A DNA stretch of 64,000 bases, taken from the sequence record PX104378.1. The stretch is one strand, 5' to 3'. Under the pieces are notes generated by a model, which was given only the letters and a program-made list of their open reading frames with translations, was not told the origin of the DNA and ran no database searches. This document shows positions 1 to 64,000 of the stretch, in pieces. The position numbers were made by a program, and so were the translations under genes. Numbering within the stretch: position 1 is the stretch's first letter; each line of letters opens with the position of its first letter. Source of the stretch: a phage.

Positions 1-2235
1 GATGATGTTATCGTTACGCCTAAAAAGTTAAATGATTGTGTTGCTACCGAAGCCCGTCGTGGTGTGATGGAAATTGCAACTCAACATGAAACCAACGAAG
101 GTTTAGACGATACTCGCGCAATAACTCCTAAGAAGTTAGAAGAACGTCGCGCGTCCGAGGATCTTGCTGGTATTGCTGAAATTGTTCAGGTAGGCGGTAA
201 TGCTGCCGCTCGAAGGGGTGAAGCTGGCACGGGGATCTATAACATAAACGACCACGCTAAAATCGTTACTCCGCAAAACATCAACGAAGTCAAGGCGACA
301 GAAACTTCCCGTGGTGTTGGCTATCTGGCAACTGACGCGGAAGTGCAAGGGGCTACAGAATCAACCCCGCAAGATGCTTTACTAATCACGACTCGCACGC
401 TAACGAAACGTACTGCTACAGAATCGCGTACTGGTATCGCTGAAATTGCAACTCAGGAAGAAACAAACTTAGGTCAGAGTGATAACCATATCATCACGCC
501 TAAAAAGCTGCATACTCGCCGCGCAACGGAAACTTTACATGGTTTAGCAGAAATTGCAACTCAGCCGGAATTTGACGCAGGTCGTGACGATGCTCGCATT
601 TCTACCCCATTGAAGATTAAAACCTTCTTTGAGAATGCACAGCGTTTGAAAGTAGATCCGACTCAGGGGCTTAACCTTACTGGTGATTTGTGGCAAGGTA
701 TCATGATCAGCGGTCTGGATGCAACCGAAGACACAAAAGGTGTCGCTAAAGTTGCTACTACTCAGCTTACGGATGCTGGTCAAGATGATACTACAATCAT
801 TACTCCTAAAAAGCTGCAAGGCAAAAAGGCCACCGAAGGTAAAGAAGGTATTATCCGAGTTGGTACTCAAGCCGAAACCGTGGCTGGTGTACTGGCTAAT
901 GTAGCAATTTCTCCGAAGAACTTCAAATATGTTGTTCAGACAGAGGATACATGGAAAGCAACCGAAGCGCGTCGTGGTTTCTTGAAAGTTGCTACTCAGG
1001 AAAACTGTTTTGTTGGTGATAATCTGCAAGGTTCTACTCAAGAACTAGGAAACTACCAGCATGACGGAATTGCTGTTACCCCGAAAGGATTAAACTACGC
1101 ACTTGCTAATTTCTTACCTAAGATGGCAACCGCTCAGAATAGTTTGAAATTGGGTAACGTAGAGGCCGCTAAATGGGCGCGTAGAGACATTGACCAGACC
1201 ATTGAGAGCAATTACACGTTTAATAAAAACGTTAACGTGAAGGGCGATTTAGAGTGCTTAAAATCTGGTTCCTTTGAAACTCTGTTTGTGACTAAGAACT
1301 CGACTGATGATCCGAGTAATGGTCATCTGGTGTTGGGTGAGCGTGGAGTTGACGGTCACACCGGAATTACTCTGCACGGCACAACCGCATCGGAAGGTAT
1401 GGAAAACTCATGGTCTATTATCGTTGGTGGTACTGGAACAGCGCAAGTTGTTGATAGTGACGCTATCGCTTTCGGTAAAATCAATGATGGTGGATTCGTC
1501 GAGCATTACGCCTTTGCTATGGAACACAATGGCGACGCGGCAGCATATAGAGACTTTATTGCAGGTCGTAACCTGTATGCGAAACAAGGCGGTTTATACA
1601 TTGTTGACCAGTCTAATCCGGCAATGACTCGTTCCCCAGATGGTATGCTGAATATCGGTCACGGTGGAAGTGTTAATATCAAGGCAGGTTATCAAACGTT
1701 AACTACAGAGATCGCCGGACAGAAATATCAGATCGTACACGCAGGAAACGCAGACGAAGTTCTTAACCGTCAGTTTGTTAAGAATGCTGGCGATACAATG
1801 GTCGGTAAGCTGATTATGGATAATGCGCCTATTGTTTCTGTTAAGCATGAAGCTAGCGCGGCAACCGCTCCGGCAATCGGTAACATCGGTTTCTGGAATA
1901 TGCGCGTTACTACCCAGAACATCAAAGAAACTTATCCAGAGAAGAAAAACGGTACTCTGATGCAATGGGGTACTGACGAGGACGGGCTTACCCAGCTTTG
2001 GTCCCCTGATGGTACTCATAAACATTATATCCGTTCCGGTACTGGTGGTCAATGGACCGCATGGGGTGAAATTTACACCAAACAGAATAAGCCTACCGCT
2101 CAGGAAATCGGGGCAGTAGTTGCAGAAGGTGGTTTAATGAACTCTATGACGGTTCGTGATTGGATCAAAGTTGGTAATGTTAAAATCATCGCCAATAATC
2201 TGACTCGTACCGTAGACTTTATCTGGGAAGACTAA
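1..2235 (+). CDS. 34: Proximal long tail fibre subunit gp34 (5'-truncated by window edge)
   Basis: Frame-1 ORF open from nt 1 (>=744 aa, no start in window). Tandem ~45-aa repeats (ITPKKL..ATE..G[IL]AEIATQ), fibre motif YTKQNKPTAQEIGA; lies upstream of 35-36-37-t as in T4. Confidence 0.6.
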   Translation, partial: DDVIVTPKKLNDCVATEARRGVMEIATQHETNEGLDDTRAITPKKLEERRASEDLAGIAEIVQVGGNAAARRGEAGTGIYNINDHAKIVTPQNINEVKATETSRGVGYLATDAEVQGATESTPQDALLITTRTLTKRTATESRTGIAEIATQEETNLGQSDNHIITPKKLHTRRATETLHGLAEIATQPEFDAGRDDARISTPLKIKTFFENAQRLKVDPTQGLNLTGDLWQGIMISGLDATEDTKGVAKVATTQLTDAGQDDTTIITPKKLQGKKATEGKEGIIRVGTQAETVAGVLANVAISPKNFKYVVQTEDTWKATEARRGFLKVATQENCFVGDNLQGSTQELGNYQHDGIAVTPKGLNYALANFLPKMATAQNSLKLGNVEAAKWARRDIDQTIESNYTFNKNVNVKGDLECLKSGSFETLFVTKNSTDDPSNGHLVLGERGVDGHTGITLHGTTASEGMENSWSIIVGGTGTAQVVDSDAIAFGKINDGGFVEHYAFAMEHNGDAAAYRDFIAGRNLYAKQGGLYIVDQSNPAMTRSPDGMLNIGHGGSVNIKAGYQTLTTEIAGQKYQIVHAGNADEVLNRQFVKNAGDTMVGKLIMDNAPIVSVKHEASAATAPAIGNIGFWNMRVTTQNIKETYPEKKNGTLMQWGTDEDGLTQLWSPDGTHKHYIRSGTGGQWTAWGEIYTKQNKPTAQEIGAVVAEGGLMNSMTVRDWIKVGNVKIIANNLTRTVDFIWED

Positions 2236-2240
2236 TTAAA

Positions 2241-2257
2241 GGGGGGCGAAAGCCCCC
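2241..2257 (+). other. GC-rich stem-loop with GAAA tetraloop between 34 and 35
   Basis: GGGGGC-GAAA-GCCCCC directly after the 34 stop; no T-run. Confidence 0.4.
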
Positions 2258-2269
2258 TATGGGGTTATT

Positions 2270-3409
2270 ATGACACAAGAGATAGAATTACGCAATACTG
2301 GAATTAAGTTTGCGCATTTCGACGAAGACTCTGCGACATTTACCAGCATTTCAGAAAATAACTCTGTAATGTATAAACTTGAGGTTAGAGGATCTAATGC
2401 GGATTCTACCAAACCAGCAAGGATTAGATTTAATGGAGTGGAGATCGTTGGCACTGGCTATGAAAATGGCCTAAATTTTAAAGTTCTTACTCCAACTGGA
2501 CAATTACACGAAGAAAAGGTATTCTATGGTCGCGGTGCTGTTTTGGCAATGCGTGATTATCTTTCTTTGCTGAAAGGTGATTATATCATTGCGATGGCAA
2601 CGCATGGAGAATTGTTTGCAGATCCGGTAAGTGATGATGTATTCTCTAAGCTGGGATCTGTATCATTCCCGAATCACATTTTGTTACAGCAAATGCCTCG
2701 TGTATCATATGCAGCAATTTATTCTACGAAAATGGGTAAAATTGTTTGTGAGGGTATGCAAGCGACCCACGGGGAAGGGCAAGATTCATCTATACAAATT
2801 GAGAAAGTCTATGATACTATAGATGATCTTGCTATAACAGGAACACCACAACGATTTTTAGATTATCCGGTTGAGTATGTTAGCGAAGATGCCGAACATT
2901 TCGAGCTAATACAATGGCCTCATGATGAGATCAGCGCACCACTTGAAGATTTTAACATAAAGACAGGTGACAAACTATCAATATCTTTTGAATTGTTCCG
3001 TGATAGTGCCGCAGCCGCAGCCAACGTAACAGCGCGTTTCTATCACAACTACTTCACCGATGGACAATATAAAACTGGTGTTCGATACAATGCCAGCAAA
3101 AAAGATCAATGGGAAAAGTTTGAAGCCGTCTATACCGTACCGGAAGGAGTTGATAGTGTTACCACTGGTTGCGTTAGATATCCAACCAACTCAAATGAAG
3201 GTATTGTTAAAGTTAGAAACATACTAATAACGCCGATCAGTGGAGTTGTCAAAACGACTGGTCCTACTTCCTTTGGTGTTAACGGTGTTAGAACAACTCA
3301 CATTCAGGATAACGGTGATTTTACTAACCCTGTAATGAGTCTTCTTAAACTACCCAGAGACAATAAACATATCACATCCAACAACTTTAAAGAGTTCGAT
3401 GTTGATTAA
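2270..3409 (+). CDS. 35: Long tail fibre hinge protein gp35
   Basis: 379 aa (T4 gp35 372 aa); position between 34 and 36; followed by hairpin+T-run terminator. Confidence 0.55.
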   Translation: MTQEIELRNTGIKFAHFDEDSATFTSISENNSVMYKLEVRGSNADSTKPARIRFNGVEIVGTGYENGLNFKVLTPTGQLHEEKVFYGRGAVLAMRDYLSLLKGDYIIAMATHGELFADPVSDDVFSKLGSVSFPNHILLQQMPRVSYAAIYSTKMGKIVCEGMQATHGEGQDSSIQIEKVYDTIDDLAITGTPQRFLDYPVEYVSEDAEHFELIQWPHDEISAPLEDFNIKTGDKLSISFELFRDSAAAAANVTARFYHNYFTDGQYKTGVRYNASKKDQWEKFEAVYTVPEGVDSVTTGCVRYPTNSNEGIVKVRNILITPISGVVKTTGPTSFGVNGVRTTHIQDNGDFTNPVMSLLKLPRDNKHITSNNFKEFDVD

Positions 3410-3419
3410 CATTTTTAAC

Positions 3420-3450
3420 AAGCCGATCCATGTGGTCGGCTTTATTTTTA
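3420..3450 (+). terminator. Rho-independent terminator after gene 35
   Basis: AAGCCGA-tccatgtgg-TCGGCTT hairpin followed by TATTTTTAT. Confidence 0.65.
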
Positions 3451-3569
3451 TACAGTTGGTTAAAATGTAACCAAAACGAAGAAAGATCTTTAGAATATAG
3501 AAAATTTGTTTCGGTTAAAAATTAGTCAGTGCCTCCGGCACGTCGCGAAGCGATATTTTGTTAACATTC

Positions 3570-3577
3570 TATAAATA
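3570..3577 (+). promoter_or_regulatory. T4-type late promoter (TATAAATA) upstream of gene 36
   Basis: Exact TATAAATA ~35 nt upstream of the gene 36 ATG. Confidence 0.6.
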
Positions 3578-3610
3578 CTCGGAACTATAACTAATTTTTG
3601 AGGTTACTTT

Positions 3611-5101
3611 ATGGCAGATTTGAAACATGGATCTACTGTAGGTGGATCTCCCATTTGGACGCAAGGAAACTTGACGATCCAGCCAGCGGGGGACCAGCTT
3701 TTCTACAAAGGTCATAAAATCTATACCGCTTTTGATAGACCTTCGGCTACCGATTTTGATGCTGTTAGTGCATCCGAAGGTGGCACATTTCAAAAGCAAG
3801 TTCATTTCGAGGAAGGTTTAAGCGTAGGTAGCGCATCGGCTGGAGAAACCAAAAAGAACGGTATCTTTAAAGGCCAGAGCGATGCCGCTAATTTTGACGG
3901 CGTAAGCTGGGGTTTGCATTCATGGAAGTCAATCGGCTTTGTTAATGCCCGTGATGGCGTTATAATGGCGTATATTGACACCACAACGGGCGAATTTAAG
4001 TCTAAAGGGACTATCGAAGGGACAACCATTAAAGACACTGGTCAACGCGTCTATAGCCCTGTTAATAAACCAACGAATAATGATTTGGATTTAGTTTCCC
4101 GTCGCGGTGATACTCTCACAGGAACATATAATTTAAACACTGTCACTGTTAAACTATCGGTTGATTCGAAATTAATTGCAAGGGAACGTGATTTAATTAA
4201 TTTTGATGCGACTAAGATCTATTATGGTAACGTTCTTGACACGTTGGTCTTCCGAAGTAAAGATGAGCCTACCATTTTTGTTAATGGCAAAGAAGGTCGT
4301 TTTTATCACACCAACAATAAACCAACTAAAGCCGATGTTGGACTAGGCAATGTCACCAATGATGCACAGGTTAAACGTGCTGGTGATATTATGGAAGGTA
4401 ACTTGCAAGCGCCTAGAATGTTGGCGACAAACGATCCTGCTGGTCCTAATGAATTGGTTCGTTTGAGCTACTTTGAGAAAAAATCAATGGTAGCAAATCC
4501 AACAATCATTGGAAACGTTGATTGGAACACTCTTATTAATCGCGGTATCTATCGTGTGGAAAATGCTGGATCAGGTACTAATAAACCGTCTGATAGCTAT
4601 TATAACGGCGTTTTGATGGTATATCGCCCAGAAGATGCGGTCGGTACTCGTCGAATTGTTCAGGTTTATTATCCTGAATCTATTGACCATCCGATGTGCT
4701 GGCGTTCGTGTTCTAATGAATCATGGACTGCATGGAACTATGTAGATCACCGTAAATTAGCCGATATTCGCTATGTTAACGTAACTGGCGATACCATGAC
4801 AGGACCGTTAACTGTTCCTGCTGCAAATGGCGTTAGAACAGCTAAAACTAACTATAACGGGGATAACTGTTATGCGGCGTTAAGCGGTGCTGATGGCACT
4901 GCTATGATTCACCGCATTAGTGATATTAAAGGGACCGAAAAGCTGGGGATCACCCACGACTCAAAGGTCGTGTTTTTCCGTTCTAGAAACAATACTCAAA
5001 CCGTGGACCGCTATCAGCTTTATCATGAAGGCAATAAACCTACTCCGGCTGATGTTGGAGCAGTTCCACTTAATGCGGTGATTGATTTTGGTACTTTCTA
5101 A
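3611..5101 (+). CDS. 36: Long tail fibre distal connector gp36
   Basis: N-terminus MADLKHGSTVGGSPIWTQGN matches T4 gp36 N-terminus; TATAAATA late promoter and GAGG RBS upstream; KPTxADVGA fibre motifs. Confidence 0.7.
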   Translation: MADLKHGSTVGGSPIWTQGNLTIQPAGDQLFYKGHKIYTAFDRPSATDFDAVSASEGGTFQKQVHFEEGLSVGSASAGETKKNGIFKGQSDAANFDGVSWGLHSWKSIGFVNARDGVIMAYIDTTTGEFKSKGTIEGTTIKDTGQRVYSPVNKPTNNDLDLVSRRGDTLTGTYNLNTVTVKLSVDSKLIARERDLINFDATKIYYGNVLDTLVFRSKDEPTIFVNGKEGRFYHTNNKPTKADVGLGNVTNDAQVKRAGDIMEGNLQAPRMLATNDPAGPNELVRLSYFEKKSMVANPTIIGNVDWNTLINRGIYRVENAGSGTNKPSDSYYNGVLMVYRPEDAVGTRRIVQVYYPESIDHPMCWRSCSNESWTAWNYVDHRKLADIRYVNVTGDTMTGPLTVPAANGVRTAKTNYNGDNCYAALSGADGTAMIHRISDIKGTEKLGITHDSKVVFFRSRNNTQTVDRYQLYHEGNKPTPADVGAVPLNAVIDFGTF

Positions 5102-5105
5102 TTTT

Positions 5106-5130
5106 AGCGGGGATTATCTCCCCGCTTTTC
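5106..5130 (+). terminator. Rho-independent terminator after gene 36
   Basis: AGCGGGGA-ttatc-TCCCCGCT followed by TTTTC. Confidence 0.6.
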
Positions 5131-5171
5131 TAAATAATATTATTCTAATAACCGTTTAAGGATTTTATAAA

Positions 5172-7940
5172 ATGGCAGATTTAAGCAGAATCCAATTTAA
5201 ACGCACTAGCACTAAAGGTCGTCGACCTGATGCTGGTACGATGAATCCGGGTGAGTTGGCGATCAACTTAGCCGACCAATATTTGCTTACTAAAAACGAC
5301 TCAGGTGCTATTATCAATTTAAGTTGTCCTCCGGTGTATGACCGCGATGTTACAATGGCTGGTAAAGTTAAAGGTAATAATTATATCTTAAGTAAAACCG
5401 CTAACTATCTGGAAGATCAGACAGCGCGAGATCTTAACTACTTTGGTGCTTTCCGTACCAATGGTCTTGATGGTTTTCTAGAACTAACGCTAAACGTTCC
5501 TCATTCTTCTGGTGTTCAGCATGGTCGAGGATTTACTTTCCAGTATGGTCACACTGGATCGCGAGTAGAAACCTATGGCTATAATAGAGAAGGTCAAAAA
5601 GCATTCAGCTATAAAATGTATCACGAAGGTGATAAACCAACTCCAGGAGAATTGAACGTTTATAGCAAACAAGAAGTAGATAGAATGTTTGTTAAGAACG
5701 TTAAACTTGCTACAGTTCCTGGTGATACAGTTGAAGGCTATTTTAAATTAGCAACTGCAATGATTCCACAAAATGGTCGTAGTGTATTTTTCCGTATTCA
5801 TGGTGGTAACGGATATAACGTTACTGCATACGATCAAGTTGATATTGTAGAAATTGTTATTCGCAGTGGAAATAATCGCCCTAAAGGTGTTAACGTTATT
5901 GCATATCGCCGAAATACAAACAAATCATTTGATGTTTTGGCTGTTAATACTTCTGGTGATAACTATGATATCTATGTGAAATATCAGCGTTACACTGATA
6001 ACGTTATTGTTGAATTTGGTAAAAGTGTTGATGTTAATCTGGTAGTTCATGACGTTCCAGATTTTGTTGCTGAACGTCCTGCTGGTGATAATGTTATTGG
6101 CGGTCGCGCGGTAACTCTTTTCAACACCGAAAATAAACGTGGTGTGTTGAGTTTTGACGATAACACACAAAATAGCTATGATATTGTTCACTTGAGTAAT
6201 GATAAAGGTACTGGACGAAAATATATTCGTAAATTCCGTAGCAACTATAATGAAATGATCTGGCATGAGACTGTTCAAGGTTCCAGTTATCGTCTGGCTA
6301 CTGGTAGCACTGATGCTCAGGAAATTATGACTATTGAATCTAGTAGCTCAATTGCTGGAACTCATAAAGGTAATATTATTTCTGGTCGTATGCTGTTAAA
6401 TGGCGGATCTAATGCCATTACACTACGCCGACCTGCTGGTCAATCTAATCATATTGCGTTTCAAGATAATCGTACTGGAGATATTACCCGTCAAGGATGG
6501 ATCGGTTATGCAAACGCCGATACTGACGTTTTTGAATGGTATAGTGATGTAGGTGGCAGTTCTATTCGTCAACATATCGACGGACAGATCGAATTTCAGA
6601 CAGGTAACATGAAGCGAGTTTATACCAACGGTCAATTCATTTCTTTATATGCTGATGGCTTCCGTACTGTATATGGTAACTATGGATCATGGTGGCGAAA
6701 TGACGGTAGTAACGTTTATCTGATGAGCACAAAATCAGGCGACGCTATGGGTCCGTGGAATACCTTTAGGCCGTTCATATACAGTCTCGCCAATGGAAAC
6801 GTTACTCTAGGTGGTAGCGATGCTGGCAATCATTTAATGCGTCTCAATAATGAAAATCGTCAAGTAGAAATAAATGCAACAACACATTTAGGGTCTCGAT
6901 TATATTGGGAACGTAGCGAAGGATCGGCATCTAGATTTTTTATTAAGAATTGGGGTAATGGAACTTCTCGCGCTCAAGTGTGGGAACTTGCTGACGAGAC
7001 AGGTTATCATGTATATTCTCAGCGAAACGACGCGGGTGTTCTTCAATTCCGTACTGCTGGTAATTTTGAGACTGGTGGTGATGCTCAAGTAAACGGGACT
7101 TTACGTGTCACCAATGTTCTTCGAACAGATAACCAAATTCAGATTTATCGCGATAACAACAAAGAACTCTGGTTTAAGGATGCTAATGGTACTAACCGTG
7201 GTGTTATCTGGGGTGATAGCACAGGTCAAATGCGCATTCGAAACTATAACAGCGGAGAATTTGACCATGTTTTCCAGACTGGTATGATTCGCTTAGAACG
7301 TGGGTATGCAAACGGTAGCGACCGTGGTTTGATTCGCGGAGAAGTACAAGGTGGTGCTTGGTCAGAATGGAAAACTCGCGCTGCTGGCTTATTGGTTGAC
7401 TGTCCAGCTGCTCAAACTTCCGCATATAACGTATGGAAAGCGACCAAATGGGGTTTAGACCACATCGCGGCAATGGGCGTTCATGTTCCTAGTGGTGTTA
7501 TTACTAATGCTATGGCACGTCTTCATATTCATACCACAAACTTTGACTTTAACGCATCTGGTGATTTCCAAGCTGGTCGCAATGGTAACTTTAACGATGT
7601 TTACATTCGCTCTGATGCTCGCCTGAAAATCAATAAGGAAGAGTATAAGGAGAATGCCACCGATAAAGTTAATCGCTTGACGGTATACACCTATGACAAG
7701 GTTAAATCTTTAACCGACCGTACTGTCATTGCTCATGAAGTCGGTATTATTGCTCAGGATCTTGAAAAAGAATTGCCGGAAGCAGTAACAACTTCTAAGG
7801 TCGGCGATCCTGATAAGCCAGAAGAGATCTTAACAATTTCTAACTCTGCTGTCAACGCTCTTTTAATTAAGGCGTTTCAGGAAATGAGCGAAGAATTGAA
7901 AGTCGTTAAAGCTGAACTAGCGGAACTTAAAAAGAATTAA
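5172..7940 (+). CDS. 37: Distal long tail fibre gp37 with C-terminal intramolecular chaperone (S74-type) domain
   Basis: N-terminus MADLSRIQFKR..GELAINL matches T4 gp37; C-terminal ~110 aa carry the SDxxxK autoproteolysis motif (YIRSDARLKINKEEY) typical of endosialidase/T5 pb1 chaperone domains. Confidence 0.8.
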   Translation: MADLSRIQFKRTSTKGRRPDAGTMNPGELAINLADQYLLTKNDSGAIINLSCPPVYDRDVTMAGKVKGNNYILSKTANYLEDQTARDLNYFGAFRTNGLDGFLELTLNVPHSSGVQHGRGFTFQYGHTGSRVETYGYNREGQKAFSYKMYHEGDKPTPGELNVYSKQEVDRMFVKNVKLATVPGDTVEGYFKLATAMIPQNGRSVFFRIHGGNGYNVTAYDQVDIVEIVIRSGNNRPKGVNVIAYRRNTNKSFDVLAVNTSGDNYDIYVKYQRYTDNVIVEFGKSVDVNLVVHDVPDFVAERPAGDNVIGGRAVTLFNTENKRGVLSFDDNTQNSYDIVHLSNDKGTGRKYIRKFRSNYNEMIWHETVQGSSYRLATGSTDAQEIMTIESSSSIAGTHKGNIISGRMLLNGGSNAITLRRPAGQSNHIAFQDNRTGDITRQGWIGYANADTDVFEWYSDVGGSSIRQHIDGQIEFQTGNMKRVYTNGQFISLYADGFRTVYGNYGSWWRNDGSNVYLMSTKSGDAMGPWNTFRPFIYSLANGNVTLGGSDAGNHLMRLNNENRQVEINATTHLGSRLYWERSEGSASRFFIKNWGNGTSRAQVWELADETGYHVYSQRNDAGVLQFRTAGNFETGGDAQVNGTLRVTNVLRTDNQIQIYRDNNKELWFKDANGTNRGVIWGDSTGQMRIRNYNSGEFDHVFQTGMIRLERGYANGSDRGLIRGEVQGGAWSEWKTRAAGLLVDCPAAQTSAYNVWKATKWGLDHIAAMGVHVPSGVITNAMARLHIHTTNFDFNASGDFQAGRNGNFNDVYIRSDARLKINKEEYKENATDKVNRLTVYTYDKVKSLTDRTVIAHEVGIIAQDLEKELPEAVTTSKVGDPDKPEEILTISNSAVNALLIKAFQEMSEELKVVKAELAELKKN

Positions 7941-7982
7941 GGAAAACTCCCAGGGAAGGGAAACTACTAAGGAGAAACGGCT

Positions 7983-8222
7983 ATGGTCTATAATATCGTC
8001 ATTGGTGCTTTGTCTAATTTCGGAATGAAACTATTGTCAAAGTTAATTAGTGAAAAGATGCTCACTAAAATTTTCTTCTACTGCGCTCGTCGTCTTGCGG
8101 CTTATACCAATACGCCAATTGATGATCGTTTCGTGGAAGAACTTTATAAGGAGTTTAATAAAGATCAGTCAGAAGATAGTAACGAGCAAGATAAACCTAG
8201 TGATAGTCAAGTACCTAAATAA
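7983..8222 (+). CDS. Hypothetical 79-aa protein between 37 and t
   Basis: Strong RBS AAGGAGAAACGGCT-ATG; hydrophobic N-terminus, acidic C-terminus; no recognisable homolog. Confidence 0.45.
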   Translation: MVYNIVIGALSNFGMKLLSKLISEKMLTKIFFYCARRLAAYTNTPIDDRFVEELYKEFNKDQSEDSNEQDKPSDSQVPK

Positions 8223-8255
8223 GAGTACACTGTCATAGTTATCTTAGGGCATTAT

Positions 8256-8912
8256 ATGCAAGTTTCTGAAAAAGAGAAAGACTTTGCTATCTCAAATGTC
8301 CTGCGCGCTATTTTCACAACTAAAAGCACGGAGTTGCTCGTACTTCGTGTTTTTGCTGCCGTCGTGTTGTCCATATTAGCATTTGTCGTTTATAGTAAAA
8401 ACGAGTTATTTGCGCTTTATAAAGAGACTCGTTATGAGACTTATGCTCACGTTCTCCAGGTAGAGAAAGACCGCAATTTTGATAATGCAGCACAGGAGCA
8501 GTTACAGATAGTTCATGTGTCGGCTGATGCCGATTTTTCTGCTGTTTTTAGTTTTCGTCCGAAAAACCTAAACTATTTTGTTGATTTGGTGGCATATGAA
8601 GGAAAGCTACCGCATACAATTGACGAAAAGAATTTAGGCGGATTCCCTATCAATAAAACGAGTGAAGAATATCGTAGGCATCTTTTAGGTAAATCCTATT
8701 TTACTGATAAAGATTTCCAGTATATTCCATCGAGGGAGAAAAAATTAGAGAATATCGATATAGGGTTTATGTATTCTTGTCCTATATTCAATCTCGATAA
8801 TGTCTATTCTGGTAGTATCGCCATTGCATGGAGGAATAAACCAGATATTGACATTGAGAATTTAGATACTCTTTGCAATCAATCTGCCAGAATCCTCGGA
8901 AGGATCAGATAA
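8256..8912 (+). CDS. t: Holin t
   Basis: 218 aa, identical length to T4 holin; conserved blocks LEQLQIVHVSADADFSAVFSFRPKNLNYFVDLVAYEGKLP and MYSCPIFNLDNVYSGSIAIAWRN; C-terminal RILGRIR. Confidence 0.9.
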   Translation: MQVSEKEKDFAISNVLRAIFTTKSTELLVLRVFAAVVLSILAFVVYSKNELFALYKETRYETYAHVLQVEKDRNFDNAAQEQLQIVHVSADADFSAVFSFRPKNLNYFVDLVAYEGKLPHTIDEKNLGGFPINKTSEEYRRHLLGKSYFTDKDFQYIPSREKKLENIDIGFMYSCPIFNLDNVYSGSIAIAWRNKPDIDIENLDTLCNQSARILGRIR

Positions 8913-8918
8913 CTTAAA

Positions 8919-8949
8919 GGGGAAGCCTTTCGGCCTCCCCTTCTTTTTT
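8919..8949 (+). terminator. Terminator at the convergence of t and the minus-strand block
   Basis: GGGGAAGCC-tttc-GGCCTCCCC followed by TTCTTTTTT. Confidence 0.65.
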
Positions 8950-9196
8950 ATTGGCGCATAGAAGCCCCTGAATCACATTTTGACGCTGTATGATGAAAAC
9001 ATGTAGCGTACCAGTCATCGGCTTGCTTGTCTTCGTCAGAGAACGCGTAATTTCGTTGTATACCGTTTTCTACTTTGACCAGTGCAATAGCTGTTTCTGG
9101 AAGATCAATCAATCGGACAAAATCACCATCTTCCCATTCTACACGAGCAATATCATAACCCATCTCAAAATAAACAATCGCTTGCTCTAATCTCAT
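8948..9196 (-). CDS. Hypothetical protein
   Basis: 82-aa ORF, first of the minus-strand block convergent with t; ATG start. Confidence 0.45.
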   Translation of the reverse strand: MRLEQAIVYFEMGYDIARVEWEDGDFVRLIDLPETAIALVKVENGIQRNYAFSDEDKQADDWYATCFHHTASKCDSGASMRQ

Positions 9197-9504
9197 TCTG
9201 GAAACTTCCCGTAAATGTTCTCTGCCAACATACGCGCATCGCTAATGATATCTTTCATGCTATGACCGTAGTGTTCAGCCATTGAGTTGACACAATCAAC
9301 AAAGAAATTATAACGGCGACGGTTTAAGATTTCTTCTCTGCTATAGTTTTCATATTTGACGGTCGAGTGTGCTTTCTCGATTGCCTTTATCGCTATATTG
9401 ACTTCATTGATAATGGTTTTAGCATTGTATGCACCACGACGGATCAGGATATTTGTCAATTCTCTTGCAATATCTTGCAATTCTTCATATTCATGTTCAA
9501 ACAT
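9193..9504 (-). CDS. Hypothetical protein
   Basis: ORF-track 9193..9525 trimmed to the ATG preceded by GAGAGG RBS (MFEHEYEEL...). Confidence 0.45.
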   Translation of the reverse strand: MFEHEYEELQDIARELTNILIRRGAYNAKTIINEVNIAIKAIEKAHSTVKYENYSREEILNRRRYNFFVDCVNSMAEHYGHSMKDIISDARMLAENIYGKFPE

Positions 9505-9529
9505 AATCAACCTCTCAAAATACAATCCC

Positions 9530-9862
9530 TTACAGATGAAAACCTGTTACGATCACCGCATCGATCGTACCGCTAGGAATAAACGGTTCGCCCTCTTTTA
9601 TTTCAACTTTGAATTGATGCCATTTCGCTAATACTTCTTCCGGTACACCCAGCGATTCGGCGTCTGCTTTAGTTTCATCCATAATCCAACTAGGCTGCAT
9701 GAGAGCATAGTTTACATAGTCCATTTCTGGTGTCATGTCATCAATGTTAATATATTTGCAGTTGACGCGTTTCAGAATTTCAAATTCTTTATTGTCAACC
9801 TGTACCATGTATAATTCAGTAGTTTCTGGAATCAGTTCCCACACAATCAGTACATTTTTCAT
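9530..9862 (-). CDS. Hypothetical protein
   Basis: 110-aa ORF; ATG start preceded by GAGGTGA. Confidence 0.5.
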   Translation of the reverse strand: MKNVLIVWELIPETTELYMVQVDNKEFEILKRVNCKYINIDDMTPEMDYVNYALMQPSWIMDETKADAESLGVPEEVLAKWHQFKVEIKEGEPFIPSGTIDAVIVTGFHL

Positions 9863-9870
9863 AGTTCACC

Positions 9871-10239
9871 TCACTTAACAAAGATTTTCTTTAATGCTTT
9901 CAGGATCGTTGCTTCCGGCGCTTCTTCCGGTGGAGGAAGCAATTCTACCACTTCCTCTTCCAACTCGATATAGTCTACCAGATATTCTACATAGAATGCA
10001 AGTGCTTCCATGAAATTAGATGCTACATCCGATTCACCACAAGCTCCTACATGCATTGTATAAACATCACTGCGATCAAGTTTGTGGATGCTTCCCAGAT
10101 AGTTTCGGTTATACCAGACTTCCCACACTTTCAGCTTTCCGGTTTTGGTTGCTGTTTTATAATCGGTTTCGTAATGATGCAATTGACGTTGCAAATCATT
10201 GATAATAACACATTTTTCGTAATTGCTTTGAATTTCCAT
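9871..10239 (-). CDS. Hypothetical protein
   Basis: 122-aa ORF, acidic C-terminus; RBS GAGGATTA. Confidence 0.5.
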   Translation of the reverse strand: MEIQSNYEKCVIINDLQRQLHHYETDYKTATKTGKLKVWEVWYNRNYLGSIHKLDRSDVYTMHVGACGESDVASNFMEALAFYVEYLVDYIELEEEVVELLPPPEEAPEATILKALKKIFVK

Positions 10240-10249
10240 GATGTAATCC

Positions 10250-10441
10250 TCACTTATCGTTAAGAAGTTCTAAAACTTTCTGTCGTACTTTGTCAATATT
10301 AGTTGATTCAAAAACTGTACGGTATCCCCAGCGTTGACCGTATGAGCGCGAGCAATCCCCATATCCCCATTGTTCAACCTGATAGTATTCAAGGAATGGG
10401 TGTTGCCGAACTATGATACCATCACGGTTAAAAATTACCAT
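10250..10441 (-). CDS. Hypothetical protein
   Basis: 63-aa ORF; GAGGATTATATT-ATG initiation cassette immediately downstream of a TTGTTGACA box. Confidence 0.45.
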   Translation of the reverse strand: MVIFNRDGIIVRQHPFLEYYQVEQWGYGDCSRSYGQRWGYRTVFESTNIDKVRQKVLELLNDK

Positions 10442-10464
10442 AATATAATCCTCATGTCAACAAC

Positions 10465-10764
10465 TTATTTTCGGTTGTGGTCACGATATGTTTTAAAATA
10501 TCCCTCGTACCACGGTAAAACATCTGGATTTTTACCACTATACAGACCTTTAACCATCATGTCAATAAGACCGTCCGGTGTTTGATAATTACCAGCTTTT
10601 ATAAGCTCTCTGATTAAAATTTCCTTGTATATGTCTTTCGGATCTTCGTAATCAACTTGTATTGTGGTTGTTGTCCCGCTTAATTTGGTTTCTGGAGTAT
10701 CTTGCATCGCCTTCCACCAATCTTTTGTAATCTTCATGCTGTTGAATTTCATAATTATCTGCAC
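10465..10764 (-). CDS. Hypothetical protein
   Basis: 99-aa ORF; start uncertain. Confidence 0.4.
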   Translation of the reverse strand: MQIIMKFNSMKITKDWWKAMQDTPETKLSGTTTTIQVDYEDPKDIYKEILIRELIKAGNYQTPDGLIDMMVKGLYSGKNPDVLPWYEGYFKTYRDHNRK

Positions 10765-11522
10765 CCGTACTGGTCAACATAGGTTTTAGAGTGTCCTTGT
10801 TCGCGGACTTCTAAGCGAATGATATCGCTATCCTGTTCACGCCACACATAATACTTTTTATTTTCTTTCCAGCCGCTAAAAACGATCATTCCGTTGTCAT
10901 CAACTACTCGTTTTGTGTTTGCCTTATGAACATCATTATTGTCGATGTATGTAAAATGGATAATCTGACCATCTTTTACTTTCAGAGTCAATTCACCTGG
11001 ATTGTATTCTTTATAAAAAGGCTGTTCTTTCGGCTTAGTGTTTGCTCCGTCGATATTTTTCCATTTAAAGTGAGATTCACATTGCAAGGTAAACTCGCTG
11101 GTTTGTGGTTTCTTTTCTTTCTTCGGTTGCTCTACCACTTTTTCTTCCTGTTTCGGTTGTTCTTCTTCAACCTTCGCAGAAGTCTCTGAATCGCTTTCTG
11201 ACGCTGTTTCTTCTTTAGGTAATACATTCATCAAGTTTTGGATTTGAGCGTTATATACAGCCTCCAGTGGCTGAATCTGCCCGATATTGATCATTGTATC
11301 ACGAACGGTTTTATTCCAGTTGCGTTGCTCTTGTTTCAGAGACGGATCAATCTTAACAGCCTTAACATATACTTCATGGAGTTTAGAATCCAGTGCGGAG
11401 ATTGACTCATTAGCACAAATAAACTTCTCTGATTTGGTAGTGGCTTTAGCGCAATCGAAGGACGCAGCATTAGCACCGAATGCAGTAGCAGAAAGAACGA
11501 TAGCAGCGATAATGTTTTTCAT
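10755..11522 (-). CDS. Secreted protein with DUF1311 (LprI-like lysozyme-inhibitor) N-terminal domain
   Basis: Signal peptide MKNIIAAIVLSATAFGANA; motif C..A..T..E..IC...LD..L..Y...QRNW...RD typical of DUF1311; K/E-rich linker; GAGGAATATATT-ATG; promoter cassette upstream. Confidence 0.6.
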   Translation of the reverse strand: MKNIIAAIVLSATAFGANAASFDCAKATTKSEKFICANESISALDSKLHEVYVKAVKIDPSLKQEQRNWNKTVRDTMINIGQIQPLEAVYNAQIQNLMNVLPKEETASESDSETSAKVEEEQPKQEEKVVEQPKKEKKPQTSEFTLQCESHFKWKNIDGANTKPKEQPFYKEYNPGELTLKVKDGQIIHFTYIDNNDVHKANTKRVVDDNGMIVFSGWKENKKYYVWREQDSDIIRLEVREQGHSKTYVDQYGCR

Positions 11523-11556
11523 AATATATTCCTCAGTGTTTTGTCTTGATGTGAGT

Positions 11557-11585
11557 ATCTTACTACTCCCTTAATCCGGTGTCAA
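11557..11585 (-). promoter_or_regulatory. Early promoter cassette with spacer stem-loop (PeSL-like)
   Basis: Minus-strand TTGACA-17nt-TAAGAT; GGGAGTA..TACTCCC inverted repeat; upstream of ORF 10755..11522. Confidence 0.5.
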
Positions 11586-11592
11586 CTACTTT

Positions 11593-11748
11593 TTAAATTT
11601 CTTCTACAGTAAAGTCTTCAATGTTGTTGTGCTCGGCGAACGTTGCCAGACCAGCATTCCATGCATCATCCTCAGAGAAGAATACACCGTAACGTTCATA
11701 TCCCTTAGCGCCTTCAAATTTAACCAGTAATTTGTGAGTATGTTTCAT
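11593..11748 (-). CDS. Hypothetical small protein
   Basis: Track ORF 11593..11811 trimmed to the ATG preceded by AGGAGAATCAAA RBS; promoter cassette at ~11780-11808. Confidence 0.5.
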   Translation of the reverse strand: MKHTHKLLVKFEGAKGYERYGVFFSEDDAWNAGLATFAEHNNIEDFTVEEI

Positions 11749-11779
11749 TTTGATTCTCCTTCGTTGTCTTGATGAGTTC

Positions 11780-11808
11780 ATTGTAGGGGATCGCCGATCC
11801 CCTGTCAA
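11780..11808 (-). promoter_or_regulatory. Early promoter cassette with spacer stem-loop (PeSL-like)
   Basis: TTGACA-GGGGATCGGCGATCCCC-TACAAT; the 17-nt spacer is a near-perfect palindrome. Confidence 0.55.
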
Positions 11809-11818
11809 CAACTATTTT

Positions 11819-12031
11819 TTAATTTTTACCCGCTCGTGCATTAATACGCATTTTCTGAATAGCCATGATCTGGCTTACTGCTTCTTCTTTACGTTCTTGC
11901 GTGATAACGTGACCAGATTCCGCAAACTCTCCCGCAACTTCTTCTACGATCTCGCGAACTTGAGAACATCCAAAGATGCGGTTTCCTTCGTAGCTCATAA
12001 ATTCAGTCACTACTTGCTCAATAGATTTCAT
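11819..12031 (-). CDS. Hypothetical protein
   Basis: 70-aa ORF; RBS AGGAGAATCACATG; promoter cassette upstream. Confidence 0.5.
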   Translation of the reverse strand: MKSIEQVVTEFMSYEGNRIFGCSQVREIVEEVAGEFAESGHVITQERKEEAVSQIMAIQKMRINARAGKN

Positions 12032-12064
12032 GTGATTCTCCTTCTTTCGTTTCGGTATGGGAGT

Positions 12065-12093
12065 ATATTACTACTCCCGTTTCTTTACGTCAA
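12065..12093 (-). promoter_or_regulatory. Early promoter cassette with stem-loop (PeSL-like)
   Basis: TTGACG-17nt-TAATAT; GGGAGTA/TACTCCC inverted repeat flanking the -10. Confidence 0.5.
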
Positions 12094-12100
12094 CTGGTTT

Positions 12101-12343
12101 TTAGAAATTTTTCGCTTCTTCTTCGGTCATCATAACCGCGCATTCGTGCATAACTTTGAAAACCGGATCAATCATGTCAAATGCTTCACGGGACAGTTTA
12201 CGAGAAGCGATTTTGATTGCTTCTACGTCTTCTACTACAGGAACAAAAACAGTTTTCAGTTCGTCGAGGACGGCAGCTTCTTTTTCATTCAGGAAGATCC
12301 CAGCGTCGTACAGTGCAACTTCGATAACATTAACTTTAACCAT
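12101..12343 (-). CDS. Hypothetical protein
   Basis: Track ORF trimmed to the ATG preceded by GGAGGAAATAAAA; 80 aa. Confidence 0.5.
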   Translation of the reverse strand: MVKVNVIEVALYDAGIFLNEKEAAVLDELKTVFVPVVEDVEAIKIASRKLSREAFDMIDPVFKVMHECAVMMTEEEAKNF

Positions 12344-12377
12344 TTTTATTTCCTCCAGTTCGTTTCGGTATGGGAGT

Positions 12378-12406
12378 ATAATACTACCGATGACCTTTGG
12401 CGTCAA
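12378..12406 (-). promoter_or_regulatory. Early promoter cassette (PeSL-like)
   Basis: TTGACG-17nt-TATTAT; imperfect inverted repeat TCGGTA..TACCGA. Confidence 0.45.
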
Positions 12407-12608
12407 CTGCTTTTTTATTATTTTCGTGAAAATTTTTCGTCGCCTCATGTGCTTTTCGCTGGGCTTCTTGTTGTGCTTGCTGGCGTGCTGCCTCTTGCGA
12501 TGCCATAACGGAAGCATTTGCGGCAGTTACAGCCGCTACCATCGCTGCGGTATTGGCATTTACAGTACATGCGCTCGCCAACAAAGCAATTGCAATCATT
12601 TTCTTCAT
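12384..12608 (-). CDS. Small secreted protein / putative lipoprotein
   Basis: Signal peptide MKKMIAIALLASAC (lipobox-like ASAC), then Ala/Gln-rich helical region. Confidence 0.5.
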   Translation of the reverse strand: MKKMIAIALLASACTVNANTAAMVAAVTAANASVMASQEAARQQAQQEAQRKAHEATKNFHENNKKAVDAKGHR

Positions 12609-12775
12609 AATTTCCCCTTTAGGTTATCTTCGACCTTCATCCATTCCGCATATTCTTGCGCGGCTACTTTCGGAATTAGGCCGTCTTCGTACATTGCCTC
12701 AAGTAATTCTTCGTCGGTGGGCTTATACCCCAGATAAGCCGCAACCTGATTTTTCCAAATCTTATACCAGTTCAT
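12605..12775 (-). CDS. Hypothetical small protein
   Basis: Track ORF 12605..12844 trimmed to the ATG (MNWYKIW) preceded by GGTGA. Confidence 0.4.
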   Translation of the reverse strand: MNWYKIWKNQVAAYLGYKPTDEELLEAMYEDGLIPKVAAQEYAEWMKVEDNLKGKL

Positions 12776-12779
12776 ATTA

Positions 12780-13052
12780 TCACCAATCAAGAGCGCGTGT
12801 CTCTGCGTCTTCCCATGCTTGATCCATAACAGCCTTGAAAACATATTCTAAGGTATCATCTTTCGAGAATCCGAAGATCTTAGACGGAATATCTTCAATT
12901 GCTACTCCAGCAACTTCCGCATTACGTGCCTGGCAATAATGCAACTCTAAGTTATCGAGATAACGACCGCCTAATTTCTCCATATCGTCCCAGCATTTCC
13001 AGTAACCTACTTTATCGGCAATTGCTAACACTTTGCTGTTTTTGTTGCTCAT
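12780..13052 (-). CDS. Hypothetical protein
   Basis: Track ORF trimmed to the ATG preceded by AAGGAGAATCAAAG; conserved 5'UTR cassette upstream. Confidence 0.5.
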   Translation of the reverse strand: MSNKNSKVLAIADKVGYWKCWDDMEKLGGRYLDNLELHYCQARNAEVAGVAIEDIPSKIFGFSKDDTLEYVFKAVMDQAWEDAETRALDW

Positions 13053-13081
13053 CTTTGATTCTCCTTTTGTTTGGTATGTGT

Positions 13082-13112
13082 GTATTATGCAATGTTTGAT
13101 TATGGAAGTCAA
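13082..13112 (-). promoter_or_regulatory. Early promoter with conserved 5'UTR cassette
   Basis: TTGACT-~19nt-TAATAC followed by ACACACATACCAA..AGGAGAATCAAAG-ATG. Confidence 0.4.
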
Positions 13113-13120
13113 CAACTTTT

Positions 13121-13152
13121 CAAATAAAAAAGCCGACCACAAGGATCGGCTT
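13121..13152 (-). terminator. Rho-independent terminator after ORF 13162..13554
   Basis: Minus-strand AAGCCGATCC-ttgtgg-TCGGCTT followed by TTTTTATTT. Confidence 0.65.
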
Positions 13153-13161
13153 AATAATCAG

Positions 13162-13554
13162 TTACTTACTAAATTTCTTTTTGGCTTCGTCTACTGCATG
13201 AGATGCCAGTACCGCCGCCGCATGTGCGCTTTTATCTGTGTTACAGAGAACACCCAAATAAACATCACGCCAAAGTTTAATCATCTCATAGATCATATCA
13301 ATATCATTTTCTTGTTTGTTGGCGATGCTACTTGTCGTTATCTGGTAAGGCAACGGTTTAATCTGTACTGGATCTGCCATTGGGCTAATCGGTTTCGGTT
13401 CGGTCATAATAGGTGCTGTTGGTGATGTTTTCCATACGCTATCATGCCACGGTTTAATCGTTGTATCGTACAGTTTGTAAGGATTTTTATCTGGATTAAC
13501 CATCCATGCATGATGATTACCCAAACCATTTGAAGTGATGCGTCGTTCAGTCAT
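13162..13554 (-). CDS. Hypothetical protein
   Basis: 130-aa ORF downstream of gene 52; followed by hairpin terminator. Confidence 0.5.
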   Translation of the reverse strand: MTERRITSNGLGNHHAWMVNPDKNPYKLYDTTIKPWHDSVWKTSPTAPIMTEPKPISPMADPVQIKPLPYQITTSSIANKQENDIDMIYEMIKLWRDVYLGVLCNTDKSAHAAAVLASHAVDEAKKKFSK

Positions 13555-13557
13555 AAT

Positions 13558-13761
13558 TTATTTCCTCTCTGAAAACTCTTTCATCAAGTTGTCGATCTTT
13601 GCTCTGTGATCTGGCGTGTTTGTCATCTCTGCTAATTTGCTCAGAGATTCACTGGTGATCCGGTTGGATTCTTCCAGTGTTTCAACGACCATTGGCACAA
13701 TCTTTTTATTTTTGTACACAAATGCAATATAACCGCCTTCTGGATATTCTTTCATAATCAA
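13558..13761 (-). CDS. Hypothetical protein
   Basis: 67-aa ORF, ATGA-type coupling to gene 52 stop. Confidence 0.45.
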   Translation of the reverse strand: MIMKEYPEGGYIAFVYKNKKIVPMVVETLEESNRITSESLSKLAEMTNTPDHRAKIDNLMKEFSERK

Positions 13762-15104
13762 CCCTTCTTAAGTTCTTTAAGATCTTTCTTATATTCTTTC
13801 ATTGCGGTCGTCTTTGTCCAATACTCATATTCACTATGATGTTTATCGGCATCTTTGACCAGTCGATCATACTCTTCTTGAGTAACGCTATACAATGGCA
13901 TAGAAACGAGCTTATCGGCGTATGGACGCAGTTTTTCATGTCCATTGATGGATTGCATTACCTCGGCCTTTTTCTTGCCCTGTATCGCGATTTCGCCCTT
14001 AATTACGCGGTCGATAAATTCGGCTTTAGCCATTGCATAATTGTATGCTTCCAGTGTTTCCGCTTGCATCAATTCAATGCGTTTATCAACATACCCTAAG
14101 CGGATTTCGACGAATCGGCGAATCAGGTCGCTAGCTTTCTCGAATACTTCTACTAAACCACGTTCGTTAACTACTACGATATTCTGGGCTACTAACTGCG
14201 TTAGTTTAAAATCCTTCATGATTTGCTCATGTCGAGCGGATTCATCTTCGCTTTTGAAATAATCACGTTTCAGTGTTACCTCAAATCTGAATCCGTCCTT
14301 AGAGCAACGGTCATTATACGATACAATCAGATCTTTTTCTTCCAGTGCATCCAGTACCGCTACATATTCTTCACGGTCGAACTTATAAGGAACTTCTGAT
14401 ATTGTCAGTTTAGTCTTGCCGTTTAGTTCATATGTACCCTCAAGAATCACACCATCGCGATCATCTCGCGGGATAACTTTACCCGTGAATTTCGGGAATT
14501 GAACACTAGGTTCTTTATCCAGTTTTCCGGCAAGTGCTAGCTCTGTGCATTCAATAAGGCTTTCCAGTGAATGCGGTAAAATGTCAGTTTTATACCCTGT
14601 AGCAATACCACTAATACCATTAGCCAATACCATTGGCACAACTGGCAAGTAGAACGCTGGCGGGATGTGTTCCAGATCTTCGTGCTTAGGTGCGCAATTC
14701 ATATCTTTATAGATTTTAAAGAAGTTTTCATGCACACGAGCAAAGATATAACGTGCCGCACCTGCTTTCTGGACTAAACGCGATCCGAAGTTACCTTGAC
14801 CGTCAAGCAGTGGAGTATTATTGCTCCATGTATTTGCCATGAGTGATCCGGCTTCTACGGCATTAGTTTCCCCGTGGTGATACCCCAACTCAGCGACACC
14901 AGATCCAATATCTGCCATCTTACGGAATTTCTTACGGTCGCCTTTACTCTTTTGCAAAGCACATTCCATAACAAAGCGTTGCACTGGTTTAAGACCATCC
15001 ACTAATTGAGGAATCCCGCGTTCCTCGGCAGAATAGATCGCATATTCCTTAGCTTCATTATGTACAATGCTTTCAAGGCTACGGTAAGTAACTGATTTAT
15101 TCAT
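13758..15104 (-). CDS. 52: DNA topoisomerase II medium subunit gp52 (GyrA-like)
   Basis: Strong match to T4 gp52 (PVQRFV, GYHHGE, LDGQGNFGS, IPPAFYLP, TISEVPYK); start set to the ATG after GAGGTGA (MNKSVTY...), 448 aa vs T4 442 aa. Confidence 0.9.
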   Translation of the reverse strand: MNKSVTYRSLESIVHNEAKEYAIYSAEERGIPQLVDGLKPVQRFVMECALQKSKGDRKKFRKMADIGSGVAELGYHHGETNAVEAGSLMANTWSNNTPLLDGQGNFGSRLVQKAGAARYIFARVHENFFKIYKDMNCAPKHEDLEHIPPAFYLPVVPMVLANGISGIATGYKTDILPHSLESLIECTELALAGKLDKEPSVQFPKFTGKVIPRDDRDGVILEGTYELNGKTKLTISEVPYKFDREEYVAVLDALEEKDLIVSYNDRCSKDGFRFEVTLKRDYFKSEDESARHEQIMKDFKLTQLVAQNIVVVNERGLVEVFEKASDLIRRFVEIRLGYVDKRIELMQAETLEAYNYAMAKAEFIDRVIKGEIAIQGKKKAEVMQSINGHEKLRPYADKLVSMPLYSVTQEEYDRLVKDADKHHSEYEYWTKTTAMKEYKKDLKELKKG

Positions 15105-15111
15105 CTTCACC

Positions 15112-15474
15112 TCATACACGCTTACAAATCACATTCTTTACTTTATCAGATTTATCAGCCCAATCCAATAGCCATTTTAACGGAAGGATTGAAACAATAA
15201 ACGGGGCAGCAATCAAAGCAAACATGATACACCTGATAATCAGGAAAACGCAAGTGACAAAACTAGCGATAGTGATCCCGACAAAACAAAATACCATAGA
15301 AAACAGAGTAATGATATAGAAAGGCCAGAATACCCACTCCCGCATCTTAACGCCTTTGTATTCTCTGAATTGCTTAAAATCTACAAACAACTCTCGGATA
15401 GACGCGTACAGGACTGAAAAATCATCTTTCATTGCTCTGAATGAGCAATCTTCTATTTTAGAATGACCTAGCAT
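15112..15474 (-). CDS. Hypothetical membrane protein
   Basis: 120 aa with two or three hydrophobic helices (WVFWPFYIITLFSMVFCFVGITIASFVTCVFLII...). Confidence 0.5.
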   Translation of the reverse strand: MLGHSKIEDCSFRAMKDDFSVLYASIRELFVDFKQFREYKGVKMREWVFWPFYIITLFSMVFCFVGITIASFVTCVFLIIRCIMFALIAAPFIVSILPLKWLLDWADKSDKVKNVICKRV

Positions 15475-15476
15475 TA

Positions 15477-15770
15477 TTAACCGCCTTTAACCATTGATAC
15501 CGGAATTGTTTTCTGATTTGTGTATAACTGGCCTACTTCAATTTTTTCTTGAATCACCACGACGTTACAATATCCACTGTCTTTAAGTTTTCTGATAATG
15601 ACTCGCTTTTGTTCGTCGGTGATAGGATTGACTGTTCTCACCAATTCACCACAAATAATAGCACCATCTTTACAATTACCAGTAACTTTCATGCTACGAC
15701 CGTGAACAACAACCACGTCACCGTAAATCACATTTTCGTCGTCGTATTTGGTAATAATCGTGACCGTCAT
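15477..15770 (-). CDS. Hypothetical protein
   Basis: 97-aa ORF; RBS AGAGGGAATAACATT-ATG just downstream of a hairpin. Confidence 0.5.
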   Translation of the reverse strand: MTVTIITKYDDENVIYGDVVVVHGRSMKVTGNCKDGAIICGELVRTVNPITDEQKRVIIRKLKDSGYCNVVVIQEKIEVGQLYTNQKTIPVSMVKGG

Positions 15771-15780
15771 AATGTTATTC

Positions 15781-15809
15781 CCTCTAAGAAAGGCCGCGCA
15801 AAGCGGCCT
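15781..15809 (-). terminator. Hairpin (possible terminator/attenuator) upstream of ORF 15477..15770 RBS
   Basis: Minus-strand AGGCCGC-tttgc-GCGGCCT followed by TTCTT; weak U-run. Confidence 0.4.
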
Positions 15810-15816
15810 ATGTTTA

Positions 15817-16143
15817 TTATTGTTCTACAGTATAGCCGTTGTTTTCAAGCCATGCAATAACAATCTTTTCGCCAATTTCATCGAGCATTTCATCAGCGCC
15901 ATATTCTTTAATGAAAGTCGATGGATCATTATTGCTTACTACGTGCTGGATCACAACATGTTCAGGAATTGCGTCTAGCAGTTCACTATGATCATACTCA
16001 TTAACGATATCTTCAACACTAACATTATTAACCAAATCAACATCATCCATAGTCACAGTAACGCGACCGGACGGACGCAATGAATATTGGCTACTTTCAA
16101 CTTCAACATGTGCACTTTCGCAAGTAACTTTAATATCAATCAT
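15817..16143 (-). CDS. Hypothetical acidic protein
   Basis: 108-aa ORF directly downstream of rIIB; RBS GAGGAATTAATT-ATG. Confidence 0.5.
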   Translation of the reverse strand: MIDIKVTCESAHVEVESSQYSLRPSGRVTVTMDDVDLVNNVSVEDIVNEYDHSELLDAIPEHVVIQHVVSNNDPSTFIKEYGADEMLDEIGEKIVIAWLENNGYTVEQ

Positions 16144-16157
16144 AATTAATTCCTCTA

Positions 16158-17150
16158 TTAGTAATGGCTAAAACCTTCGGTTACATCTTCAACCACATAG
16201 TAACGATGACAGCGCATTTTGGCATTCGCATAATCTTTCGGGATACTTACAACGTGACGCGGATCAACTTTGCATTTAATGATTCGGCCTCGCCCACCGC
16301 CATAGTGCGGAATATAGTGTTTCGCTGCAACGTGGAGGCCATTAGAGCAAGTGCGATCATCATCTGGGTCCACGTCTTTACGTTTCATTTTAACCGTGCG
16401 CCCTGGGCTATTATCAAACGTATGCGTAAAGAAATCTTTATAATCAACATCAACACGTTTCCATGCATAGAAACAACCATCTTCCCCGATCTCAATGTCG
16501 TTGTGCTCTAAGAAGTCAAACAGACGATCTACCGCCTTACGGCTAGGATTCTTCTTGCACTTCTCAAAGAAGTTCAGATAGTGCGTATATGGCTTATTCT
16601 CTTTAATCGACTCCACAACTCGACGAGTCAGATTATTATCAAGAACAATATTATGATAATACACAATGCCATTTTCGATACGGAAAGCGCCGTGATAATA
16701 TACTTCAACCGCTTTCTTAATGTCAATCAGCGTAATAGCTTTGATGAAATCATTCTGTTTAATCGCTTCCAGTGCTTCATTAAAGTTAACATGTGATGGA
16801 TCAGCAGTATAAACAATGTCACCACATGTAATAGTAATGAATTTAGATGAGGCTATTGCTACGATTTTTGAGGAAGTAGTTACGGGCTTTTTTGCGCGTT
16901 CACCGCCTTTTCCTTTACTGGTTTTACGGCGTGCTTTACGTTTTTCTAGTGCCTTGCGACCTTCCGCTACTGCGTCTTTCTGAATCAGTAATACACGGGA
17001 GGCAGTGCGACGAGATACACCAAATGCTGCCGCAAGTGCTTCGCGGGTAGTAAACTTACCTTCACCCCACTGTTTAGCCAGTTTGATTTGTTTTGCAGAG
17101 TCCAGACATTGAACGTTACGGTCAGAGACGGTGATTTTTGCTTTAGTCAT
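16158..17150 (-). CDS. rIIB: rIIB protein
   Basis: C-terminal half closely matches T4 rIIB (AVDRLFDFL..DIEI.EDG.FYAWK; TFDNSPG; CSNGLHV; VVSIP.DY.NAKMR; YVVEDVTE); start taken at second ATG (MTKAK) with better RBS spacing. Confidence 0.9.
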   Translation of the reverse strand: MTKAKITVSDRNVQCLDSAKQIKLAKQWGEGKFTTREALAAAFGVSRRTASRVLLIQKDAVAEGRKALEKRKARRKTSKGKGGERAKKPVTTSSKIVAIASSKFITITCGDIVYTADPSHVNFNEALEAIKQNDFIKAITLIDIKKAVEVYYHGAFRIENGIVYYHNIVLDNNLTRRVVESIKENKPYTHYLNFFEKCKKNPSRKAVDRLFDFLEHNDIEIGEDGCFYAWKRVDVDYKDFFTHTFDNSPGRTVKMKRKDVDPDDDRTCSNGLHVAAKHYIPHYGGGRGRIIKCKVDPRHVVSIPKDYANAKMRCHRYYVVEDVTEGFSHY

Positions 17151-17212
17151 ATTATTCATTCCTCTATTAGTTGGGCGACTCTCGCCGCCCGATTCACATC
17201 ATTATACCAGAA

Positions 17213-17344
17213 TTATTTTGCTTCTACAACCTTGCGGATTGTGCGGTCTGATACATTATAGATTCGTGCCAGTTCGCCTTTAGTCAAGCCGCGAGCGTAT
17301 TGTTTACGGATGGTTTCTTTCTGGATAGCGGTCAGTTTAGTCAT
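17213..17344 (-). CDS. 43-aa stand-alone HTH protein resembling the rIIB N-terminus
   Basis: Not in ORF track (<60 aa). ATG preceded by GAGGTGA; MTKLTAIQKETIRKQYARGLTKGELARIYNVSDRTIRKVVEAK; similar to the rIIB N-terminal HTH segment. Confidence 0.5.
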   Translation of the reverse strand: MTKLTAIQKETIRKQYARGLTKGELARIYNVSDRTIRKVVEAK

Positions 17345-17355
17345 AATATCACCTC

Positions 17356-19464
17356 TTAAAATTTAACATTCTTAACCAGTTTCATAAAGTCTTGTGCGCG
17401 TTTGTCGTTATGCAGAATACGATACCAGTTATCTACAATATCATACAGTAACGGGCTATTCTCTTTAAACTTCGCACAAACTGCTTTAATTCGTTCGTTT
17501 GCTGCCGTGAATTTTTCATCACAAATCTTTTTAGTTTCTTCGTCCATAATCCAACGAGTACGAAGGAGTAACTTGGAAACCTCTTTATTATAATGACGAC
17601 CGTACAGTCTGTCAATAAATTCTGGAATACAGCGTTCTAATTCATCGTCATGAAACAACATAGTGATCACACCCAGATATTCGCCATACCCCAGATGATT
17701 GGTCTTAACCTTCTTAGCCAGACCAGCCAGCTTACCGCGAACAAATTCTAGCGCACATTCCAATTGTTCGTCAACGAGATATTTTTGTGTCTCATTACGG
17801 GTAATAATATACTTTGTTACCCCGAAGTAGTCAAGCGCTGTGTGTAATGTATTTTCACTATAGATCGATTGACGGCTACGGCTTTCGAATGCATCACCCA
17901 CGCGGAACATGTGCAAGCCTGATAACTCGCGAATCTCTGCCGCTTTCATGTGATGGCTGGTTTTATGCCAACTGTCACCAATCTTTTCCATGATATACAC
18001 GTTAGGCAGCTTAGGAGTAGCTTCACGCTGTACACGTTCGGCCTTCTCCGGCTTAACTGCTTTAGCACGCAGATCATCGGCCTCGGACACTTTAATCACG
18101 GTCATTTCCGATTCATCATAATACTGTTTGATGTACTCGAAAGTCTCCATATGTTTTTCGTTTCTCTGACGGAACACCAGTACCTTTTTATTGATGCCGT
18201 ATTCTTGGACCATGCCGTTAAGAGTCAGTGCACGTAGTTTCGGTTTATCGGTATCATCAATTACACACAGAATATCTTCTTTATGCATCCATACAAAATG
18301 CGTAATGTTGTATTGACTGCTAACGAAAGCAGGGCGCAATTTACTGATTGTGTGACGAGTACGATACAGAGTATACACCTGTCCTTCTACGTCATTTGGC
18401 GAATCTTTACCCGCATTCACAAACTTATTATAGATTGCTACCGGATCATCCCACTGTCCGATCTTACCCATTTTGCTAATAATATTGCGTTGAGTCGATG
18501 AATACTCGCTCATAAATTGCGCAAGTTTACGCTCTGTTTCAATGCTGGCGATCTTTTCTTTAACCTTTTCCAACATCATTTCATTGATTTCTGCAATGCG
18601 TTTTTCGATGTTCGCTTTAGTCTCAATTGACAAGTGAACTTCTTCACGCGATGGCATCAGGTCCAGATCACCTAACTCGAAATTGATGTAAATGGTCTGG
18701 TGCTGGCGGTTTACAGCTTCTAACCATGTTCCGCGAACATATTCATACGGGATCGGATACTGGATCTTACCCATGATTGCATATACCACATAGGAATCGT
18801 TATCACGTCCATTACACACATAATAATTATCAAAGCTAGGGAAATAATTAATTTCGATGGCATTGATATTAGGTTTGTGTTCCCCAAAATGACGCAGTAC
18901 AAATTGTGCTTCTCGATGCCATGTCTGAATATCTTTTTCCTTCACCGGAATAGTGATTTTCAGACCGTTGTCTTCATAGGTCGGTTCGTCGAAAATCTGC
19001 ACCATTTTCGGCATAGAGTTTTGCACGAATGCAGTAAAGCCATAAGCGCGACCATTGTAGTAGTTTACGATTGTAAAGGTGTCGGTGTAGCTATAAGCAG
19101 ATTTCGCACCTAAACCAAAAGATCCGATATAATCATTAGTCTGGTCTTTGGTTGATTCAAAGTAAACAGTAAACAGTTGTTCTAATTCTTTCTTAGACGG
19201 AATACCCGTACCATAATCACGCACAGAGAAATACGGTTCGATTGCAGTCGGTAAATGAATATCAAACGGACGATCTAAGGTTCCGGCTTCTTTGTGAGTG
19301 TCGGTAGCATTACATGAATACTCACGGACGCAAGCACGCTCACAATATTGATAAGTGTTCTTAGAAAGCACCATAAAAGCCTTGCTACTTGCTTTCAGAG
19401 AAAAATCAACCGCACCGCTCAGGTCACTACCAAATACTTCTTCATTATCAATATGCATTTTCAT
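17356..19464 (-). CDS. rIIA: rIIA protein
   Basis: 702 aa (T4 725 aa); GHKL-ATPase-like N-terminal blocks (YIGSFGLGAKSAYSYTDTFTIVNYY), ..DYFP.FD.YY.., PSREE; GAGGATTATATT-ATG. Confidence 0.9.
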   Translation of the reverse strand: MKMHIDNEEVFGSDLSGAVDFSLKASSKAFMVLSKNTYQYCERACVREYSCNATDTHKEAGTLDRPFDIHLPTAIEPYFSVRDYGTGIPSKKELEQLFTVYFESTKDQTNDYIGSFGLGAKSAYSYTDTFTIVNYYNGRAYGFTAFVQNSMPKMVQIFDEPTYEDNGLKITIPVKEKDIQTWHREAQFVLRHFGEHKPNINAIEINYFPSFDNYYVCNGRDNDSYVVYAIMGKIQYPIPYEYVRGTWLEAVNRQHQTIYINFELGDLDLMPSREEVHLSIETKANIEKRIAEINEMMLEKVKEKIASIETERKLAQFMSEYSSTQRNIISKMGKIGQWDDPVAIYNKFVNAGKDSPNDVEGQVYTLYRTRHTISKLRPAFVSSQYNITHFVWMHKEDILCVIDDTDKPKLRALTLNGMVQEYGINKKVLVFRQRNEKHMETFEYIKQYYDESEMTVIKVSEADDLRAKAVKPEKAERVQREATPKLPNVYIMEKIGDSWHKTSHHMKAAEIRELSGLHMFRVGDAFESRSRQSIYSENTLHTALDYFGVTKYIITRNETQKYLVDEQLECALEFVRGKLAGLAKKVKTNHLGYGEYLGVITMLFHDDELERCIPEFIDRLYGRHYNKEVSKLLLRTRWIMDEETKKICDEKFTAANERIKAVCAKFKENSPLLYDIVDNWYRILHNDKRAQDFMKLVKNVKF

Positions 19465-19478
19465 AATATAATCCTCAC

Positions 19479-19736
19479 TTAATTAAAATCTTCTTTGTCC
19501 ATCTCTGCGTAGATTACATCCCACGCCCATAAATCAATAAACGCATTATATGTCACGGTGCAATCGTTGTCAATCACTTCTTTCGCATATTTCTTGATGT
19601 TTTCGTAGGAAACTTGCGGATCAATTTTGTTCTTCCGAAGGTGCGCATATTCATACCTCAAACATTTCATAAACAGGTCCATCGATTTCTTTTCTCGATG
19701 ACACTTGGCGAACATAAAATCAAAACTTCGACTCAT
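19479..19736 (-). CDS. Hypothetical protein
   Basis: 85-aa ORF; RBS AAGGAGTAGAAA-ATG. Confidence 0.5.
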   Translation of the reverse strand: MSRSFDFMFAKCHREKKSMDLFMKCLRYEYAHLRKNKIDPQVSYENIKKYAKEVIDNDCTVTYNAFIDLWAWDVIYAEMDKEDFN

Positions 19737-19746
19737 TTTCTACTCC

Positions 19747-19941
19747 TTACACATTTTCAATCACCCATTGCAGATGGGCTTCTGCGTCAACCAGTTCAGC
19801 GCGGCTTTTCTCTAAGCACTTGCTGTATTCTTTACGTTCCCAATCAGCAATTTCGTTTTTCAGGACTTCTTCATAGTAAGCAATTACGCCTTTCAGATCG
19901 GAAACTCTACGGCTTGCCAGTTCGATGTAATGGTTACGCAT
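19747..19941 (-). CDS. Hypothetical protein
   Basis: 64-aa ORF; RBS AGGAGAATCAAA-ATG. Confidence 0.5.
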   Translation of the reverse strand: MRNHYIELASRRVSDLKGVIAYYEEVLKNEIADWERKEYSKCLEKSRAELVDAEAHLQWVIENV

Positions 19942-20128
19942 TTTGATTCTCCTTTGTTACTAGATAACGAATTTGGTCTTGCATTGCGATCAGTTCCCAG
20001 CGTGCTACTTTCATCATGGAAACTGACTCTTTGAACATAATATTAGCTTTTTCCTTTTCCCCTGTCAAGTAGATTTCTGAAATTTTTTCACAAAATTTTT
20101 GAGTTTCTTCATTCTTAAACGGTTTCAT
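19934..20128 (-). CDS. Hypothetical protein
   Basis: Track ORF 19934..20182 trimmed to the ATG (MKPFKNE...); promoter cassette at ~20159-20187. Confidence 0.45.
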   Translation of the reverse strand: MKPFKNEETQKFCEKISEIYLTGEKEKANIMFKESVSMMKVARWELIAMQDQIRYLVTKENQNA

Positions 20129-20158
20129 ATAAGTCAACCTTTTGTTTTCGATGGGGAT

Positions 20159-20187
20159 ATTATGATATATCCCCGATCTCATGTCAA
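20159..20187 (-). promoter_or_regulatory. Early promoter cassette with stem-loop (PeSL-like)
   Basis: TTGACA-17nt-CATAAT; GGGGATAT..ATATCCCC inverted repeat with -10 in loop. Confidence 0.45.
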
Positions 20188-20194
20188 CAACTTT

Positions 20195-20494
20195 TTAATC
20201 TTTTTTCAGTGCATCCATTACTCGCGCTGCGATCAGTTCTCGTAAGCACTGATAACCATGATATTTGATGGCAATGTCACGCAGATCATTAACCAGTTCC
20301 CGTACTTCATGGTCTTTCAAATCGTCTCTGTATTTCGATTTAACCGTGTCTTTAGGTGGATTGCGGATAACCTGAAAACCTTGTTCTGCAATCACTGCGG
20401 CTTCGCGCTGGCGTTCATGTTGTACTGTATTTTTGATCAGGTCTGCTTCCATGAACTTTGCCATACTCATCATCATGTTATTCTTTTTGCTCAT
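20195..20494 (-). CDS. Hypothetical protein
   Basis: Track ORF trimmed to the ATG after GAGGATTTAACG (MSKKNNMMM...); promoter cassette overlapping the topo II stop. Confidence 0.5.
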   Translation of the reverse strand: MSKKNNMMMSMAKFMEADLIKNTVQHERQREAAVIAEQGFQVIRNPPKDTVKSKYRDDLKDHEVRELVNDLRDIAIKYHGYQCLRELIAARVMDALKKD

Positions 20495-20528
20495 CGTTAA
20501 ATCCTCATAAAAGAAAAGGGAGACTCCC

Positions 20529-20556
20529 ATTATAGAGAATCTCCCTTGTATGTCAA
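20529..20556 (-). promoter_or_regulatory. Early promoter cassette (PeSL-like) overlapping the topo II stop
   Basis: TTGACA-16nt-TATAAT then GGGAG-T-CTCCC hairpin. Confidence 0.5.
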
Positions 20557-20559
20557 GTG

Positions 20560-22383
20560 TTATGATTGCATCCAAATTTTGCGTTGATCTGCATCTTCAC
20601 TATAGAGCAAATCGAATAGCTCTTTATAGTTTTCCGGCAACGTGATGATCTCCATTACAGGATCGTTGATCACGCGATGATAGTCTGATTCTGTGAGCGA
20701 TGCTAAACCTTTGATATATCGAATGTTGTAACCTTTGATATTATCGCGATCGTTCTCAAAATCTTCTAGGTCATAATACCATCGAACATCATCACCTTTC
20801 TTTGGTTCCGCAATGATAATAGGTGTTTTGATAAACCGGATTCGACCATCTTCGAACAATTCAGGCCAACGTGCAAAGAAAGAGATCAGACTAGGCTTAA
20901 TAGACCCGATCCCGTCAGTATCAGCGTCTGTCATAATCGCAATATTTTTGTATTGCATAACTTCCAATGCATCAACACCAAATTGCAGACCAGTGATCGC
21001 CATGATGTTAAAAATTTCGGCGTTCTTAACGATCTTTGCCTCCGGTTGTTCCCACGTTGTAAGAGTTTTGCCTCGCAACGGGAAACCGCCATGTAAATCT
21101 TGATCACGTACAGAGATCAGATAGTTGATCGCGGAATCACCTTCCGTCAAAAACAGGGTAGTTTCTGCGTCAGTTCCAATAAGGTTAGCTTTAACGTGTT
21201 TTGCTACCTTAGCCCGTTTCGCTGCCTTTGCTGCCTTAGTCGCTGCCGCTTTATCTGCTGCCTCTTTGCGTGCCAGGACTACAGCAATAATAGGCATGAT
21301 AATGTTTTCTTTCTTCGCAATGACTTTAGCCAGTTTTTTAAAATCCAGATCAATGTGTCGCTTGATATCACCAGTTGGATTAGTCAAGCGTTCTTTTGTC
21401 TGTGAATCAAAACGAAGATTAGGCAATTCACGAACAATAAGAATACAGGTCAATCCAGACTTAACCGCAGCTTTAGTAACATCAACCTTATATTCTTTCT
21501 TGATTCGTTTTACAATCTCTTCACAAAGATCATCTGTCACGTAGTCTACGTGCGTTCCCCCGTTTTTGGTAAACAGACCATTAGCAAAGGATACTGATTT
21601 AAAACCTTCTCCCTCGACCGCAGGAACTAGGGCAAGTGAAAAGTTTTTATCTTCAATGACAAACGGATCATCATTGTATAGTTTAGCATAATCCTTGAAC
21701 TTACTAACAATACGTTTACCATTAAACTTAAACGTGATCTTAGGAAAGATTACGCTCAATGATTGCAGACGATCATGAACAATATCTAAAACAGAGTTGT
21801 CCATCATATAACCTTCGAAGTGGTCGAAGTCTGGGCAAAATGTAACCTTCGTTCCCTTCAATTTTGATGGTTTCGACGACCATGTGATATTTTCAGCACC
21901 GTTTGTGCATTGAACGGTCATTTCTGTTTCACCGTCACAGGTCACACCAGTAAACCAATCGCTAAAGAAGTTTGACAACGACGATCCTACGCCGTTCATC
22001 CCTTGCGTTAGTCGATTTGTATCATCAAAGTTAGACCCTGCTTTTGTTCGTGTCCATGCGGCTACAGGTTGCGGAATCTGCGTACCCTCTGGGGTAGTAA
22101 CCATATGTTGAGGAATACCGCGACCATTGTCTGTTACCGTAACAATATTGTTTTGGATATCGACGCTAATCACATTGGCAAATTCAAAGTTAGTGCGGAT
22201 CGCCTCGTCTACAGAGTTGTCGATGATCTCATCAATGATTTTAACCAGTCCAGGAACGTATGAAATTTTTGTCCATTTACCGAACAGGAAACGTTGATGT
22301 TCTTCGTAAGTTGTTGATCCTATATACATTCCTGCACGCTTAAGGACATGTTCACGATCAGATAAAATGCGGAACTCACTCAT
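20560..22383 (-). CDS. 39: DNA topoisomerase II large subunit (GyrB-like; T4 gp39 and gp60 equivalents as one ORF)
   Basis: 607-aa uninterrupted ORF with GyrB ATPase and TOPRIM features (VDNSVDEA, GKGIP, LTEGDSA, IMTDADTDG). Confidence 0.9.
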   Translation of the reverse strand: MSEFRILSDREHVLKRAGMYIGSTTYEEHQRFLFGKWTKISYVPGLVKIIDEIIDNSVDEAIRTNFEFANVISVDIQNNIVTVTDNGRGIPQHMVTTPEGTQIPQPVAAWTRTKAGSNFDDTNRLTQGMNGVGSSLSNFFSDWFTGVTCDGETEMTVQCTNGAENITWSSKPSKLKGTKVTFCPDFDHFEGYMMDNSVLDIVHDRLQSLSVIFPKITFKFNGKRIVSKFKDYAKLYNDDPFVIEDKNFSLALVPAVEGEGFKSVSFANGLFTKNGGTHVDYVTDDLCEEIVKRIKKEYKVDVTKAAVKSGLTCILIVRELPNLRFDSQTKERLTNPTGDIKRHIDLDFKKLAKVIAKKENIIMPIIAVVLARKEAADKAAATKAAKAAKRAKVAKHVKANLIGTDAETTLFLTEGDSAINYLISVRDQDLHGGFPLRGKTLTTWEQPEAKIVKNAEIFNIMAITGLQFGVDALEVMQYKNIAIMTDADTDGIGSIKPSLISFFARWPELFEDGRIRFIKTPIIIAEPKKGDDVRWYYDLEDFENDRDNIKGYNIRYIKGLASLTESDYHRVINDPVMEIITLPENYKELFDLLYSEDADQRKIWMQS

Positions 22384-22486
22384 TATTAAACCTCTTCATA
22401 ACATAACCATAACTTACTGCAACCGCCACAAAGACGGCTGCAACAATCATATTAAAAATTGAGTGATTGTCAAGTATATGACTCAT
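22376..22486 (-). CDS. Putative 36-aa hydrophobic peptide
   Basis: Not in track. ATG overlaps the Zn-ribbon gene stop (TCATGA); its stop overlaps the topo II start; MSHILDNHSIFNMIVAAVFVAVAVSYGYVMKRFNNE. No clear SD. Confidence 0.3.
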   Translation of the reverse strand: MSHILDNHSIFNMIVAAVFVAVAVSYGYVMKRFNNE

Positions 22487-22656
22487 GACACGCGCACATT
22501 TTTATCGTAATACCCGCCATTAATCCCGCGCGGGGCAGTCAATCCCTGTTTGCATTCTTTACCACATTCAGGGCATTCTGCCTTTTCACGCTCGGAAATT
22601 TTGCGGATTTTCTGAAATTGACCGTGTTCTTCACAAGAATAATCATATAATGGCAT
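22483..22656 (-). CDS. FmdB-like zinc-ribbon protein
   Basis: Track ORF trimmed to MPLYDYSCEEHG..CPECG (CxxC...CPxCG zinc ribbon); ATG directly follows the dexA stop. Confidence 0.55.
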   Translation of the reverse strand: MPLYDYSCEEHGQFQKIRKISEREKAECPECGKECKQGLTAPRGINGGYYDKNVRVS

Positions 22657-22657
22657 A

Positions 22658-23326
22658 TTATCCCCTTTGTTTCTTAACTGAATTTGGATCTGGATTTTCT
22701 GGTAGGTCTTCCAGACCCATAGCATAACGTTGTGCATAGATTAGCATAAGAATATCGCGAGCGCAATCATGAATTGCATCATGCGCGATAAATCCGTCTA
22801 GCGTACCCATTGGTAACGGACACTCACACATCCCGCGATGCATCAATGTACGCTCAATGGCGGTGCGAACATCTCGGATGTTCCAGAATCGCACAGGTTC
22901 AAGGCTGAACGTCTCTCGTGTATTGTGTGCACGGCGGATCATATCAACTAGTAACGGAATATCAAACGCATTACCGCGTGACCACATTACTGATTTAACC
23001 GGATCTACTCCTACAGATTCACAGAATGCGTTAAAACGCGCTAAACCTTCTTTAGTTGATACTTCCGTACCATTTGTAATTAATTGCTTTCTCATGCCTT
23101 CTGAGGCGGTATTCTTCCACCATTCAACCACACCATGATCAAAGATCCTTACACCTTTCTGGGAAGGAATATCAAATTTTACCAGAAAGGAATTGTCAAC
23201 CAGTTCTTTAAAAGTCGGTGGATTATGTGGGTCTTCTTTAAATCCGATTGCCGCCATATTGATCACCGCCCCATCAGGCGGATAACCTAAACTTTCAAAG
23301 TCAATCATTAAATCCATTGGAAGCAT
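22658..23326 (-). CDS. dexA: Exonuclease A (DEDD 3'-5' exonuclease)
   Basis: DnaQ-like motifs (MIDFESLG; WSRGNAFDIPLL; HDAIHDCARD); 222 aa vs T4 DexA 227 aa; syntenic between dda and topo II. Confidence 0.8.
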   Translation of the reverse strand: MLPMDLMIDFESLGYPPDGAVINMAAIGFKEDPHNPPTFKELVDNSFLVKFDIPSQKGVRIFDHGVVEWWKNTASEGMRKQLITNGTEVSTKEGLARFNAFCESVGVDPVKSVMWSRGNAFDIPLLVDMIRRAHNTRETFSLEPVRFWNIRDVRTAIERTLMHRGMCECPLPMGTLDGFIAHDAIHDCARDILMLIYAQRYAMGLEDLPENPDPNSVKKQRG

Positions 23327-23327
23327 T

Positions 23328-23570
23328 TTAAATATCCTCCGCGATGTGTCGGAATAACTCCAGATCGTTTTTATCCAGAATGAAACCGCTACAATCAATA
23401 ATTCCTTTACCGTAATTATCGGTTAATAGTCGGTCCGTTGCCATGTATGCGCGTACCTTGTGGTTAAAATTCATTACATGTTGTGTATAGTCACAATGAA
23501 TCTTTTGACGGTTCCACGCGACAATTGATTCAAGATGAATTACCTTAGAGATATCGTTAATAACAACCAT
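23328..23570 (-). CDS. Hypothetical protein
   Basis: 80-aa ORF between dda and dexA. Confidence 0.5.
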   Translation of the reverse strand: MVVINDISKVIHLESIVAWNRQKIHCDYTQHVMNFNHKVRAYMATDRLLTDNYGKGIIDCSGFILDKNDLELFRHIAEDI

Positions 23571-23571
23571 A

Positions 23572-23739
23572 TCAAAAACCTCGCTTAGTGAAATGTTCGA
23601 TCATTTTATTGATACATGCAGCTTCACTATCGCCGGACACGTTCCAGCCGTACAGACCCCATCTAAAGCACATGGTAACAGTTCCATTGTGACGGCTTAC
23701 CGTCACATCATTAAATTCTGGGATACTTCGCATAATCAT
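23572..23739 (-). CDS. Hypothetical small protein
   Basis: Not in track (<60 aa); ATG preceded by GAGGAAATTATT; 55 aa; stop 1 nt before next ATG. Confidence 0.4.
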   Translation of the reverse strand: MIMRSIPEFNDVTVSRHNGTVTMCFRWGLYGWNVSGDSEAACINKMIEHFTKRGF

Positions 23740-23749
23740 AATAATTTCC

Positions 23750-25141
23750 TCAAATATAGTCTACTCGATACCGCGCACGGGTAACACCCACATATAATAA
23801 CTGCATTGCCAATTCAAAGTCAACATTGTCTGTACACATGCAAGGAGTATACAGGAACACGCGGTCTACGCTGATCCCTTGTGACTTATGAATGGTGCAA
23901 GCTGGTAATGCTTTTACATTCAAGAACATACGTTTCATCGTCCAGAAGGAATCCCAATCTGGTTTAAATTTTGGATTCTCTTTCTTCATTTCGCGATATT
24001 GTCCGGCGACCGTATTCAGATAGATAGAGAAAATGTTCTTCTGACGTTGTTCTGTCAGAATGTTGATTTCTACTAAATCCGGTTTATCTGTAGTGATTCC
24101 GACTGCATCTAAACCGACTTTCTGATTTAGGATTTCTTTGTCTTCGTCATCATCGACGCTTTCCACTTTCAGAGTATAGCCTAAAACTGGTTGCGGATCT
24201 ACCCCCGTGCAACGTAATGTAAATTCACGCGGGATGACCTCTTTAACTCGGATCATCTCACCATTGTTAAAAATAACATTGGGAATCTTCTTCCCGCGTT
24301 CATCTCGCATATATTCGATCAACGGTTCCTGAGTAACCAGAATTTCATCTACAATCACTGGTTCATCGGTGTTATAAACGCGCTTACGTACAATTTCATT
24401 TAGTTTTTCGACGCTCTTGTTAGTGTAAGCCAGAATACGGTTTTCTAGAAGGTCTTCCGGCGTTTTAACGGTTTCGAAATAATGCTTCATAAACTCCGGC
24501 AGAGTTGAGCTATGGAATACACCCTCGTTACCGCACTGCTTTTCGAATACCCATTTACCGTTACGGACAGCGGTCGCCACATCAATTATTGGCGCATTAG
24601 ATCGTTTAATCTCTGTAAGTTCTACATTCTGGAATCTTTCATCTGTGAAGAAAGGAGAGATCGACGTTGCACCGCTCGGATCAACTGGTCGTAACTGGTA
24701 CAGATCACCCACGGCAATAATAACAATTCGACCGTTGATACTCTTCATGAGAATATCAAATAGTTTCTTATCGACCATACTCGCTTCATCAACAATGATG
24801 ATCTGAACATCATCTAGTTTAGGAGTATCCTTTTGCTCAAATACTTGAGTATCTTCATAGTTGGTCGGGTTTAGTCGCAGTAGTGCATGTAAAGTAAATG
24901 CTTGACGACCTACCGCCTTACTCAAAACTTTTTTAGCCTGGTGGGTAGGCGTTGCCAAAACCACACCAGTTACACCACGGCGGACCATTTCCTGGACAAT
25001 GAATTTCATCATTGCGGTTTTACCAGTACCCGCCGCACCACGGACAGTTGTATGCTTCTTTTGTTCAATGCGTTTCATTAGAACATCAAAAGCATGTTTT
25101 TGTCCGTCTGTCAACATATCGAAAGTTAATACTCTGCTCAT
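23750..25141 (-). CDS. dda: Dda DNA helicase (SF1)
   Basis: Walker A GAAGTGKT, TPTHQAKK, IIVDEASM, EIKRSNAPIIDVATAVRNGKW, C-terminal LLYVGVTRARYRVDYI, all matching T4 Dda. Confidence 0.9.
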   Translation of the reverse strand: MSRVLTFDMLTDGQKHAFDVLMKRIEQKKHTTVRGAAGTGKTAMMKFIVQEMVRRGVTGVVLATPTHQAKKVLSKAVGRQAFTLHALLRLNPTNYEDTQVFEQKDTPKLDDVQIIIVDEASMVDKKLFDILMKSINGRIVIIAVGDLYQLRPVDPSGATSISPFFTDERFQNVELTEIKRSNAPIIDVATAVRNGKWVFEKQCGNEGVFHSSTLPEFMKHYFETVKTPEDLLENRILAYTNKSVEKLNEIVRKRVYNTDEPVIVDEILVTQEPLIEYMRDERGKKIPNVIFNNGEMIRVKEVIPREFTLRCTGVDPQPVLGYTLKVESVDDDEDKEILNQKVGLDAVGITTDKPDLVEINILTEQRQKNIFSIYLNTVAGQYREMKKENPKFKPDWDSFWTMKRMFLNVKALPACTIHKSQGISVDRVFLYTPCMCTDNVDFELAMQLLYVGVTRARYRVDYI

Positions 25142-25455
25142 TATCCTAAAATCCTCACCTTGCGAACACAGATAGTATTGAGTTCTCGCCGTACCCGTTC
25201 TTTTTCATATTCAGGAATTTTGTATTCTATACCATCCCGAACAATTTCAGAAGACCGGATTATACCAAATTTTCGTTTAGGCACAACCTTGTATTTCGGT
25301 TCACCTGCCAATAGACTCTCACAATAATCTATCTGATCACACATTGACGCTAACGCAGCATCATGAGTTTCGCAAGTTAGGACGCGACCTTTCGCGTCCA
25401 CTGAGTATTGAAAGAATCCGTCTTTATCACGATAACATACAGCAAATACATGCAT
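25141..25455 (-). CDS. Hypothetical protein (position of T4 dda.1)
   Basis: 104-aa ORF, Cys-rich N-terminal half. Confidence 0.5.
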   Translation of the reverse strand: MHVFAVCYRDKDGFFQYSVDAKGRVLTCETHDAALASMCDQIDYCESLLAGEPKYKVVPKRKFGIIRSSEIVRDGIEYKIPEYEKERVRRELNTICVRKVRILG

Positions 25456-26210
25456 TATAAACCTACCTTCGCTTTCATCAATTCAATCCACGACGCATCA
25501 ATCGGAAGCCCGTATTTCACGCGTTCTTTTTGTGCTGGCGTTAAGTTCTCATACTTAGAAAGAGATTCAATCAAAACGCTGGTATATTTTAGCACGATTT
25601 CGGTATTGTTTGCAATAGCCTTGAGTTTTTCCTCTTTCTTGTTGATTTCGCTAAGGGCTTGCTTGAGATCTGCAATTTTCTGATAACGTTCTTCCATACG
25701 GAAGAGAGTATTTTTAATCGCTCGCTCGGCTGCCTCTGCTTTCTCCGGTTCGTTGTGCTTTTTGTGGCGCTCGATTGCTAATTTCTTTTCTTCGATTGCC
25801 ATTTCCTGATTTTTGATGCGATTCTCGTTAAGTTCGATCCACTCGATGTACTTTGCACGTAGGGCGATCTCATCATCAGAAAGTTTACCGTTAGTTCCTA
25901 GTTCCTGGATCTCTTTAAGAGATTCGATAGTGTGATTGCCACGGAAAGAATTGTATTTCAGTTTAACCGGAATTACATTGCCATCAACATATCCCAGATT
26001 GCAATCAATGCGCTCTAAGGAGAGTCCGTCATCACCTTCACCGAAAGCCTCACCTGAATATGCGCAATGAGTCTGACGGTAAATGTTACGCACAGTGACT
26101 AAGCTCATAGAGAAGTCTTTGTTGCGACGTGAAGCGCCAGCCATGATAGAGTTCAGACGGAAAACAACCAGCGCCAATTCTTCGTTAGATTTAAAAGCAA
26201 ACAGTTTCAT
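25455..26210 (-). CDS. Hypothetical protein with C-terminal coiled coil (position of T4 srd)
   Basis: 251 aa; AGGAGAATCAATT-ATG with conserved 5'UTR cassette and promoter upstream. Assignment by position only. Confidence 0.5.
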   Translation of the reverse strand: MKLFAFKSNEELALVVFRLNSIMAGASRRNKDFSMSLVTVRNIYRQTHCAYSGEAFGEGDDGLSLERIDCNLGYVDGNVIPVKLKYNSFRGNHTIESLKEIQELGTNGKLSDDEIALRAKYIEWIELNENRIKNQEMAIEEKKLAIERHKKHNEPEKAEAAERAIKNTLFRMEERYQKIADLKQALSEINKKEEKLKAIANNTEIVLKYTSVLIESLSKYENLTPAQKERVKYGLPIDASWIELMKAKVGL

Positions 26211-26237
26211 AATTGATTCTCCTTAGTTGGTATGTGT

Positions 26238-26269
26238 GTATTATTGTCTATCTGGTTTGTGCTGTCAAC
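26238..26269 (-). promoter_or_regulatory. Early promoter with conserved 5'UTR cassette
   Basis: TTGACA-~20nt-TAATAC ACACATACCAACTAAGGAGAATCAATT-ATG. Confidence 0.4.
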
Positions 26270-26271
26270 AC

Positions 26272-26775
26272 TTAAATTAAAGAAAATTTGTAAATCTCTA
26301 TCAGGTCGCCGTTACATGCGTAAACTTCCTCGATCTCATCAAGGATCATGGTCGTCCCTGTCTTGTATATGCACTCGCGCTCATCCGCCAACATAGCATA
26401 CAAAGACAGTCGAGTAGTCGGATTGTCATACTCTTTAGACACCACTCGATCAATAGCATGTTCGTAATAATTCATGCAAGGCTTGGTAGGTTTTATTGCA
26501 ATAATCTTTCCTGTTGCATAAACATCGGTTGCAAAGTCCTCTGCTGTTGATTGCAGTGGCGTAAAGCTCATAGGACGCTCTACAACGAAAGAATCGCCTA
26601 CAATTAAGGTATCCAGCTTACGGCCTTCTCTTTTGCTCACACCGCGATACAAGGCTTCATGATGCACTAACCGTTCAGTCTTTTCAATCAATCCATTAAG
26701 GATCGACATATCGATATTTTCTTTAGAGTTCATCACTTCATCAATGATGTTAAGTTCTTCTGGTGTAAATTGCAT
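26272..26775 (-). CDS. Putative mono-ADP-ribosyltransferase (ModA/ModB-like)
   Basis: Candidate R-S-ExE triad (LYRGV ... SFTP ... ADERE); position matches T4 modA/modB; start at ATG (MQFTPEEL) after GGAGG. Confidence 0.5.
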   Translation of the reverse strand: MQFTPEELNIIDEVMNSKENIDMSILNGLIEKTERLVHHEALYRGVSKREGRKLDTLIVGDSFVVERPMSFTPLQSTAEDFATDVYATGKIIAIKPTKPCMNYYEHAIDRVVSKEYDNPTTRLSLYAMLADERECIYKTGTTMILDEIEEVYACNGDLIEIYKFSLI

Positions 26776-26807
26776 AATAAAAAGCCTCCAATCTTTCGAC
26801 GGGAGGC
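26776..26807 (-). terminator. Hairpin after gene 56 whose 3' arm contains the SD of the ART-like gene
   Basis: Minus-strand GCCTCC-cgtcgaaagatt-GGAGGC then TTTTTATT-ATG. Confidence 0.45.
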
Positions 26808-26843
26808 ATAATAAAACCATTATAGAGTAGTGTCAACTAATTT

Positions 26844-27368
26844 TTAGTAGCCGCGTTCTTGACGGGCGAAGTTTTCAGCATTTTTCAGATAGTACAGCTT
26901 GAAGATATCCTTAGCGGTTAAACCTAAGCCCAGCATTTTAATCAGCACAAAATGCCAGATATCGATCAATTCCATCGCAATTTCGGTTTTATCGTCATCT
27001 GACAGATCAGCAAATTTACGCGCTCGTGCTTCGCCGTGGTTCTTCTTCCACACTTTAGTAATTGCGCTTGCATCTTTGCCATTTGACATGCCACCCAGGG
27101 CAACATAAAGTTCTCGTGTCTCGTCGTCGATTGCGTCATCCCATAGCTTCATCCAATCAAGGATCTCCCCGCAAGTTTCCAGCTTATCAGGATGCGGCAC
27201 CCACTCAAATTTATCAGCTAGTGCGACCTGTAAGCCTTTTTGCATATCTAACATTACTTGCAGCGGATCTTTGCCGCTAGTGATTGCCTCGGAATACGCA
27301 ATACCAGCTTTAGACATAGTTTCGTCGCTAACCAGACCAGCACAAGAATTAAATTCTGACATATTCAC
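26844..27368 (-). CDS. 56: dCTP pyrophosphatase gp56 (MazG-like)
   Basis: 174 aa; KDPLQVMLDMQ, HPDKLET, ELIDIWHFVL, IFKLYYLKNAENFARQERGY closely match T4 gp56. Confidence 0.9.
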   Translation of the reverse strand: MNMSEFNSCAGLVSDETMSKAGIAYSEAITSGKDPLQVMLDMQKGLQVALADKFEWVPHPDKLETCGEILDWMKLWDDAIDDETRELYVALGGMSNGKDASAITKVWKKNHGEARARKFADLSDDDKTEIAMELIDIWHFVLIKMLGLGLTAKDIFKLYYLKNAENFARQERGY

Positions 27369-27376
27369 CTCATTAA

Positions 27377-28405
27377 TTAAAATTTACAATATTTCATAAA
27401 CCGCATTTTAGCCATCAGACCTTGTACGGTGTTCTCTTTGATATATTCCATGATCTGGTCGCGTGTAGCGCCCTCGTCCTGAATCATGGCGTTAACGTCT
27501 TTAGAATGCCACGGACAACGATCCCACAAAACAATCTTTTCCCCTGCATTGATAAACTTTTCCAGTCGGTGCATTGTATCGGCTGACCGTGGTTCCGCAT
27601 CAAGTACAAACACTCGCTGGTCTGGGAAAGGGATTTCATCTAATCCCAAAGTACCGCCAGTAATTGCACACCCGTTATCAATAAACAATGAATCGATCGG
27701 ACCTTCTAAGAAATACACTGGCTTGCTCGGATCGGCGCGTTCAAGACCATAGACCTTACTCGCTAACTCGTGAGTTTTAATCGTCATATATTTGGTCTTT
27801 CCGTAATCCTTTCTCAATGCTCGCCCCTGAATGGATTCTATCTTGTTCTCACGGTTAAAGATAGGAATCACTAAACGCGGTTCAGGTTGCGGATTCTTAA
27901 AAGTATCAGCCTTAATGTGATTTGCTACCTTTTGCCATTCTCTCGTGAAATACAGAAGATCCCATTTATCGTGGGGAATGCAACGATCACTGACATACTT
28001 TATTATAGGATGATTAGCCGGAAGAGTATCTAATCTCTCGCAGAAAGGCAATGTTTGCACTTTCTTAATCTCCGGCTTTTCTACCTTTTTCAGTGGCTTG
28101 ACCGTGGTGTTCTTGTGGTCGCCTTGTTCCTTCCGTCTCTCCATAAGCCATTCCCTGAATAGGTCCGGCTTATACTGTTTGAGAAATTCACCTAACGGCT
28201 GATTGTAGTTACAGTTGAAACATCCGGCTCGCAAACTATCTTTATAGGTATAGATACGGAATCGCGCTTGAGTATGATTTTTCTTTGAGTCACCGCAGAT
28301 CGGACAACTACAGACCAGCGTAAATGAGCTAGTATGCAACCGTTTAAAATTTCGTTCGCCGTATATGGCTTTTTCCGCTATTTCATAATCTGCGTAGTAA
28401 ATCAT
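27377..28405 (-). CDS. 61: DNA primase gp61
   Basis: 342 aa (same as T4 gp61); zinc motif CPICGDSKKN...CFNCNY; TOPRIM block EGPIDSLF; C-terminal QGLMAKMRFMKY. Confidence 0.9.
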   Translation of the reverse strand: MIYYADYEIAEKAIYGERNFKRLHTSSFTLVCSCPICGDSKKNHTQARFRIYTYKDSLRAGCFNCNYNQPLGEFLKQYKPDLFREWLMERRKEQGDHKNTTVKPLKKVEKPEIKKVQTLPFCERLDTLPANHPIIKYVSDRCIPHDKWDLLYFTREWQKVANHIKADTFKNPQPEPRLVIPIFNRENKIESIQGRALRKDYGKTKYMTIKTHELASKVYGLERADPSKPVYFLEGPIDSLFIDNGCAITGGTLGLDEIPFPDQRVFVLDAEPRSADTMHRLEKFINAGEKIVLWDRCPWHSKDVNAMIQDEGATRDQIMEYIKENTVQGLMAKMRFMKYCKF

Positions 28406-28414
28406 ATTAACCTC

Positions 28415-28618
28415 TTATAGCTCAAATTTCATGAAAGTTCCCACACTTTCATTTTCATTCTCTCCGTTTTCATCTAAGCCAAATTTATAGACACTACCAT
28501 CTGGCGATGTGTAAGAGAATACACGAAAACGGCCTACCGGATCAAGTTCTGTAAATTCATATTCTTTTCCGGCTTCAAAAAGTGCATATGTGCTTTTAAG
28601 ACATTTCATCGTAATCAT
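28415..28618 (-). CDS. Hypothetical protein
   Basis: 67-aa ORF. Confidence 0.45.
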   Translation of the reverse strand: MITMKCLKSTYALFEAGKEYEFTELDPVGRFRVFSYTSPDGSVYKFGLDENGENENESVGTFMKFEL

Positions 28619-28806
28619 TTAAGCGCCACCGACAACAGAATGAGAACTACACCAACATACATTGTGATCTCGGATAACTTTTCTGTTTTTGTTTTGTGTC
28701 CAGATAATCCGAAAACAACAACACCGATAATAGCGGACAGCAAGCCAACGATAAACATGATGATACTAAGCACCGTCTTTCTCCTTCTTGCGTTTTTCTT
28801 TACCAA
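28615..28806 (-). CDS. Hypothetical small membrane protein
   Basis: 63 aa with two hydrophobic helices. Confidence 0.45.
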   Translation of the reverse strand: MVKKNARRRKTVLSIIMFIVGLLSAIIGVVVFGLSGHKTKTEKLSEITMYVGVVLILLSVALK

Positions 28807-28938
28807 CTATACTAGGTCCACGATTGGTAATAGATCCGCTCGTTTCCCCTGCTGCGATCTTCTCAGGATTGCCGCCAGCATCGCCAGCGGTCATATCTTC
28901 TTTGAGTTTATTTTCTTCAACAAACTGTTTAAAGCCAA

Positions 28939-29313
28939 TCATAGAATAATCTCTTTTAGTAAGTCAACAATCTGGTCTTTCGTCAGTTTATCCTGATTCT
29001 CTACAATCTTGATAACACAAGCGTTAACATCTTTGCGAGTCACGCGGGAGATCGTTTTAATACGATGAAACGGTTCGTAGAAATATACTGCTTCATTATA
29101 GAGCGCAGCAATTTTTCGACGCATTTGATCTTTATCAGCCAGAAAAACAATTGCAGTTTTCGGATCTACACCAGCCACATCATAAAGTTCGGCGACTCCC
29201 CAGCGTCCTTCCGGTTCAACCATACCAGCATGTTTACCGTTAATAAAGATAAGAATGTCTCCGTTATTTGCGGTTTTAAATGCTACATCTTCCGGTGTAA
29301 TCATATTTTTCAT
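28939..29313 (-). CDS. Hypothetical protein
   Basis: 124-aa ORF; RBS AAGGAGACTATATT-ATG. Confidence 0.5.
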   Translation of the reverse strand: MKNMITPEDVAFKTANNGDILIFINGKHAGMVEPEGRWGVAELYDVAGVDPKTAIVFLADKDQMRRKIAALYNEAVYFYEPFHRIKTISRVTRKDVNACVIKIVENQDKLTKDQIVDLLKEIIL

Positions 29314-29332
29314 AATATAGTCTCCTTATAGG

Positions 29333-29968
29333 TCAAGCGAACGTAGAAAGCAAATGTTTTGTTTCTTTCAGTTGTCGTTCAAGATCTTTGCGTTTCTCTT
29401 TAAGTTGCATTTTAGCATTGTTTCGCTGTTTTTCAACATCTTTATCGATGTGCTTAGTCCAATTATCAATATCAGAATAAGTTGGCATACCCAATTCTAA
29501 ACCTAATGCGGTTGGATACAGGGTAACAGTCCATAAACCGCTAATCTTCTTAAATAGGTCATGGTGTAGTGTACTACCTACATCTTCCGGTGTCAACTCT
29601 TTTTCTTCTTTCAGTGGTGGGATCTCGTCATATGGTTCCAGTGCATTTACTTTAATATCAGATACCTCATCAAAGAATCCGCGTACATCCGCAGGAAATA
29701 CACAAGCAATTTCCCAACCGTGATCACGCAGAGAAGTAATATTTTTCACTCCCCCACCATGTGTGATGATTGATGTGACATTGCCATCAAGGTCCACCGA
29801 ATTTACGAGAAATGGCTTATCGTCTGTCAGATCATTATAAAACTGTGCTTCGGCTGTAGTCATCTCCAGAAACAGATCTCGGATCGGACGACCATCAGGT
29901 GCGTTACCTTCCTTGAGAGTATAAAAGCGACTTACGATCCATTTTGGCGGTAAAGCATTAGCGATCAT
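29333..29968 (-). CDS. Hypothetical protein
   Basis: 211-aa ORF between 41 and 61; C-terminal K/E-rich coiled coil. Confidence 0.5.
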   Translation of the reverse strand: MIANALPPKWIVSRFYTLKEGNAPDGRPIRDLFLEMTTAEAQFYNDLTDDKPFLVNSVDLDGNVTSIITHGGGVKNITSLRDHGWEIACVFPADVRGFFDEVSDIKVNALEPYDEIPPLKEEKELTPEDVGSTLHHDLFKKISGLWTVTLYPTALGLELGMPTYSDIDNWTKHIDKDVEKQRNNAKMQLKEKRKDLERQLKETKHLLSTFA

Positions 29969-30018
29969 GTTATATCTCCTATCAAATCATTCACCAGCGC
30001 CCCGTAGGGCGCATTTTA

Positions 30019-31431
30019 TTAGAAAGTCATGTTATTTGCTAGCTCGTCGAGTTTTTCGCGTTTCTCGGCTTGCTGTGCGCTTTGTGGTTTAACTTGTGCA
30101 TTCTCCTGATCGGCGATCTGGTTTGGAACTTCATACCAACGCTGATTTCCTTTTTTCACACCAACATTAAACCGTGAATAGTAGTTCTTATCACCGTAAC
30201 GAGATTTAATCTGCTTGAGTAGTTGAACACCCATTTTTGCAAGGTCTTCGGTTTCAATTACACCCAACATAAAATCGGCTGTAGCCGGAAGACCTGCTGA
30301 TTCAGCGGTATCACTCATGTTAAGGTCGGAAGCATCCCAACCAGCACGGGTAGTCTGTGCCGCAGTCCAACCAACAACATCCCACTTAACAAAAAATCCT
30401 CGCAGTTCTTCCGCAATCGCCTTAACTAGTGTGTAACTATTTTCAGAGTATACACGCAAGCGAGACGATGCGCAAATCCCCAGATAGTCAACAATCACAA
30501 CATCAGGTTTAAACTGTTTCTTGAGTCGCAATTCATTCATTAACGCCTCAAAGTGATTGGAGTTCGCGCCACCAGTCGGATACTGCTTGATCATCAATTT
30601 TCCAACCGGACGATCTCCGATCTTCTTATTCTTAACACGCTTCATACGTGCGGAATATTCCGCAAAAGAAACATTACCATTATCCAATTCATCTAATGTA
30701 AGGTCAAGCAAGTTTGCGTCAATACGTTTGGCTACGACATGCTCTGCCATCTCCATTGAGATATACAATACATCATAACCACATTCCATATAATCCGCAG
30801 CAAGAGAACACAATCCAAGCGATTTACCAACGTTTACACCAGCAAGCAACACATTTAGCGTTTTTCTTTCCGCCCCTCCTTTCGTGATTTTGTTCAACAT
30901 CGGCAGTTTAAACGGGATCTTATTCGCTTTAGTCTGATATAGCAAGAATCGTTTTTCGAAGTCATTAAACCAGTCATGACCTACATCAGAATCAAACGTA
31001 ATGGATAGTGCTTCCTGCATGATCTCAGGAATAGCTCCCTCGCCAGGCAATTTCTTATTCTGTTTCTCTTTTGGTAGTTGTGCGTTCGCTTGAATCTCTA
31101 GCGCCCGTGACATTGCATTATACATGGCACGGTCACGAATAAATTTTTCGGTTTCCTTCATTAACCAATCAAGGTCTTCCGGTGTATTCTCAAGCGAATC
31201 AAGAAGAGTTTTAGCCCCTTCATATGTTGTCTGATTGCCTCTCTCCTTGTCTAAAGCAATCTGTAATGCAGTTGGCGTAGGAATATTGGAATATTCGTCT
31301 ACGTGCTTTTTAATCAGCTTATAAATCAGTTTTTCTTCGTCTTCGGTGAAGTAGTCCGCTTTAAGGTGAGGCCATACATTCGTAAAGAATGCGCCATTGT
31401 AAATCAACTGTGAAAAGATAGTTTTAATCAT
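30019..31431 (-). CDS. 41: Replicative DNA helicase gp41 (DnaB-like)
   Basis: 470 aa (T4 475 aa); Walker A LLAGVNVGKSLGL; RecA-like helicase core. Confidence 0.9.
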   Translation of the reverse strand: MIKTIFSQLIYNGAFFTNVWPHLKADYFTEDEEKLIYKLIKKHVDEYSNIPTPTALQIALDKERGNQTTYEGAKTLLDSLENTPEDLDWLMKETEKFIRDRAMYNAMSRALEIQANAQLPKEKQNKKLPGEGAIPEIMQEALSITFDSDVGHDWFNDFEKRFLLYQTKANKIPFKLPMLNKITKGGAERKTLNVLLAGVNVGKSLGLCSLAADYMECGYDVLYISMEMAEHVVAKRIDANLLDLTLDELDNGNVSFAEYSARMKRVKNKKIGDRPVGKLMIKQYPTGGANSNHFEALMNELRLKKQFKPDVVIVDYLGICASSRLRVYSENSYTLVKAIAEELRGFFVKWDVVGWTAAQTTRAGWDASDLNMSDTAESAGLPATADFMLGVIETEDLAKMGVQLLKQIKSRYGDKNYYSRFNVGVKKGNQRWYEVPNQIADQENAQVKPQSAQQAEKREKLDELANNMTF

Positions 31432-31745
31432 ACATAGCCCCCAACTACACGCATAACAAAGGTCTTGAGTTTATACCAGAAAGTTTCTTTTTTCAACTTT
31501 TCTTCTGCTTCTTTGATCTGCGCTGTTAACGCCTTAATGACGTGAGGATATACCACATCACGATCTGACGGCGTGGAGTAGTCGACCACAATACCTTTAG
31601 TGTCTGGATCGTATTCAACATTATGAATATAGACAATATGATGCTCTCCCTCTTCATCAACAATTATCAGTTCCTGAATAACTGTCTTCATTGCTTCTTG
31701 AATCAAGCCGTGTGCTTCTTCTAAACTTGTTGGTTTCTTATCCAT
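31428..31745 (-). CDS. 40: Hypothetical protein (position of T4 gene 40)
   Basis: 105 aa, hydrophobic C-terminus, between uvsX and 41 as T4 gene 40; positional assignment only. Confidence 0.4.
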   Translation of the reverse strand: MDKKPTSLEEAHGLIQEAMKTVIQELIIVDEEGEHHIVYIHNVEYDPDTKGIVVDYSTPSDRDVVYPHVIKALTAQIKEAEEKLKKETFWYKLKTFVMRVVGGYV

Positions 31746-31800
31746 AATATAATCCTCTCTAGATATGAAAAAGGGGCACGTAGCCCCTTTACTACCATTG

Positions 31801-32871
31801 TTATGCTAACATATCTTCGATTTCTTTGTCAACTGCTTCGTCGCTGATCACTTGCCCCAGCTTATAATGATCGTTGATTGCTTCGTTAAACTTATCGTTT
31901 GTCAGAAGTGGTTTCCAGAACTCAATGCTATTGGTTTCTTTAGCACGGAACTTGCGTTCTTCGGTTTCCATCTCTCCGGTCTCAGTATTCAGGATTGAAC
32001 GAGAATACCAGCCGTTTGACGGTTTCACTACCCAGCCTAACTCTACAGCCAACTCCAGCAAACCGGAATAAGGATCGATGCCACCGCTAAATGTTACGCT
32101 AATCGGGAACTTAGATTTTTCTTTAACGGTTCGTGATTTTTCCGCATTCAGGATAAAATCATAACCAGTAATTTCGGTTCCTTCTTTCTGCTGACGACGA
32201 CCAATAATGAAAACTTCATTGGCTGAATACATCGCGCCCGTACCGCCGGACATAACGGTCTTACTAAACATTTCTTGCGTTTCGTAAGTGTGGTTAATAG
32301 CGATGCACGGGATATCATTCATAGTCAGATATGGCGTCACCATACGGAACAAGCCTTTAAGTGCTTTAGCTCGCGTCATATCCTGTGCGGATTTCTCATT
32401 AATCGCGTCTTCAACTTCTTTTTTACTTGCTAAGTTACCGATTGAGTCAATAAAGATGATCACTTTATCTTCACGGGTAATTTGCTCAAGCTGGTTCATG
32501 ATTTCAAATTTAAGTTCTTCGATGTTCTTGATTGGAACATGCACCACGCGATCAGGATCTACACCCATAGATTCCAGATATGCGGAAGTAATACCGAACT
32601 CAGAATCAAAGAACAAACAAGCCGCATCGGGATTCTGTTTCATGTATGCACTAACACAAGTTAATCCCATGTTTGATTTAAAGTGCTTAGACGGACCAGC
32701 AAAGAAAATCAGACCAGATTGAAAGCCTTTTTTAAGATCACCGGAAAACGCAATATTCAGCATCGGGATCTTAGTGCGAGTATTTGTTTTTTCGTTAAAG
32801 AAGCTGGATTTAGACAGTACCGCAGTAGTTTTCAGGGTAGAGTTCTTTTTCAGTTTTTCCAATACAGACAT
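31801..32871 (-). CDS. uvsX: UvsX recombinase (RecA-like)
   Basis: Blocks TKIPMLNIAFSGDL, GPSKHFKSN, IPCIAINHTYETQEMFSKTVM, KSRTVKEKSKF match T4 UvsX. Confidence 0.9.
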   Translation of the reverse strand: MSVLEKLKKNSTLKTTAVLSKSSFFNEKTNTRTKIPMLNIAFSGDLKKGFQSGLIFFAGPSKHFKSNMGLTCVSAYMKQNPDAACLFFDSEFGITSAYLESMGVDPDRVVHVPIKNIEELKFEIMNQLEQITREDKVIIFIDSIGNLASKKEVEDAINEKSAQDMTRAKALKGLFRMVTPYLTMNDIPCIAINHTYETQEMFSKTVMSGGTGAMYSANEVFIIGRRQQKEGTEITGYDFILNAEKSRTVKEKSKFPISVTFSGGIDPYSGLLELAVELGWVVKPSNGWYSRSILNTETGEMETEERKFRAKETNSIEFWKPLLTNDKFNEAINDHYKLGQVISDEAVDKEIEDMLA

Positions 32872-32882
32872 TATTAATACCT

Positions 32883-33110
32883 CTATTCAGTTAATCCGTA
32901 ATACTTTAATTGCTTCATTGTTATTCGATCTTTGTAGTGCTCTTGAATTAACTTTTTCATCGCACCAACATCGATCGTCACAAATACTTCGTTGCTGTGA
33001 TTTCCGTGAACTTTCTTGAAATGCTCTATGCCTTCCTCACGTTCACGTTTAATCTTTTCAATGTCTCTCATAGTATATTTCTCACGTTGGCGGGTATCGT
33101 CACCCAACAC
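32883..33110 (-). CDS. Hypothetical protein
   Basis: 75-aa ORF, the only gene between uvsX and 43. Confidence 0.45.
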   Translation of the reverse strand: MLGDDTRQREKYTMRDIEKIKREREEGIEHFKKVHGNHSNEVFVTIDVGAMKKLIQEHYKDRITMKQLKYYGLTE

Positions 33111-33132
33111 CCGCCATTATACACACTTTATC

Positions 33133-35811
33133 TTAAATGTCAAACAGGTCTGTAAGAGATGCCACTTTTTCATATTGCAGCTTTGCAGCCGTGGTAATGT
33201 TCTCCAGTGGTTTGACGAAAGTCTTATTAAACAACAAAGGCCAGTCTAACCACTTTAACACCTCTGATTCAATTTCCGGCGGAATGCGAGTACCAGACAA
33301 CCAACCAAAACAGATTTCTCCAAACGGATTTCGATCTTTAAGCGGTACGATCATAACCTTCTCGCCTTCACGAATCGGATCTAGTCCGAATTTTCGAGCA
33401 TTACGATTATAACACAATACACTCTTAACCGCATATGGACAACCTTTGATCGGATACCCGTTTGAATCGCTGTATTTCTGTAGGTTGTTTGCAGATGATA
33501 CCGCAGCAACCTCAAGATAGTCAAGTTTTCTAAATTCTTGCTCAAAAATACCGTAGTATTCCTGCAATGACTCTTCACCTTCCTGCAACATACGGCGAAT
33601 ACATTCTTTCAGTGATTTCTGACATGCTTTAGGGGTAGAGCTACGTTGCGTTTCCAAGCCCATGATTTTTAGCTTAGGTTCAGCAAATCGCGTTCCTTCC
33701 ATATCCCAAACATTAAGAGCATAACGCTTTTTACCAGTCCAGAATCCACCGATACCCGCAGATTTCAACGGAGGACCAGCAATTGCCTCACGGTCCATAA
33801 ACATCAAGTGCTCATAGTTGTTCATGTACTCGCATAACTCGCGATATCCCTTGTCGATAATAGGTTCCATTCTATGCTTACCGAAATTATCAAGGAAGTC
33901 AACAAGTTTTTCGGTATCGTCGAAACGGTCTTCCCCGCCAACCTTATCAACAACATTGTTAACCAGCACATAAACGGAGTCAGTATCACAATAACGAACA
34001 TATGCAAAATCAGTTGTTCCGCAAAGCTCGTTTAAGTATTCGTTAATCTTACGCTCAATCCACTGAATTGCAAGCTGACCGAACAGTGTGATCGCACTAG
34101 CGTTACGGAGATCATAAAAACGGAATTTAGGATTCCCCAACGCACCATAAAGGGAGTTGATCAAAACTTTTCGAGAAAGCTGGTTTGTATTGCACAAGAT
34201 CGACTCGTCTTTACATTCTTCCAGCAATTTCTCTAAGGCATCTTTGCTCAATTCAGAAAGCATCGATTTAAACGCTTCATCGAAGTCGTGACGCACTTCA
34301 ACGCTATAGCTAATGGTTCCCCCATAAACATGATTTTCATCGTGTAGAATCGCTTTACATAGTTCAGCATTGCGATCACATGCCAACATCATGTTTTTGT
34401 ACTGCTTACGCTGATCGAATACCTTTTTAATCTCAATCGGTACGATACCATGAATATCTTTTCGATACATCCATCCGTTAGGCGAGCAAGAATACTCATC
34501 ACTAGGACGCGGGGCAGTTTTATTGATGTACTCGTGCATTGGTGCAGCATCAAAAGATCCAGCGATTGTTTCCGGCGAAATGTTAACCTGTCGAATAATA
34601 GATGGATACAGACTTGTTAAGTCAAAGCTCATCATCCAGCGATAAGCATTAGGTACTGGCTCTTTTACAAATGCGCCCGGATATGTCTGCTTAGGCTGTA
34701 TCTTATTTTCCGGTACTACTTTACCCTCAGCTTTCAGAGATCCGAAGATAATAGCATCCCATACTTTCATCGGGTTATAAACATGGTTAAATTTAATCTT
34801 TGCATAGAAACATAGACTATACACAAGATCGATAAATCCACGCTTTTTATCAATCGCCAGTACACGATCAACGTCGCCGATGTTATAATCGATGTAAAGT
34901 TGATGGTTGTCATCACGCAATTTCTTTAACGGACCATCATAATCAACCTTACCGATTCCTGTCTCGTATTCAGCAACATAATCTAATGCATATGTTGGTT
35001 GAGTCGTAAAGCTAAATTTCTTGTATAAGTCAATGTAGTCAAGGCTTTCGATCCCCATGATCGTAAATGCTTCACGCTCGTTGCCAAAATCATCCTGTGA
35101 GATTCGGGATTTAATCTTACCGCACGGGCTTAGACGGTTAGCGGTTCTACTTCCGAACTTATTACTGATACGTTTAATGATATATGGAATATCGAATGTT
35201 TCTGTGTTCCAGCCAGTGAAACCAACGGGTCGGTTTTCCTCAAAGAATCGGATGTATTCTAACAGCAATTCATCTTCTGTATCATAGACGTTATAAACAA
35301 CACGTTCTACAATATCTGGGCGAAGAATAGACTTGCTTGCTTCCCAAGATTCACCGTTTTTTCCTTTCAAATCAAATACAAAGAAACGATCATGTACGGA
35401 ATCATAATGCGTAATTGCATCGATAGGATATTTCGCTTCTTCTGGTTTAGGAAATTCTGGGGCAGTGACCTCAATATCAACCCATGCTACACGGATTTTA
35501 TTTCGGTCATATCGAATCTCTCCTTTATACGTATCGGACAGATAGGAGATGATAAAATCATCCATCCCTAGTGCCTCTTGCCCCATTTCCCCCATCTTTT
35601 TACGCCATTTGTTGGCCTCGTTCATAGATGGGAATTTTTTAGCAATGCAAGGCTTGCCATAGATATCTTTATAATTTGTAATCATGCCAGGCGCGGCATG
35701 ATGAAATAAAGTTGGCGTATATTCAACGTAACGCTCTTGTTCTTGTCCAGCATCATCAATATAACGCTCGTAGATCTTATCACCTACTCGCTCACATGAC
35801 AGAAAATACAT
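33133..35811 (-). CDS. 43: DNA polymerase gp43 (family B)
   Basis: Strong match to T4 gp43 (YGKPCIAKKFPSM, exo motifs, SLYPSIIRQVNISPETI, DTDSVYV, KKRYALNV); start set to ATG after AAGGAG (MYFLS...), 892 aa. Confidence 0.95.
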   Translation of the reverse strand: MYFLSCERVGDKIYERYIDDAGQEQERYVEYTPTLFHHAAPGMITNYKDIYGKPCIAKKFPSMNEANKWRKKMGEMGQEALGMDDFIISYLSDTYKGEIRYDRNKIRVAWVDIEVTAPEFPKPEEAKYPIDAITHYDSVHDRFFVFDLKGKNGESWEASKSILRPDIVERVVYNVYDTEDELLLEYIRFFEENRPVGFTGWNTETFDIPYIIKRISNKFGSRTANRLSPCGKIKSRISQDDFGNEREAFTIMGIESLDYIDLYKKFSFTTQPTYALDYVAEYETGIGKVDYDGPLKKLRDDNHQLYIDYNIGDVDRVLAIDKKRGFIDLVYSLCFYAKIKFNHVYNPMKVWDAIIFGSLKAEGKVVPENKIQPKQTYPGAFVKEPVPNAYRWMMSFDLTSLYPSIIRQVNISPETIAGSFDAAPMHEYINKTAPRPSDEYSCSPNGWMYRKDIHGIVPIEIKKVFDQRKQYKNMMLACDRNAELCKAILHDENHVYGGTISYSVEVRHDFDEAFKSMLSELSKDALEKLLEECKDESILCNTNQLSRKVLINSLYGALGNPKFRFYDLRNASAITLFGQLAIQWIERKINEYLNELCGTTDFAYVRYCDTDSVYVLVNNVVDKVGGEDRFDDTEKLVDFLDNFGKHRMEPIIDKGYRELCEYMNNYEHLMFMDREAIAGPPLKSAGIGGFWTGKKRYALNVWDMEGTRFAEPKLKIMGLETQRSSTPKACQKSLKECIRRMLQEGEESLQEYYGIFEQEFRKLDYLEVAAVSSANNLQKYSDSNGYPIKGCPYAVKSVLCYNRNARKFGLDPIREGEKVMIVPLKDRNPFGEICFGWLSGTRIPPEIESEVLKWLDWPLLFNKTFVKPLENITTAAKLQYEKVASLTDLFDI

Positions 35812-35843
35812 AATATAAACTCCTTCACTTACGAAAGACACTC

Positions 35844-35872
35844 ATTATAGGGGAATCGACTTAGTTTGTCAA
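35844..35872 (-). promoter_or_regulatory. Early promoter cassette upstream of gene 43
   Basis: TTGACA-17nt-TATAAT; flanking inverted repeat ATAGGGG..CCCCTAT. Confidence 0.55.
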
Positions 35873-35893
35873 TACCCCTATCCCATCAGTATC

Positions 35894-36256
35894 TTATCGC
35901 CCGATCTGATATTTCTCGATCAGCGTCCACTCTTCTTTCTGTTTAAAAGACAGTACACGGAAATTATTAACTTCTGTAGTTTCAAAATCACTATCAATCA
36001 GGGTGCATAGATTCCACTGCGCAAGAAGTTTTGCAATATTATTACGGCGCAATTCATCTTCCCACGTCATCTTAACACTACGACCATCTAATTTCAACAA
36101 CTCCTTGAAATGAACGATGTAATAGCGCCCCTTCTTCTGGAGAATATGACAAGACTGATACAGTGTCTTGTCTCGATTGTTGGCAATGCCGCAGCGGGTT
36201 AAAGTCTCCTTAATTTTAAGGAAGTTTTCAGGATTAATCAAATTAATTTCAATCAT
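35894..36256 (-). CDS. regA: Translational repressor RegA
   Basis: 120 aa; KETLTRCGIANNRDKTLYQSCHILQKKGRYYIVHFKE near-identical to T4 RegA. Confidence 0.95.
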   Translation of the reverse strand: MIEINLINPENFLKIKETLTRCGIANNRDKTLYQSCHILQKKGRYYIVHFKELLKLDGRSVKMTWEDELRRNNIAKLLAQWNLCTLIDSDFETTEVNNFRVLSFKQKEEWTLIEKYQIGR

Positions 36257-36257
36257 T

Positions 36258-36836
36258 TTACCACCTTTCTATAATCTTTTTAAGTCGTTTCCTTTCTGTC
36301 TGATTCTTAGTAACACCCGCCAAAAGTTCATCGGTCGCATACGGTTTAATGTGCTTCAATAACTTGTCCATATATCCCTTTTCATTAGCCAAATCGAGAT
36401 AAAATCGGGCGTCATCCATATTTACACAATATGCTTTCGCCGCTGCCATTAAAACCAATTTTTGGTCTAATTCTTCTGTTAGTTTAGCCCATTTACCGTA
36501 TCGTTTCCCCTTAGAAATACTCTGTAAGAGATAATCAAAATGCATTTGATCTGGGAGGCCATGACCGATTAAATTCATCACATACGCGCTATATAGGCAA
36601 TCTGCGTGCTGGGAAAGAGCGGTATTAATCCATCTCTGATTGTATGCAGAATTGTTCCCAACATTAACGCGCTGTTTATCTAAGGTGATATGATCCATCA
36701 GAGCAAATAATGCATTATCGGTTTTCTCGGTGAATGTGTCAGCTAATTCAGACACTTTTTCCCAATCACGAGAGCGCCATGCAATTTCATGCTCGTTTAA
36801 TTGTGTATCATCTTCACCGAAAAATTGACCTAACAT
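36258..36836 (-). CDS. 62: Clamp loader small subunit gp62
   Basis: 192 aa; LNEHEIAW, KGKRYGKWAKL match T4 gp62. Confidence 0.85.
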   Translation of the reverse strand: MLGQFFGEDDTQLNEHEIAWRSRDWEKVSELADTFTEKTDNALFALMDHITLDKQRVNVGNNSAYNQRWINTALSQHADCLYSAYVMNLIGHGLPDQMHFDYLLQSISKGKRYGKWAKLTEELDQKLVLMAAAKAYCVNMDDARFYLDLANEKGYMDKLLKHIKPYATDELLAGVTKNQTERKRLKKIIERW

Positions 36837-37810
36837 TATACGAACTCCAATTCAACCATTAATTGCATTAACAAAAAGACAATGTGAATCTCTTTATCAG
36901 CCGCGTGTGCAAACATCTGATTATTTTCACCGATAATCTCGGTCAGACGAATAATCGACGCTGGCTTAACTTGAGTATACAACTCATTATAAAGTTTCTT
37001 GACAAATTGAGCGTATGTATTGGTATATCGCGGTGCAAGTTTACGCACATTAGCAAACTGTTTAGTTTTAAGTGCTTCCACCACATCAGTTACTTCGGTA
37101 TTGCTACTTTCGATAACCATGCTCAATACGCCAGCATCAATTTTACCATGTTTAGCGTAGCGGTCCAAAAGTTTCATTACGCGTCGGAAGTCTGGGAAGT
37201 TCTGCTTAACCAGTTCCGCTAATACGCGCATTTCTTCTACTGGCACACCTTCTTTATCAAGAATTGCTTTACACCGGACGATCATTTCTTTCATCATGCG
37301 AAGCTGATCATCTTTAGTCGGAGATCCAAACGTGATGGGGTCAAATCGAGATCGTAACGCCGGGATAATACCTTCTAGATCGTTTGCTGTGATGATGAAT
37401 GTCACGTTGTTTGAGTATGCCTCAGAGAAACTACGCAAGTGTCTTTGAGCATCAGCCAGCCCCGCTCGGTCATACTCATCGATAATAACAACTTTGCCTT
37501 TTTCTCGTTTTTCTTCATCAAGTGATACACTCTGCGCAAAGCGTGTAATCTCATCGCGGATAAAATCAATCTTACAATCTGCGCCGTTAACGAACAGATA
37601 ATCAACACCCACATCTTCGCAAAGCGCCTTAGCAACGGTTGTTTTACCAGTACCAGGCGATGGGCTATGCAGAATCATTGAAGGGATTCGGCCTTGCTTA
37701 ACAATCTGCGCGAAGATCTTTTTATCTGCTTCCGGCAGAATACATTCAGAAATTGATTTCGGACGGTATTTCTGTTCCCACTGAAACTCATTTTCATTAA
37801 CACTCAGCAT
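36836..37810 (-). CDS. 44: Clamp loader large subunit gp44 (AAA+)
   Basis: LHSPSPGTGKTTVAKALC Walker A, IIDEYDR, SRF; start set to ATG after GAGAGGTGA (MLSVNENEF...). Confidence 0.9.
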   Translation of the reverse strand: MLSVNENEFQWEQKYRPKSISECILPEADKKIFAQIVKQGRIPSMILHSPSPGTGKTTVAKALCEDVGVDYLFVNGADCKIDFIRDEITRFAQSVSLDEEKREKGKVVIIDEYDRAGLADAQRHLRSFSEAYSNNVTFIITANDLEGIIPALRSRFDPITFGSPTKDDQLRMMKEMIVRCKAILDKEGVPVEEMRVLAELVKQNFPDFRRVMKLLDRYAKHGKIDAGVLSMVIESSNTEVTDVVEALKTKQFANVRKLAPRYTNTYAQFVKKLYNELYTQVKPASIIRLTEIIGENNQMFAHAADKEIHIVFLLMQLMVELEFV

Positions 37811-37837
37811 ATAATCACCTCTCACAAATTACATCAT

Positions 37838-37863
37838 TAAAATGGGGAGTATTTACACTCCCC
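37838..37863 (-). other. Stem-loop in the 45-44 intergenic region
   Basis: Minus-strand GGGGAGT-gtaaat-ACTCCCC followed by ATTTTAAT. Confidence 0.4.
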
Positions 37864-37875
37864 GCAAATATTATA

Positions 37876-38562
37876 TTAGTCGGTGTAGCTGGAGTCAAGG
37901 TCACACGCGATCATATAAGATACGGTTTCACTTGCCAGCCATACAGCCTTACGGCGAGTGAAGCTCAGTTTGTAATCGCCGAAGTCGGTAGCAACCAGTT
38001 TCATGTTATCTTTACGAATAAAGAAATGGAAGTCTGCGGTTCCGGCATATTCGCCCATATCAAGACAAAACATCTCATTAGGATTATTTTTGTCAATCTC
38101 TTCCCAACCTTTGATCATCAGACGACCATCAATCGGAAGAAATTCAAGGCGGTCCACTTTAAGCTGATTGCTCATTTTCATAAGCTGTTTCAGATCGTCG
38201 TTGCTCAGTTCGTAATCTACATCGCTTGCAGGTGGAGTAACTCGGCCTTTCGGTGATACGATAGCGGCAGCACTAGCACCAGGATAATTAATTTTCAGAC
38301 GATCGTTAGACACACGAATGTTTCCGGTGCGGTCATCAACCGTAATATCTGCTTCATCACCTACCAGATTCAGAATACCCAGGAAAGAGTTAAGATCATA
38401 GATCCCGATTTCGTGTTCCAGTTCTTGATTCAGAGTCGCTTCACCATATACAACGTTTGTCATGTTTTTGGTGATCAGGACGTTTCCTTTTTTCAGGATG
38501 ATACCTGGGTTAATAGCGGAAAAATTTTTCAGAGTTGCAATAGTTTCTTTAGTCAGTTTCAT
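37876..38562 (-). CDS. 45: Sliding clamp gp45
   Basis: MKLTKETIATLKNFSAINPGI matches T4 gp45 N-terminus; track's first codon is TTG, so start set to the following ATG. Confidence 0.9.
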   Translation of the reverse strand: MKLTKETIATLKNFSAINPGIILKKGNVLITKNMTNVVYGEATLNQELEHEIGIYDLNSFLGILNLVGDEADITVDDRTGNIRVSNDRLKINYPGASAAAIVSPKGRVTPPASDVDYELSNDDLKQLMKMSNQLKVDRLEFLPIDGRLMIKGWEEIDKNNPNEMFCLDMGEYAGTADFHFFIRKDNMKLVATDFGDYKLSFTRRKAVWLASETVSYMIACDLDSSYTD

Positions 38563-38592
38563 CAAATCACCTTTATCATGTTAATCAATTAA

Positions 38593-38991
38593 TTACGGGT
38601 TTACTTCGTGTTCGTTACGAATCTTGAGCATTTTGTTTTGGAAGTTTTCCGCAGCTTTCTCATCAATAGTATGAGTATATCTGAATCCAATGTATGCTGT
38701 CAAGTATTGTTGCAGAGCATAGACAGTAACAGGATTCTTTGCGGTCTTCTTGCCTTCGAGATATACCAGATCACCGCAAGGTTCAAAAGCAAGTTTACGA
38801 CGAATCACATTATCAACAAACTCATCAACAACAAAATGCCAAATGTTGCTATCGGTTCCAATATCAAAATTAACCACACTGCCACGTTTGACATAATCAA
38901 ACGGTATCGGGAATAGTTTATAGTCAAGTTCGATAAACATTAATTGTTCTTTTAAGCTCATACGTTTCATTCTATCACTTCCCACCAGCAA
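38593..38991 (-). CDS. Hypothetical protein (position of T4 rpbA)
   Basis: 132-aa ORF immediately upstream of 45; start uncertain. Confidence 0.45.
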   Translation of the reverse strand: MLVGSDRMKRMSLKEQLMFIELDYKLFPIPFDYVKRGSVVNFDIGTDSNIWHFVVDEFVDNVIRRKLAFEPCGDLVYLEGKKTAKNPVTVYALQQYLTAYIGFRYTHTIDEKAAENFQNKMLKIRNEHEVNP

Positions 38992-39367
38992 TTGCGATCA
39001 GACGAGTTACTACTACGCTAGCGGCTTCAATCAGCAGTTCATCAGTGTCAATCTGATAACCCTTTTCGAGAATATCTTTACCTCGAATAGTTTTAGCGCC
39101 TTTAGCAATTGAATCATCGTAATACTTGCGCATTGCCGCGATCCATTCTTTTTGCACCATATCATCAATATGTGCGTACAGTTCAAAGCGTGCTTGCTGC
39201 GGGATAACCTTCATTTTAGCTTTCTCACTTTCCGGCATTTGTAGTACCCACGCTTTACGGATCTTGTTCATTGCTCGGTCAAATTCGAGGCTGGTTTTCT
39301 TGTTCTGAATGTCTGCTACAGTAATTTTAGCCAGGTTTGCGGAATTAGTCATAATATTAATCTCCAA
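38975..39367 (-). CDS. Hypothetical protein
   Basis: 130-aa ORF between 46 and 45. Confidence 0.5.
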   Translation of the reverse strand: MEINIMTNSANLAKITVADIQNKKTSLEFDRAMNKIRKAWVLQMPESEKAKMKVIPQQARFELYAHIDDMVQKEWIAAMRKYYDDSIAKGAKTIRGKDILEKGYQIDTDELLIEAASVVVTRLIAIAGGK

Positions 39368-39382
39368 AATAAAATCAGTATA

Positions 39383-39613
39383 TCACGTTCTAAAGTTTGT
39401 TGCAACCCCAGCATCAGGGTAATCAAGTTTATCAAAGTTGGGGACCAGCATGAACTCATGATGGCGACAAGACAACATTTTTGTTATGTCTTCATCGCTG
39501 TATATGCTGTTTTTCATATCCCCCATACTAACTACATATTCTTCACCGGAATATAGATTGATTAATGTATACAATTCTAACTCCGGCTGCGTTACTCTGT
39601 CAAATGTTAACAT
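39383..39613 (-). CDS. Hypothetical protein
   Basis: 76-aa ORF adjacent to 46. Confidence 0.45.
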   Translation of the reverse strand: MLTFDRVTQPELELYTLINLYSGEEYVVSMGDMKNSIYSDEDITKMLSCRHHEFMLVPNFDKLDYPDAGVATNFRT

Positions 39614-41282
39614 TCATTTCAGTGAATCGCCCACGTTTAACCATCTTGAGATGACGGCTAAAATCATCAGGGTTATGGTCACGATGGCTGATAATATACA
39701 CGTTATCATCTAACTTGTCAATGATGGAATCTAGTGCTTTTACGCCTTGAACGTCGGTCGCGCCATCATAGATTTCATCGAGTACCAACAAAGAAATATT
39801 AGTACCAGATACTTTACCAGCAACATCACGCCATGTAAAGAGCATCGCAAGATCAATACGTGCTTTTTCGCCTTGACTGAATGATGTATACGAAAACGAT
39901 TCACGCCCCCGTGATTTTATTGTTTCGTTAAACTCTTCATCTAGCGTAAAGATATAATCCGCTTCCATGATATCAAGATAATACGCAATCCGATCATTGA
40001 AATATGGAATATATTTCTTGACGATAGACGCCTTAACACCGGAATCTTTCAACATTTCTGTTACAAATCCGCGATGATATTTTTCAAGAACTAGCTTTGA
40101 TTTTTCATTGGTAATCTCTACCAGTTCGTGTTCCAGTTTAGCAAGTTCTTCGGAATTGTCAACCCTTTCTTTTTGTAATTCCTGAATTGCTTTCTGGATC
40201 TGTTTGGCACGACCTACAGATGCCGTTAAATTCGCTCTCTGTGACTCTATAGCGCGTTTAATTTCCAAGACCTTAGTTTGTGCTGTCTGGAAAGAATTGG
40301 CTTTCTCTGCGTATTCTACGCGTTTCTCGTCAATAAGAGACAGTTTATGTTCCGCTTGTGCTTTTTGTTCGCGTACAGCCTGATCATTACCCTGAATGAT
40401 CGGTTGTGTGCACGTCGGGCAGACCCCGCCTTTCTCGTGCATATGGATAACACGGTCAAAGTTCTGGATCTGCGCACCAATCTGTGCGATAGCCGTATTA
40501 ATTTTAGCCAATGCCGCGCTAGGATCTTCCGGCATAACAACAGCCAATAGCTCATCGGTCAAGCGCGTCTCTTCGGCTTTAAATGCTTTAGCCGATTCTA
40601 CCTCTTTATCATACATATTCTGTAAACGCTGGAGATTCTCGGCACTCGCCTTGCTAGCGTCTTCTATGTACTTTTTATGAGTGTTGATTTGTTGCTGAAC
40701 GTGATTAGCTTTCATTTCCTGCATTTGGATATTCTGGGTTATCTCGCGCACATACGCTTTATTCAGTTTATCCATTTCGCCTAGCGTAGCAATATCAAGC
40801 AAATCCTCGACCAGTTTACGGCGACCCGCTGCCGGAAGACTCATAAACGGAACATAACCAGCAGTGCCTAAAACAACGATCTGTTTAAAGCTGGCTAGGT
40901 TCATGCCTATGATACCTTCAAAATATTCCTGAAAGTCTTTGGTGCTTGCGCTCTCGTCGATCTTTTGACCGTCGCGATGCACTTCGAATACTTCCGGTTT
41001 TTGACCACGTTTGATATAAAACTCTTTCCCGTCCAGTTCAAACCAGACTTCGACTAACAGTTTCTTTTTGTTGACGCTGTTAATCAATTGGCCTTTCTTG
41101 ATACTACGAAACGGTTTACCGAACAACACAAAGCAAAGCGCCTCGATCATGGTCGATTTACCAGCACCGTTAACACCAGTGATTAGTGTCTTTTTGAATC
41201 CGTCTAGCTGAATCTCAACAGGTTCAGCACCTACGCTCATTATATTTTGATAGCGCAAGGTTTTAAAATTTAACTTTGCCAT
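39600..41282 (-). CDS. 46: Recombination nuclease subunit gp46 (Rad50/SbcC-like)
   Basis: Walker A GVNGAGKST, coiled-coil middle, CPTC zinc hook, signature/Walker B LLVLDEI; start at ATG after GGAGTGGA gives 560 aa, as T4 gp46. Confidence 0.9.
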   Translation of the reverse strand: MAKLNFKTLRYQNIMSVGAEPVEIQLDGFKKTLITGVNGAGKSTMIEALCFVLFGKPFRSIKKGQLINSVNKKKLLVEVWFELDGKEFYIKRGQKPEVFEVHRDGQKIDESASTKDFQEYFEGIIGMNLASFKQIVVLGTAGYVPFMSLPAAGRRKLVEDLLDIATLGEMDKLNKAYVREITQNIQMQEMKANHVQQQINTHKKYIEDASKASAENLQRLQNMYDKEVESAKAFKAEETRLTDELLAVVMPEDPSAALAKINTAIAQIGAQIQNFDRVIHMHEKGGVCPTCTQPIIQGNDQAVREQKAQAEHKLSLIDEKRVEYAEKANSFQTAQTKVLEIKRAIESQRANLTASVGRAKQIQKAIQELQKERVDNSEELAKLEHELVEITNEKSKLVLEKYHRGFVTEMLKDSGVKASIVKKYIPYFNDRIAYYLDIMEADYIFTLDEEFNETIKSRGRESFSYTSFSQGEKARIDLAMLFTWRDVAGKVSGTNISLLVLDEIYDGATDVQGVKALDSIIDKLDDNVYIISHRDHNPDDFSRHLKMVKRGRFTEMNVNI

Positions 41283-41526
41283 TAATCCACTCCGCAATCA
41301 CACATTCCATAATATTAAATGCTAACACATCTTCATCAATGTTGTAAACACTTGCCGCCTTCACTTTAACTAATGTGTCTCTGCGATCTGGCAACATGAT
41401 AACATAATCCAGTGTCGCCGGATCATATGTCATAAAGGGATCAATGTAAATCCCTTTATTCAATGCCAGATATTCGCGAAGACCTTCTATAACCCTGTGT
41501 CTAAGGTAGGTCATCGATAGAATCAT
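41263..41526 (-). CDS. Hypothetical protein
   Basis: 87-aa ORF upstream of 46. Confidence 0.45.
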   Translation of the reverse strand: MILSMTYLRHRVIEGLREYLALNKGIYIDPFMTYDPATLDYVIMLPDRRDTLVKVKAASVYNIDEDVLAFNIMECVIAEWINGKVKF

Positions 41527-42119
41527 TTTAGTTTATGTTCCTCTAAAAATTCTTCAATTTCACCTTGCAGGTCTTCCGCTTGCTGTTCCAGAATATCGCG
41601 AAATTCACCTACAGTCAAGCGGTAATCACATTTCACCAGTCGATGCGGGAGAATATACCCTTTATACATTGTCTCTGACGCTTCCAGGAATACCCCGCTA
41701 TGCATGACAGAGACCCAACCTGTTAGCGTCAATGGGGTATTCGGAAAATAATACTTGCTGGATTGTTTCCACTGGACGAAAGCACCATATACAATCGGAT
41801 TATATTCACCAACCACACTCTTAATAATGGATTCTACTTTGTCTTTTACAAAGTCGCCAATGCCCATAGTCACCATCAACTCTTGTGGGTGAATCACTTT
41901 AAGGTAACGACGGTAGCCGTCATCATACCACAGCTTAACCACTGGCTGACCCCACATTTTAGCAATGCGCGCTTTCAGATAACCATAGATCGGATTCTTG
42001 TAATATGATTGTTTTAGTGTGTATGCGTGCACCAATTCAATAAAATATTCCACTGCTATCGAATCAGGATCAGCCGCGACCATAGTCGTATTCATAATAT
42101 GTTCCTCGTTCAATTTCAT
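41523..42119 (-). CDS. Hypothetical protein
   Basis: 198-aa ORF between 47 and 46. Confidence 0.5.
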   Translation of the reverse strand: MKLNEEHIMNTTMVAADPDSIAVEYFIELVHAYTLKQSYYKNPIYGYLKARIAKMWGQPVVKLWYDDGYRRYLKVIHPQELMVTMGIGDFVKDKVESIIKSVVGEYNPIVYGAFVQWKQSSKYYFPNTPLTLTGWVSVMHSGVFLEASETMYKGYILPHRLVKCDYRLTVGEFRDILEQQAEDLQGEIEEFLEEHKLK

Positions 42120-42387
42120 ATTGTTTCAGGTCTTCTAAAAGTTCATCCACTGCTTGTTTCAGCACATGACGTAGCGTAAAATAATAGCTTTCATCAAATT
42201 CTATTTCCGCGCGAGGAATAGAGCGAAACTTACACTTAACGGTAGTATCAGTGAGTCGCTTTTCGACCATCATCCGAACTTCTTCATGCTCTTTAGAATA
42301 CCATACATCAACGGAGATCCCCTTGCGTCGAGCAAACATAGGCAATGCCGCATTAAATTCCATTACCTTTTGTGCAAGTGTTTTCAT
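42070..42387 (-). CDS. Hypothetical protein
   Basis: 105-aa ORF; start uncertain. Confidence 0.4.
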   Translation of the reverse strand: MKTLAQKVMEFNAALPMFARRKGISVDVWYSKEHEEVRMMVEKRLTDTTVKCKFRSIPRAEIEFDESYYFTLRHVLKQAVDELLEDLKQYEIERGTYYEYDYGRG

Positions 42388-42635
42388 CGTACAGACTCCA
42401 TAGATCCACGGGCAATTACATTCTGGGTAATATCAGCAACCTTACGGGATATGATGTTTGTTAGCCCCTCTTTGGTGATATTTTCACGATCAAATGGGAT
42501 TTCGTCATGAGTCCATAAACCATAGTTAGACCGAAATGATAGCATATACTGACCATCTCGCACAACCTCAAATACATGGATCTTAGTGAATTTCGATAAA
42601 CCTTCGTTGATTTCTTTCAGTGCATTAGTAATCAT
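42384..42635 (-). CDS. Hypothetical protein
   Basis: Track ORF trimmed to ATG after GGAGG (MITNALKEI...); promoter cassette at ~42662-42689. Confidence 0.5.
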   Translation of the reverse strand: MITNALKEINEGLSKFTKIHVFEVVRDGQYMLSFRSNYGLWTHDEIPFDRENITKEGLTNIISRKVADITQNVIARGSMESVR

Positions 42636-42661
42636 AACAACCTCCAATCAATTTTTAGAGA

Positions 42662-42689
42662 GTATAACGGGGATTTCTCCCCGCGTCAA
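42662..42689 (-). promoter_or_regulatory. Early promoter cassette with spacer stem-loop (PeSL-like)
   Basis: TTGACG-c-GGGGAGAAATCCCC-g-TTATAC; just downstream of the gene 47 stop. Confidence 0.5.
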
Positions 42690-43724
42690 CTAACTTTTTG
42701 CGCTATTTACTTCGGCTAAAAGTTCATCAGAAATACGCTTGACCGCCGCAAGTTCATCCGGTTCTAGGTTTTGTTCTTCCAGATATTCGTAAACCATTTG
42801 AATAGTGCTTTTAACCTCAATAACACCAGTTTCCTGTGATGCGCTACTCTCCAGCTTATGGACCACTTTTAGCTTGTGTACAACGGCCTCTAACGCGCTT
42901 TCTAACTTAGTTAACCCATTATCAGCGACCGTTGCGATAAGACGCACACTAAGCCCCTTATAGCGTTCTACATCGATTTTATCATCTGACGGGTAAGTGA
43001 TACGCACATGATAAGTTTTGTCATTCTGGATAAACTCTTTTTTGTGTGTATCGGTATCGAATACCCAAAAACCACGCGGATCGTTTTCGTCACCAGCCGT
43101 TAGTGTGTATGGTGTACCGATATACGTTACGTTACCGCCATCGCTGATAGTATGAAAGTGACCAGAAAACACTTCACGATATTTCTTGAGGAAGTCCGCG
43201 CTATAACCTTCGGATTTTAGCCCTTTATAGAAATAGTAACCAGACAATTCCCAATGGCCTACACAATATTCGCTGAATGAGTTTTGAATAAACTCTAAAA
43301 TCTCTGATTTATTGTCATCACAAAACCACGGGAACAGATCAAATGATACACCATCAAAGGTGACTGTTTCCGGTTTATCAATAACCTTAATGCAATCATA
43401 CTGGCTTAACACTTCACGCGGTGCGTTAGGCTGGATCTTGTTTCGTTTAAACATATCATGATTCCCGACCGTGGTATAACAAGTAATACCAGCCTCTTCC
43501 AGTAGCGGGATAATTTTCGTTCTATTAAAACGCATAGTTGCATGTGTGATTGCTTTTCGGCAATCAAACCAGTCCCCTGTCTGAATCCATGCCTTAATAT
43601 TATGTTTTTTTGAATAATCGACTGCCTTTTTAATAGTATCAAGAATATACTCATGTATCCACGGATCATCGTTGCCGATACCAGTATGCAGATCACCTAA
43701 AAGCAAAATTTTCATATTATACAT
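42690..43724 (-). CDS. 47: Recombination nuclease subunit gp47 (Mre11/SbcD-like)
   Basis: Phosphoesterase motifs (LLLGDLHTG, GDWFD, GNHD, GHFH) and long blocks matching T4 gp47. Confidence 0.9.
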   Translation of the reverse strand: MYNMKILLLGDLHTGIGNDDPWIHEYILDTIKKAVDYSKKHNIKAWIQTGDWFDCRKAITHATMRFNRTKIIPLLEEAGITCYTTVGNHDMFKRNKIQPNAPREVLSQYDCIKVIDKPETVTFDGVSFDLFPWFCDDNKSEILEFIQNSFSEYCVGHWELSGYYFYKGLKSEGYSADFLKKYREVFSGHFHTISDGGNVTYIGTPYTLTAGDENDPRGFWVFDTDTHKKEFIQNDKTYHVRITYPSDDKIDVERYKGLSVRLIATVADNGLTKLESALEAVVHKLKVVHKLESSASQETGVIEVKSTIQMVYEYLEEQNLEPDELAAVKRISDELLAEVNSAKS

Positions 43725-43730
43725 AATCTC

Positions 43731-44285
43731 CTAAAAATTTTTAACACCATATTCACCAAAATAAAGATCAACCGCTTTGTCATAAGCTCTAGCCGCATCT
43801 TCTTCGTTGACATAATACCCAAGAGATATTAGTTTATCATTATTTCGTATTCTTGCAACCCATTTCTTCGTATGTTTATGCCAGCTAACTCCTTTATACT
43901 TGCTTGCTTTATTCTTGTACTTTCCAACGTTACAAGCATTTTTCTTTGCGTCGGACTCTCTAAGATTGCGCGGTGCGTTGTTTAAAGGATTTCGGTCTAT
44001 ATGATCTATAATTTCTGGTTGTGTTCCATGCTCAAGAAACCATACAACACGATGTACATATGGCTTTAAAACCCTCCCATTATCCATAACGATTGCAATT
44101 TGGAGATGATCCTGACTTTTAAAAGTTTTTACTTTATCTCCTGCCTTATAAAACTTTCCTTCGTAATTCTTTCCTCCGGCTCGGCTATTCTTTAAATGAT
44201 AAAGAATACCCTCATCGTCATGTCTATATCTTTCTCTTATAATTCGTTGCGTTTCTTCATCCCACAATTTGGAACGTCTACTCAT
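43731..44285 (-). CDS. HNH homing endonuclease with AP2 DNA-binding domain
   Basis: HNH core HRVVWFLEHG..IDHIDRNPLNNAPRNLR followed by AP2-like YKGVSWHKHTKKWVARI...LGYY..EEDAARAYD. Confidence 0.8.
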   Translation of the reverse strand: MSRRSKLWDEETQRIIRERYRHDDEGILYHLKNSRAGGKNYEGKFYKAGDKVKTFKSQDHLQIAIVMDNGRVLKPYVHRVVWFLEHGTQPEIIDHIDRNPLNNAPRNLRESDAKKNACNVGKYKNKASKYKGVSWHKHTKKWVARIRNNDKLISLGYYVNEEDAARAYDKAVDLYFGEYGVKNF

Positions 44286-44376
44286 AGTCTCTTCCTCTCT
44301 TCGTTTTCGATGCTCTCACTATATCACAGAAAAATAAAAAGGGAAACCCCTTTCAGAGTCTCCCTTATAAAAGCCA

Positions 44377-44664
44377 TTACAGCATACTTAATACCGTTTG
44401 CCGTGTACTAACCCACATAGCAGAAAGCAGTTCTGGCGTGTGTGGCTGTTTGTAGATATCACGCAATTTTCCGATAGCGTAGATATACGCATCACGGTTA
44501 TCATCGATGATAGCTTGTTCAGCCCACCGCTTAAGGCGTGCAATCTCTCGCGAGTTCTTACGCAAGATCTTTTCCGCTTTCTTAGCGGCTTTCGCCTCTA
44601 GTTCTGCTTGTACTTTGTCTACTTCATTCACTACAATCTTGTCATGTTGTTCATCGTAAGTCAT
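44377..44664 (-). CDS. Hypothetical protein
   Basis: 95-aa ORF between 55 and the HNH gene. Confidence 0.5.
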   Translation of the reverse strand: MTYDEQHDKIVVNEVDKVQAELEAKAAKKAEKILRKNSREIARLKRWAEQAIIDDNRDAYIYAIGKLRDIYKQPHTPELLSAMWVSTRQTVLSML

Positions 44665-44665
44665 A

Positions 44666-44899
44666 TTATTTTCCTTCTGGGATATAGTCGATGATTAAAG
44701 AAAACTCATCTTCTGATACATTATAGCTATGTGAGATTGTACCCGTCAAGACCTCAAGATCCGGTGATTTGATATTGCACGGATCGATAATCACCGGAAC
44801 GCCGCAATCTCTCAAAAATAATTTGGCGAAATACGGCACAAGGTCAGTTTCAAACTCTGCTTCTTCCAGCAAACGGGAAATGTTAATTTTCAATCTCAT
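44666..44899 (-). CDS. Hypothetical protein
   Basis: 77-aa ORF immediately downstream of 55. Confidence 0.5.
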
Positions 44900-45416
44900 A
44901 AAATTGGTCCAGGCTAGGCAATTCCTCGGTCAATACATCTTCAACCTTTGGCGCTTTCGGTTTATTGACCGATTCCTCGTAGTTGTTGATCTTATCGTAA
45001 ATGTCCTGTATGAATGCCTCATCAGCAATCTGGCACATATCAGCGTCGCGTTCGTCATATACATGATGCACAAAATATTTGTATTTTGCGGCTGTCGCTG
45101 TTCTCTCTTTTTTAATGCGCTGTACAAAAGCATTAAAGCACGCTTGCGTGATGTAAGCATGAGGATTTTTATACTTTGTCTCGTCAAAATTAATCAAACC
45201 CTTGACCGCCGCTTCGATTCCATCGTCGATCATTTCTTCGCGCCATGTTTGACTATAGCCAGAAAAGTTAAAACGCCGTGATAGATTTTTAGAGATTTGC
45301 ATAATTGCTAGGCCGATTTGGTTGCTCATAGGCACTTGTCGACCTTCGGCTGCAATTCGTTGTTTCCAACGACAAATTTCTTCGTAAAGCTCTTTATTGT
45401 TTACATAATCAGACAC
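44883..45416 (-). CDS. 55: Late sigma factor gp55
   Basis: YVNNKEL; [61 protein letters not shown] near-identical to T4 gp55. Confidence 0.95.
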
Positions 45417-45456
45417 TTCGCACCCTCGCTATTATTTAGGAAATAACCCTTTCGGG

Positions 45457-46926
45457 CTATTCCCCATTGCCATTATACTTTCTTTGCTTAGTTATCCACA
45501 CTCTAACCATCTCTACTGATTCACCGTCAGACGGATCAAGAGTTTTTCCTTTTTTCTTCATGCGGTACTTAAATCCGTTAAATCTTGCATTCTCTTGCTC
45601 GTTAAAGTCGAACATCTTTTTAAATGATTTTCGCCCTTTACGCTCACCACATTCTAGCGGAATCATTCGGTCTGTTATTACATTGGCATTAGGTAGAAAC
45701 GTTTTTAGATAATCTACCAACGCCCAATCAGGAACATATAGATTAACATTCTCCTTGCTCTCGTTGTCTCTCAGGTTACAACGCAAACATAATTGAAATG
45801 CTGGTTCCAGATAATCAGACACATGACGCGCTTTCAAAAACTCATTTGTCGGGAGATCACAACTATTAGCAAGACCTTTTAAAATATCAATCTCCCATCG
45901 TTGAGGGTTAAAGCTGAACATCACCGCAACATTTTTATGATGAATGTAAGAGTTAAGACCATAAGACCCGTAAGGTATCCGCTCACCAATACCATTTGTA
46001 CACGCTTCACGGTCCCGATTCACGGTATAAATGAAGTCATCACCACATTCATTTTTAACCATATCAACAAGACGTTCAAAGGTATTGTTTGTTTCTGACT
46101 GGTGACGCGACCAGCGTTCGGAGTCCGTCATAAGGATGATATTAACTCTATCTGTATTTTTATACTCTTTGAAATATAGTCTGGATTCTAGCGCACTCGG
46201 AACAAAATCGCAATTTGCATAGTATCGTAGATACTTCCCGCTATATGTATCAAAGAGATTTGCACATGCTATCGTAACCTTTTTAAAGTCTCCCCACGTA
46301 CCGTGTTTGTTATCGTTCAAGAAAACAATTTTCGACCCATTCTTCCGGTGTCCTTCGTTATGTTTTACCATAACGTTGATTTTCTTCTCTAATAACGCCT
46401 CATAAAGCCCTCTAAGAGAAGAATCGATCATATCAGTACCATCCTTTGCACTTTCTATCTTTTCTTTGATAGCGGCCTTCTCAGAGTCTTTTAGAACTAG
46501 GTTCTGTAGGCATTCCGATTCGTCGGCGATTGGTTCGCAATGCTTCGTGATAAGTTCAAGATTAGACTTAAACGGATACTCATTAAATTCAACCAGTTGA
46601 GGAACTTCATCAATGTAAAGAGCATATTCACTAAACATTTTTGAACGCTCCATATTAGATAACGCTGTATGTGTGATGAATATCACATCAGCACCATCTT
46701 TAACTGATTGCATTATCGACGCTTGCACTGTCTTAAGGCTTCTTAGTCTGGTGCTATCAATCAAGACAGCACGACCGCCCATTCTTTTAAACTTATTGTA
46801 AGATTGTTCACTTAAAACACGAGATGGCGAAGCAATAACCGCTTTTTCTTTTGTCTCTAGGACGTGGGAAAGTATAGCATCAGTTTTCCCCGCCGCTGGC
46901 AATGCGATTAATGTTTCAATCTTCAT
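45457..46926 (-). CDS. P-loop NTPase of unknown function
   Basis: 489 aa; N-terminal Walker A-like ALPAAGKTD, SF2 motif-Ia-like ASPSRVL, Walker B-like LYIDEV; large C-terminal region without recognised motifs. Confidence 0.6.
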   Translation of the reverse strand: MKIETLIALPAAGKTDAILSHVLETKEKAVIASPSRVLSEQSYNKFKRMGGRAVLIDSTRLRSLKTVQASIMQSVKDGADVIFITHTALSNMERSKMFSEYALYIDEVPQLVEFNEYPFKSNLELITKHCEPIADESECLQNLVLKDSEKAAIKEKIESAKDGTDMIDSSLRGLYEALLEKKINVMVKHNEGHRKNGSKIVFLNDNKHGTWGDFKKVTIACANLFDTYSGKYLRYYANCDFVPSALESRLYFKEYKNTDRVNIILMTDSERWSRHQSETNNTFERLVDMVKNECGDDFIYTVNRDREACTNGIGERIPYGSYGLNSYIHHKNVAVMFSFNPQRWEIDILKGLANSCDLPTNEFLKARHVSDYLEPAFQLCLRCNLRDNESKENVNLYVPDWALVDYLKTFLPNANVITDRMIPLECGERKGRKSFKKMFDFNEQENARFNGFKYRMKKKGKTLDPSDGESVEMVRVWITKQRKYNGNGE

Positions 46927-47213
46927 TAGAAACCCTTACGTCGTGCTTTCTGGCATTTCTTGATCATTTTATCAGAAATTTCGCGCTTAGGTGCAATCTC
47001 TTTCACACCGAAAGCACTAATGCCAAATTCAGAGAGAATATATTCAACCAACAATTCACGCACACGCGCTTTACCGATATTCACGCCGTTATTTTTCAGA
47101 TATGTCTGGCCTTCGACTTGCATCAGATCTAAATCCGCGTCGGTAATATTGATTTCTTCCATGCGCCCAAATCGAGAATAAACCATGTGTGCGATTGCAT
47201 TGTGTACTAACAT
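46926..47213 (-). CDS. Hypothetical protein
   Basis: Track ORF starts at TTG; trimmed to ATG after GAGGAATATATT. Confidence 0.45.
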   Translation of the reverse strand: MLVHNAIAHMVYSRFGRMEEINITDADLDLMQVEGQTYLKNNGVNIGKARVRELLVEYILSEFGISAFGVKEIAPKREISDKMIKKCQKARRKGF

Positions 47214-47234
47214 AATATATTCCTCACTCAAGAA

Positions 47235-47393
47235 TTACTTAATGATACTGACTTTACCAGATCCGTGACAATGAGCGCAACACCCATCACCACGCAATCC
47301 TGTTCCGTTACAGTGTTTACACTTCTTCAACGGTAAAGTCATTATAGCAAATAAAGCAATAATGAACACCGAAACTAAATTCTCAATAATCAT
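47235..47393 (-). CDS. 52-aa membrane-anchored protein with two CxxCxGxG zinc-finger repeats
   Basis: Not in track. ATG preceded by GAGGG; MIIENLVSVFIIALFAIMTLPLKKCKHCNGTGLRGDGCCAHCHGSGKVSIIK. Confidence 0.5.
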   Translation of the reverse strand: MIIENLVSVFIIALFAIMTLPLKKCKHCNGTGLRGDGCCAHCHGSGKVSIIK

Positions 47394-47652
47394 AAATCGC
47401 CCTCAGTTCTTTATAGCCTCCAATGTGCTCGTTGTCAATGAATATCTGGGGGTATACAAACCGGAGGCTCTTTGAGTTTAGCCTCCCCGCCAGTTCTTCA
47501 ATCATATCACGGTCGGGAATAATGTCAACCCCGACCTGCTTGAATACTGGTTTAAGTGTATACGGAATACCCAGATCATCCAGTAGCTTCATTGCACTAA
47601 TACAACCATAACAATGATAAGCCTCTTTCGGTATACCGTATATCTCGATCAT
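47383..47652 (-). CDS. nrdH: Glutaredoxin-like protein (NrdH-like)
   Basis: 89 aa; CxxC active site CYGC near N-terminus; glutaredoxin motif VYPQIFIDNEHIGGYKEL; adjacent to nrd genes. Confidence 0.7.
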   Translation of the reverse strand: MIEIYGIPKEAYHCYGCISAMKLLDDLGIPYTLKPVFKQVGVDIIPDRDMIEELAGRLNSKSLRFVYPQIFIDNEHIGGYKELRAIYDY

Positions 47653-48146
47653 TTCTCAGCCTTTAATCTTTCTAGTTCTTCTTCCAGTTCCTTGATCCGT
47701 TGGTCACGTTCAAAGTCACGCTGTAACTTAGTGGCGAATACTCGTTTAAACTGATTGTAATCATCGATTTTAAACACTTCTTCTTCGCCATAGCGACGCA
47801 CAGAAACTTCGTAGTTGTTGAAAAATTGTTCCAACATTGCATCAGTAGTCAGTTCTGACGACACCACTTTAAAATAACGTTCTTCTGATTGCAAAAACCA
47901 GTTGTGCGCGTATTCCCGTACATCATCAACATCTCGACAGGTGTATGTTTTTCCATCAATTTCAATCGCAGAAACATATTCGATATCTGACGCAATTTTT
48001 TCAAAAGCGATAACTTTAAATGTACGGTCACCGATAAAGTCTGCTATTGCATCATTTGCAACACTGGTTGCAAAGGCTTTCCGCGCTCGCTCGTTTTTCC
48101 ACTGATAGGTCATACCAACAACAAACATATTACCATCAACAAACAT
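47649..48146 (-). CDS. Paralog-family protein (WEVGKTY / DGxTY / ERxYF modules)
   Basis: Shares GMTYQWKNERARKAF, IDGKTYTCRDVDD, EERYFKVV and C-terminal coiled coil with neighbours; start set to ATG adjacent to upstream stop. Confidence 0.5.
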   Translation of the reverse strand: MFVDGNMFVVGMTYQWKNERARKAFATSVANDAIADFIGDRTFKVIAFEKIASDIEYVSAIEIDGKTYTCRDVDDVREYAHNWFLQSEERYFKVVSSELTTDAMLEQFFNNYEVSVRRYGEEEVFKIDDYNQFKRVFATKLQRDFERDQRIKELEEELERLKAEK

Positions 48147-48147
48147 A

Positions 48148-48981
48148 TTACCAACCTCGCTCTTTACCAATCAAAAATTCAACTTCACGACGTTTAATGT
48201 CTTCTTGAAGGTCTTTAATCTTCTGGCGATCTTGCATGATTTCATCCATCTTGTCAAGTGCCGCAATGAAATCATCGAAACGTTCAAAGGTTTTACCTTC
48301 ATTTGCTTCGCCAAATTTAACCATTGTCAGGCCATAACGACTACTAAAAAGACGCTTCAACTGTCCAACGACCTTAGAATCATCGTTCACCTTTTCTTCT
48401 GGTTCTTTCACGGTTTCAACTTCACGAAAATATTTTCGTTCAAGCCCAACAAACCACACAGCATCAACATCATCATCAACACCCGCCGAATGAGGATTAA
48501 ATGTTCCACAAACATTATCATTATTGATGTCGATCATAGTAACGAAACCAACAGAATCAACGGAAGATACCGTAAAAGTCTCATCTCCTATCCAATCAGC
48601 AATTTTACGGTTGATATTAGAACAGTGAGAAAACGTCACTTTTGCGTTTACATCCTTCCAAATATAAGTTTTACCAACTTCCCATTTAGGAGGAACTTCT
48701 TCAACTTCACGAAAGAATTTTATATCAAATGGACTAAACAAATATGTTGACGTCCAAATGTCTTTTCCTGTAGCCGTTTTCGCCGTATGATAAACACCGT
48801 CTAGCTCTATTACATTAATCCAACCATCACCTTCGTTCTCGATGATGGTAAATGGCTTGTCACCAATAGCTGCACTGATATCGCTGTTAAGTGGAGAAAG
48901 AACACCTTCTCCGTTAGTAATAAACTCAGTTTTAGCGTTTTCATCTTTCCAAGTGTAAGTTTTACCAATTTCCCATTTCAT
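48148..48981 (-). CDS. Paralog-family protein (internally duplicated)
   Basis: MKWEIGKTYTWKDENAKTEF and internal repeat WEVGKTYIWKDVNAKVTF; FFREVE / YFREVE motifs. Confidence 0.55.
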   Translation of the reverse strand: MKWEIGKTYTWKDENAKTEFITNGEGVLSPLNSDISAAIGDKPFTIIENEGDGWINVIELDGVYHTAKTATGKDIWTSTYLFSPFDIKFFREVEEVPPKWEVGKTYIWKDVNAKVTFSHCSNINRKIADWIGDETFTVSSVDSVGFVTMIDINNDNVCGTFNPHSAGVDDDVDAVWFVGLERKYFREVETVKEPEEKVNDDSKVVGQLKRLFSSRYGLTMVKFGEANEGKTFERFDDFIAALDKMDEIMQDRQKIKDLQEDIKRREVEFLIGKERGW

Positions 48982-48993
48982 AATATATTCCCC

Positions 48994-49461
48994 TTAACCG
49001 ATTTTATCAAGTTCGTTTAATGCTTTCTCAGCTTCCTGTATAGCTTGCACTCTTTCCGGCATTTTGTCAAGAAAATCTTTCAACTCTTCAAAACTGGAGA
49101 TATGACGCAAGGCGTTAGCACCGATAGCCGCATGTGATTTGCATTCAAAGCGGATTTTATAATTATCCATCGCCAACTTGAGAAGATCAATTAATTTAGA
49201 TTCTTCTGGAATAATAATTTCTTCAAATCTGCTACGGTCATGATCCAGAAACCAACAATATAGACCTACATCGGTTGAACTCATATAAGTTCCATCATGA
49301 AGATAAACAGACCGCACGTATCCTTTTTTCGCATCAACCGACGCAACTTTAAACGGTAATCTCAGATATTTCAAATAATCAACATCATACCATTTTAAAA
49401 AATGGTCTGCATCTTTTACATCTTTCCAGGCATAGGTCTTACCAACTTCCCATTTCAACAT
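48994..49461 (-). CDS. Paralog-family protein
   Basis: MLKWEVGKTYAWKDVKDADHF; helical C-terminal module. Confidence 0.55.
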   Translation of the reverse strand: MLKWEVGKTYAWKDVKDADHFLKWYDVDYLKYLRLPFKVASVDAKKGYVRSVYLHDGTYMSSTDVGLYCWFLDHDRSRFEEIIIPEESKLIDLLKLAMDNYKIRFECKSHAAIGANALRHISSFEELKDFLDKMPERVQAIQEAEKALNELDKIG

Positions 49462-49465
49462 AATA

Positions 49466-50020
49466 TCACCTTTCGTTTTTGATACGTGATTCTAATTGGA
49501 TCATACGGTCGCGCGTTTGTTTGTATTCTCGGATAGCACCGATCCGGCTAGGCATACCATCCAGTACGCTCTTAATACCTTCTAGGGTAGTGATTTTAGC
49601 AATGCTATTATGTAACCCCATCTTATCGATCAACTGAATGTCGTAGGCTTCCATAAGCAGACCCAGACGTTCTAATGTTAAATCCGGTTCTTGTTCTTTA
49701 TCTTCTTCCTTTTCTTCCGGTTCTGGGATTTCTTTGTCAATAGTAGCTTCGGTAAAGAAACGACGCTCACCAGCCCAAAACCACACACCGTAACAGTTAA
49801 TAGGGGATTCTTTTAAAGTCATGGAGTCGAAATCACTACCAATAATAGTAATTTCTCTAACATCACCATCGTCATCAATGTCTTCTACCTTAAACGGGCG
49901 ACCAGCCAACAAGTCCACAATACATCCGTTAATACCCGACGAAAATTTAGTCAGTTCAGCTTTCGACGCTTCGCATTTAATATTGTAGATTTTACCTACT
50001 TCCCATTCCATAATAATCAC
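49466..50020 (-). CDS. Paralog-family protein
   Basis: MEWEVGKIYNIKCEASKAELTKF; ERRFFTEA; helical C-terminal module. Confidence 0.55.
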   Translation of the reverse strand: MIIMEWEVGKIYNIKCEASKAELTKFSSGINGCIVDLLAGRPFKVEDIDDDGDVREITIIGSDFDSMTLKESPINCYGVWFWAGERRFFTEATIDKEIPEPEEKEEDKEQEPDLTLERLGLLMEAYDIQLIDKMGLHNSIAKITTLEGIKSVLDGMPSRIGAIREYKQTRDRMIQLESRIKNER

Positions 50021-50021
50021 C

Positions 50022-50531
50022 TCAAATAATTTTCACTGGAATACTATTAACAATCTTGTATTGTACTTGATTGTCAGACCCCCGCCACGGCTTCTTCGTT
50101 GGCATATCTTTAATATAACGCCCATCGATGAACATGTCAACCGATTCTACAATTTTTCTTTGCTCATCATTCAATTGGTCAAGGGTATAACCAGACCATA
50201 GCCAAATATCTTTATTTGGCATCCATGATTTTACTTCATCGATGATCCGCTGTACACCCTTTAAATTGCGTTTATACAATGGATCGCCACCTAAGAATGT
50301 TAGCCCCTGAATAAAATCAGGTCTAAGCAGATCCAGAATCAACCCCATTGTATCATCGGTGAATGGTTCCCCGTTCTTAGGATTGAGTAGGCTAGCATTA
50401 AAGCAACCATCACATGCGTGTGAACATCCGGTAACGTAAAGGGAGACTCTCACTCCCTCACCGTTAACCATATCACAATCTTTAATATCGGCATAGCGTA
50501 GTTTGCCGTATGTATCAGAACTCATATTCAA
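50022..50531 (-). CDS. nrdG: Anaerobic ribonucleotide reductase activating protein NrdG (radical SAM)
   Basis: 169 aa; cysteine cluster CSHACDGC. Confidence 0.85.
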   Translation of the reverse strand: MNMSSDTYGKLRYADIKDCDMVNGEGVRVSLYVTGCSHACDGCFNASLLNPKNGEPFTDDTMGLILDLLRPDFIQGLTFLGGDPLYKRNLKGVQRIIDEVKSWMPNKDIWLWSGYTLDQLNDEQRKIVESVDMFIDGRYIKDMPTKKPWRGSDNQVQYKIVNSIPVKII

Positions 50532-50667
50532 TTACCCCGAACTCGTTTACAATCTGCGCTTTATAGTAACCACCGCGAGATGCCAATAGATAAGCTGGGC
50601 TTAGGTATTCGTATTCACGGATTTCTACTTGTGCGTTTTCAGTTTCCCAAATCAGTAAAGTCCACAT
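50515..50667 (-). CDS. Hypothetical small protein
   Basis: Track ORF trimmed to ATG after AGGAGAATCAAAT; promoter cassette upstream. Confidence 0.45.
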   Translation of the reverse strand: MWTLLIWETENAQVEIREYEYLSPAYLLASRGGYYKAQIVNEFGVIEYEF

Positions 50668-50709
50668 ATTTGATTCTCCTGTAAAGTTGTATCTCGTCTT
50701 GATGAATAT

Positions 50710-50738
50710 AGTATAGGGGATCTCGCGATCCCCGTCAA
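50710..50738 (-). promoter_or_regulatory. Early promoter cassette with spacer stem-loop (PeSL-like)
   Basis: TTGACG-GGGGATCGCGAGATCCCC-TATACT; spacer palindrome contains GATC. Confidence 0.55.
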
Positions 50739-50742
50739 GCAT

Positions 50743-51291
50743 TTATTTTAAATTTTTTCGAATGTATTCAGACCATTCCTTCCCTGTCAGTTCGGTCCCA
50801 TTCTGGAAACTGAAATATTCATACGGCATCGAGTCAAGATAAAACAGGATCATACATCGCGCCATATAATACCAATCACGATTAAAGTAAACTACGTTAT
50901 CACCAGTACCATCAGCACCTTTATCATAACCATCGCGGGTACGGGCGACCCATTGAATGGTATCATTTTTCTCACGGATAGTAACAGGTTCCCAATATCC
51001 AGCACATCCAGCATGACCACACGAACAAGTAAGGAAATATTGACCTTTTGCTTTGTTGTCATCCCATTCACGATGAATTGGTTTGATTTCGTGAAACATT
51101 GCCAAACAATCATGATTATGCAACACTGGCTTACCATCAATCAATGCATGGAATGTATACAAACGACCCGTAGACAAATAGCTATCCTCACGCTCAACCA
51201 GTTCAATAGCAATCTTTTTAGCTCGTTCTTTGTGTCGTTGTGCTTTACGCTTACGGTTTAATGATTTCATATTCACCTCACACATTATCAA
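50743..51291 (-). CDS. Hypothetical Cys/His-rich protein
   Basis: 182 aa; HNHDC...CSCGHAGCAGYW cluster suggests metal binding. Confidence 0.5.
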   Translation of the reverse strand: MIMCEVNMKSLNRKRKAQRHKERAKKIAIELVEREDSYLSTGRLYTFHALIDGKPVLHNHDCLAMFHEIKPIHREWDDNKAKGQYFLTCSCGHAGCAGYWEPVTIREKNDTIQWVARTRDGYDKGADGTGDNVVYFNRDWYYMARCMILFYLDSMPYEYFSFQNGTELTGKEWSEYIRKNLK

Positions 51292-51827
51292 AGGTCGCGA
51301 TATAGTACATTATGAAAATGAGAACTTGCATTACCAATATTGTAGATAATAAATTCTTCATCCGGCGCTTGCGCTACAAATTGAGTATGAGCAACCGCCA
51401 CAACCTTAAAAATACGATCCGTGATCTTGTGTTTAATTTCTGCCCCTACTTCCATAGGAACATATTCATTTGTTTCTGTTTCAGTCGCAAAACAGCCATC
51501 TTCTTCATAAGCACGAACAAATCGGTCGCACTCAGTACGCTTAACAAATTCAAGAGTATACAATTCTCGTGAATTGTCGGTATAGACCAATACAGAATTA
51601 TTATGATAGCGAATCACATACAGGTTATTATCATCGTCAATTACGCAAAAGCTACGGATTCCTTCGCCTATACTCCAGCAGATATTAACCACGGTTCCTC
51701 TAATAAAAAAACTTTCCTTTAAATTAAAACTAGTCAATGTGCTAGCGTGCATTTTAACAACAACACCATCGCCAATTTCCAGTTTACGAAGTTTAACTTC
51801 TTTGCTCAGTACACAAAACATCATCAT
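51288..51827 (-). CDS. Hypothetical protein
   Basis: 179-aa ORF between nrdD and nrdG. Confidence 0.5.
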   Translation of the reverse strand: MMMFCVLSKEVKLRKLEIGDGVVVKMHASTLTSFNLKESFFIRGTVVNICWSIGEGIRSFCVIDDDNNLYVIRYHNNSVLVYTDNSRELYTLEFVKRTECDRFVRAYEEDGCFATETETNEYVPMEVGAEIKHKITDRIFKVVAVAHTQFVAQAPDEEFIIYNIGNASSHFHNVLYRDL

Positions 51828-51927
51828 GTTGTCCTCTCGTTGTTTTCGATGTGAGCATTATACATTAGCCAATCATGTTGTCAACACCCCAAAACGAAAA
51901 AGCCGACCCTTTCGGATCGGCTGAAAA

Positions 51928-53790
51928 TTACATATGCTTAACGCGGTTTACCATCTCAGAGTGTTTCCCGTGGTTAAATGGACGCAGATCAACAGATCCA
52001 AGATATCCACTAACGCGACGGATAACATTCATTTTTTCCAGATTATCATTACCGCAATCAGGACAAACAAAACCAAACTCGGTCGCTCTCATTTCCTTAG
52101 TAGATCCGCATACATGACACACATCAGAAGGGGTATTAACACCGAAGTAGTGCAATTTATCCATTGCATAGTCTACTACAGTTTCAAGACCTTTCAGGTT
52201 GTTTTTCATGTCTGGGAACTCAACATAAGAGATCATGCCACCGGACGCCAGCCAGTGATAATCTTTCTCAAAGTCGATTTTCTCAAATGGAGTGACTTTC
52301 CGGTCTACGTCAAGGTGGAATGAGTTGGTGTACCAGTCTTTATCGGTAGCACCCTTAACAATACCAAATTGCTCTCGGTCCAGTCGATTAAATCGATAGC
52401 AAAGGCTCTCGGCTGGCGTACCGTAAAGACTAAACCCAAGTCCGGTTTCGTCCTTCCATTTTTCAGTATAATGACGCAAGATCTTAAGAATATGTTTACC
52501 GTATCGCTGCGCATCTTCCGAATCAAACGGATGAACACCAAACAGGACGCTCAATACCTCATGTAAACCAATATATCCAAGAGAGATACTAGCGCGACCA
52601 TCTTTCAACACTTCCAAAATTTCATCGTTTTGATGAATACGGAAAAATGCACCTTCTGTATACAGCACCGGAGCAACATTGGCTTTAGCCCCTTTTAAAG
52701 CGTCTACGCGACTCATGAGCGCATCAAAGCAAATAGGCATACGATTGGCTAGCTCTTGTTCGAATAGCTCAATTCTGCGCATTACAGACGCTTTACCAGC
52801 ACGACGCGCGGCAATAAGGGCAATACGCGGAAGATTCAGAGTCACAACACCTAAGTTATTACGTCCGTCTAATACTTCTTCGCCTTTCTCATTATGCCAA
52901 ACACCCAGGAAGCTACGACAACCCATCGGGCTAACCGGAACACTAGATCCAGTGATACTACGGTTATTCTTCGCAGAGATATAATCAGGGTAAAGACGCT
53001 TACTAGAACATTCCAATGCAAGTTGCTTAATGTCGTAGTTCGGATCTTCCGGTTTAAGGTTTAATCCTTCTTCTAAGAACATCACCAGCTTAGGAAACAC
53101 CGGAGTGATACCATCTTTACCTAAACCTTTAGTTCGAACGTTCAGGATCGCTTTCTGAATCAGTTTTTCTTCCCAGCTAGTACCCATACCAAAGGTTAAA
53201 GTCACAAAAGGCGTTTGACCATTGGTAGAGAACAAAGTGTTGATCTCATATTCCAACGCCTGATATCCGTCTAACGTTTCTTTTTCTGTCTTCTCTTGTG
53301 CATAGAGAGTATCAGCTTTGATTCCGTAGGTTTCGGCATCAGCAAGGTGTTTATGATATGTTTTCTCAACGTATGGCGCTAAAACCTGATCAATGTTTGC
53401 TATGGTAGTTCCGCCATATTGATGACTTGCCACCTGTGCGATAATTTGAGCGGTTACAGCACATGCAACACCGATTGATTTCGGACTTTCGATTTGTGCA
53501 CTACCCAATTTAAAACCATTCTCTAACATGTCTTTGAGATTAACAAGACAGCAGTTAGTAAACGGCATAGCGGGTGCATAATCCATATCATGATAATGAA
53601 TATCACCGTCTACATGCGCTTTATAGATGTGCTCAGGTAACACGGTTTTAGCAATCTGTTTAGACACAGCGCCAGCAATCAGATCTCGACGTGTCGGGAA
53701 TGTTCGCGCGTCTTTGTTCGCGTTCTCTTTGCTTACTTCGTTTTCTTTACCCGTTGCGATCTCTGTAATGTCTTTGATTAGTTTTTCCAT
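51928..53790 (-). CDS. nrdD: Anaerobic ribonucleoside-triphosphate reductase NrdD
   Basis: 620 aa; C-terminal zinc ribbon CHVCG...CPDCG and glycyl-radical region RVSGYLG; uninterrupted ORF. Confidence 0.9.
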   Translation of the reverse strand: MEKLIKDITEIATGKENEVSKENANKDARTFPTRRDLIAGAVSKQIAKTVLPEHIYKAHVDGDIHYHDMDYAPAMPFTNCCLVNLKDMLENGFKLGSAQIESPKSIGVACAVTAQIIAQVASHQYGGTTIANIDQVLAPYVEKTYHKHLADAETYGIKADTLYAQEKTEKETLDGYQALEYEINTLFSTNGQTPFVTLTFGMGTSWEEKLIQKAILNVRTKGLGKDGITPVFPKLVMFLEEGLNLKPEDPNYDIKQLALECSSKRLYPDYISAKNNRSITGSSVPVSPMGCRSFLGVWHNEKGEEVLDGRNNLGVVTLNLPRIALIAARRAGKASVMRRIELFEQELANRMPICFDALMSRVDALKGAKANVAPVLYTEGAFFRIHQNDEILEVLKDGRASISLGYIGLHEVLSVLFGVHPFDSEDAQRYGKHILKILRHYTEKWKDETGLGFSLYGTPAESLCYRFNRLDREQFGIVKGATDKDWYTNSFHLDVDRKVTPFEKIDFEKDYHWLASGGMISYVEFPDMKNNLKGLETVVDYAMDKLHYFGVNTPSDVCHVCGSTKEMRATEFGFVCPDCGNDNLEKMNVIRRVSGYLGSVDLRPFNHGKHSEMVNRVKHM

Positions 53791-53834
53791 TGTATCACCT
53801 ATGAAAAAGCGGGATTTCTCCCGCTCGTTGATAG

Positions 53835-54329
53835 TTATTTTACCAGTTCTGCTAATTCTTTTTCCGCCGCTTCCAGTTCAGCTTTCAGTTGTTTAATCTC
53901 TTGTCGCTTCTTATTAGCGGCTTCCTGCTTACTATTTCGGATAACCTGATCTAGATATGAATCCCACTCATGAATATTTTTGATAATGTAACCGTCAACG
54001 TTCAGAACTTTAATATTAAGAACTTCTTCCAGCTTACTTAAAGAACGTTGTGTTTCGGGGAAGAAATAGTCATATTCACCTCGGTCAAACCAGTAGCGTA
54101 TGCCAGCTTTATCTAAACGACGATGCAATTCATCAAAATCTCTACCATCTTCGACGATGAGTTTGTCTACATCGCCATTACAGTTAACAGAGACTTTGAA
54201 TCTAATATTATCAACCCCACCAAAAACATCAATAAGGATAGTTCCTATCGTGTTATCCGCGCTTCCAGTATCCATAAAAGATTCTAGTTTTTCTTGATTA
54301 GTAACGTACCAAACATCTTGTTTCCACAT
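53835..54329 (-). CDS. Hypothetical protein with C-terminal coiled coil
   Basis: 164 aa; GAGGATTATATT-ATG; promoter cassette at ~54360-54387. Confidence 0.5.
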   Translation of the reverse strand: MWKQDVWYVTNQEKLESFMDTGSADNTIGTILIDVFGGVDNIRFKVSVNCNGDVDKLIVEDGRDFDELHRRLDKAGIRYWFDRGEYDYFFPETQRSLSKLEEVLNIKVLNVDGYIIKNIHEWDSYLDQVIRNSKQEAANKKRQEIKQLKAELEAAEKELAELVK

Positions 54330-54359
54330 AATATAATCCTCTCGTTGTTAAGTGGGAGT

Positions 54360-54387
54360 ATTATAGCATACTCCCTTCGCATGTCAA
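54360..54387 (-). promoter_or_regulatory. Early promoter cassette with stem-loop (PeSL-like)
   Basis: TTGACA-16nt-TATAAT; GGGAGTAT..ATACTCCC inverted repeat encloses the -10. Confidence 0.55.
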
Positions 54388-55562
54388 GCACTAACTTTTT
54401 TCTTTACTGCTTTCACCTTCTGGCGAATTGCTCGAATCTCTTCGATCTCTTTTTCAGTCTCTTTAACAATTTCTTTGCGATTCTGAATATCTGTATCGAG
54501 ATTATCATCAAGTTTAGGCAGCATGTCAATCAAGAACTTTTTAAAGTCTTTCAGGTTTCTGATAACAGCACCTTCACCCATTACCGCCACCCCTACACCA
54601 TCCGGCAGATCGCCAAACAGTTTAACCAGTTCAGACAGATGATCATGATCTTCTAGTGCTTCTTCCGGTTCAGATGGCAGTTCAACAAAGTTATAACGTT
54701 CATCATTGCTGATCAGGTGATACCAGCAAAGCCCGAATGATTTCGGTGTATATTCTACACCATCAATTTCAACCGAGTCAACACTTCCATAATCATCTAC
54801 TTTAGTTACCTTAAATCCTTGTCCCAGCTTTTGAACAATTTCAACAACATGACTTGATACAGTTTCAGCGGTAAACCAATATGGCAAATTATGCTGATTT
54901 GGCTTGTAGCGTTCACCTACTTTAAATCTCTGACCAGCCGCTTGCATAGCATGAAATTGTTGTTTCGTGATTTCCGCGAAGTATTCAAATTCGCCACCAT
55001 CAAACACACAAGCCCATTGTTCACAAAAACGATCTGCCTTAACAGTTTCACCTTTCGCGGTGATCATGGTAGCCGACCCGTGAAATTCTTCTTCAACTAA
55101 AAAGCCATATTCGACAAAATCAACAAGTTTCATGGCTTCTTTGTGCTCTGGATCATGCTCTCCCCAGAATCGCTTAAATTCTTGCAAACCTTCCGGGGTA
55201 AACGAATAGCACTTACCTTTTTCAAAGTAAGTAGGCATTGCATCGTCTTTCTTGTTCATCGCTTCGTATGCCTCTTTTGAGATGCGTTTAAAGTATTTGC
55301 GCTCATTGTGCATAATCATAGTAGCCCAATAATCCACAATATCATTAGCGGAATAAACTACATCTCCAGCTTCAATAGTAATAACATGACCGTGGTCATC
55401 TTTTTCTAATACTTTAAAGCCCTTTTCTACGATTCCAGCAACCCGAATATGACCACGGCGCGAAGCATCGGTCAGAATAATTGAATAGCGAGAAAAGTCT
55501 AGAAACTCATCTTTACCGCCTTCACGGAATGCATAGTAATGCCCTTCAAAGAATTTAGCCAT
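54384..55562 (-). CDS. Paralog-family protein (GFKVL / NERKYFKRI modules)
   Basis: 392 aa; HNERKYFKRISKEAYEAM and IDGVEYTPKSFG shared with 55619..56203 and 56200..56472. Confidence 0.55.
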   Translation of the reverse strand: MAKFFEGHYYAFREGGKDEFLDFSRYSIILTDASRRGHIRVAGIVEKGFKVLEKDDHGHVITIEAGDVVYSANDIVDYWATMIMHNERKYFKRISKEAYEAMNKKDDAMPTYFEKGKCYSFTPEGLQEFKRFWGEHDPEHKEAMKLVDFVEYGFLVEEEFHGSATMITAKGETVKADRFCEQWACVFDGGEFEYFAEITKQQFHAMQAAGQRFKVGERYKPNQHNLPYWFTAETVSSHVVEIVQKLGQGFKVTKVDDYGSVDSVEIDGVEYTPKSFGLCWYHLISNDERYNFVELPSEPEEALEDHDHLSELVKLFGDLPDGVGVAVMGEGAVIRNLKDFKKFLIDMLPKLDDNLDTDIQNRKEIVKETEKEIEEIRAIRQKVKAVKKKVSA

Positions 55563-55593
55563 AATATAATCCTCTCGTTGTTTAGATGGGAGT

Positions 55594-55622
55594 ATCTTAC
55601 TACTCCCGTTTCATCATGTCAA
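55594..55622 (-). promoter_or_regulatory. Early promoter cassette with stem-loop (PeSL-like)
   Basis: TTGACA-17nt-TAAGAT; GGGAGTA..TACTCCC. Confidence 0.55.
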
Positions 55623-56203
55623 GCGTTAAATGACTTTTTAATCTCTTTCAGTTCTTCCACTTTCTCGGCGCTGAATTTAGCGTAGGTATCATGTCGAATA
55701 ATTTCACTTTCAAGAAAGGTTTCCAGTCGAGATCTATTTTCAATAAGGAACTCTTTCAGGTCTTCCGCGTTCTTGACAAAGATTTTATTGTCGGTAATGT
55801 CATCTTCAATCGCAAAGGAGATAGAGCGAACTTTACCAAACAAGTTAATCAGATCTTCCAGAGATTCTTCTTTCTTAACTGGTTTCATTTCTTCAAACTG
55901 CTTTTTAGTGATGCGTTTAAAGTATTTGCGCTCGTTTGCAGCAATCAGAACAGATGCACCTTCATACCCATGAGTTTCTACCAGATACACACGCCCCATC
56001 GCATCAACAGTGAGAACTTTAAAGCCGTTACAAAGCACGTCATACAAGAACTTATTATGTTGCGGACATCGTTTGATAAATTCTGCGGCTGTTTCTGCAC
56101 TACGGAAAGTATAGTAACGACCTCGTTCAAAAACAGCATCATTTGAAGACTTAGCCGGATACAATTTATACGTTTTCTGTACCATAATATAATCCTCTAT
56201 CAT
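55619..56203 (-). CDS. Paralog-family protein
   Basis: 194 aa; NGFKVLTVDAMGRVY, ANERKYFKRITKKQFEEM. Confidence 0.55.
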   Translation of the reverse strand: MIEDYIMVQKTYKLYPAKSSNDAVFERGRYYTFRSAETAAEFIKRCPQHNKFLYDVLCNGFKVLTVDAMGRVYLVETHGYEGASVLIAANERKYFKRITKKQFEEMKPVKKEESLEDLINLFGKVRSISFAIEDDITDNKIFVKNAEDLKEFLIENRSRLETFLESEIIRHDTYAKFSAEKVEELKEIKKSFNA

Positions 56204-56472
56204 TTCACTAATTGAACAGCACGGAACAGAATGCGCTCACACGGAAGCAGCATAAATTCCCAACGCGGATCAAAGTCTTTAGCGGTGTATGTTTTCCCAT
56301 CAACCGAGATTTCACTTACATAACCAACAGGTGACACTTTAAGAACAGTAAACCCATTCTTGATGACTTCGTAGGTATCTTTCACCCCTTCGTATTCATC
56401 ATCTAAGAAGTCTTTATGTGCTTGCTCAGATTTAAAAACATAGGCCACACCGGATTTAAACATCTTACGCAT
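56200..56472 (-). CDS. Paralog-family protein (single module)
   Basis: Track ORF trimmed to ATG after AAGGAGAATCAACA; NGFTVLKVSPVGYV, VDGKTYTAKDFD. Confidence 0.5.
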   Translation of the reverse strand: MRKMFKSGVAYVFKSEQAHKDFLDDEYEGVKDTYEVIKNGFTVLKVSPVGYVSEISVDGKTYTAKDFDPRWEFMLLPCERILFRAVQLVK

Positions 56473-56503
56473 TGTTGATTCTCCTTCTTGATTAGATGGG
56501 AGT

Positions 56504-56532
56504 ATTTTACTACTCCCATTTCTTATTGTCAA
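56504..56532 (-). promoter_or_regulatory. Early promoter cassette with stem-loop (PeSL-like)
   Basis: TTGACA-17nt-TAAAAT; GGGAGTA..TACTCCC. Confidence 0.55.
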
Positions 56533-56535
56533 CTA

Positions 56536-57024
56536 CTATCTTAATCTTTGTATAAATTGTTTCTTATACTTCTTCGTGATCTCTTCTCTTGTATCAGCGT
56601 CGCAGTAATCGAAACATTCCGCGTCCATAATAGCAACCATCTCCGCGCGTGTCAAGCGTGAAAATCGTTTTACTTTATCAACAGCATACTGAGGATGTAA
56701 ATGATTGTTGGTGTAGTCTCCTTTGATGTAATTAACATAGTTTGTAGCCCAAACAACGAAATCAGCACCTAAAGCACCAACACCAAACCGTTTAAAGTCT
56801 CCGGTCAACGATCCTTCTAGGCGGTTGCAACACGAATGAAGCAATCCCCTTACGCGGCCTTGCCCTTTACCATCTAGATCGTGGTCGTGGTCAAGATGGT
56901 TTTTGCTCATATCCTCAAAAAGTGGCAATTGACAAAGGGGGCAAATGCCCCCCTGTTTTTCGAATAGTTCTTGTTTGTACTCTTTAGCACTCTTAGCAGT
57001 CAGTAACATAAATTCACCCTCCAA
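56536..57024 (-). CDS. 49: Endonuclease VII (Holliday junction resolvase) gp49
   Basis: HLDHDHDLDGKGQGRVRGLL, NHLHPQY, FSRLTRAEM match T4 Endo VII; Cys cluster CPLCQ. Confidence 0.9.
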   Translation of the reverse strand: MEGEFMLLTAKSAKEYKQELFEKQGGICPLCQLPLFEDMSKNHLDHDHDLDGKGQGRVRGLLHSCCNRLEGSLTGDFKRFGVGALGADFVVWATNYVNYIKGDYTNNHLHPQYAVDKVKRFSRLTRAEMVAIMDAECFDYCDADTREEITKKYKKQFIQRLR

Positions 57025-57033
57025 AGAAGGTAT

Positions 57034-57327
57034 TTAACCATTAATCTTGTTTTTGACTACAAAGGATCGGAACTCATCAAAGCCACCAATATAATCACCA
57101 TTATAGAAAATCTGCGGCATGGTGGCAATAACTTCTACCCCTGCGCGATCCTGAATGTCGGCAATGATAGAATCAATCTTTACCGGACGACCGTTTTCGT
57201 CTACACCATCATTAACCGGAATGTAGATGTAAGGGATCTTACGCGATTCACAAAGGCGCTTTGCATTCTGGCAATACTTACAGTTGTAACCTTCAAAACC
57301 AAAAATTTCTACCATGTTATACCTCAA
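57034..57327 (-). CDS. nrdC: Thioredoxin/glutaredoxin NrdC
   Basis: 97 aa; active site CKYCQNAKRL (T4 CVYCDNAKRL); MPQIFYNGDYIGGFDEF. Confidence 0.85.
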   Translation of the reverse strand: MRYNMVEIFGFEGYNCKYCQNAKRLCESRKIPYIYIPVNDGVDENGRPVKIDSIIADIQDRAGVEVIATMPQIFYNGDYIGGFDEFRSFVVKNKING

Positions 57328-58136
57328 TCTACGTTAGTTACATAAACTTCTTGCGTATCAGAAGACTTACCACCTGAACGATCTAGGCAATAGGTCTTAT
57401 TCAACAGGACGCAGTTTAAATCATTCCGCTTGATAAAGTCAAGGAGATGATCATTTACCTTTCCCTTATGATGTGTGACATTACTGATACCAAACTGAAA
57501 ACCACGCGCCATAATAGATTCTACCCACTGATAGAATTTAATCTCTTCCTCGTCACTCCAAAACTTATTATATTCCGCAGAAGTGATAAGGTATGGAGGG
57601 TCCAAATAAACGAAATCACCCGGCAAGATCTCGATCTCGTCATATCGTCCAGAAGTAAAATTGATTCGACCGTCTTTGTTTTCTTCCTTAAAATTCAGGA
57701 CACGCTCTACCGCGTTTTCGTTAAAAGTCCGGCGACCAAAATTAGCATTAAATTCGCCCTTCCGGTTATGGCGGTTAATGTTGCTAAAACTATGTTGAAT
57801 CAACACAAACAGAGATAGCGGATCTGGATTCTCGTTATACTTCTTGCGGAATGCCATGTAAGCATCTTTATCATCACGAGACAAACCATTTTCGGCAATA
57901 ATCCGCTTGATCGTAGAAACCGGATCAGGACACTCGTCAATCGCTTTGTACGCTTCAATTAAGCGGTGATCATAGTCATTAGCCAGCACATCCCCTTCGA
58001 CGTACAGAGACACGCTCAAGCCGCCACAAAAGGCATCAACAAAGCGGTTATAGTGCTTAGGGAAATACTTACTAACACCCGGCAATAACTTTTCCTTATT
58101 GCCAGTATAGGGAATTAAACCTAATGCTTTCTTCAT
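57324..58136 (-). CDS. dam: DNA adenine methyltransferase Dam
   Basis: YTGNKEKLLP, FVDAFCGGLSVSL (motif I), LPGDFVYLDPPYLITSAEYNKFWSDEEE (motif IV DPPY) match T4 Dam. Confidence 0.9.
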   Translation of the reverse strand: MKKALGLIPYTGNKEKLLPGVSKYFPKHYNRFVDAFCGGLSVSLYVEGDVLANDYDHRLIEAYKAIDECPDPVSTIKRIIAENGLSRDDKDAYMAFRKKYNENPDPLSLFVLIQHSFSNINRHNRKGEFNANFGRRTFNENAVERVLNFKEENKDGRINFTSGRYDEIEILPGDFVYLDPPYLITSAEYNKFWSDEEEIKFYQWVESIMARGFQFGISNVTHHKGKVNDHLLDFIKRNDLNCVLLNKTYCLDRSGGKSSDTQEVYVTNVD

Positions 58137-58567
58137 TATCCCTTCCTCAAATAAGTTCGCTCAATCTCTACCAGTTCGAAAAATTCTTGCCAGTCGCAAG
58201 GAAAATTGCAGTTTCCAAAATGATCCTCTTTGTAAAGTTCTTTACCGGATGACAGCTTAATATCTGTTACGCTGTAGTATCCGCAACAATCGCAATCACC
58301 CTCTGTATATTCTGTTTTGGTAGGAATATCCATCATTGCCAGATACAAAGGTACATCGTCTTGCTCAAAGTTCATGTAACCTTCATGGTCGAATGAAACA
58401 AAGTTATCATCGCCACCGAAAGGGATATAATGGTCATAATCGGTTACAGGTTGACCGTGTAATTCCCATTCTACAATTTTAACATTACCGCTAAACTTGA
58501 TACCCATAATTTCAACAAGAAAATGAGTATCGTCAATGTAAATCTTACTAGGAGTTGGATAAACCAT
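58136..58567 (-). CDS. Hypothetical Cys-rich protein
   Basis: 143-aa ORF; ATGA-overlap with dam. Confidence 0.5.
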   Translation of the reverse strand: MVYPTPSKIYIDDTHFLVEIMGIKFSGNVKIVEWELHGQPVTDYDHYIPFGGDDNFVSFDHEGYMNFEQDDVPLYLAMMDIPTKTEYTEGDCDCCGYYSVTDIKLSSGKELYKEDHFGNCNFPCDWQEFFELVEIERTYLRKG

Positions 58568-58577
58568 TATATAATCC

Positions 58578-58874
58578 TCATATCTCAGAGAATAGAATCT
58601 CTGTTAGCTTCACTGACTGCTCTCTGAATGTTAGCGTATACTCGAAAGGAAAGTCAACACCTAATTTCAGAAGAGAATAGCCTACCGCCTCTTTATGCTT
58701 ATCGGTTAGGGCGATCCTAACCAATTCCCGTTGAATCTCTTTAGGCGGTGAATGGATAGTAACACGGGTATCGTGTAATGTCCAGTCACCATTACGAATC
58801 AAGATTAACGGTTTATCGTCATTAAAGATCACCGACCCCTTTCCGGTCGGTGAGTGTTTTATACTAATCATCAA
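58578..58874 (-). CDS. Hypothetical protein
   Basis: 98-aa ORF. Confidence 0.45.
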   Translation of the reverse strand: MMISIKHSPTGKGSVIFNDDKPLILIRNGDWTLHDTRVTIHSPPKEIQRELVRIALTDKHKEAVGYSLLKLGVDFPFEYTLTFREQSVKLTEILFSEI

Positions 58875-59085
58875 ATTCTAAGAAATATTCTGGAACGATA
58901 TAACCGTTAAAGTCATTGCACTTATAAAAATGTGGTGCATTTAATGCTGGATGAGCATTAGTAAAGAGTTTACCCTCTAGAAACAGAATGTAATTAATAG
59001 GTCTAATACCGACAGAATCAGGATCTAAACCTTTTTCTTTCAGTTCAGCCAGCGTTAAAACTCGTCCAGATCGTAACTTAGCCAT
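58864..59085 (-). CDS. Hypothetical protein
   Basis: 73-aa ORF. Confidence 0.45.
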   Translation of the reverse strand: MAKLRSGRVLTLAELKEKGLDPDSVGIRPINYILFLEGKLFTNAHPALNAPHFYKCNDFNGYIVPEYFLEFDD

Positions 59086-59371
59086 GATTTACCCCCAATT
59101 CATCAAGATTATGTCGCAGCATTTCAGAGTATTTTTCTACTTCCTTGATCTTAGTGTGGATCTCCACGATCTCATCTTCACTATCAGAAAGTTTAATGGC
59201 AATTGCTAGCGTGCTTTTACCAGCTTTCATAGTCTCTTTCCGTTCAACCAATAGATCCGCGTGTTTCAGTAGCAGTTCTTCACGTCGAACATAAGCGACG
59301 GTCAAAGCCTCATCAGCGATTTCTAAAGCATTTTCAGCAACACCAACAACCATTTTACGAGTAGACAGCAT
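59078..59371 (-). CDS. Hypothetical protein
   Basis: 97-aa ORF. Confidence 0.45.
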   Translation of the reverse strand: MLSTRKMVVGVAENALEIADEALTVAYVRREELLLKHADLLVERKETMKAGKSTLAIAIKLSDSEDEIVEIHTKIKEVEKYSEMLRHNLDELGVNHG

Positions 59372-59385
59372 AAATTCACCTCACA

Positions 59386-59694
59386 TTATTTCACGTTAAC
59401 GCCGTCATCAATCCAGCCGACGCTATTTTGTTTAACAGTTTTACCATAGGATGCATACTTAATCAAGCATGGTTTAACATCATTATCAAATCTTCCTAAA
59501 CGTACTCCCAAATCAGGAATATCCATGTATGCGGCTTTATATCCCCATGTGCCGTATTCAGAATCAATCTCAACCGGACGGCCTTTAAAAGCATACACTA
59601 CACCGTGACGGTCAACGATAACATAGCGATAGCCAGCCGGAAGATACACAGTTTCGCCGTAAACTTTAACTGGAGTAGCAGAAGAGATAAACAT
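59386..59694 (-). CDS. Hypothetical protein
   Basis: Track ORF trimmed to ATG after GAGGATTATATT; promoter cassette at ~59729-59757. Confidence 0.5.
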   Translation of the reverse strand: MFISSATPVKVYGETVYLPAGYRYVIVDRHGVVYAFKGRPVEIDSEYGTWGYKAAYMDIPDLGVRLGRFDNDVKPCLIKYASYGKTVKQNSVGWIDDGVNVK

Positions 59695-59728
59695 AATATA
59701 ATCCTCACATCGTTCATTTGATGCGGTC

Positions 59729-59757
59729 ATTATATGATAACCGCATTTTCATGTCAA
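59729..59757 (-). promoter_or_regulatory. Early promoter cassette (PeSL-like)
   Basis: TTGACA-17nt-TATAAT; imperfect inverted repeat GCGGT..ACCGC around the -10. Confidence 0.5.
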
Positions 59758-59763
59758 CAGTTT

Positions 59764-60138
59764 TTAAAAATCTTCTTCCGGTTTATATCGACCGTCATCG
59801 ACTGGTTTTGGACTGAATCCGGTATGTTTGCGCGGCTTCGCTTCCGGTTTCCCCGCGATCGATAGTCCAAGCCATTTAAGAAGTTTGTATGAGTAAGCGA
59901 TGGTCACAACTACCCACGTTAAAGGCCATACAATAGAACAAATGGCATATGCTCCGGTATCGACCTCTTTGGTGTCCTTATCGAATCTGGCATACAAGCA
60001 AATTATAAGATAGGTGATCATTGCACCAGTAGGCCAGATATAAAGAACATTAACAATATCTTGTGTTGTCACGTTATCCTCCTTACATGTCTTGCAGTGC
60101 ATAAAAGCATTTTTCTTCGTAGTCATAGAAAATGTCAA
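59764..60138 (-). CDS. Hypothetical membrane protein
   Basis: 124 aa with two predicted TM helices and basic C-terminal tail. Confidence 0.5.
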   Translation of the reverse strand: MTFSMTTKKNAFMHCKTCKEDNVTTQDIVNVLYIWPTGAMITYLIICLYARFDKDTKEVDTGAYAICSIVWPLTWVVVTIAYSYKLLKWLGLSIAGKPEAKPRKHTGFSPKPVDDGRYKPEEDF

Positions 60139-60361
60139 AGTATGCTTTTTCTACATACTCGCCATTGATCCAAGCGGCAGTAACAATCAGAGTGGTCCAG
60201 TTAGATCCGCTCTCAACCGTAAAGGTTTTAATACCCAGCTTCGCTGCTAAGTCGAACGCAAACCGGACGCAACCACGGCAGGAAGTGATATTGGAAGTTT
60301 TGATTTTGATGCCACCGCGAGTTTTAGAAATTTCTACTTTAGCGAAAGACAGGTTGCTCAT
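60083..60361 (-). CDS. Hypothetical protein
   Basis: 92 aa; AGGAGAATCAAA-ATG; promoter cassette at ~60404-60432. Confidence 0.5.
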   Translation of the reverse strand: MSNLSFAKVEISKTRGGIKIKTSNITSCRGCVRFAFDLAAKLGIKTFTVESGSNWTTLIVTAAWINGEYVEKAYFDIFYDYEEKCFYALQDM

Positions 60362-60403
60362 TTTGATTCTCCTTAAGAAAGTGTGTTTCGTTTTGATGTG
60401 TGT

Positions 60404-60432
60404 AGTATAGGGGATACGTGATCCCCTGTCAA
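60404..60432 (-). promoter_or_regulatory. Early promoter cassette with spacer stem-loop (PeSL-like)
   Basis: TTGACA-GGGGATCACGTATCCCC-TATACT; conserved 5'UTR to AGGAGAATCAAA-ATG. Confidence 0.55.
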
Positions 60433-60440
60433 CAACTTTT

Positions 60441-60770
60441 TTATGATTTTAGTGAATTAACTACTACATCAAAATGATGTACAGAGCACACCTTACGAAA
60501 CACGTATTCATCATGTTTAGGAATCTCCCCTAACCTCTCTATTTCGCTCGCTAACACGATAAACCGTTTATCCGGTACATTTACCTTATATGCTTCAACA
60601 ACGCACGGAAAACGCGTTTTAGCGAGTTCGGGATAGTTTTCTGACTCCATCAGGACAATGAATACTCTGTTACATTGATTGTAGAATCCTGTTTTTGATT
60701 TCATTAAGTTTTCTTCTCTGTGCAATTCGTGCAATCTTCCTTTCATGATTTCGTTGGTTCTTGTCTTCAC
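60441..60770 (-). CDS. Hypothetical protein (start uncertain)
   Basis: Track ORF begins at GTG and overlaps the upstream ORF by ~100 nt; true start probably an internal ATG. Confidence 0.35.
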   Translation of the reverse strand: MKTRTNEIMKGRLHELHREENLMKSKTGFYNQCNRVFIVLMESENYPELAKTRFPCVVEAYKVNVPDKRFIVLASEIERLGEIPKHDEYVFRKVCSVHHFDVVVNSLKS

Positions 60771-61011
60771 AGTTTACCCATTCAACAAGATCTTTACCTA
60801 ACTCGAAAGCCCATTCTCGGTCTTGCTTTACGTTTTGTAGGTATGGACTTTCCGACACTCTACGAAGTGATGTTGTCGTAACAAGAATGATCCCAGGAAT
60901 GGTCGGATGTTCCTTTCCATATACAATAGGACGCGAGTCACTATCAATACCCTGTAAGAAAGTGTATCCTGAATCACTTAGAATCATATACATTTTCATT
61001 TCACACATCAC
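60670..61011 (-). CDS. Hypothetical protein
   Basis: 113-aa ORF. Confidence 0.4.
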   Translation of the reverse strand: MMCEMKMYMILSDSGYTFLQGIDSDSRPIVYGKEHPTIPGIILVTTTSLRRVSESPYLQNVKQDREWAFELGKDLVEWVNCEDKNQRNHERKIARIAQRRKLNEIKNRILQSM

Positions 61012-61265
61012 AGCTTCCTCAACCAGTTATTAAAGCGAGCAAACCATGATGCTTTTCGTGCTTCTTTTACTTTATGTGCACGAAAACCACTGAAACACCA
61101 TTCATAATCATCACCGAAACATGATTCAACAGGAACACCCGCATTTCGTAGTTCTCTGGTCTTTATCATGAATCCTTGACATAAGGGGCGACCTTCAACA
61201 ATGATAGGAAGTTTAACTTTTTCCATGAAAGTATACCCAGCACGGTCAATAATTTCAATCTTCAT
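61008..61265 (-). CDS. Paralog-family protein (KIEIID...FM..VKLPIIVEG)
   Basis: 85 aa; N-terminus shared with 61284..61481 and 63607..63828. Confidence 0.5.
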   Translation of the reverse strand: MKIEIIDRAGYTFMEKVKLPIIVEGRPLCQGFMIKTRELRNAGVPVESCFGDDYEWCFSGFRAHKVKEARKASWFARFNNWLRKL

Positions 61266-61283
61266 AATATAATCCTCAATTAG

Positions 61284-61481
61284 TTATACTGCCCATGCTT
61301 CATTTGCACGAAAACACCATTCATACTCAGGAAAATAACCTTTAATTGGTACGCCAGCTTTTTGTAGTTCCTGCGTTTCTACAAGATAATCAAGCCCATA
61401 TCGACGACCTTCCACAATAATAGGAAGTTTAACGCCATTCATGAAAGAAAATCCACCATCATCAATAATTTCAATTTTCAT
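61284..61481 (-). CDS. Paralog-family protein (KIEIID...FM..VKLPIIVEG)
   Basis: 65 aa; MKIEIIDDGGFSFMNGVKLPIIVEGR. Confidence 0.5.
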   Translation of the reverse strand: MKIEIIDDGGFSFMNGVKLPIIVEGRRYGLDYLVETQELQKAGVPIKGYFPEYEWCFRANEAWAV

Positions 61482-61725
61482 TTACATTATCTCCATAGAT
61501 CTTTCCATCAATATCAATTTCACCAGCGCGAACATCTAGGATAAGATGTGGTAGGTGAATGCAGTTTTCCCAACCTACTCGCTTCATTTCTGCTACAGTA
61601 ACGTAAGCCCATCCGTTCGCTGTAATAAAGTCTACTTCAACCTTGAGAGGAAAGCAAGACTTTTCTATGTCTTCGAATCCGACAATGTGTTTTGTTGTTG
61701 AATATGGAATATATCCGGTGATCAT
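61471..61725 (-). CDS. Hypothetical protein
   Basis: 84-aa ORF. Confidence 0.45.
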   Translation of the reverse strand: MITGYIPYSTTKHIVGFEDIEKSCFPLKVEVDFITANGWAYVTVAEMKRVGWENCIHLPHLILDVRAGEIDIDGKIYGDNVNEN

Positions 61726-62183
61726 TTTGTGATCTCCTTATACTCAACACGCCATAAACGGGTCGCCCATGATAAACGCTCATAACGCTGGCAGAAATCA
61801 GACCATAGATATTGTGTACCGTCTTGCATAGTTGAAATATGCGTTTTCTCTCCTACTTTCACGAATGAAGTATTCGATTTTGTGATCTCGACCGGAGTAT
61901 ATCCGAAAGCTGGTTCCAAGTCAACATCTGAACTAAATGCCAATTTAACAGAATTTGTTTTTTTGACCGCTGTCCGGTTTCCTTCTGGGTATAGCACAGC
62001 AGGTTTAGCGCCTAAGCGGATAAACTCAGTGTTTTTAATGAACAGAATATCATGATAACCGTCATATTCCGACACTTCCATAGTAACAGGAAAATCGACA
62101 TGTTCTAAACCTGGTAGATCTCGCATATCATGAAATGTAGCCATCAACTTTTTCATCTTGTATTCCTCACTCTTCTGTTTCAT
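61722..62183 (-). CDS. Hypothetical protein
   Basis: 153-aa ORF. Confidence 0.5.
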   Translation of the reverse strand: MKQKSEEYKMKKLMATFHDMRDLPGLEHVDFPVTMEVSEYDGYHDILFIKNTEFIRLGAKPAVLYPEGNRTAVKKTNSVKLAFSSDVDLEPAFGYTPVEITKSNTSFVKVGEKTHISTMQDGTQYLWSDFCQRYERLSWATRLWRVEYKEITK

Positions 62184-62403
62184 TTCTTTTATATGGTACT
62201 ATAACAGGATTAATACAGCAAGCACCAATTACGTTATGAGCACCACAATTTAAGCATTTATAGTCATGGAACTTATTAAGGAATCGACCAAACTCATAAC
62301 CGACTAGCGCCGCATGTACTTGAGTCTCGATCTCATCCATATCAGCCAATGTTTTAACCTTCATAGTATAATCCTCAAATGGTAGTTTTGCGAAGATGGT
62401 CAT
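62167..62403 (-). CDS. Hypothetical Cys-containing protein
   Basis: 78 aa; CLNCGAHNVIGACC cluster. Confidence 0.45.
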   Translation of the reverse strand: MTIFAKLPFEDYTMKVKTLADMDEIETQVHAALVGYEFGRFLNKFHDYKCLNCGAHNVIGACCINPVIVPYKRNETEE

Positions 62404-62665
62404 TACATGCTTTTAATGCATCAGTCGCGGTGTCATAGCGAGTATTATCATAGCACCAGTAACCATCTGTCAACTGATAAATCAATCCATCCCTTTTAGC
62501 TTCGATGAAAGATAACTCTTTGAAAGTTTCTACTTTCTTTGCTGATACTCCACGGTCACGGCGCTTATAGAGTTTAGCTAAAATGCGTTCAGCTTGTTCC
62601 TCTTTATCACCAGACAGATCCCAAATAATGTTGCGGATATGTTTGATTAATTGTTCAGTGGTCAT
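62375..62665 (-). CDS. Hypothetical protein
   Basis: 96 aa; AAGGAGAATCAAAG-ATG with conserved 5'UTR cassette and promoter. Confidence 0.5.
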   Translation of the reverse strand: MTTEQLIKHIRNIIWDLSGDKEEQAERILAKLYKRRDRGVSAKKVETFKELSFIEAKRDGLIYQLTDGYWCYDNTRYDTATDALKACNDHLRKTTI

Positions 62666-62694
62666 CTTTGATTCTCCTTAGTTGGTATGTGTGC

Positions 62695-62722
62695 ATTATA
62701 GCACTATGATTTTCATTGTCAA
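62695..62722 (-). promoter_or_regulatory. Early promoter with conserved 5'UTR cassette
   Basis: TTGACA-16nt-TATAAT GCACACATACCAACTAAGGAGAATCAAAG-ATG. Confidence 0.5.
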
Positions 62723-62726
62723 CAAC

Positions 62727-62760
62727 TAAAAACAAAAAAGGCTATCCAGAAGGATAGCCC
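62727..62760 (-). terminator. Rho-independent terminator after the glycine-rich gene
   Basis: Minus-strand GGCTATCC-ttct-GGATAGCC followed by TTTTTTGTTTTT. Confidence 0.65.
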
Positions 62761-62766
62761 ATAAAA

Positions 62767-63552
62767 TTACACGCGAGCACCGTAGATCGTGCCTACTTTA
62801 TCCCAGCGTGGAGCATTACCAGTAACAGCCTTACCAGCCGCACCACCAGAGTGAACAGTTCCTCCAGTACCACCTTGAATATATGAAGATTTGCCAGCAG
62901 ATCCCAAATCTCCACCATTTCCTCCATAGTGAACCCCAGAAACAGTGCCTTTACCTGGGGCAGAAATTGTACCAGCAGATGCTGCCGCTGCGCCGCCTCC
63001 TGCCTTACCAGCCGCACCAAATGGACGGCCTCCGCCGCCGCCAAATATCATATCCATTTGAGGGAAAGGATGGTATCTAGCACCAGCACCGCCACCACCA
63101 CCACCACCAATAATACCATTATTGTTTATTCTTAAACGAGTTCCAATTCCGTTATTTATTGCATTTCCTCCTGCTCCGCCAGCAGAGTTACTTCCGCCAT
63201 TTCCTCCCCGACCTAATACATGAACACCAGAGTTAATAATGAGTGTTACATATTCGTTTGTTAGTGAGCTAGGGAAATCAAGACAAGGAACGCCAGTAGA
63301 ATGGGAAACAATATTACCGGTGATAGTAATTACTACCGGAGTAGATCCTTGTGCTTTCATCCAGTTAATAAGAGTGTCTTTATTGTAAGAGTTACTAGCG
63401 CCAATGCTATAATGAATCTCTTTAGAACGTCCGACCATCGCTGACATATACGCCGGACGACCTAAGCGTACAGCTTGCATTGCGGCGCTCATCCACCGTT
63501 GACCAGTCTCAGCAACAGCCGATGATCCGACCCAACCTGCTTTAATTGCCAT
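62767..63552 (-). CDS. Glycine-rich repeat protein
   Basis: 261 aa; C-terminal ~150 aa dominated by GGxGG/GGNGG runs; followed by hairpin terminator. Confidence 0.55.
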   Translation of the reverse strand: MAIKAGWVGSSAVAETGQRWMSAAMQAVRLGRPAYMSAMVGRSKEIHYSIGASNSYNKDTLINWMKAQGSTPVVITITGNIVSHSTGVPCLDFPSSLTNEYVTLIINSGVHVLGRGGNGGSNSAGGAGGNAINNGIGTRLRINNNGIIGGGGGGGAGARYHPFPQMDMIFGGGGGRPFGAAGKAGGGAAAASAGTISAPGKGTVSGVHYGGNGGDLGSAGKSSYIQGGTGGTVHSGGAAGKAVTGNAPRWDKVGTIYGARV

Positions 63553-63606
63553 AAAGTTTCCTCACAAGAAAAGCCCCATTTAAGGGGCATTGATTAATAA
63601 TATTAC

Positions 63607-63828
63607 TTAGATGACCTCTGCTTCACCATTCAGGAAGAAAGACCATGTTTTGTTAGGACAGCGAAGCGCCCATGATTCAGCAGTTTTAACACCAGCTTCG
63701 AACAATTGACGGCTGGTTACTTTAGCCATACCATCTTCGATGGCAACGTTTTCAATAATCATCGGGTACTTAGCGCCACGCATGAAACCGAAGCCAGCGG
63801 AAGATTTGATAATTTTAACAGTTGCCAT
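63607..63828 (-). CDS. Paralog-family protein (KIEIID-type)
   Basis: 73 aa; MATVKIIKSSAGFGFMRGAKYPMIIENV resembles 61008..61265 and 61284..61481. Confidence 0.5.
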   Translation of the reverse strand: MATVKIIKSSAGFGFMRGAKYPMIIENVAIEDGMAKVTSRQLFEAGVKTAESWALRCPNKTWSFFLNGEAEVI

Positions 63829-63867
63829 TTTTGATTCTCCTAGAAAGTGTATCTCGTTTCGATGTGT

Positions 63868-63899
63868 GTATTATGCAATAACACCGGATCACTGTCAAC
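63868..63899 (-). promoter_or_regulatory. Early promoter with conserved 5'UTR cassette
   Basis: TTGACA-~20nt-TAATAC ACACATCGAAACGAGATACACTTTCTAGGAGAATCAAAA-ATG. Confidence 0.4.
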
Positions 63900-64000
63900 A
63901 CTTTCTAAGAAAAATTTTAAATTAATCGAATATAGCCCAGAATTTCAGCACCTTTAGCCAGTCCTAAAACTTCCCATTCAAGGTCGCCGTAGTCATAATT

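Follow-up and report, generated by a model that had tools for sequence, protein, structure and literature searches.

An invariant 119-nt block between genes 39.2 and 39 of an RB49-like phage: a probable control element that may also encode a tiny membrane peptide

We analysed the region upstream of the topoisomerase II gene in a 64,000-nucleotide stretch of phage DNA (the window), which is a stretch of a Krischvirus genome, 98.5% identical to that of the phage RB49. The genes and all features of the junction lie on the minus strand, and the reading frames follow one another in this order:

22658..23326, minus strand: dexA (exonuclease A), 222 aa; Pfam Rv2179c-like match (E=1.5e-15), annotated as dexA in RB49
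22483..22656, minus strand: gp39.2, FmdB-type zinc-ribbon protein of 57 aa; matches Zn_ribbon_8 and TIGR02605, annotated as 39.2 in RB49, Phi1 and JSE
22376..22486, minus strand: micro-ORF of 36 codons, MSHILDNHSIFNMIVAAVFVAVAVSYGYVMKRFNNE, with a single predicted hydrophobic helix
20560..22383, minus strand: gene 39 (unsplit 60+39), large subunit of topoisomerase II, 607 aa; assigned by Pfam domains and the RB49 annotation

The original prediction placed the dexA stop directly before the start of the zinc-ribbon gene and had a hydrophobic 36-aa frame overlap both the zinc-ribbon stop and the topoisomerase start, and this is indeed the arrangement. The dexA TAA (22660-22658) is separated by one base (22657) from the 39.2 ATG (22656-22654), the 39.2 TGA (22485-22483) and the micro-ORF ATG (22486-22484) share an ATGA, and the micro-ORF TGA (22378-22376) falls among the opening codons of gene 39 (ATG 22383-22381), resulting in an 8-nt overlap, ATGAGTGA. 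The predicted topoisomerase II identity is likewise supported, gene 39 containing the Pfam domains DNA_gyraseB, HATPase_c, Toprim and TOPRIM_C. Such tight packing is not special, as compact junctions are the norm in this region: at nine of the 13 junctions that the RB49 annotation gives for this 7-kb stretch, the genes overlap or lie no more than 14 nt apart, and the 1-nt gap of dexA/39.2 recurs at two further junctions. Both small ORFs are already annotated, so that the junction as such is not new and, being ordinary T4-like packing, matters little alone. Variable sites at codon positions 1/2/3 number 9/3/53 in dexA, a pattern that reads as ordinary purifying selection, and 7/4/112 in gene 39.

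The expected FmdB-type zinc ribbon is well supported, gp39.2 scoring 46.7 bits (E=3e-12, cutoff 34.4) against Pfam PF09723 (Zn_ribbon_8) and 54 bits (cutoff 31.3) against TIGR02605 (FmdB-family zinc ribbon, CxxC_CxxC_SSSS). Its second zinc knuckle is CPEC, the first is C8-x2-H11 and not CxxC, and Cys35 is a putative alternative zinc ligand. Variable sites are distributed 0/1/14 over the codon positions. The protein is present in 917 phage records; by tblastn it is 44% identical to T4-type phages over residues 1-51 (E about 1e-9), and a full-length alignment, for which the C-terminus of T4 gp39.2 was taken from a shifted frame of the T4 reference, contains 15 invariant columns including a C-terminal P..GG.YD motif. 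Judged by its sequence, gp39.2 is a homologue of T4 gp39.2/NwgI. Its gene, like those of this family, precedes gene 39 within the early region dexA...39; the proteins have the same gene name, similar lengths (57 aa here, 58 aa in T4) and the common pattern MPLYDY..C...KKIS.R...CP.C...P..GG.YD. They differ in that identity is only about 40-47%, the first knuckle is C-x2-H here and C-x4-C in T4 and phiR1-RT, and the next gene is 39.1 in T4 but the micro-ORF here. T4 NwgI modulates the chaperone GroEL (Ang & Georgopoulos 2012, as cited in PMC4396842 and PMC5153855), an effect that these citing accounts ascribe to T4 only; by homology, gp39.2 may therefore be a GroEL-modulating small protein as well. 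It would be expressed like the neighbouring genes, from its own Shine-Dalgarno (SD) sequence, AAGGGG (dG -7.8). Because this SD is strong, coupling of 39.2 to dexA is possible but unneeded. The original interpretation of the junction is thus partly supported: the gene identities and the overlap geometry are right, whereas the micro-ORF has no SD.

The micro-ORF corresponds to RB49 ORF006.1 (RB49p006.1 = phi1p006.1; family phrog_25974), which entered the RB49 annotation through genome comparison only (PMC2839356). Among 50,697 phage records it was found only in Krischvirus, and no homologues outside this genus were detected in IMG/VR, metagenomes or a 5.8-billion-protein collection, the last searched with the 43-aa JK32 variant of the peptide. 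The phage, IMG/VR, metagenome and 5.8-billion-protein collections yielded no relatives at an intermediate distance, such as dN/dS and covariation tests would need. Within the genus the micro-ORF is conserved, and the loss or frameshifting in close relatives that would have spoken against the original interpretation is essentially not observed: it is intact in 58 of 59 GenBank records, the frame stays open in every junction variant, 484 blocks of an assembly collection list a peptide of exactly this sequence, and the one frameshifted record is the unannotated assembly LF73P4. Substitutions among relatives comprise three nonsynonymous (S2N, V20L, V22A) and two synonymous changes; with almost no variation, these five show no synonymous excess.

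The micro-ORF is the sole SD-less gene among 13 local genes. Its SD:anti-SD pairing energy is +0.6 kcal/mol, whereas each of the 12 neighbours, overlapping pairs included, has a value between -3.6 and -9.5 and the median over all ATGs is -2.2; translation could therefore proceed only via SD-less termination-reinitiation at the ATGA. Dinucleotide shuffling with fixed flanks yields an ATG-started ORF filling the 99-nt gap in 15% of cases, and an equally hydrophobic 19-residue stretch occurs in 12 of 167 random-frame ORFs of 30-50 aa in the window (7%), so that the mere existence of the micro-ORF is weak evidence. The ATGA overlap, the frame kept open and the hydrophobic helix followed by K/R favour translation, whereas the missing SD, the free replacement of the last six codons in relatives, the occurrence in one genus and the lack of synonymous enrichment count against it; on balance, we put production of the peptide at a little under an even chance. 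The micro-ORF shares with T4 gene 39.1 its position between 39.2 and gene 39 and a hydrophobic N-terminus. Yet gp39.1 is a protein of ~82 aa with a signal peptide and lipobox (lipoprotein-like in PS2 and WSPA) to which the 36-aa ORF has no detectable similarity, ruling out a homologue or remnant of 39.1. A frameshift fusion of micro-ORF and gp39, i.e. a membrane-anchored topoisomerase, was set aside too, since a TGA closes the gene 39 frame five codons before the ATG; no slippery motif was seen on reading the junction sequence.

The micro-ORF lies within a block of invariant sequence that contains several further features:

22373..22491, minus strand: nucleotide-invariant block, 119 nt, spanning the micro-ORF; 0 variable columns in 14 genomes
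22446..22473, minus strand: sigma-70-type promoter-like site, TTGACA-16-TATGAT, 11 of 12 consensus matches
22414..22446, minus strand: terminator-like 14-bp stem-loop, UUGUUGCAGCCGUC-UUUGU-GGCGGUUGCAGUAA, supported by folding energy and shuffles
22397..22413, minus strand: tandem repeats GTTATG-GTTATG-TTATG, read from the sequence
22386..22397, minus strand: insertion hotspot and gene 39 Shine-Dalgarno, located by junctions in relatives

In alignments of 2.8-5 kb (14 genomes; 12 over 5 kb) the block is the longest invariant run, the next longest measuring 48-53 nt, and in the genes next to it about 24% of the third codon positions are variable (12-14 genomes). Its edges, at 22372 and 22492, are sharp and coincide with gene boundaries; the 100 nt flanking it on each side contain 8-11 variable sites each, with undiminished diversity. 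Of the full-length GenBank records, 44 of 45 show 100% identity over the inner 103 nt (22384-22486), and 13 of 14 insertion-bearing GenBank records do so over the first 90 nt. The block does not qualify as a repeated element in the window, a blastn-short search of all 64 kb returning no second copy and only chance words, nor as a known RNA family, all Rfam matches being far below gathering scores.

Coding constraint alone does not account for this invariance: a simple expectation gives about nine variable third positions, as against none observed (P=4e-5). What is conserved is the nucleotide sequence, without synonymous variation in the 12-14 genomes, and selection on the encoded protein is therefore not demonstrated. 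These numbers weigh heavily against the view that the micro-ORF is an ordinary small membrane-protein gene translationally coupled to 39.2 and 39, as originally proposed, with the promoter-like site and the hairpin being incidental. Such a gene would fit the ATGA and ATGAGTGA overlaps, the predicted hydrophobic helix with its KR, the identical peptide in the 484 assembly blocks, the PHROG family of its own and the abundance of small membrane ORFs in RB49. Besides the third positions, however, the missing SD, the absent synonymous excess, the dispensable C-terminus and the nucleic-acid signals described below, which are not peptide by-products, oppose it, and we regard it as very improbable.

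The promoter-like site consists of a -35 element TTGACA (22473-22468) and a -10 element TATGAT (22451-22446), with a predicted start near 22439 (about 5084 in RB49), and is the best match in a 2-kb scan. The stem-loop overlaps the last base of the -10 box, has a dG of -18.9 kcal/mol (z=-5.1; 0 of 200 shuffles as stable) and is followed by a weak U-tract. When the peptide is kept fixed, an equally good promoter match arises in only 2% of synonymous recodings, a stem-loop of this stability in only 1.4%, and both jointly in 0 of 2000, which argues that the nucleic-acid signals are selected in their own right. Rare variants of the stem-loop are a loop change in L068 and a G.U to G-C exchange in L061. 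Neither signal is part of published RB49 predictions, the promoter-like site being missing from the HMM list of 51 early promoters and the hairpin from 41 terminators (TransTerm). A sigma-70-type promoter would be expected before gene 39 because RB49 has neither MotA nor middle promoters (PMC1524935), and in T4, phiR1-RT, 92A1 and WSPA, too, the sequence directly before gene 39 combines a GC-rich stem-loop with a -10 element and an SD. The tandem repeats, one unit of which is deleted in L061, follow the hairpin and precede the gene 39 SD (AAGAGG, 22396-22391, dG -6.5). In sequence, the GTTATG repeats resemble the RegA SELEX motif UUGUUAUGUAA (PMC3014915).

We also considered the logic known from the T4 genes e, 49 and soc, by which the gene 39 SD/AUG would be masked on read-through transcripts and freed on those from the internal promoter. 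The minimum free energy structure of the block (z=-2.9) had suggested such masking, a CUC segment pairing with the SD or the start in all junction variants. Ensemble accessibility of the gene 39 initiation region is equal, however (0.50 vs 0.48), and this mechanism is unsupported.

Is the block purely non-coding, i.e. a promoter/stem-loop/leader cassette, perhaps with a RegA-type operator or another binding function, and ORF006.1 an untranslated annotation artefact? ORF006.1 was annotated on bioinformatic grounds alone, lacks the SD that 12 of 12 neighbours possess, and neither its length (15% of shuffles) nor its hydrophobicity (7% of random ORFs) is exceptional. Conservation is of nucleotides with no synonymous variation, the rare variants are mostly nonsynonymous and yet leave stem pairing intact or stronger, and insertions replace the C-terminus. 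In all other genera the ORF is missing and a stem-loop plus promoter occupies the same position; in addition, similarity to RegA operators is seen both in the GUUAUG repeats and in the start region UUUAAUAAUG. Minimal regulatory motifs alone, on the other hand, leave 55 positions unconstrained, for which zero variation has a P of about 2e-7, and a purely non-coding block needs a postulated extra function over every base. In the canonical intergenic promoters of the neighbourhood, 12-15 of about 30 positions are variable, a high share, and the spacers vary freely; promoter status alone therefore does not predict invariance. The frame is also open in four of four junction types and in a 6-nt deletion variant, although each of these is individually weak. 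We consider this explanation a serious possibility, but would not expect it to prove correct.

At the 3' edge of the block relatives carry insertions of homing-endonuclease genes, the insertion points being 22397/22396 in the JK32 and phiS types and 22387/22386 in the L062 type. Two different endonuclease genes occur across these three junction types. All three independent junctions retain the block, the insertions replace the last six micro-ORF codons, and the new gene, with an SD of its own, starts 14-25 nt downstream. Insertion-bearing genomes have a divergent tract at the 5' end of gene 39. The proximity of this hotspot and the clear co-conversion tracts on the gene 39 side raise the question whether the invariance is historical, resulting from a recent sweep or gene conversion, homing co-conversion or recombination of the kind reported for promoter-early stem-loops (PeSLs), which have been described as recombination sites. 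Conversion tracts should blur the edges of the block, though, which are sharp, lie at gene boundaries and are flanked by undiminished diversity; moreover, the block is common to endonuclease-free and endonuclease-bearing genomes, whereas the gene 39 tract is not. Another DNA role, such as a replication origin, would match T4 origins in combining a promoter with a downstream element of about 100 bp. T4 oriA is located near soc and not gene 39, however, and what follows the promoter here is a GC-rich element, so that an origin has neither positional support nor an A+T-rich unwinding element. Taken together, history or another DNA role is an improbable cause of the invariance.

The block between 39.2 and gene 39 is thus probably a control element and possibly also encodes a tiny membrane peptide. 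The reading we prefer, tentatively and with somewhat less than even confidence, is that of a DNA/RNA-level control cassette for gene 39 in which ORF006.1 may in addition be translated by reinitiation. Between gp39.2 and gene 39, selection would act on the DNA/RNA sequence itself, which would serve the topoisomerase gene or whichever gene is inserted ahead of it. TTGACA-16-TATGAT would act as a sigma-70 early-type promoter, and the stem-loop overlapping its -10 element would attenuate transcripts coming from dda/dexA/39.2. The GUUAUG-repeat leader followed by the gene 39 Shine-Dalgarno would complete the cassette, an architecture as in the PeSLs of RB49/phi1. ORF006.1 is read across the cassette and, if translated at all, would depend on read-through transcripts and on termination-reinitiation where it overlaps 39.2 (ATGA). 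Total invariance would then reflect overlapping constraints on the same bases by promoter, hairpin, gene 39 initiation region and translated frame. With coding and motif constraints combined, zero variable sites are indeed less surprising (P=0.012), but 16 third positions are still free, which counts against the cassette, as do the variability of canonical promoters nearby, the absence of a second copy and of the canonical PeSL signature, the weak U-tract and the position outside published predictions. A terminator inside a translated ORF would, furthermore, truncate its own mRNA.

A more elaborate variant assigns three functions to the block, namely an SD-less 36-aa membrane peptide produced solely through termination-reinitiation after gp39.2, an early topoisomerase promoter and an attenuator hairpin that would be melted by ribosomes crossing the micro-ORF. 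We deem it unlikely; if true, read-through into gene 39 would depend on how the genes before it are translated, similar to leader-peptide attenuation, the overlap would explain the unchanged bases in about a hundred genomes, and the block would be a mobile regulatory cassette with acquired coding capacity.

What is new here is an invariant 119-nt island that combines a promoter match and a hairpin with an SD-less micro-ORF and 3'-edge insertions and occurs only in Krischvirus. The gene that follows it is essential for replication, elsewhere in this genus promoters and third codon positions vary freely, and no single known functional layer accounts for the island's invariance. The block may thus be a small, sharply bounded case of overlapping codes (promoter, attenuator, initiation region, micro-ORF) constraining phage sequence. 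It also calls for caution with small-protein catalogues, as perfect conservation of a micro-ORF and PHROG membership need not mean selection on the peptide.

The insertions at the 3' edge have a counterpart in the free-standing homing endonuclease genes (seg/mob type) of T4-like phages, which are intergenic and accompanied by co-conversion of their flanks. Here, too, a single intergenic site beside a conserved gene may or may not hold an Endonuclease_7-type or AP2/HNH-type gene, and either type goes with a divergent tract in that conserved neighbour; the difference is that the insertions occur in relatives only, the window itself having none.

For the block as a whole the closest comparison is with PeSLs, the promoter-early stem-loop regulatory cassettes of RB49 and phi1 (Arbiol et al. 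2010, PMC2839356; Comeau et al. 2014, PMC4122927). In contrast to these, the block has no similarity to the other cassettes of the window beyond hexamers and lacks the extended canonical signature GTTGACA..TATAAT-ACACACATC..GGAGAATCAA. It contains neither a GGGG...CCCC stem nor a polyG/polyC tract, which is frequent but not universal in PeSL stems (PMC2839356), and instead of an A-rich (A+T-rich) tract GTCATATAC is found upstream of the -35 element. The PeSL authors themselves annotated the interval as ORF006.1 (PMC2839356), and the site is not among the published early-promoter or terminator predictions for RB49. Finally, the block is invariant and precedes a core gene, whereas canonical cassettes nearby are hypervariable and PeSLs precede ORFans. 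Block and PeSLs share the phage group and strong sigma-70-like -35/-10 elements (11 of 12 matches in the block), and the hairpin overlaps the -10 element, just as published subclasses have the stem-loop overlapping or just downstream of it. PeSLs lie between genes, and with respect to 39.2 and gene 39 the block does so as well, from the stop to the SD/start, although the interval carries the ORF006.1 annotation; it also borders insertion or replacement events among close relatives. PeSLs are reported to act as borders of recombination and to supply a promoter and a terminator of their own (PMC2839356), a role that the retention of the block at three insertion junctions fits.

The dexA/39.2/micro-ORF/39 junction comprises four reading frames, assigned by domain searches where indicated:

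22658-23326, minus strand: dexA, stop TAA; Rv2179c-like exonuclease (domain search)
22483-22656, minus strand: gp39.2 ORF, 57 codons; Zn_ribbon_8 (domain search), with TIGR02605 (FmdB-family zinc ribbon) also passing
22376-22486, minus strand: micro-ORF, 36 codons, MSHILDNHSIFNMIVAAVFVAVAVSYGYVMKRFNNE; no domain match (domain search)
20560-22383, minus strand: gene 39; GyrB/HATPase/Toprim (domain search)

A gap of 1 base separates the dexA stop from the start of the 57-codon ORF at 22656, the TGA of this ORF and the ATG of the micro-ORF overlap as ATGA, and the micro-ORF TGA lies 5 nt within gene 39 (overlap ATGAGTGA). The geometry and the identities (dexA, FmdB-type zinc ribbon, topoisomerase II) of the original prediction are thus confirmed; its description is correct, yet ordinary and already annotated, and its interpretation was partly right. 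Over 1.1 kb around the junction the DNA is 97.5-98.6% identical to RB49, Phi1, JSE, GEC-3S and ~55 other Krischvirus (Straboviridae) genomes. The RB49 annotation lists the 57-aa ORF as gp39.2, gene 39 as the unsplit 60+39 topoisomerase II large subunit and the micro-ORF as RB49p006.1, "hypothetical protein", which was added on bioinformatic grounds after the phi1 comparison (Arbiol et al. 2010, PMC2839356) and constitutes its own PHROG family, phrog_25974, with no function assigned there. Another small indel of this early region is phi1 ORF009.1, a 58-aa ORF between ORF010 and ORF009 found in Phi1, kvi and PTE-Eco09 (compared sequences L021, L022, L025; 1353-1529) and absent from RB49 and the window (region 23570-23572).

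Tight packing is not unusual here: in a 7-kb stretch of the RB49 annotation the genes overlap or lie within 14 nt of each other at 9 of the 13 junctions, and a 1-nt gap like that between dexA and 39.2 occurs at two further junctions. As proposed, gp39.2 could be coupled translationally to dexA, but it need not be, since it has its own strong Shine-Dalgarno (SD) sequence (AAGGGG, -7.8 kcal/mol).

T4 gp39.2, a 58-aa peptide known as NwgI, shifts the GroEL open/closed equilibrium (PMC4396842, PMC5153855). In the T4 reference (NC_000866, L003; 5398-5839) 39.2 is annotated at only 45 aa; the missing C-terminus, …PKHGNNGFYDLLKG, was found in a shifted frame, agrees with relatives and the published size, and aligns to …APRGINGGYYDKN of the window protein, so that the latter is a full-length NwgI homologue. 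T4 39.1 is annotated at 65 aa, and a signal-peptide-like N-terminus (MKYISRSIAALVLAVSLINS…) in another frame upstream of its annotated start matches the ~82-aa gp39.1 of PS2 and WSPA, so that both T4 genes look truncated by frameshifts. Homologues of gp39.2 occur in 917 phage records, and its alignment (A1) contains 15 invariant columns across six genera, with C8, C28, C31 and a C-terminal P..GG.YD motif invariant. The first zinc knuckle (residues 8-11, 22623-22635) is C-x2-H in the window protein, as in Krischvirus, 92A1 and PS2, in contrast to C-x4-C in T4 NwgI and phiR1-RT; WSPA has C-x2-D.

A MAFFT alignment of 21000-23800 from the window and 13 relatives that lack an insertion (identity 95.7-97.7%) had 9.2% variable columns. 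Variable sites at codon positions 1/2/3 number 7/4/112 in gene 39, 0/1/14 in gp39.2 and 9/3/53 in dexA; variation in the neighbours is nearly all at third positions and therefore reflects ordinary protein-level selection. The micro-ORF, however, has no variable site in 111, and the longest invariant run, 119 nt (22373-22491), coincides with it, the next being 48 nt. A 5-kb alignment of 12 unbiased genomes again gave 119 nt versus 53 nt. In the wider alignments the next runs are 53 nt inside dda (24765-24817) and 73 nt over the ORF104/dda junction (25113-25185), the latter only in a 27-sequence alignment where few sequences cover the region. Among all GenBank phages, 44 of 45 full-length records match the window at every base of the 103 nt from the 39.2 stop to the gene 39 ATG; of the 14 records with an insertion, 13 do so over the first 90 nt. 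Variation restarts at 22372 and 22492 with normal diversity in the flanking 100 nt on each side, arguing against a conversion tract or a sweep. In nearby canonical intergenic promoters 12-15 of ~30 positions vary, and the spacers of promoter-like sites within dda or dexA are not invariant either. Conservation of the micro-ORF is thus nucleotide-level. The 119-nt block contains the following elements:

22473..22446, minus strand: sigma-70-type promoter-like site TTGACA-16-TATGAT; 11/12 matches, best in 2 kb (promoter scan)
22446..22414, minus strand: terminator-like 14-bp stem-loop, -18.9 kcal/mol (same scan)
22397-22413, minus strand: three GTTATG repeats, 3' of the hairpin

The hairpin folds with z=-5.1 (equally stable shuffles, 0/200), and downstream of it the gene 39 SD AAGAGG coincides with micro-ORF codons 31-32. 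When the peptide was kept fixed and synonymous codons were resampled from local usage (n=2000), the hairpin was as stable in 1.4% and the promoter as good in 2.0% of recodings, and both in 0/2000; an Ala/Val-rich helix thus does not bring about the two signals as a by-product. T4, phiR1-RT, 92A1 and WSPA likewise carry a GC-rich stem-loop, a -10 element and an SD directly before gene 39. RB49 has neither MotA nor a middle-promoter consensus (PMC1524935), so its counterpart at this position would be expected to be of the sigma-70 type. The promoter reading is weakened by the site's absence from the RB49 predictions of Nolan et al. (51 early promoters, 41 terminators), by the lack of the extended signature seen in canonical cassettes and by the lack of a second copy in the 64-kb window.

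A masking switch of the T4 gene e type at gene 39 is not supported since ensemble accessibility of the initiation region is equal in read-through (0.50) and promoter-initiated (0.48) transcripts; in the block MFE a UCACUCA segment pairs with the gene 39 AUG region, and it also pairs with the SD or start of genes inserted in relatives. A replication origin was rejected as T4 oriA lies near soc, not gene 39. No Rfam family matches the block. The three tandem GUUAUG units (22397-22413) and the UUUAAUAAUG gene 39 start (22381-22390) resemble RegA translational-repressor operators (T4 SELEX consensus aaAAUUGUUAUGUAA; RB69 AAUAAUAAUAA), a possible likeness that is only a lead.

No SD was found for the micro-ORF: its value of +0.6 kcal/mol compares with -3.6 to -9.5 kcal/mol for 12/12 neighbouring genes, other overlapping pairs included, and is worse than the median of -2.2 over all ATGs of the strand. 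It could start only by termination-reinitiation at ATGA, and the predicted internal-promoter transcript would exclude its ATG. Among shuffled sequences 15% contained an ORF filling the gap, and hydrophobicity of this degree is seen in 7% of random ORFs of 30-50 aa. Our survey of ~75 distinct records yielded these variants:

S2N: JEP8
V20L, in the hairpin loop: sequence L068
V22A, G·U pair to G-C: sequence L061
two synonymous changes: L028 (A-U pair broken) and L061
6-nt repeat-unit deletion: L061
1-nt deletion in a T5 run: LF73P4 (unannotated assembly; L005 ~1534), frameshifting the micro-ORF and shortening the promoter spacer

Synonymous changes are not in excess, the variants being too few to decide. 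In Brandy, too, a single base is deleted from a homopolymer (L018 ~1640; C-run of 39.2), which makes the ORF 61 aa long, and gene 39 of TB34 (L024, 2718-4540) is annotated as two CDS; these and the LF73P4 deletion are probably assembly errors.

By tblastn the micro-ORF was detected in 59 records, all Krischvirus (44 full-length and identical, ~14 over residues 1-30 only, one in two pieces), with no homologue elsewhere in the phage collection, IMG/VR or metagenome contigs and only four close variants among 5.8 billion proteins; the exact peptide occurs in 484 blocks of the assembly collection. The expected conservation in related phages hence holds within Krischvirus, where LF73P4 is frameshifted, but is of an uninformative kind. 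Outside the genus the 39.2-to-39 interval harbours gene 39.1 (T4), a bare 81-nt spacer (phiR1-RT) or MazG and other ORFs (Serratia phages). Kinship with gp39.1, an unrelated ~82-aa signal-peptide protein, was ruled out.

Relatives carry insertions at the edge of the block:

between 22397 and 22396, after codon 30: 242-aa Endonuclease_7-type gene; JK32, JEP8, MIZ2-6 and others
after codon 33, SD kept: same Endonuclease_7-type family; metagenomic contigs L062-L067
after codon 30: 179-aa AP2/HNH-like gene; phiS, L028

Each brings its own SD and alters the micro-ORF tail (…YWREKSEHQKVHC, …YWREKK, …SKIKV, …KRFKSGYQEIHN), so that the block forms the unchanging left edge of a variable slot. In these genomes the 5' tract of gene 39 is foreign (~720 nt at 55-88% identity for the Endonuclease_7 type, ~120 nt for the phiS type) and the dexA/39.2 side is ~97% identical; this contrast is the usual signature of homing with co-conversion. 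Optional homing-endonuclease genes occur on either side of Krischvirus gene 39: those upstream are of the Endonuclease_7 or AP2/HNH-like type, and an HNH_3/AP2 gene lies directly downstream in JSE, kvi and G37-3 (compared sequences L004 1607-2335; L006 1611-2150; L062 3104-3832; L073 4929-5492; L022/L023 4543-5101). The phiS insert and the downstream gene share 46% identity over ~95 aa.

With a chance of variation of 0.243 at an unconstrained site (14-genome set), the probability of zero variation in the block is 4e-5 if coding alone constrains it, 2e-7 for the recognised motifs alone (-35, -10, stem, SD, overlapping CDS ends; 55 free positions) and 0.012 for both (16 free positions), so no single layer is sufficient. 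Overlapping layers come closest to explaining the invariance but do not account for all of it. We conclude that selection probably acts on the DNA/RNA sequence itself, which would most likely serve gene 39 as a promoter/attenuator/leader cassette; the odds that the peptide is also made lie slightly below even. New are a sharply delimited 119-nt block free of any variation, in which promoter and hairpin signals lie beneath a micro-ORF that lacks an SD, and the location of this block at a homing-endonuclease hotspot in front of the topoisomerase gene.

Sigma-70-like promoter matches in the window number 51 on the minus and 6 on the plus strand, and many (e.g. 60432, 50738, 42689, 26268, 20187, 13112, 11808; minus) fit the published pattern of promoter early stem-loop (PeSL) cassettes, GTTGACA - GGGG..CCCC palindrome - TATAAT - ACACACATC… - GGAGAATCAA - ATG. 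The block is not a member of a repeated family as PeSLs are, but is alike in its predicted working: it has the same architecture (in one of the five published subclasses the stem-loop overlaps the -10 box or follows directly after it; Arbiol et al. 2010), and it borders a variable slot on the left, as reported for PeSLs.

Follow-up and report, generated by a model that had tools for sequence, protein, structure and literature searches.

Promoter-early stem-loop (PeSL) cassettes have been described in the phages RB49 and phi1, where about 50 of them are known (51 PeSLs in RB49; Arbiol et al. 2010, PMC2839356). Their parts follow in a fixed order: stop codon, A/T-rich stretch, consensus sigma-70 promoter, transcription-terminating stem-loop, Shine-Dalgarno sequence (SD) and ATG. 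In one of the five PeSL subclasses the stem-loop closely follows the -10 box, and the stem-loops that were tested, all from PeSLs other than that of modB, were effective terminators experimentally (PMC2839356). A related arrangement is known from the T4 genes e, soc, 49 and I-TevI, in which the SD or AUG is sequestered in long, upstream-initiated transcripts, and a promoter in or beside the 5' arm gives rise to shorter, helix-free transcripts that are translated (PMC3014915).

The spacer ahead of modB in the phage DNA analysed here (sequence record PX104378.1, a stretch of 64,000 nucleotides that we refer to as the window) shares with the PeSL cassettes the phage group, the order of parts and the subclass with the stem-loop past the -10 box. 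It differs in that the SD itself is in the 3' arm of the stem, whereas in the window the other terminator-like stems noted past a -10 box do not include the SD. The modB stem is also built as CCUCC...GGAGG, unlike the typical PeSL stem with a G-tract and then a C-tract, and the cassette precedes a conserved gene of known family rather than an ORFan. With the T4 genes the difference is one of timing and of form: there a late (gp55) promoter unmasks the gene and makes translation late-only, whereas the early sigma-70 promoter of modB would make it early-only, and the Krischvirus mask also has a terminator tail that the T4 masks lack.

Parts of this leader have been predicted before. Nolan et al. 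2006 (PMC1524935) listed the RB49 early promoter Pe:9496 (9446-9496) and the TransTerm terminator 'modB<--56' (RB49 9430-9453, confidence 100, 10 bp), which map to 26800-26850 and 26784-26807 of the window (offset 17355; 17354 upstream of the U-tract indel). In GenBank MN882349.1 the hairpin is annotated as a terminator that contains the ribosome-binding site of modB. Our literature search found no description of a conserved SD pairing in mod leaders; older T4 modB papers may mention the hairpin. The hairpin, the terminator and the promoter have all been predicted earlier, and the new part is the reading as translational insulation, together with the conservation across genera.

Locus, coding sequence and enzyme family

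The source phage is an RB49-like Krischvirus (98.7% identity to Krischvirus RB49 over a 2-kb region). The modB coding sequence occupies 26272..26775 on the minus strand (ATG 26775-26773, stop 26274-26272), an open reading frame that translates into 167 amino acids plus the stop. The product is 100% identical to RB49 NP_891585.1, annotated as 'modB, RNA polymerase ADP-ribosylase', and the gene itself is already known and correctly annotated publicly. The genes are ordered 61, 56, modB, srd, dda.1, dda, so that modB lies directly upstream of srd. By synteny this place matches the end of the T4 block modB-modA-srd, in keeping with the modA/modB position assigned to the gene in a preliminary description of this DNA. 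The gene 56 homologue (an NTP pyrophosphohydrolase, 26844..27368, minus strand; PHROG 173 at 1.7e-32 and RB49 annotation), from which transcription enters the hairpin, has its stop codon at 26846-26844. A 68-nt spacer separates it from the modB AUG, and the stem begins 36 nt past the end of gene 56. The longest open reading frame at the locus, of 182 amino acids (ATG 26820), was rejected as the gene because a length variation of 1-2 T between the two ATGs shifts the frame among close relatives, in which this longer frame is not kept. The HNH endonuclease insertion found in some Krischviruses was also set aside, as it falls between genes 61 and 56, outside the modB leader. The next early promoter stands in front of srd (TTGACA-17-AATAAT, 26240..26268, minus strand; promoter scan, RB49 Pe:8927), and this promoter and the upstream promoter/stem-loop cassette bracket modB.

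The preliminary description had proposed a ModA/ModB-like ADP-ribosyltransferase with a candidate R/S/ExE catalytic arrangement, and profile and structure comparisons agree with it. The 167-aa protein matches PHROG 832 ('RNA polymerase ADP-ribosylase') at 1e-20, and Pfam family PF26816 (Mod_ADP_RT) is assigned, in precomputed annotations of a large protein database, to a 99%-identical representative and to all homologues. Pfam and NCBIfam profile libraries that do not contain PF26816 gave no match for the 167-aa protein, nor for T4 ModA or ModB, and a sequence search of the PDB with the 167-aa protein returned no match, with no Mod or Alt structure by sequence. The motif comprises R44 (in LYRG), S70 (in SFT) and E132-R-E134. 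In an alignment of 12 family members that includes T4 ModA and ModB, R44, G45 and S70 are invariant, and E132 and E134 are present in every full-length member. R44 aligns with R73 of T4 ModB, whose R73A mutant is inactive (PMC10468400), and with R72 of ModA; E132 and E134 align with E171 and E173 of ModB and with E163 and E165 of ModA.

An AlphaFold2 model built from the 12-sequence alignment has a pLDDT of 87.9 and a pTM of 0.81. The best solved structures found with this model by Foldseek are all R-S-E class ADP-ribosyltransferase (ART) toxins (Certhrax, C3, Vip2, CDTa and iota Ia; probability 1.00, TM 0.53-0.64), and the best predicted viral models in BFVD are Mod proteins of T4-like phages (TM 0.85-0.93). 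What is shared with the bacterial toxins is the predicted fold; sequence identity to them is only 9-17%, and the 167-aa protein is without their delivery or binding domains. The assignment as a Mod-family R-S-ExE (arginine-type) ADP-ribosyltransferase is sound as judged from sequence and model, with the activity itself predicted only.

Mod enzymes act on RNA polymerase alpha in the case of ModA, and on S1, L2, EF-Tu and trigger factor, or by RNAylation, in the case of ModB. The 167-aa protein has in common with both T4 enzymes the family PF26816, the R-S-ExE residues, the predicted fold and the place upstream of srd. It differs from them in length (167 residues versus 200-207), in that a ~30-residue N-terminal extension is absent and the insert ahead of ExE is shorter, and it is only 23-33% identical to them. 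The best BLASTP match among the proteins compared was to the modB-position protein of a VR5-like phage (189 aa; 29% over 155 aa, 5e-16), followed by T4 ModB (33% over 113 aa, 8e-11) and T4 ModA (23% over 159 aa, 2e-6). By sequence comparison the protein thus appears somewhat closer to modB-position proteins than to T4 ModA. In a neighbour-joining distance tree the Krischvirus proteins form a separate clade that falls in none of the ModA, ModB and VR5-type clades and is about equally far (0.75-0.89) from all of the other Mod clades. The leader architecture resembles that of modB-position genes, not that of modA-position genes. The assay on the alpha subunit of RNA polymerase suggested in the preliminary description tests the target of ModA; the protein appears somewhat nearer in sequence to modB-position proteins, and its clade is its own. 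The short Krischvirus enzyme may offer a minimal Mod scaffold for comparing target specificity with T4 ModA and ModB.

The RB49-like phage has a single mod gene, whereas T4 has a tandem pair. Of eight further Tevenvirinae records, seven yielded one match to mod each. Where these regions are annotated, a lone mod gene precedes srd, with a small dmd gene interposed in kv_tblp2. The one record of the eight with a mod pair is mar005P1 (Mosigvirus). The tandem pair of T4, RB69 and VR5-like phages looks like a derived state.

Promoter, stem-loop and ribosome-binding site of the modB leader

On the minus strand, the leader that follows the gene 56 stop codon reads AAATTAG-TTGACA-(17 nt)-TATTAT-GCCTCC-C-GTC-GAAA-GAT-T-GGAGGC-TTTTTATT-ATG. 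Past the stop of gene 56 and ahead of the hairpin, a promoter scan identified a sigma-70 early promoter (TTGACA-17-TATTAT, 26836-26808, matching 11 of 12 consensus positions). Its -35 hexamer TTGACA (26831..26836, minus strand) is preceded by the A-rich stretch AAAAATTAG and is invariant in eight relatives. The -10 hexamer TATTAT (26808..26813, minus strand) follows after the 17-nt spacer and directly abuts the 5' arm of the hairpin. The usual sigma-70 spacing of 7-8 nt places the predicted transcription start at C26801 or G26800 on the minus strand, just past the six-base 5' arm, and the 3' end of the 51-nt promoter model of Nolan et al. maps to 26800. Positions 7 and 8 past the -10 are C and G in the modB leader of the window, where an A is usual; the diverged relatives L005 and L006 carry A at position 7, as do the majority of the window's other early leaders. 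Were transcription to begin 2-3 nt earlier, part of the 5' arm would be retained.

The stem-loop GCCUCC-C-GUC-GAAA-GAU-U-GGAGGC (26784..26807, minus strand) has its outer 5' arm at 26807-26802 and its outer 3' arm at 26789-26784. The SD GGAGG (26785..26789, minus strand) lies inside the 3' arm. The predicted folding energy is -15.0 kcal/mol (z = -4.5), and none of 200 shuffled sequences was as stable. The U-tract UUUUUAUU (26776..26783, minus strand), with 5-7 leading U among strains (a variation of 1-2 U), serves both as terminator tail and as the sole spacer between SD and AUG. With its GC-rich stem of 6+3 bp followed by U5AUU, the element has the make-up of an intrinsic terminator, and TransTerm scores it at 100; a simple terminator scan passed over it because of the internal mismatch. 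An Rfam search of 26000-27600 matched no family. These results bear out the preliminary description of a terminator-like hairpin past gene 56 that holds the GGAGG of modB in its 3' arm. The predicted structure suggests that the stem-loop would both serve as the stem of an intrinsic terminator and cover the ribosome-binding site.

We compared the leader among five Krischvirus genomes and three metagenomic relatives (ModB 75%, 74% and 63% identical). All eight retain the -35, -10, stem, U-tract and spacing, with TATTAT or TATGAT as the -10 box. The stem variants have z scores between -3.7 and -6.1. L005 shows a compensatory change of U-A to C-G in the stem, by which its SD becomes GGGGG, and in L005 and L006 the C.U mismatch is replaced by an A-U pair. 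Formal covariation within Krischvirus is weak, with one compensatory pair whose score is equalled by 72 of 500 shuffles.

Thermodynamic prediction gives the SD a probability of being unpaired of 0.00 in read-through RNA that includes the 5' arm. For RNA starting 6-8 nt past the -10 the value is 0.34-0.44 in the window and, by the same comparison, 0.33-0.58 in three diverged relatives. The transcript from the gene's own promoter keeps a weak alternative pairing, so that its SD reaches ~0.4 rather than 1. The predicted folds thus give the pattern known from T4 e and soc, with the SD paired in the long RNA and freer in the RNA from the internal promoter. Of the 25 promoter-SD-ATG cassettes found on the minus strand of the window, that of modB alone has its SD within a strong stem. 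The possibility that complementarity between a C-rich discriminator and the SD is a general rule of RB49 early promoters was considered and rejected: several leaders have weak CUCC/GGAG pairings, and a strong mask was seen only at modB.

Pairing of the ribosome-binding site in other genera

In nine genera of Tevenvirinae, the mod gene that adjoins srd (modB where there are two) has an early promoter of the type GTTTAC...TATGAT, whose -10/discriminator region pairs with the SD of the gene and in most cases also with its AUG. We identified this pairing in T4, RB69 and mar005P1 (Mosigvirus), a VR5-like contig, Merlin (Moonvirus), CHI14 (Winklervirus), Entb_45 (Kanagawavirus), Klebsiella phage kv_tblp2, UFV01 (Karamvirus), JD18 (Jiaodavirus) and fHe-Yen9-01 (Tegunavirus). 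The local stems of these leaders have predicted energies of -5.5 to -19.3 kcal/mol, with z scores down to -8.3; in JD18 and fHe-Yen9-01 the local stem is weak.

The stem sequences differ from genus to genus. The 5' and 3' arms are AUGAUAGCUUCUG and CGGAGGCUAUCAU in the T4 modB leader, GUUAGUAUCUCU and GGAGAUACUAAC in the mod leader of kv_tblp2, AUGACCUC and GAGGUCAU in that of the VR5-like contig, and AUGAUGGCCUUC and GGAGGUCAUCAU in that of Entb_45. In kv_tblp2 TAGTAT replaces TATGAT as the -10 box and AUACUA replaces AUCAU between SD and AUG, so that the two still pair. Because they lack a U-tract, the Tevenvirinae stems cannot be terminators.

These leaders were compared by folding each sequence separately, with shuffled sequences and neighbouring genes as controls, because alignment with MAFFT and RNAalifold left the stems misaligned and yielded a poor consensus (-2.2 kcal/mol). 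Over positions -13 to +3, accessibility averaged 0.12 for the mod genes (n=8) and 0.405 for neighbouring genes at the same loci (n=16), a difference with a one-sided Mann-Whitney p of 2.7e-6 in which the lineages are not independent. Among the modA-position paralogues, no SD-masking stem was identified in RB69 modA or in the VR5-like 204-aa gene, and modA of mar005P1 has an accessibility of 0.45, at the level of neighbouring genes.

Proposed working of the leader and alternative explanations

We consider it probable that the modB spacer is a PeSL-type promoter/stem-loop cassette that insulates modB from upstream read-through, with ModB made from the gene's own early promoter. In Krischvirus, polymerase arriving from the upstream 61/56 unit would transcribe the whole stem-loop and the U-tract and would mostly terminate there. 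The RNA that does read through would keep the stem-loop, with the GGAGG fully paired, and would be translated poorly. Polymerase that initiates at the modB promoter would start 7-8 nt past the -10, at the end of the 5' arm, and would thus leave the ribosome-binding site open. The mRNA from this promoter should be unable to form the stem, because its predicted start is at or just past the 5' arm. The outcome would be that ModB is produced only from its own early promoter.

The preliminary description had also raised the idea that the hairpin gates translation of modB. For read-through RNA this would hold, since the SD is predicted to be fully paired there; for the gene's own mRNA it would not, because the 11/12 promoter, which had been overlooked, predicts a transcript without the 5' arm, and the hairpin would therefore not gate modB mRNA in general. 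A version of the idea in which every modB mRNA carries the hairpin, and in which its opening (for instance through a factor, temperature or coupling with gene 56 translation) controls translation, draws on the complete pairing of the SD whenever the 5' arm is present and on the end of gene 56 only 36 nt ahead of the stem. We give it very little credence, given that the conserved promoter, predicted independently by others, lies between gene 56 and the stem, that in all relatives the arm directly follows the -10 box, and that the terminator tail would remove most of the upstream RNA; coupling is in addition implausible over the 68-nt spacer. The hairpin could instead be an intrinsic terminator of the 61/56 unit only, with almost no read-through and with the GGAGG in its 3' arm as an incidental, space-saving overlap. 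The GC-rich stem and U-tract, the TransTerm confidence of 100%, the terminator annotation in MN882349.1 and the experimentally effective termination by PeSL stem-loops (PMC2839356) all speak for termination. That this is the whole of its role seems unlikely to us, however, since the equivalent stems of ten Tevenvirinae lineages conceal SD and AUG but have no U-tract, which points to masking as the conserved function. The L005 SD moreover changed (GGAGG to GGGGG) along with its partner, and the other post -10 terminator stems noted in the window keep the SD outside.

A further explanation takes the cassette to be chiefly a recombination module, in which PeSL-mediated shuffling uses the conserved flanks as exchange points for modB alleles. 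It follows the shuffling model of Arbiol et al. (PMC2839356) and finds a match in the mosaic of L004 and L006, in which a diverged modB (73-74% identical at the nucleotide level) sits between conserved flanks: both flanking intergenic regions are 91-100% identical (97-100% for the modB-srd region), and srd is 91-95% identical. Such exchange is compatible with a regulatory role rather than an alternative to it, and it leaves unexplained the pairing of the SD in genera whose stem sequences are unrelated. As the main purpose of the cassette we therefore regard recombination as highly improbable.

A broader proposal, to which we commit ourselves only tentatively, extends insulation by the early promoter beyond Krischvirus. 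In it, the pairing of the -10/discriminator with the SD and AUG is an early-only translational gate conserved across Straboviridae (Krischvirus and the nine Tevenvirinae genera), which would limit synthesis of ModB, a toxic enzyme of host takeover, to a single early promoter. Synthesis of ModA is reported to be toxic, and over-expressed ModB lethal, to E. coli (PMC3014915, PMC2988021). Early-only production of ModB fits tight dosing of an enzyme family with such reported effects. Interest in ModB has revived, as it is the enzyme by which NAD-capped RNAs become joined to ribosomal proteins (PMC10468400). If the proposal is true, a leader that restricts ModB to one early promoter would explain how the phage doses it, and an early gene would be added to the classic paradigm of masking in T4 late genes. 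On a more speculative note, feedback is possible, as ModB modifies S1, which is needed for initiation on structured or U-rich leaders like that of modB. For cloning and engineering of mod genes, the native upstream sequence brings with it the predicted terminator and a masked ribosome-binding site.

Predicted SD-masking mod leaders in the Tevenvirinae

In predicted folds from nine Tevenvirinae genera, the SD and usually the AUG of the mod gene adjacent to srd pair with the -10/discriminator region of that gene's own early promoter. We identified such leaders in T4 (L007:4632-4672, minus strand) and RB69 (L022:1895-1935, minus strand), in a VR5-like contig (L012:50-89), and in eight further records (L023-L030), where they precede the mod start by ~45 nt. 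The stem sequences vary between genera, and the U-tract is lacking from the stems in all nine. Also lacking is an SD-masking stem in those paralogues at the modA position that were examined.

The start codon annotated in some mod genes, or implied by the longest ORF, is an ATG within the hairpin loop. This is the case for Enterobacter phage Entb_45 (L025:344-358) and for L017-L019, in which the loop ATG precedes the T4-type modB start by ~12 nt. The true start is likely the SD-spaced ATG, 12 nt downstream of the loop ATG.

In T4, the modA, modB, srh and mrh region is reported to be preceded by the early promoters Pe11.5, Pe12.8 and Pe15.0, all of which show increased expression in the absence of DksA (PMC6024815). 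Pe12.8 is probably the modB promoter with the SD-pairing leader (the coordinate systems of the two sources differ).

Mosaic variation at modB

The modB coding sequences of two relatives (L004:801-1304 and L006:695-1198) share just 73-74% nucleotide identity with that of the window (26272-26775), whereas identity is 91-100% for the intergenic cassettes on both sides of the gene and 91-95% for srd. This mosaic is the pattern expected if alleles were exchanged by recombination between conserved promoter cassettes, as in the promoter-early stem-loop (PeSL) model; it would also be expected if modB evolved unusually fast. The U-tract between SD and AUG (26776-26783) has 5-7 leading U in an alignment of otherwise near-identical Krischvirus genomes, and this variation alters the terminator tail as well as the distance from SD to AUG.

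Gene 56 and other promoter-leader modules

The gene 56 homologue (26844-27368, minus strand) encodes a MazG/dUTPase-like NTP pyrophosphohydrolase (PHROG 173). It has a GTG start and 174 aa in the ORF list, whereas the RB49 annotation gives 172 aa. The phage carrying it is not known to use hydroxymethylcytosine. In some Krischviruses, primase gene 61 and gene 56 are separated by an inserted ~0.58-kb HNH homing-endonuclease gene (e.g., phage TB34, L031:2075-2638, and matches H7-H12 to the window's 2-kb region in a nucleotide search); this gene is absent from the window.

Of the 69 promoter-like sites in the window, 60 are on the minus strand. Several more near-consensus early promoters on this strand directly precede strong, GC-rich PeSL-type stem-loops of -13 to -21.5 kcal/mol (e.g., 33143-33116, 37898-37870, 31832-31803, 22473-22446 and 47528-47501), and in the leaders inspected the SD is downstream of the stem. 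A near-identical leader is also repeated on the minus strand upstream of unrelated genes (62722-62665, 26268-26210 and 13112-13052, among others). It consists of a TATAAT-type -10 box followed by (A/G)CACACATACCAA(C)(T/A)AA(A)GGAGAATCAA(A/T)(G/T)ATG, and the repeated modules could act as recombination sites.

Follow-up and report, generated by a model that had tools for sequence, protein, structure and literature searches.

A Krischvirus Phage that Probably Replicates with Ordinary Cytosine: Missing T4 Modification Genes and Purged Restriction Sites

Introduction

In phage T4, the interval from the recombinase gene uvsX to the DNA polymerase gene 43 spans 3,635 bp and carries, in order, segA, beta-gt, 42, imm, and imm.1, whereas in the stretch of phage DNA analyzed here (64 kb, hereafter the window) the same two genes are separated by only 261 bp (positions 32872-33132), and the entire gap is made up of an early promoter, a stem-loop, and one small ORF. 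This locus raises the question of whether the DNA of the phage simply lacks glucosylated hydroxymethylcytosine (hmC), whether its cytosines are modified by a different chemistry, or whether the T4-type genes have moved to another part of the genome. Since the difference is one of gene content, chance is not at issue. The evidence presented below favors, with a probability of roughly 0.9, a Krischvirus phage that replicates with ordinary cytosine and without the hydroxymethylcytosine network of the T-even phages.

The absence of cytosine-modification genes in the RB49-like group has been known for more than 20 years and is a textbook property of the pseudo-T-even phages; the genes missing from the RB49 type (42, alpha-gt, beta-gt, alc, and denB) and those kept (56, denA, and dam) have already been tabulated in reviews. 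The consequences of this gene content are also known: the phages are susceptible to both Cas9 and classical restriction, they are able to carry out generalized transduction, and their DNA is amenable to cloning and digestion. The only points arising here that might merit a short follow-up are a purge of restriction sites from the genome and an inconsistency surrounding the published DNA chemistry of the Krischvirus phage SAP.

Placement of the Phage

Coliphage RB49 (Krischvirus; NC_005066) aligns with the window in seven collinear blocks that extend over all 64 kb at 92-97% nucleotide identity, with the RB49 counterpart running from 146545-164018 and then from 1-46591. It begins in the tail-fibre genes, continues through rIIB, rIIA, and the replication genes, and ends past dam. 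Positions 30000-37000 match 59 phage records at 95-99% identity, and all of the classified ones belong to the genus Krischvirus (e.g., UPWr_E1 at 98.2%, RB49 at 97.9%, and SAP and TB34 at 97.8%; ECD7 was also matched). No database record more than 99% identical to the window was found, and judging from its sequence the phage appears to be a new isolate (strain or species) of a well-known genus and nothing more. The likeness to RB49 includes the arrangement of the loci discussed below: uvsX, a 62-aa ORF (RB49p025), and gene 43 follow the same layout, annotated early promoter included; the same block of HNH endonuclease, alpha-gt.4, and alpha-gt.5 lies between genes 47 and 55; and genes 56 and dam occupy equivalent positions.

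Alignment to RB49 left five segments of the window without a counterpart (6722-7417, 9319-9526, 10757-11120, 12095-12617, and 48383-48650), the largest of which falls in the distal tail-fibre gene. All of them are at most 700 bp long and are therefore too small to hide gene 42, alpha-gt, or beta-gt. The window contains no tRNA genes detectable with ARAGORN, and T4 MotA and AsiA queries returned no tblastn match in either the window or RB49. Krischvirus has been characterized as a genus with cytosine DNA, no hmC, and no tRNAs (Korf et al., 2019; PMC6563267). Plus-strand ORFs called at 11750-13425 were discarded as low-complexity antisense artefacts of greedy ORF picking.

Gene Content at the T4 Modification Loci

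The gap under study is flanked upstream by the gene 43 DNA polymerase (33133..35811, minus strand; 55% identity to T4 gp43 over 903 aa, E 0), the start of which was set by homology to RB49p026, and downstream by the RecA-like recombinase gene uvsX (31801..32871, minus strand; 63% identity to T4 UvsX over 350 aa, E 9e-151), which corresponds to RB49p024. The flanking replication genes of the window are in T4 order. The initial annotation had named beta-gt, 42, and imm as the genes that T4 carries in this interval, which is accurate but incomplete, as segA and imm.1 are there too.

A second position at which T4 encodes a glucosyltransferase is the interval between genes 47 and 55, where the T4 order is 47, 47.1, alpha-gt, mobB, alpha-gt.2, alpha-gt.3, alpha-gt.4, alpha-gt.5, 55. 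In the window, the gene for the Mre11/SbcD-like nuclease subunit gp47 (42690..43724, minus strand; 56% identity to T4 gp47, E 4e-116) is followed by a free-standing HNH-AP2 endonuclease of the homing type (43731..44285, minus strand; Pfam HNH_3 E 7e-12, AP2 E 2e-10), which occupies the place of T4 47.1, alpha-gt, and mobB. This endonuclease is variably present in the group, since it is found in RB49 (RB49p040) and is missing at that position in SAP. Next come homologues of T4 alpha-gt.4 (44377..44664, minus strand; 44% identity, E 2e-12; Pfam DUF2654 E 7e-23) and alpha-gt.5 (44666..44899, minus strand; 32% identity, E 2e-7; a weak DUF5491 match below the curated cut-off), and then the late sigma factor gene 55 (44883..45416, minus strand; 61% identity to T4 gp55, E 3e-67). 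Alpha-gt is thus gone from between 47 and 55, with an HNH endonuclease and two small ORFs in the interval, as had been proposed from the window alone; the small ORFs are the alpha-gt.4 and alpha-gt.5 homologues. T4 itself also has an HNH gene (mobB) together with alpha-gt.4 and alpha-gt.5 at this position, and what is actually missing is alpha-gt, 47.1, alpha-gt.2, and alpha-gt.3.

Two genes associated with T4 DNA metabolism, 56 and dam, had been reported as present in spite of these absences, and tblastn with the T4 proteins together with Pfam bears this out. Gene 56 (26847..27362, minus strand) encodes an all-alpha NTP pyrophosphohydrolase of the dCTPase/dUTPase family with 51% full-length identity to T4 gp56 (E 3e-53). 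Its Pfam match to dUTPase_2 is above cut-off, a weak match to PRA-PH is just under cut-off, and no sequence relatives of the protein were found in the PDB. The dam gene (57324..58136, minus strand; 46% identity to T4 Dam, E 8e-64; MethyltransfD12 E 2e-30) encodes a D12-class N6-adenine DNA methyltransferase and lies beside nrdC, approximately 30 kb from gene 56, whereas T4 dam adjoins 56. GATC methylation by Dam does not depend on the state of the cytosines. The GATC count in the window is at expectation (O/E 1.0, 5.6 per kb), in contrast to T4, where the site is three-fold depleted.

T4 gp56 hydrolyzes dCTP/dCDP as well as dUTP/dUDP. Strong dCTPase activity would deprive a phage with cytosine DNA of one of its own building blocks, so an altered specificity or regulation of gp56 would be expected here, and the enzyme may act mainly as a dUTPase and supplier of dUMP for the thymidylate synthase Td. 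Almost every T4 relative carries gene 56, whether it has gene 42 or not (Petrov et al., 2010; PMC2993671), and because of this near-universal distribution its presence is not diagnostic of an hmC system.

Search for the Missing Genes and for Other Modification Enzymes

T4 protein queries were compared by tblastn with the window and with the complete genomes of RB49 and SAP. No match to gp42 was obtained in the window, and in RB49 and SAP this query gave only td (E 0.006-0.008). Neither glucosyltransferase (alpha-gt, beta-gt) produced a match below E 0.5 in the window, RB49, or SAP; alc, denB, and arn had no matches in these three sequences, and nothing significant was recovered from them for imm, imm.1, or ndd. 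Relative to the glucosyl-hmC network of T4, what is retained comprises gp56 and Dam in the window and gp1, Cd, Td, and DenA in RB49 and SAP, where the corresponding genes lie outside the window-equivalent stretch, while 42, alpha-gt, beta-gt, alc, denB, and arn are absent from the complete genomes of these relatives. The 64 kb of the window were examined directly, and the absence across the remaining ~100 kb rests on the relatives; the search for gene 42 and the glucosyltransferases elsewhere in the genome, which the initial annotation had suggested, was negative in two complete and closely related genomes. The td gene of RB49 was considered as a disguised hydroxymethylase and rejected, as the Asn of its LPFN motif is the dUMP-specifying residue, for which gp42 has Asp, and the protein is 38-49% identical to T4 Td. 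Its Pfam domain is Thymidylat_synt, and no other locus of the ThyA superfamily was recovered from RB49 and SAP in the tblastn search with T4 gp42.

This distribution agrees exactly with the one published for the T4 relatives, in which 42, alc, and denB occur in the T-even, JS98, RB69, CC31, Acinetobacter, and 44RR types and not in the RB49 type (Petrov et al., 2010, Table 4; PMC2993671). Across these phages alc and denB track gene 42, and denA, like 56, is present in nearly all of them (PMC2993671). A further comparison is offered by the laboratory T4 mutants that make dC-DNA (42-, 56-, denB-, alc-): for T4-type replication to yield cytosine DNA, 42, denB, and alc have to be lost, and the same three genes are missing from the present lineage. 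In those mutants 56 must be inactivated, whereas here it is kept, a contrast that again suggests a different specificity or regulation of gp56, and the restriction sites of the present lineage have been purged.

The initial annotation had also raised a different modification chemistry, for which no support was found, since among the window ORFs that were scanned there is neither a glycosyltransferase nor a second enzyme of the ThyA type, nor any other enzyme that modifies bases. Glycosyltransferase, ThyA, radical-SAM, and other base-modifying domains were absent from the 20 window ORFs scanned with Pfam and the 10 scanned with PHROG profiles. A 489-aa ORF beside gene 55 is DEAD-helicase-like, and the other unannotated ORFs that were scanned belong to families of unknown function. 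About half of all ORFs in the window lack an assigned function, which leaves a small probability of an unrecognized enzyme. A pathway to 5-arabinosyl-dC of the Mosigvirus type would call for a 5-hydroxy-dCMP synthase (a second ThyA-superfamily homologue) along with arabinosyltransferases and genes for sugar precursors; no second ThyA homologue was detected in RB49 and SAP with the T4 gp42 query, and no sugar-modifying domains were detected in the scanned window ORFs. Apart from Dam, which the window encodes, the one modification enzyme seen is the methyltransferase-domain protein RB49p143, located elsewhere in RB49; RB49p189 is a DNA methyltransferase by annotation only and has no Pfam domain.

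Restriction Sites as a Record of Exposed Cytosine

Counts of all hexamers were compared with a maximal-order Markov expectation. Only hexamers expected 5 or more times were considered, and an observed/expected ratio (O/E) below 0.3 was taken as avoidance. In the window, 17 of the 53 palindromic hexamers are avoided by this measure, versus 18 of 3634 non-palindromic ones (Fisher p 1e-23). RB49 (164 kb) is similar, with 23/60 palindromic versus 26/3958 non-palindromic hexamers (Fisher p 4e-31), and the corresponding figures for T4 (94 kb) are 1/52 versus 0/3586 (Fisher p 0.014). Palindromes that are wholly absent number 12 in the window (e.g., among observed/expected counts, TCCGGA 0/29, AAGCTT 0/18, GAATTC 0/15, and GGATCC 0/15) and 19 of the 60 in RB49, compared with none in T4. 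SAP has 20 hexamer restriction sites at zero copies, and 16 hexamer palindromes have no copy in any of the three sequences (the window, RB49, and SAP). Sites for the restriction enzyme EcoKI are also missing (0 versus 6.5 expected in the window; 0 versus 17 in RB49), and CCWGG is present at half its expected count, whereas T4 is at expectation for both CCWGG and EcoKI.

The avoidance appears to be actively maintained, because the window and RB49 have diverged by 3-5%, a distance at which, by a rough estimate, ~30-50 such sites would be expected to have arisen neutrally. Such a pattern is what exposed, unmodified DNA predicts, and it points to a lineage in which cytosines have been accessible to restriction enzymes. 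It reflects evolutionary history and is no direct readout of the chemistry of present virion DNA. The quantified loss of Type II and EcoKI sites relative to T4 thus represents sequence evidence for exposed cytosine DNA that is independent of annotation. No earlier description of site avoidance in RB49 or Krischvirus was encountered in the literature searched, and one may still have been published. Presumably, these phages would be protected from host restriction by the loss of recognition sites together with adenine methylation rather than by hypermodification of cytosine.

The depth of the avoidance also bears on the possibility that the hmC cassette was lost recently by deletion at both loci, in which case the present layout would be a scar rather than a sign of a long-standing life with cytosine DNA. 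The persistence of alpha-gt.4 and alpha-gt.5 homologues beside an empty alpha-gt position is compatible with such an event, as are the retention of gene 56 and denA and the documented ability of PeSL elements, one of which appears to lie in the uvsX-43 gap (see below), to excise cassettes (PMC2839356). The core proteins are, however, just 50-63% identical to those of T4, indicating an old split from the T-even phages, and avoidance as strong as that of RB49 (19 zero-count hexamers in 164 kb) requires that unmodified DNA be exposed over a long period. Genes 56 and denA are uninformative in this respect, being present in nearly all T4 relatives irrespective of gene 42. Furthermore, the loss of 42 before that of alc and denB is lethal in T4, which counts against a recent deletion, and this scenario is considered very improbable.

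Published Chemistry and Its One Discordant Result

Direct data on the DNA of close relatives are consistent with ordinary cytosine. The enzymes HpaII and NheI cut RB49 DNA and do not cut T4 DNA, and the study that showed this describes RB49 as a phage with neither the hydroxymethylase nor the beta-glucosyltransferase (Yaung et al., 2014; PMC4041780). More recently, HPLC/MS of the DNA of the Krischvirus phage TB34 detected only canonical nucleosides, and the genes for hmC formation and glycosylation were reported to be missing from the syntenic positions across the genus (PMC13390438, published in 2026). DNA without glucosyl-hmC, as the initial annotation had suggested for this phage, is therefore supported from three directions, namely the gene searches, the published RB49 digests and TB34 HPLC/MS, and the avoidance of restriction sites.

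The same 2026 paper contains a discordant result. SAP, which the authors give as 99.96% identical to the unmodified TB34, was reported to contain approximately one-third 5-hmdC and two-thirds alpha-gentiobiosyl-hmdC, with alpha-glucosyl-hmdC also reported, and to be cleaved by the Type IV enzyme BrxU; the authors identified no pathway genes, and seven Tequatrovirus phages of their collection share the modification profile reported for SAP (PMC13390438). This is the sole published claim of hmC in a Krischvirus, and it conflicts with the gene content and the site avoidance of the SAP assembly itself. A mixed or exchanged lysate would be the simplest explanation for the hmC of SAP.

Taken at face value, the SAP report, with its glycosylated hmdC, its sensitivity to BrxU, and its missing pathway genes, is the main argument for cytosines that are hypermodified by enzymes unrelated to gp42 and the T4 glucosyltransferases and hidden among the orphan ORFs, and there are many ORFs in the window without a Pfam domain or known function in which such enzymes might be sought. 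The likelihood of this reading is nonetheless judged to be only a few percent of the whole. The SAP assembly is devoid of 42, alpha-gt, beta-gt, alc, and denB, and the near-identical TB34 has canonical cytosine; given that the SAP profile equals the Tequatrovirus profiles, a mix-up of lysates would be simpler than a new pathway. Additionally, modification-sensitive enzymes cut RB49 DNA, and the 16 sites kept at zero under apparent selection would be pointless if every cytosine were glycosylated, while T4, with its modified DNA, does not avoid them. Were the SAP result nevertheless correct, it would require that Krischvirus make hmC and glycosyl-hmC without a ThyA-like hydroxymethylase or recognizable glycosyltransferase, through orphan early ORFs whose activity is toggled by a few SNPs, and this more specific proposition is given a smaller chance still. 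Least probable of all is that 42, alpha-gt, and beta-gt have been relocated to a part of the genome outside the window, for although gene order departs from T4 in places (e.g., the ~30 kb shift of dam) and ~100 kb of the genome is unseen, neither of the two complete genomes searched (RB49 and SAP) carries any of the three, their absence from the type or genus is stated in three papers, alc and denB, which accompany gene 42 in T4 relatives, are missing too, and the restriction-site avoidance speaks against modified cytosine.

The ORF, Promoter, and Stem-Loop of the uvsX-43 Gap

With replication on ordinary cytosine as the preferred reading, the contents of the gap can be described in their own right. 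The initial annotation recognized a single ORF of 75 aa between uvsX and gene 43; a single ORF it is, but not of that length, as the conserved reading frame is 62 aa long and starts from the ATG at 33071 (32883..33071, minus strand). The 75-aa version counts from a GTG within the stem-loop described below, whereas RB49 and ECD7 annotate the 62-aa version. The shorter form is favored because the matching PHROG profile (phrog_12120, E 3.5e-41, function unknown) comprises 62 residues and the 13 codons upstream of the ATG differ from one relative to the next, indels included. The 62 residues themselves are nearly invariant among relatives, with 99% DNA identity to RB49 and ECD7. The ORF, a homologue of RB49p025, stops 11 nt before the ATG of uvsX, and a GAGG precedes the uvsX start codon.

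The 62-aa protein has no Pfam domain, and a search of 5.8 billion proteins yielded only four clusters of relatives, none of them below 92% identity. The protein is highly charged and has three predicted helices and no hydrophobic or membrane segment, and its AlphaFold model is of low confidence (pLDDT 61, pTM 0.30). A role as an analogue of Imm was considered and dismissed on account of this composition, since T4 Imm is a membrane protein. Our best guess, which is a tentative one, is that the ORF encodes a dispensable early accessory protein that is co-transcribed with uvsX.

Upstream of the ORF lies a consensus sigma-70 early promoter, TTGACA-N16-TATAAT (33116..33143, minus strand), which matches the consensus at 12 of 12 positions and whose -35 box overlaps the final codons of gene 43. 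Nine perfect sigma-70 sites of this kind occur in the window, every one on the minus strand, versus 0.1 expected by chance, and the RB49 annotation carries a hypothetical early promoter at the equivalent site. Directly after the -10 box is a G+C-rich stem-loop with a 12-bp stem (33088..33116, minus strand), which has a minimum free energy of -23.1 kcal/mol (z -4.2; -21.5 kcal/mol for the hairpin by itself) and is not followed by a U-tract; none of 200 shuffled sequences folded equally well. The combined promoter and stem-loop element is unchanged in RB49 and ECD7.

In its sequence, the promoter and stem-loop of the gap fit the published PeSL cassettes of RB49 and phi1, in which a strong early promoter is joined to a stem-loop that ends or attenuates transcription arriving from upstream (Arbiol et al., 2010; PMC2839356). 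The features shared with PeSLs are a near-perfect TTGACA-N16/17-TATAAT promoter, an adjacent stem-loop with G-rich and C-rich arms, an intergenic location, and an orphan ORF as neighbor, and the position of the stem-loop 3' of the -10 box corresponds to one of the five subclasses described. One difference concerns the -35 box, which falls within the final part of gene 43 rather than in an AT-rich spacer. PeSLs favor neighboring orphan ORFs and plastic regions, including the gene 43 locus, and mediate the insertion and excision of small cassettes (PMC2839356, PMC4122927), and other PeSLs act as promoters and as terminators or attenuators in lacZ-fusion reporters (PMC2839356). A transcript initiated approximately 7 nt past the -10 box would start within the 5' arm of the hairpin, so that the full hairpin would form only on RNA reading through from gene 43. 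The stem-loop, although it lacks a U-tract, may thus attenuate or end these read-through transcripts, and the promoter would restart early transcription into the small ORF and uvsX.

Restriction-site avoidance

Palindromic restriction sites of 6 bp are subject to extreme and selective avoidance throughout the window (1-64000), as well as in the genomes of RB49 (L001-L004) and the Krischvirus SAP (L008-L011). Compared with maximal-order Markov expectations, 12 palindromes with expected counts of at least 5 have zero copies in the window (e.g., TCCGGA, 0 observed versus 29 expected; AAGCTT, 0 versus 18; GAATTC and GGATCC, each 0 versus 15). EcoKI sites are also missing (0 versus 6.5 expected), and CCWGG, GGCC, and AGCT are all underrepresented, whereas T4 demonstrates neither the palindrome avoidance, nor the EcoKI loss, nor the depletion of these three shorter sites. 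No description of such site avoidance in Krischvirus was found in the searchable literature. GATC occurs in the window at the expected frequency (359 sites, observed/expected 1.0); in contrast, it is approximately three-fold depleted in the T4 sequence (L005/L006; observed/expected 0.33), despite the fact that both phages encode Dam.

The DNA of SAP has been claimed to be fully modified with hmC/gentiobiosyl-hmC (PMC13390438). None of the known pathway genes for these modifications are present in the SAP assembly (OZ034687.1, L008-L011), and the restriction-site purge of this assembly is the same as that of RB49. Tequatrovirus phages in the collection that includes SAP have a modification profile equal to the one reported for SAP (PMC13390438).

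Insertions and variable regions

The junction of genes 47 and a-gt.4 carries an HNH-AP2 endonuclease in the window (43731-44285, minus strand) and in RB49, but not in SAP (L010, 13170-14573). This endonuclease has the behaviour of a mobile, free-standing enzyme of the homing type. Gene 43 (DNA polymerase) is intact in the window, while in some Krischvirus relatives it is split: in phage ECD7 (L007, 3134-6926) it forms two ORFs separated by an insertion of ~1.1 kb carrying an HNH endonuclease, and the hit structure suggests the same arrangement in Cognac, G2494, and G5211. Outside the window, the thymidylate synthases of RB49 (td; L003, 47210-48442) and SAP are 410 aa in length, with the Pfam Thymidylat_synt match broken into two parts by a ~135-aa insertion (residues ~118-253) that T4 Td lacks. 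The largest stretch of the window lacking an RB49 counterpart (6722-7417) falls within the 922-aa distal long-tail-fibre gene (5172-7940, plus strand), and is presumably a host-range variable region.

Further ORFs and perfect promoters

Between nrdH and nrdG lie four tandem paralogous ORFs of 173, 277, 155, and 184 aa (47649-50020, minus strand), all matching phrog_5347 (unknown function; E 1e-53 to 1e-66); the 277-aa paralogue is extended at its N-terminus by a segment that gives weak goF-like PHROG matches. Immediately downstream of gene 55, where T4 contains only the small ORFs 55.1 and 55.2, the window encodes a 489-aa ORF (45457-46926, minus strand) with a weak N-terminal DEAD/DEAH helicase match (E 1e-6).

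Perfect promoters (TTGACA-N16-18-TATAAT) number nine in the window versus 0.1 expected, all on the minus strand (17587-17615, 19545-19573, 20529-20556, 33116-33143, 35844-35872, 51857-51884, 54360-54387, 59729-59757, and 62695-62722). In several of them, short G/C stems flank or follow the -10 box, such as GGGAGT...ACTCCC in the promoter at 54360-54387 (minus strand), as described for the promoter-early stem-loop (PeSL) cassettes of RB49 and phi1 (PMC2839356).
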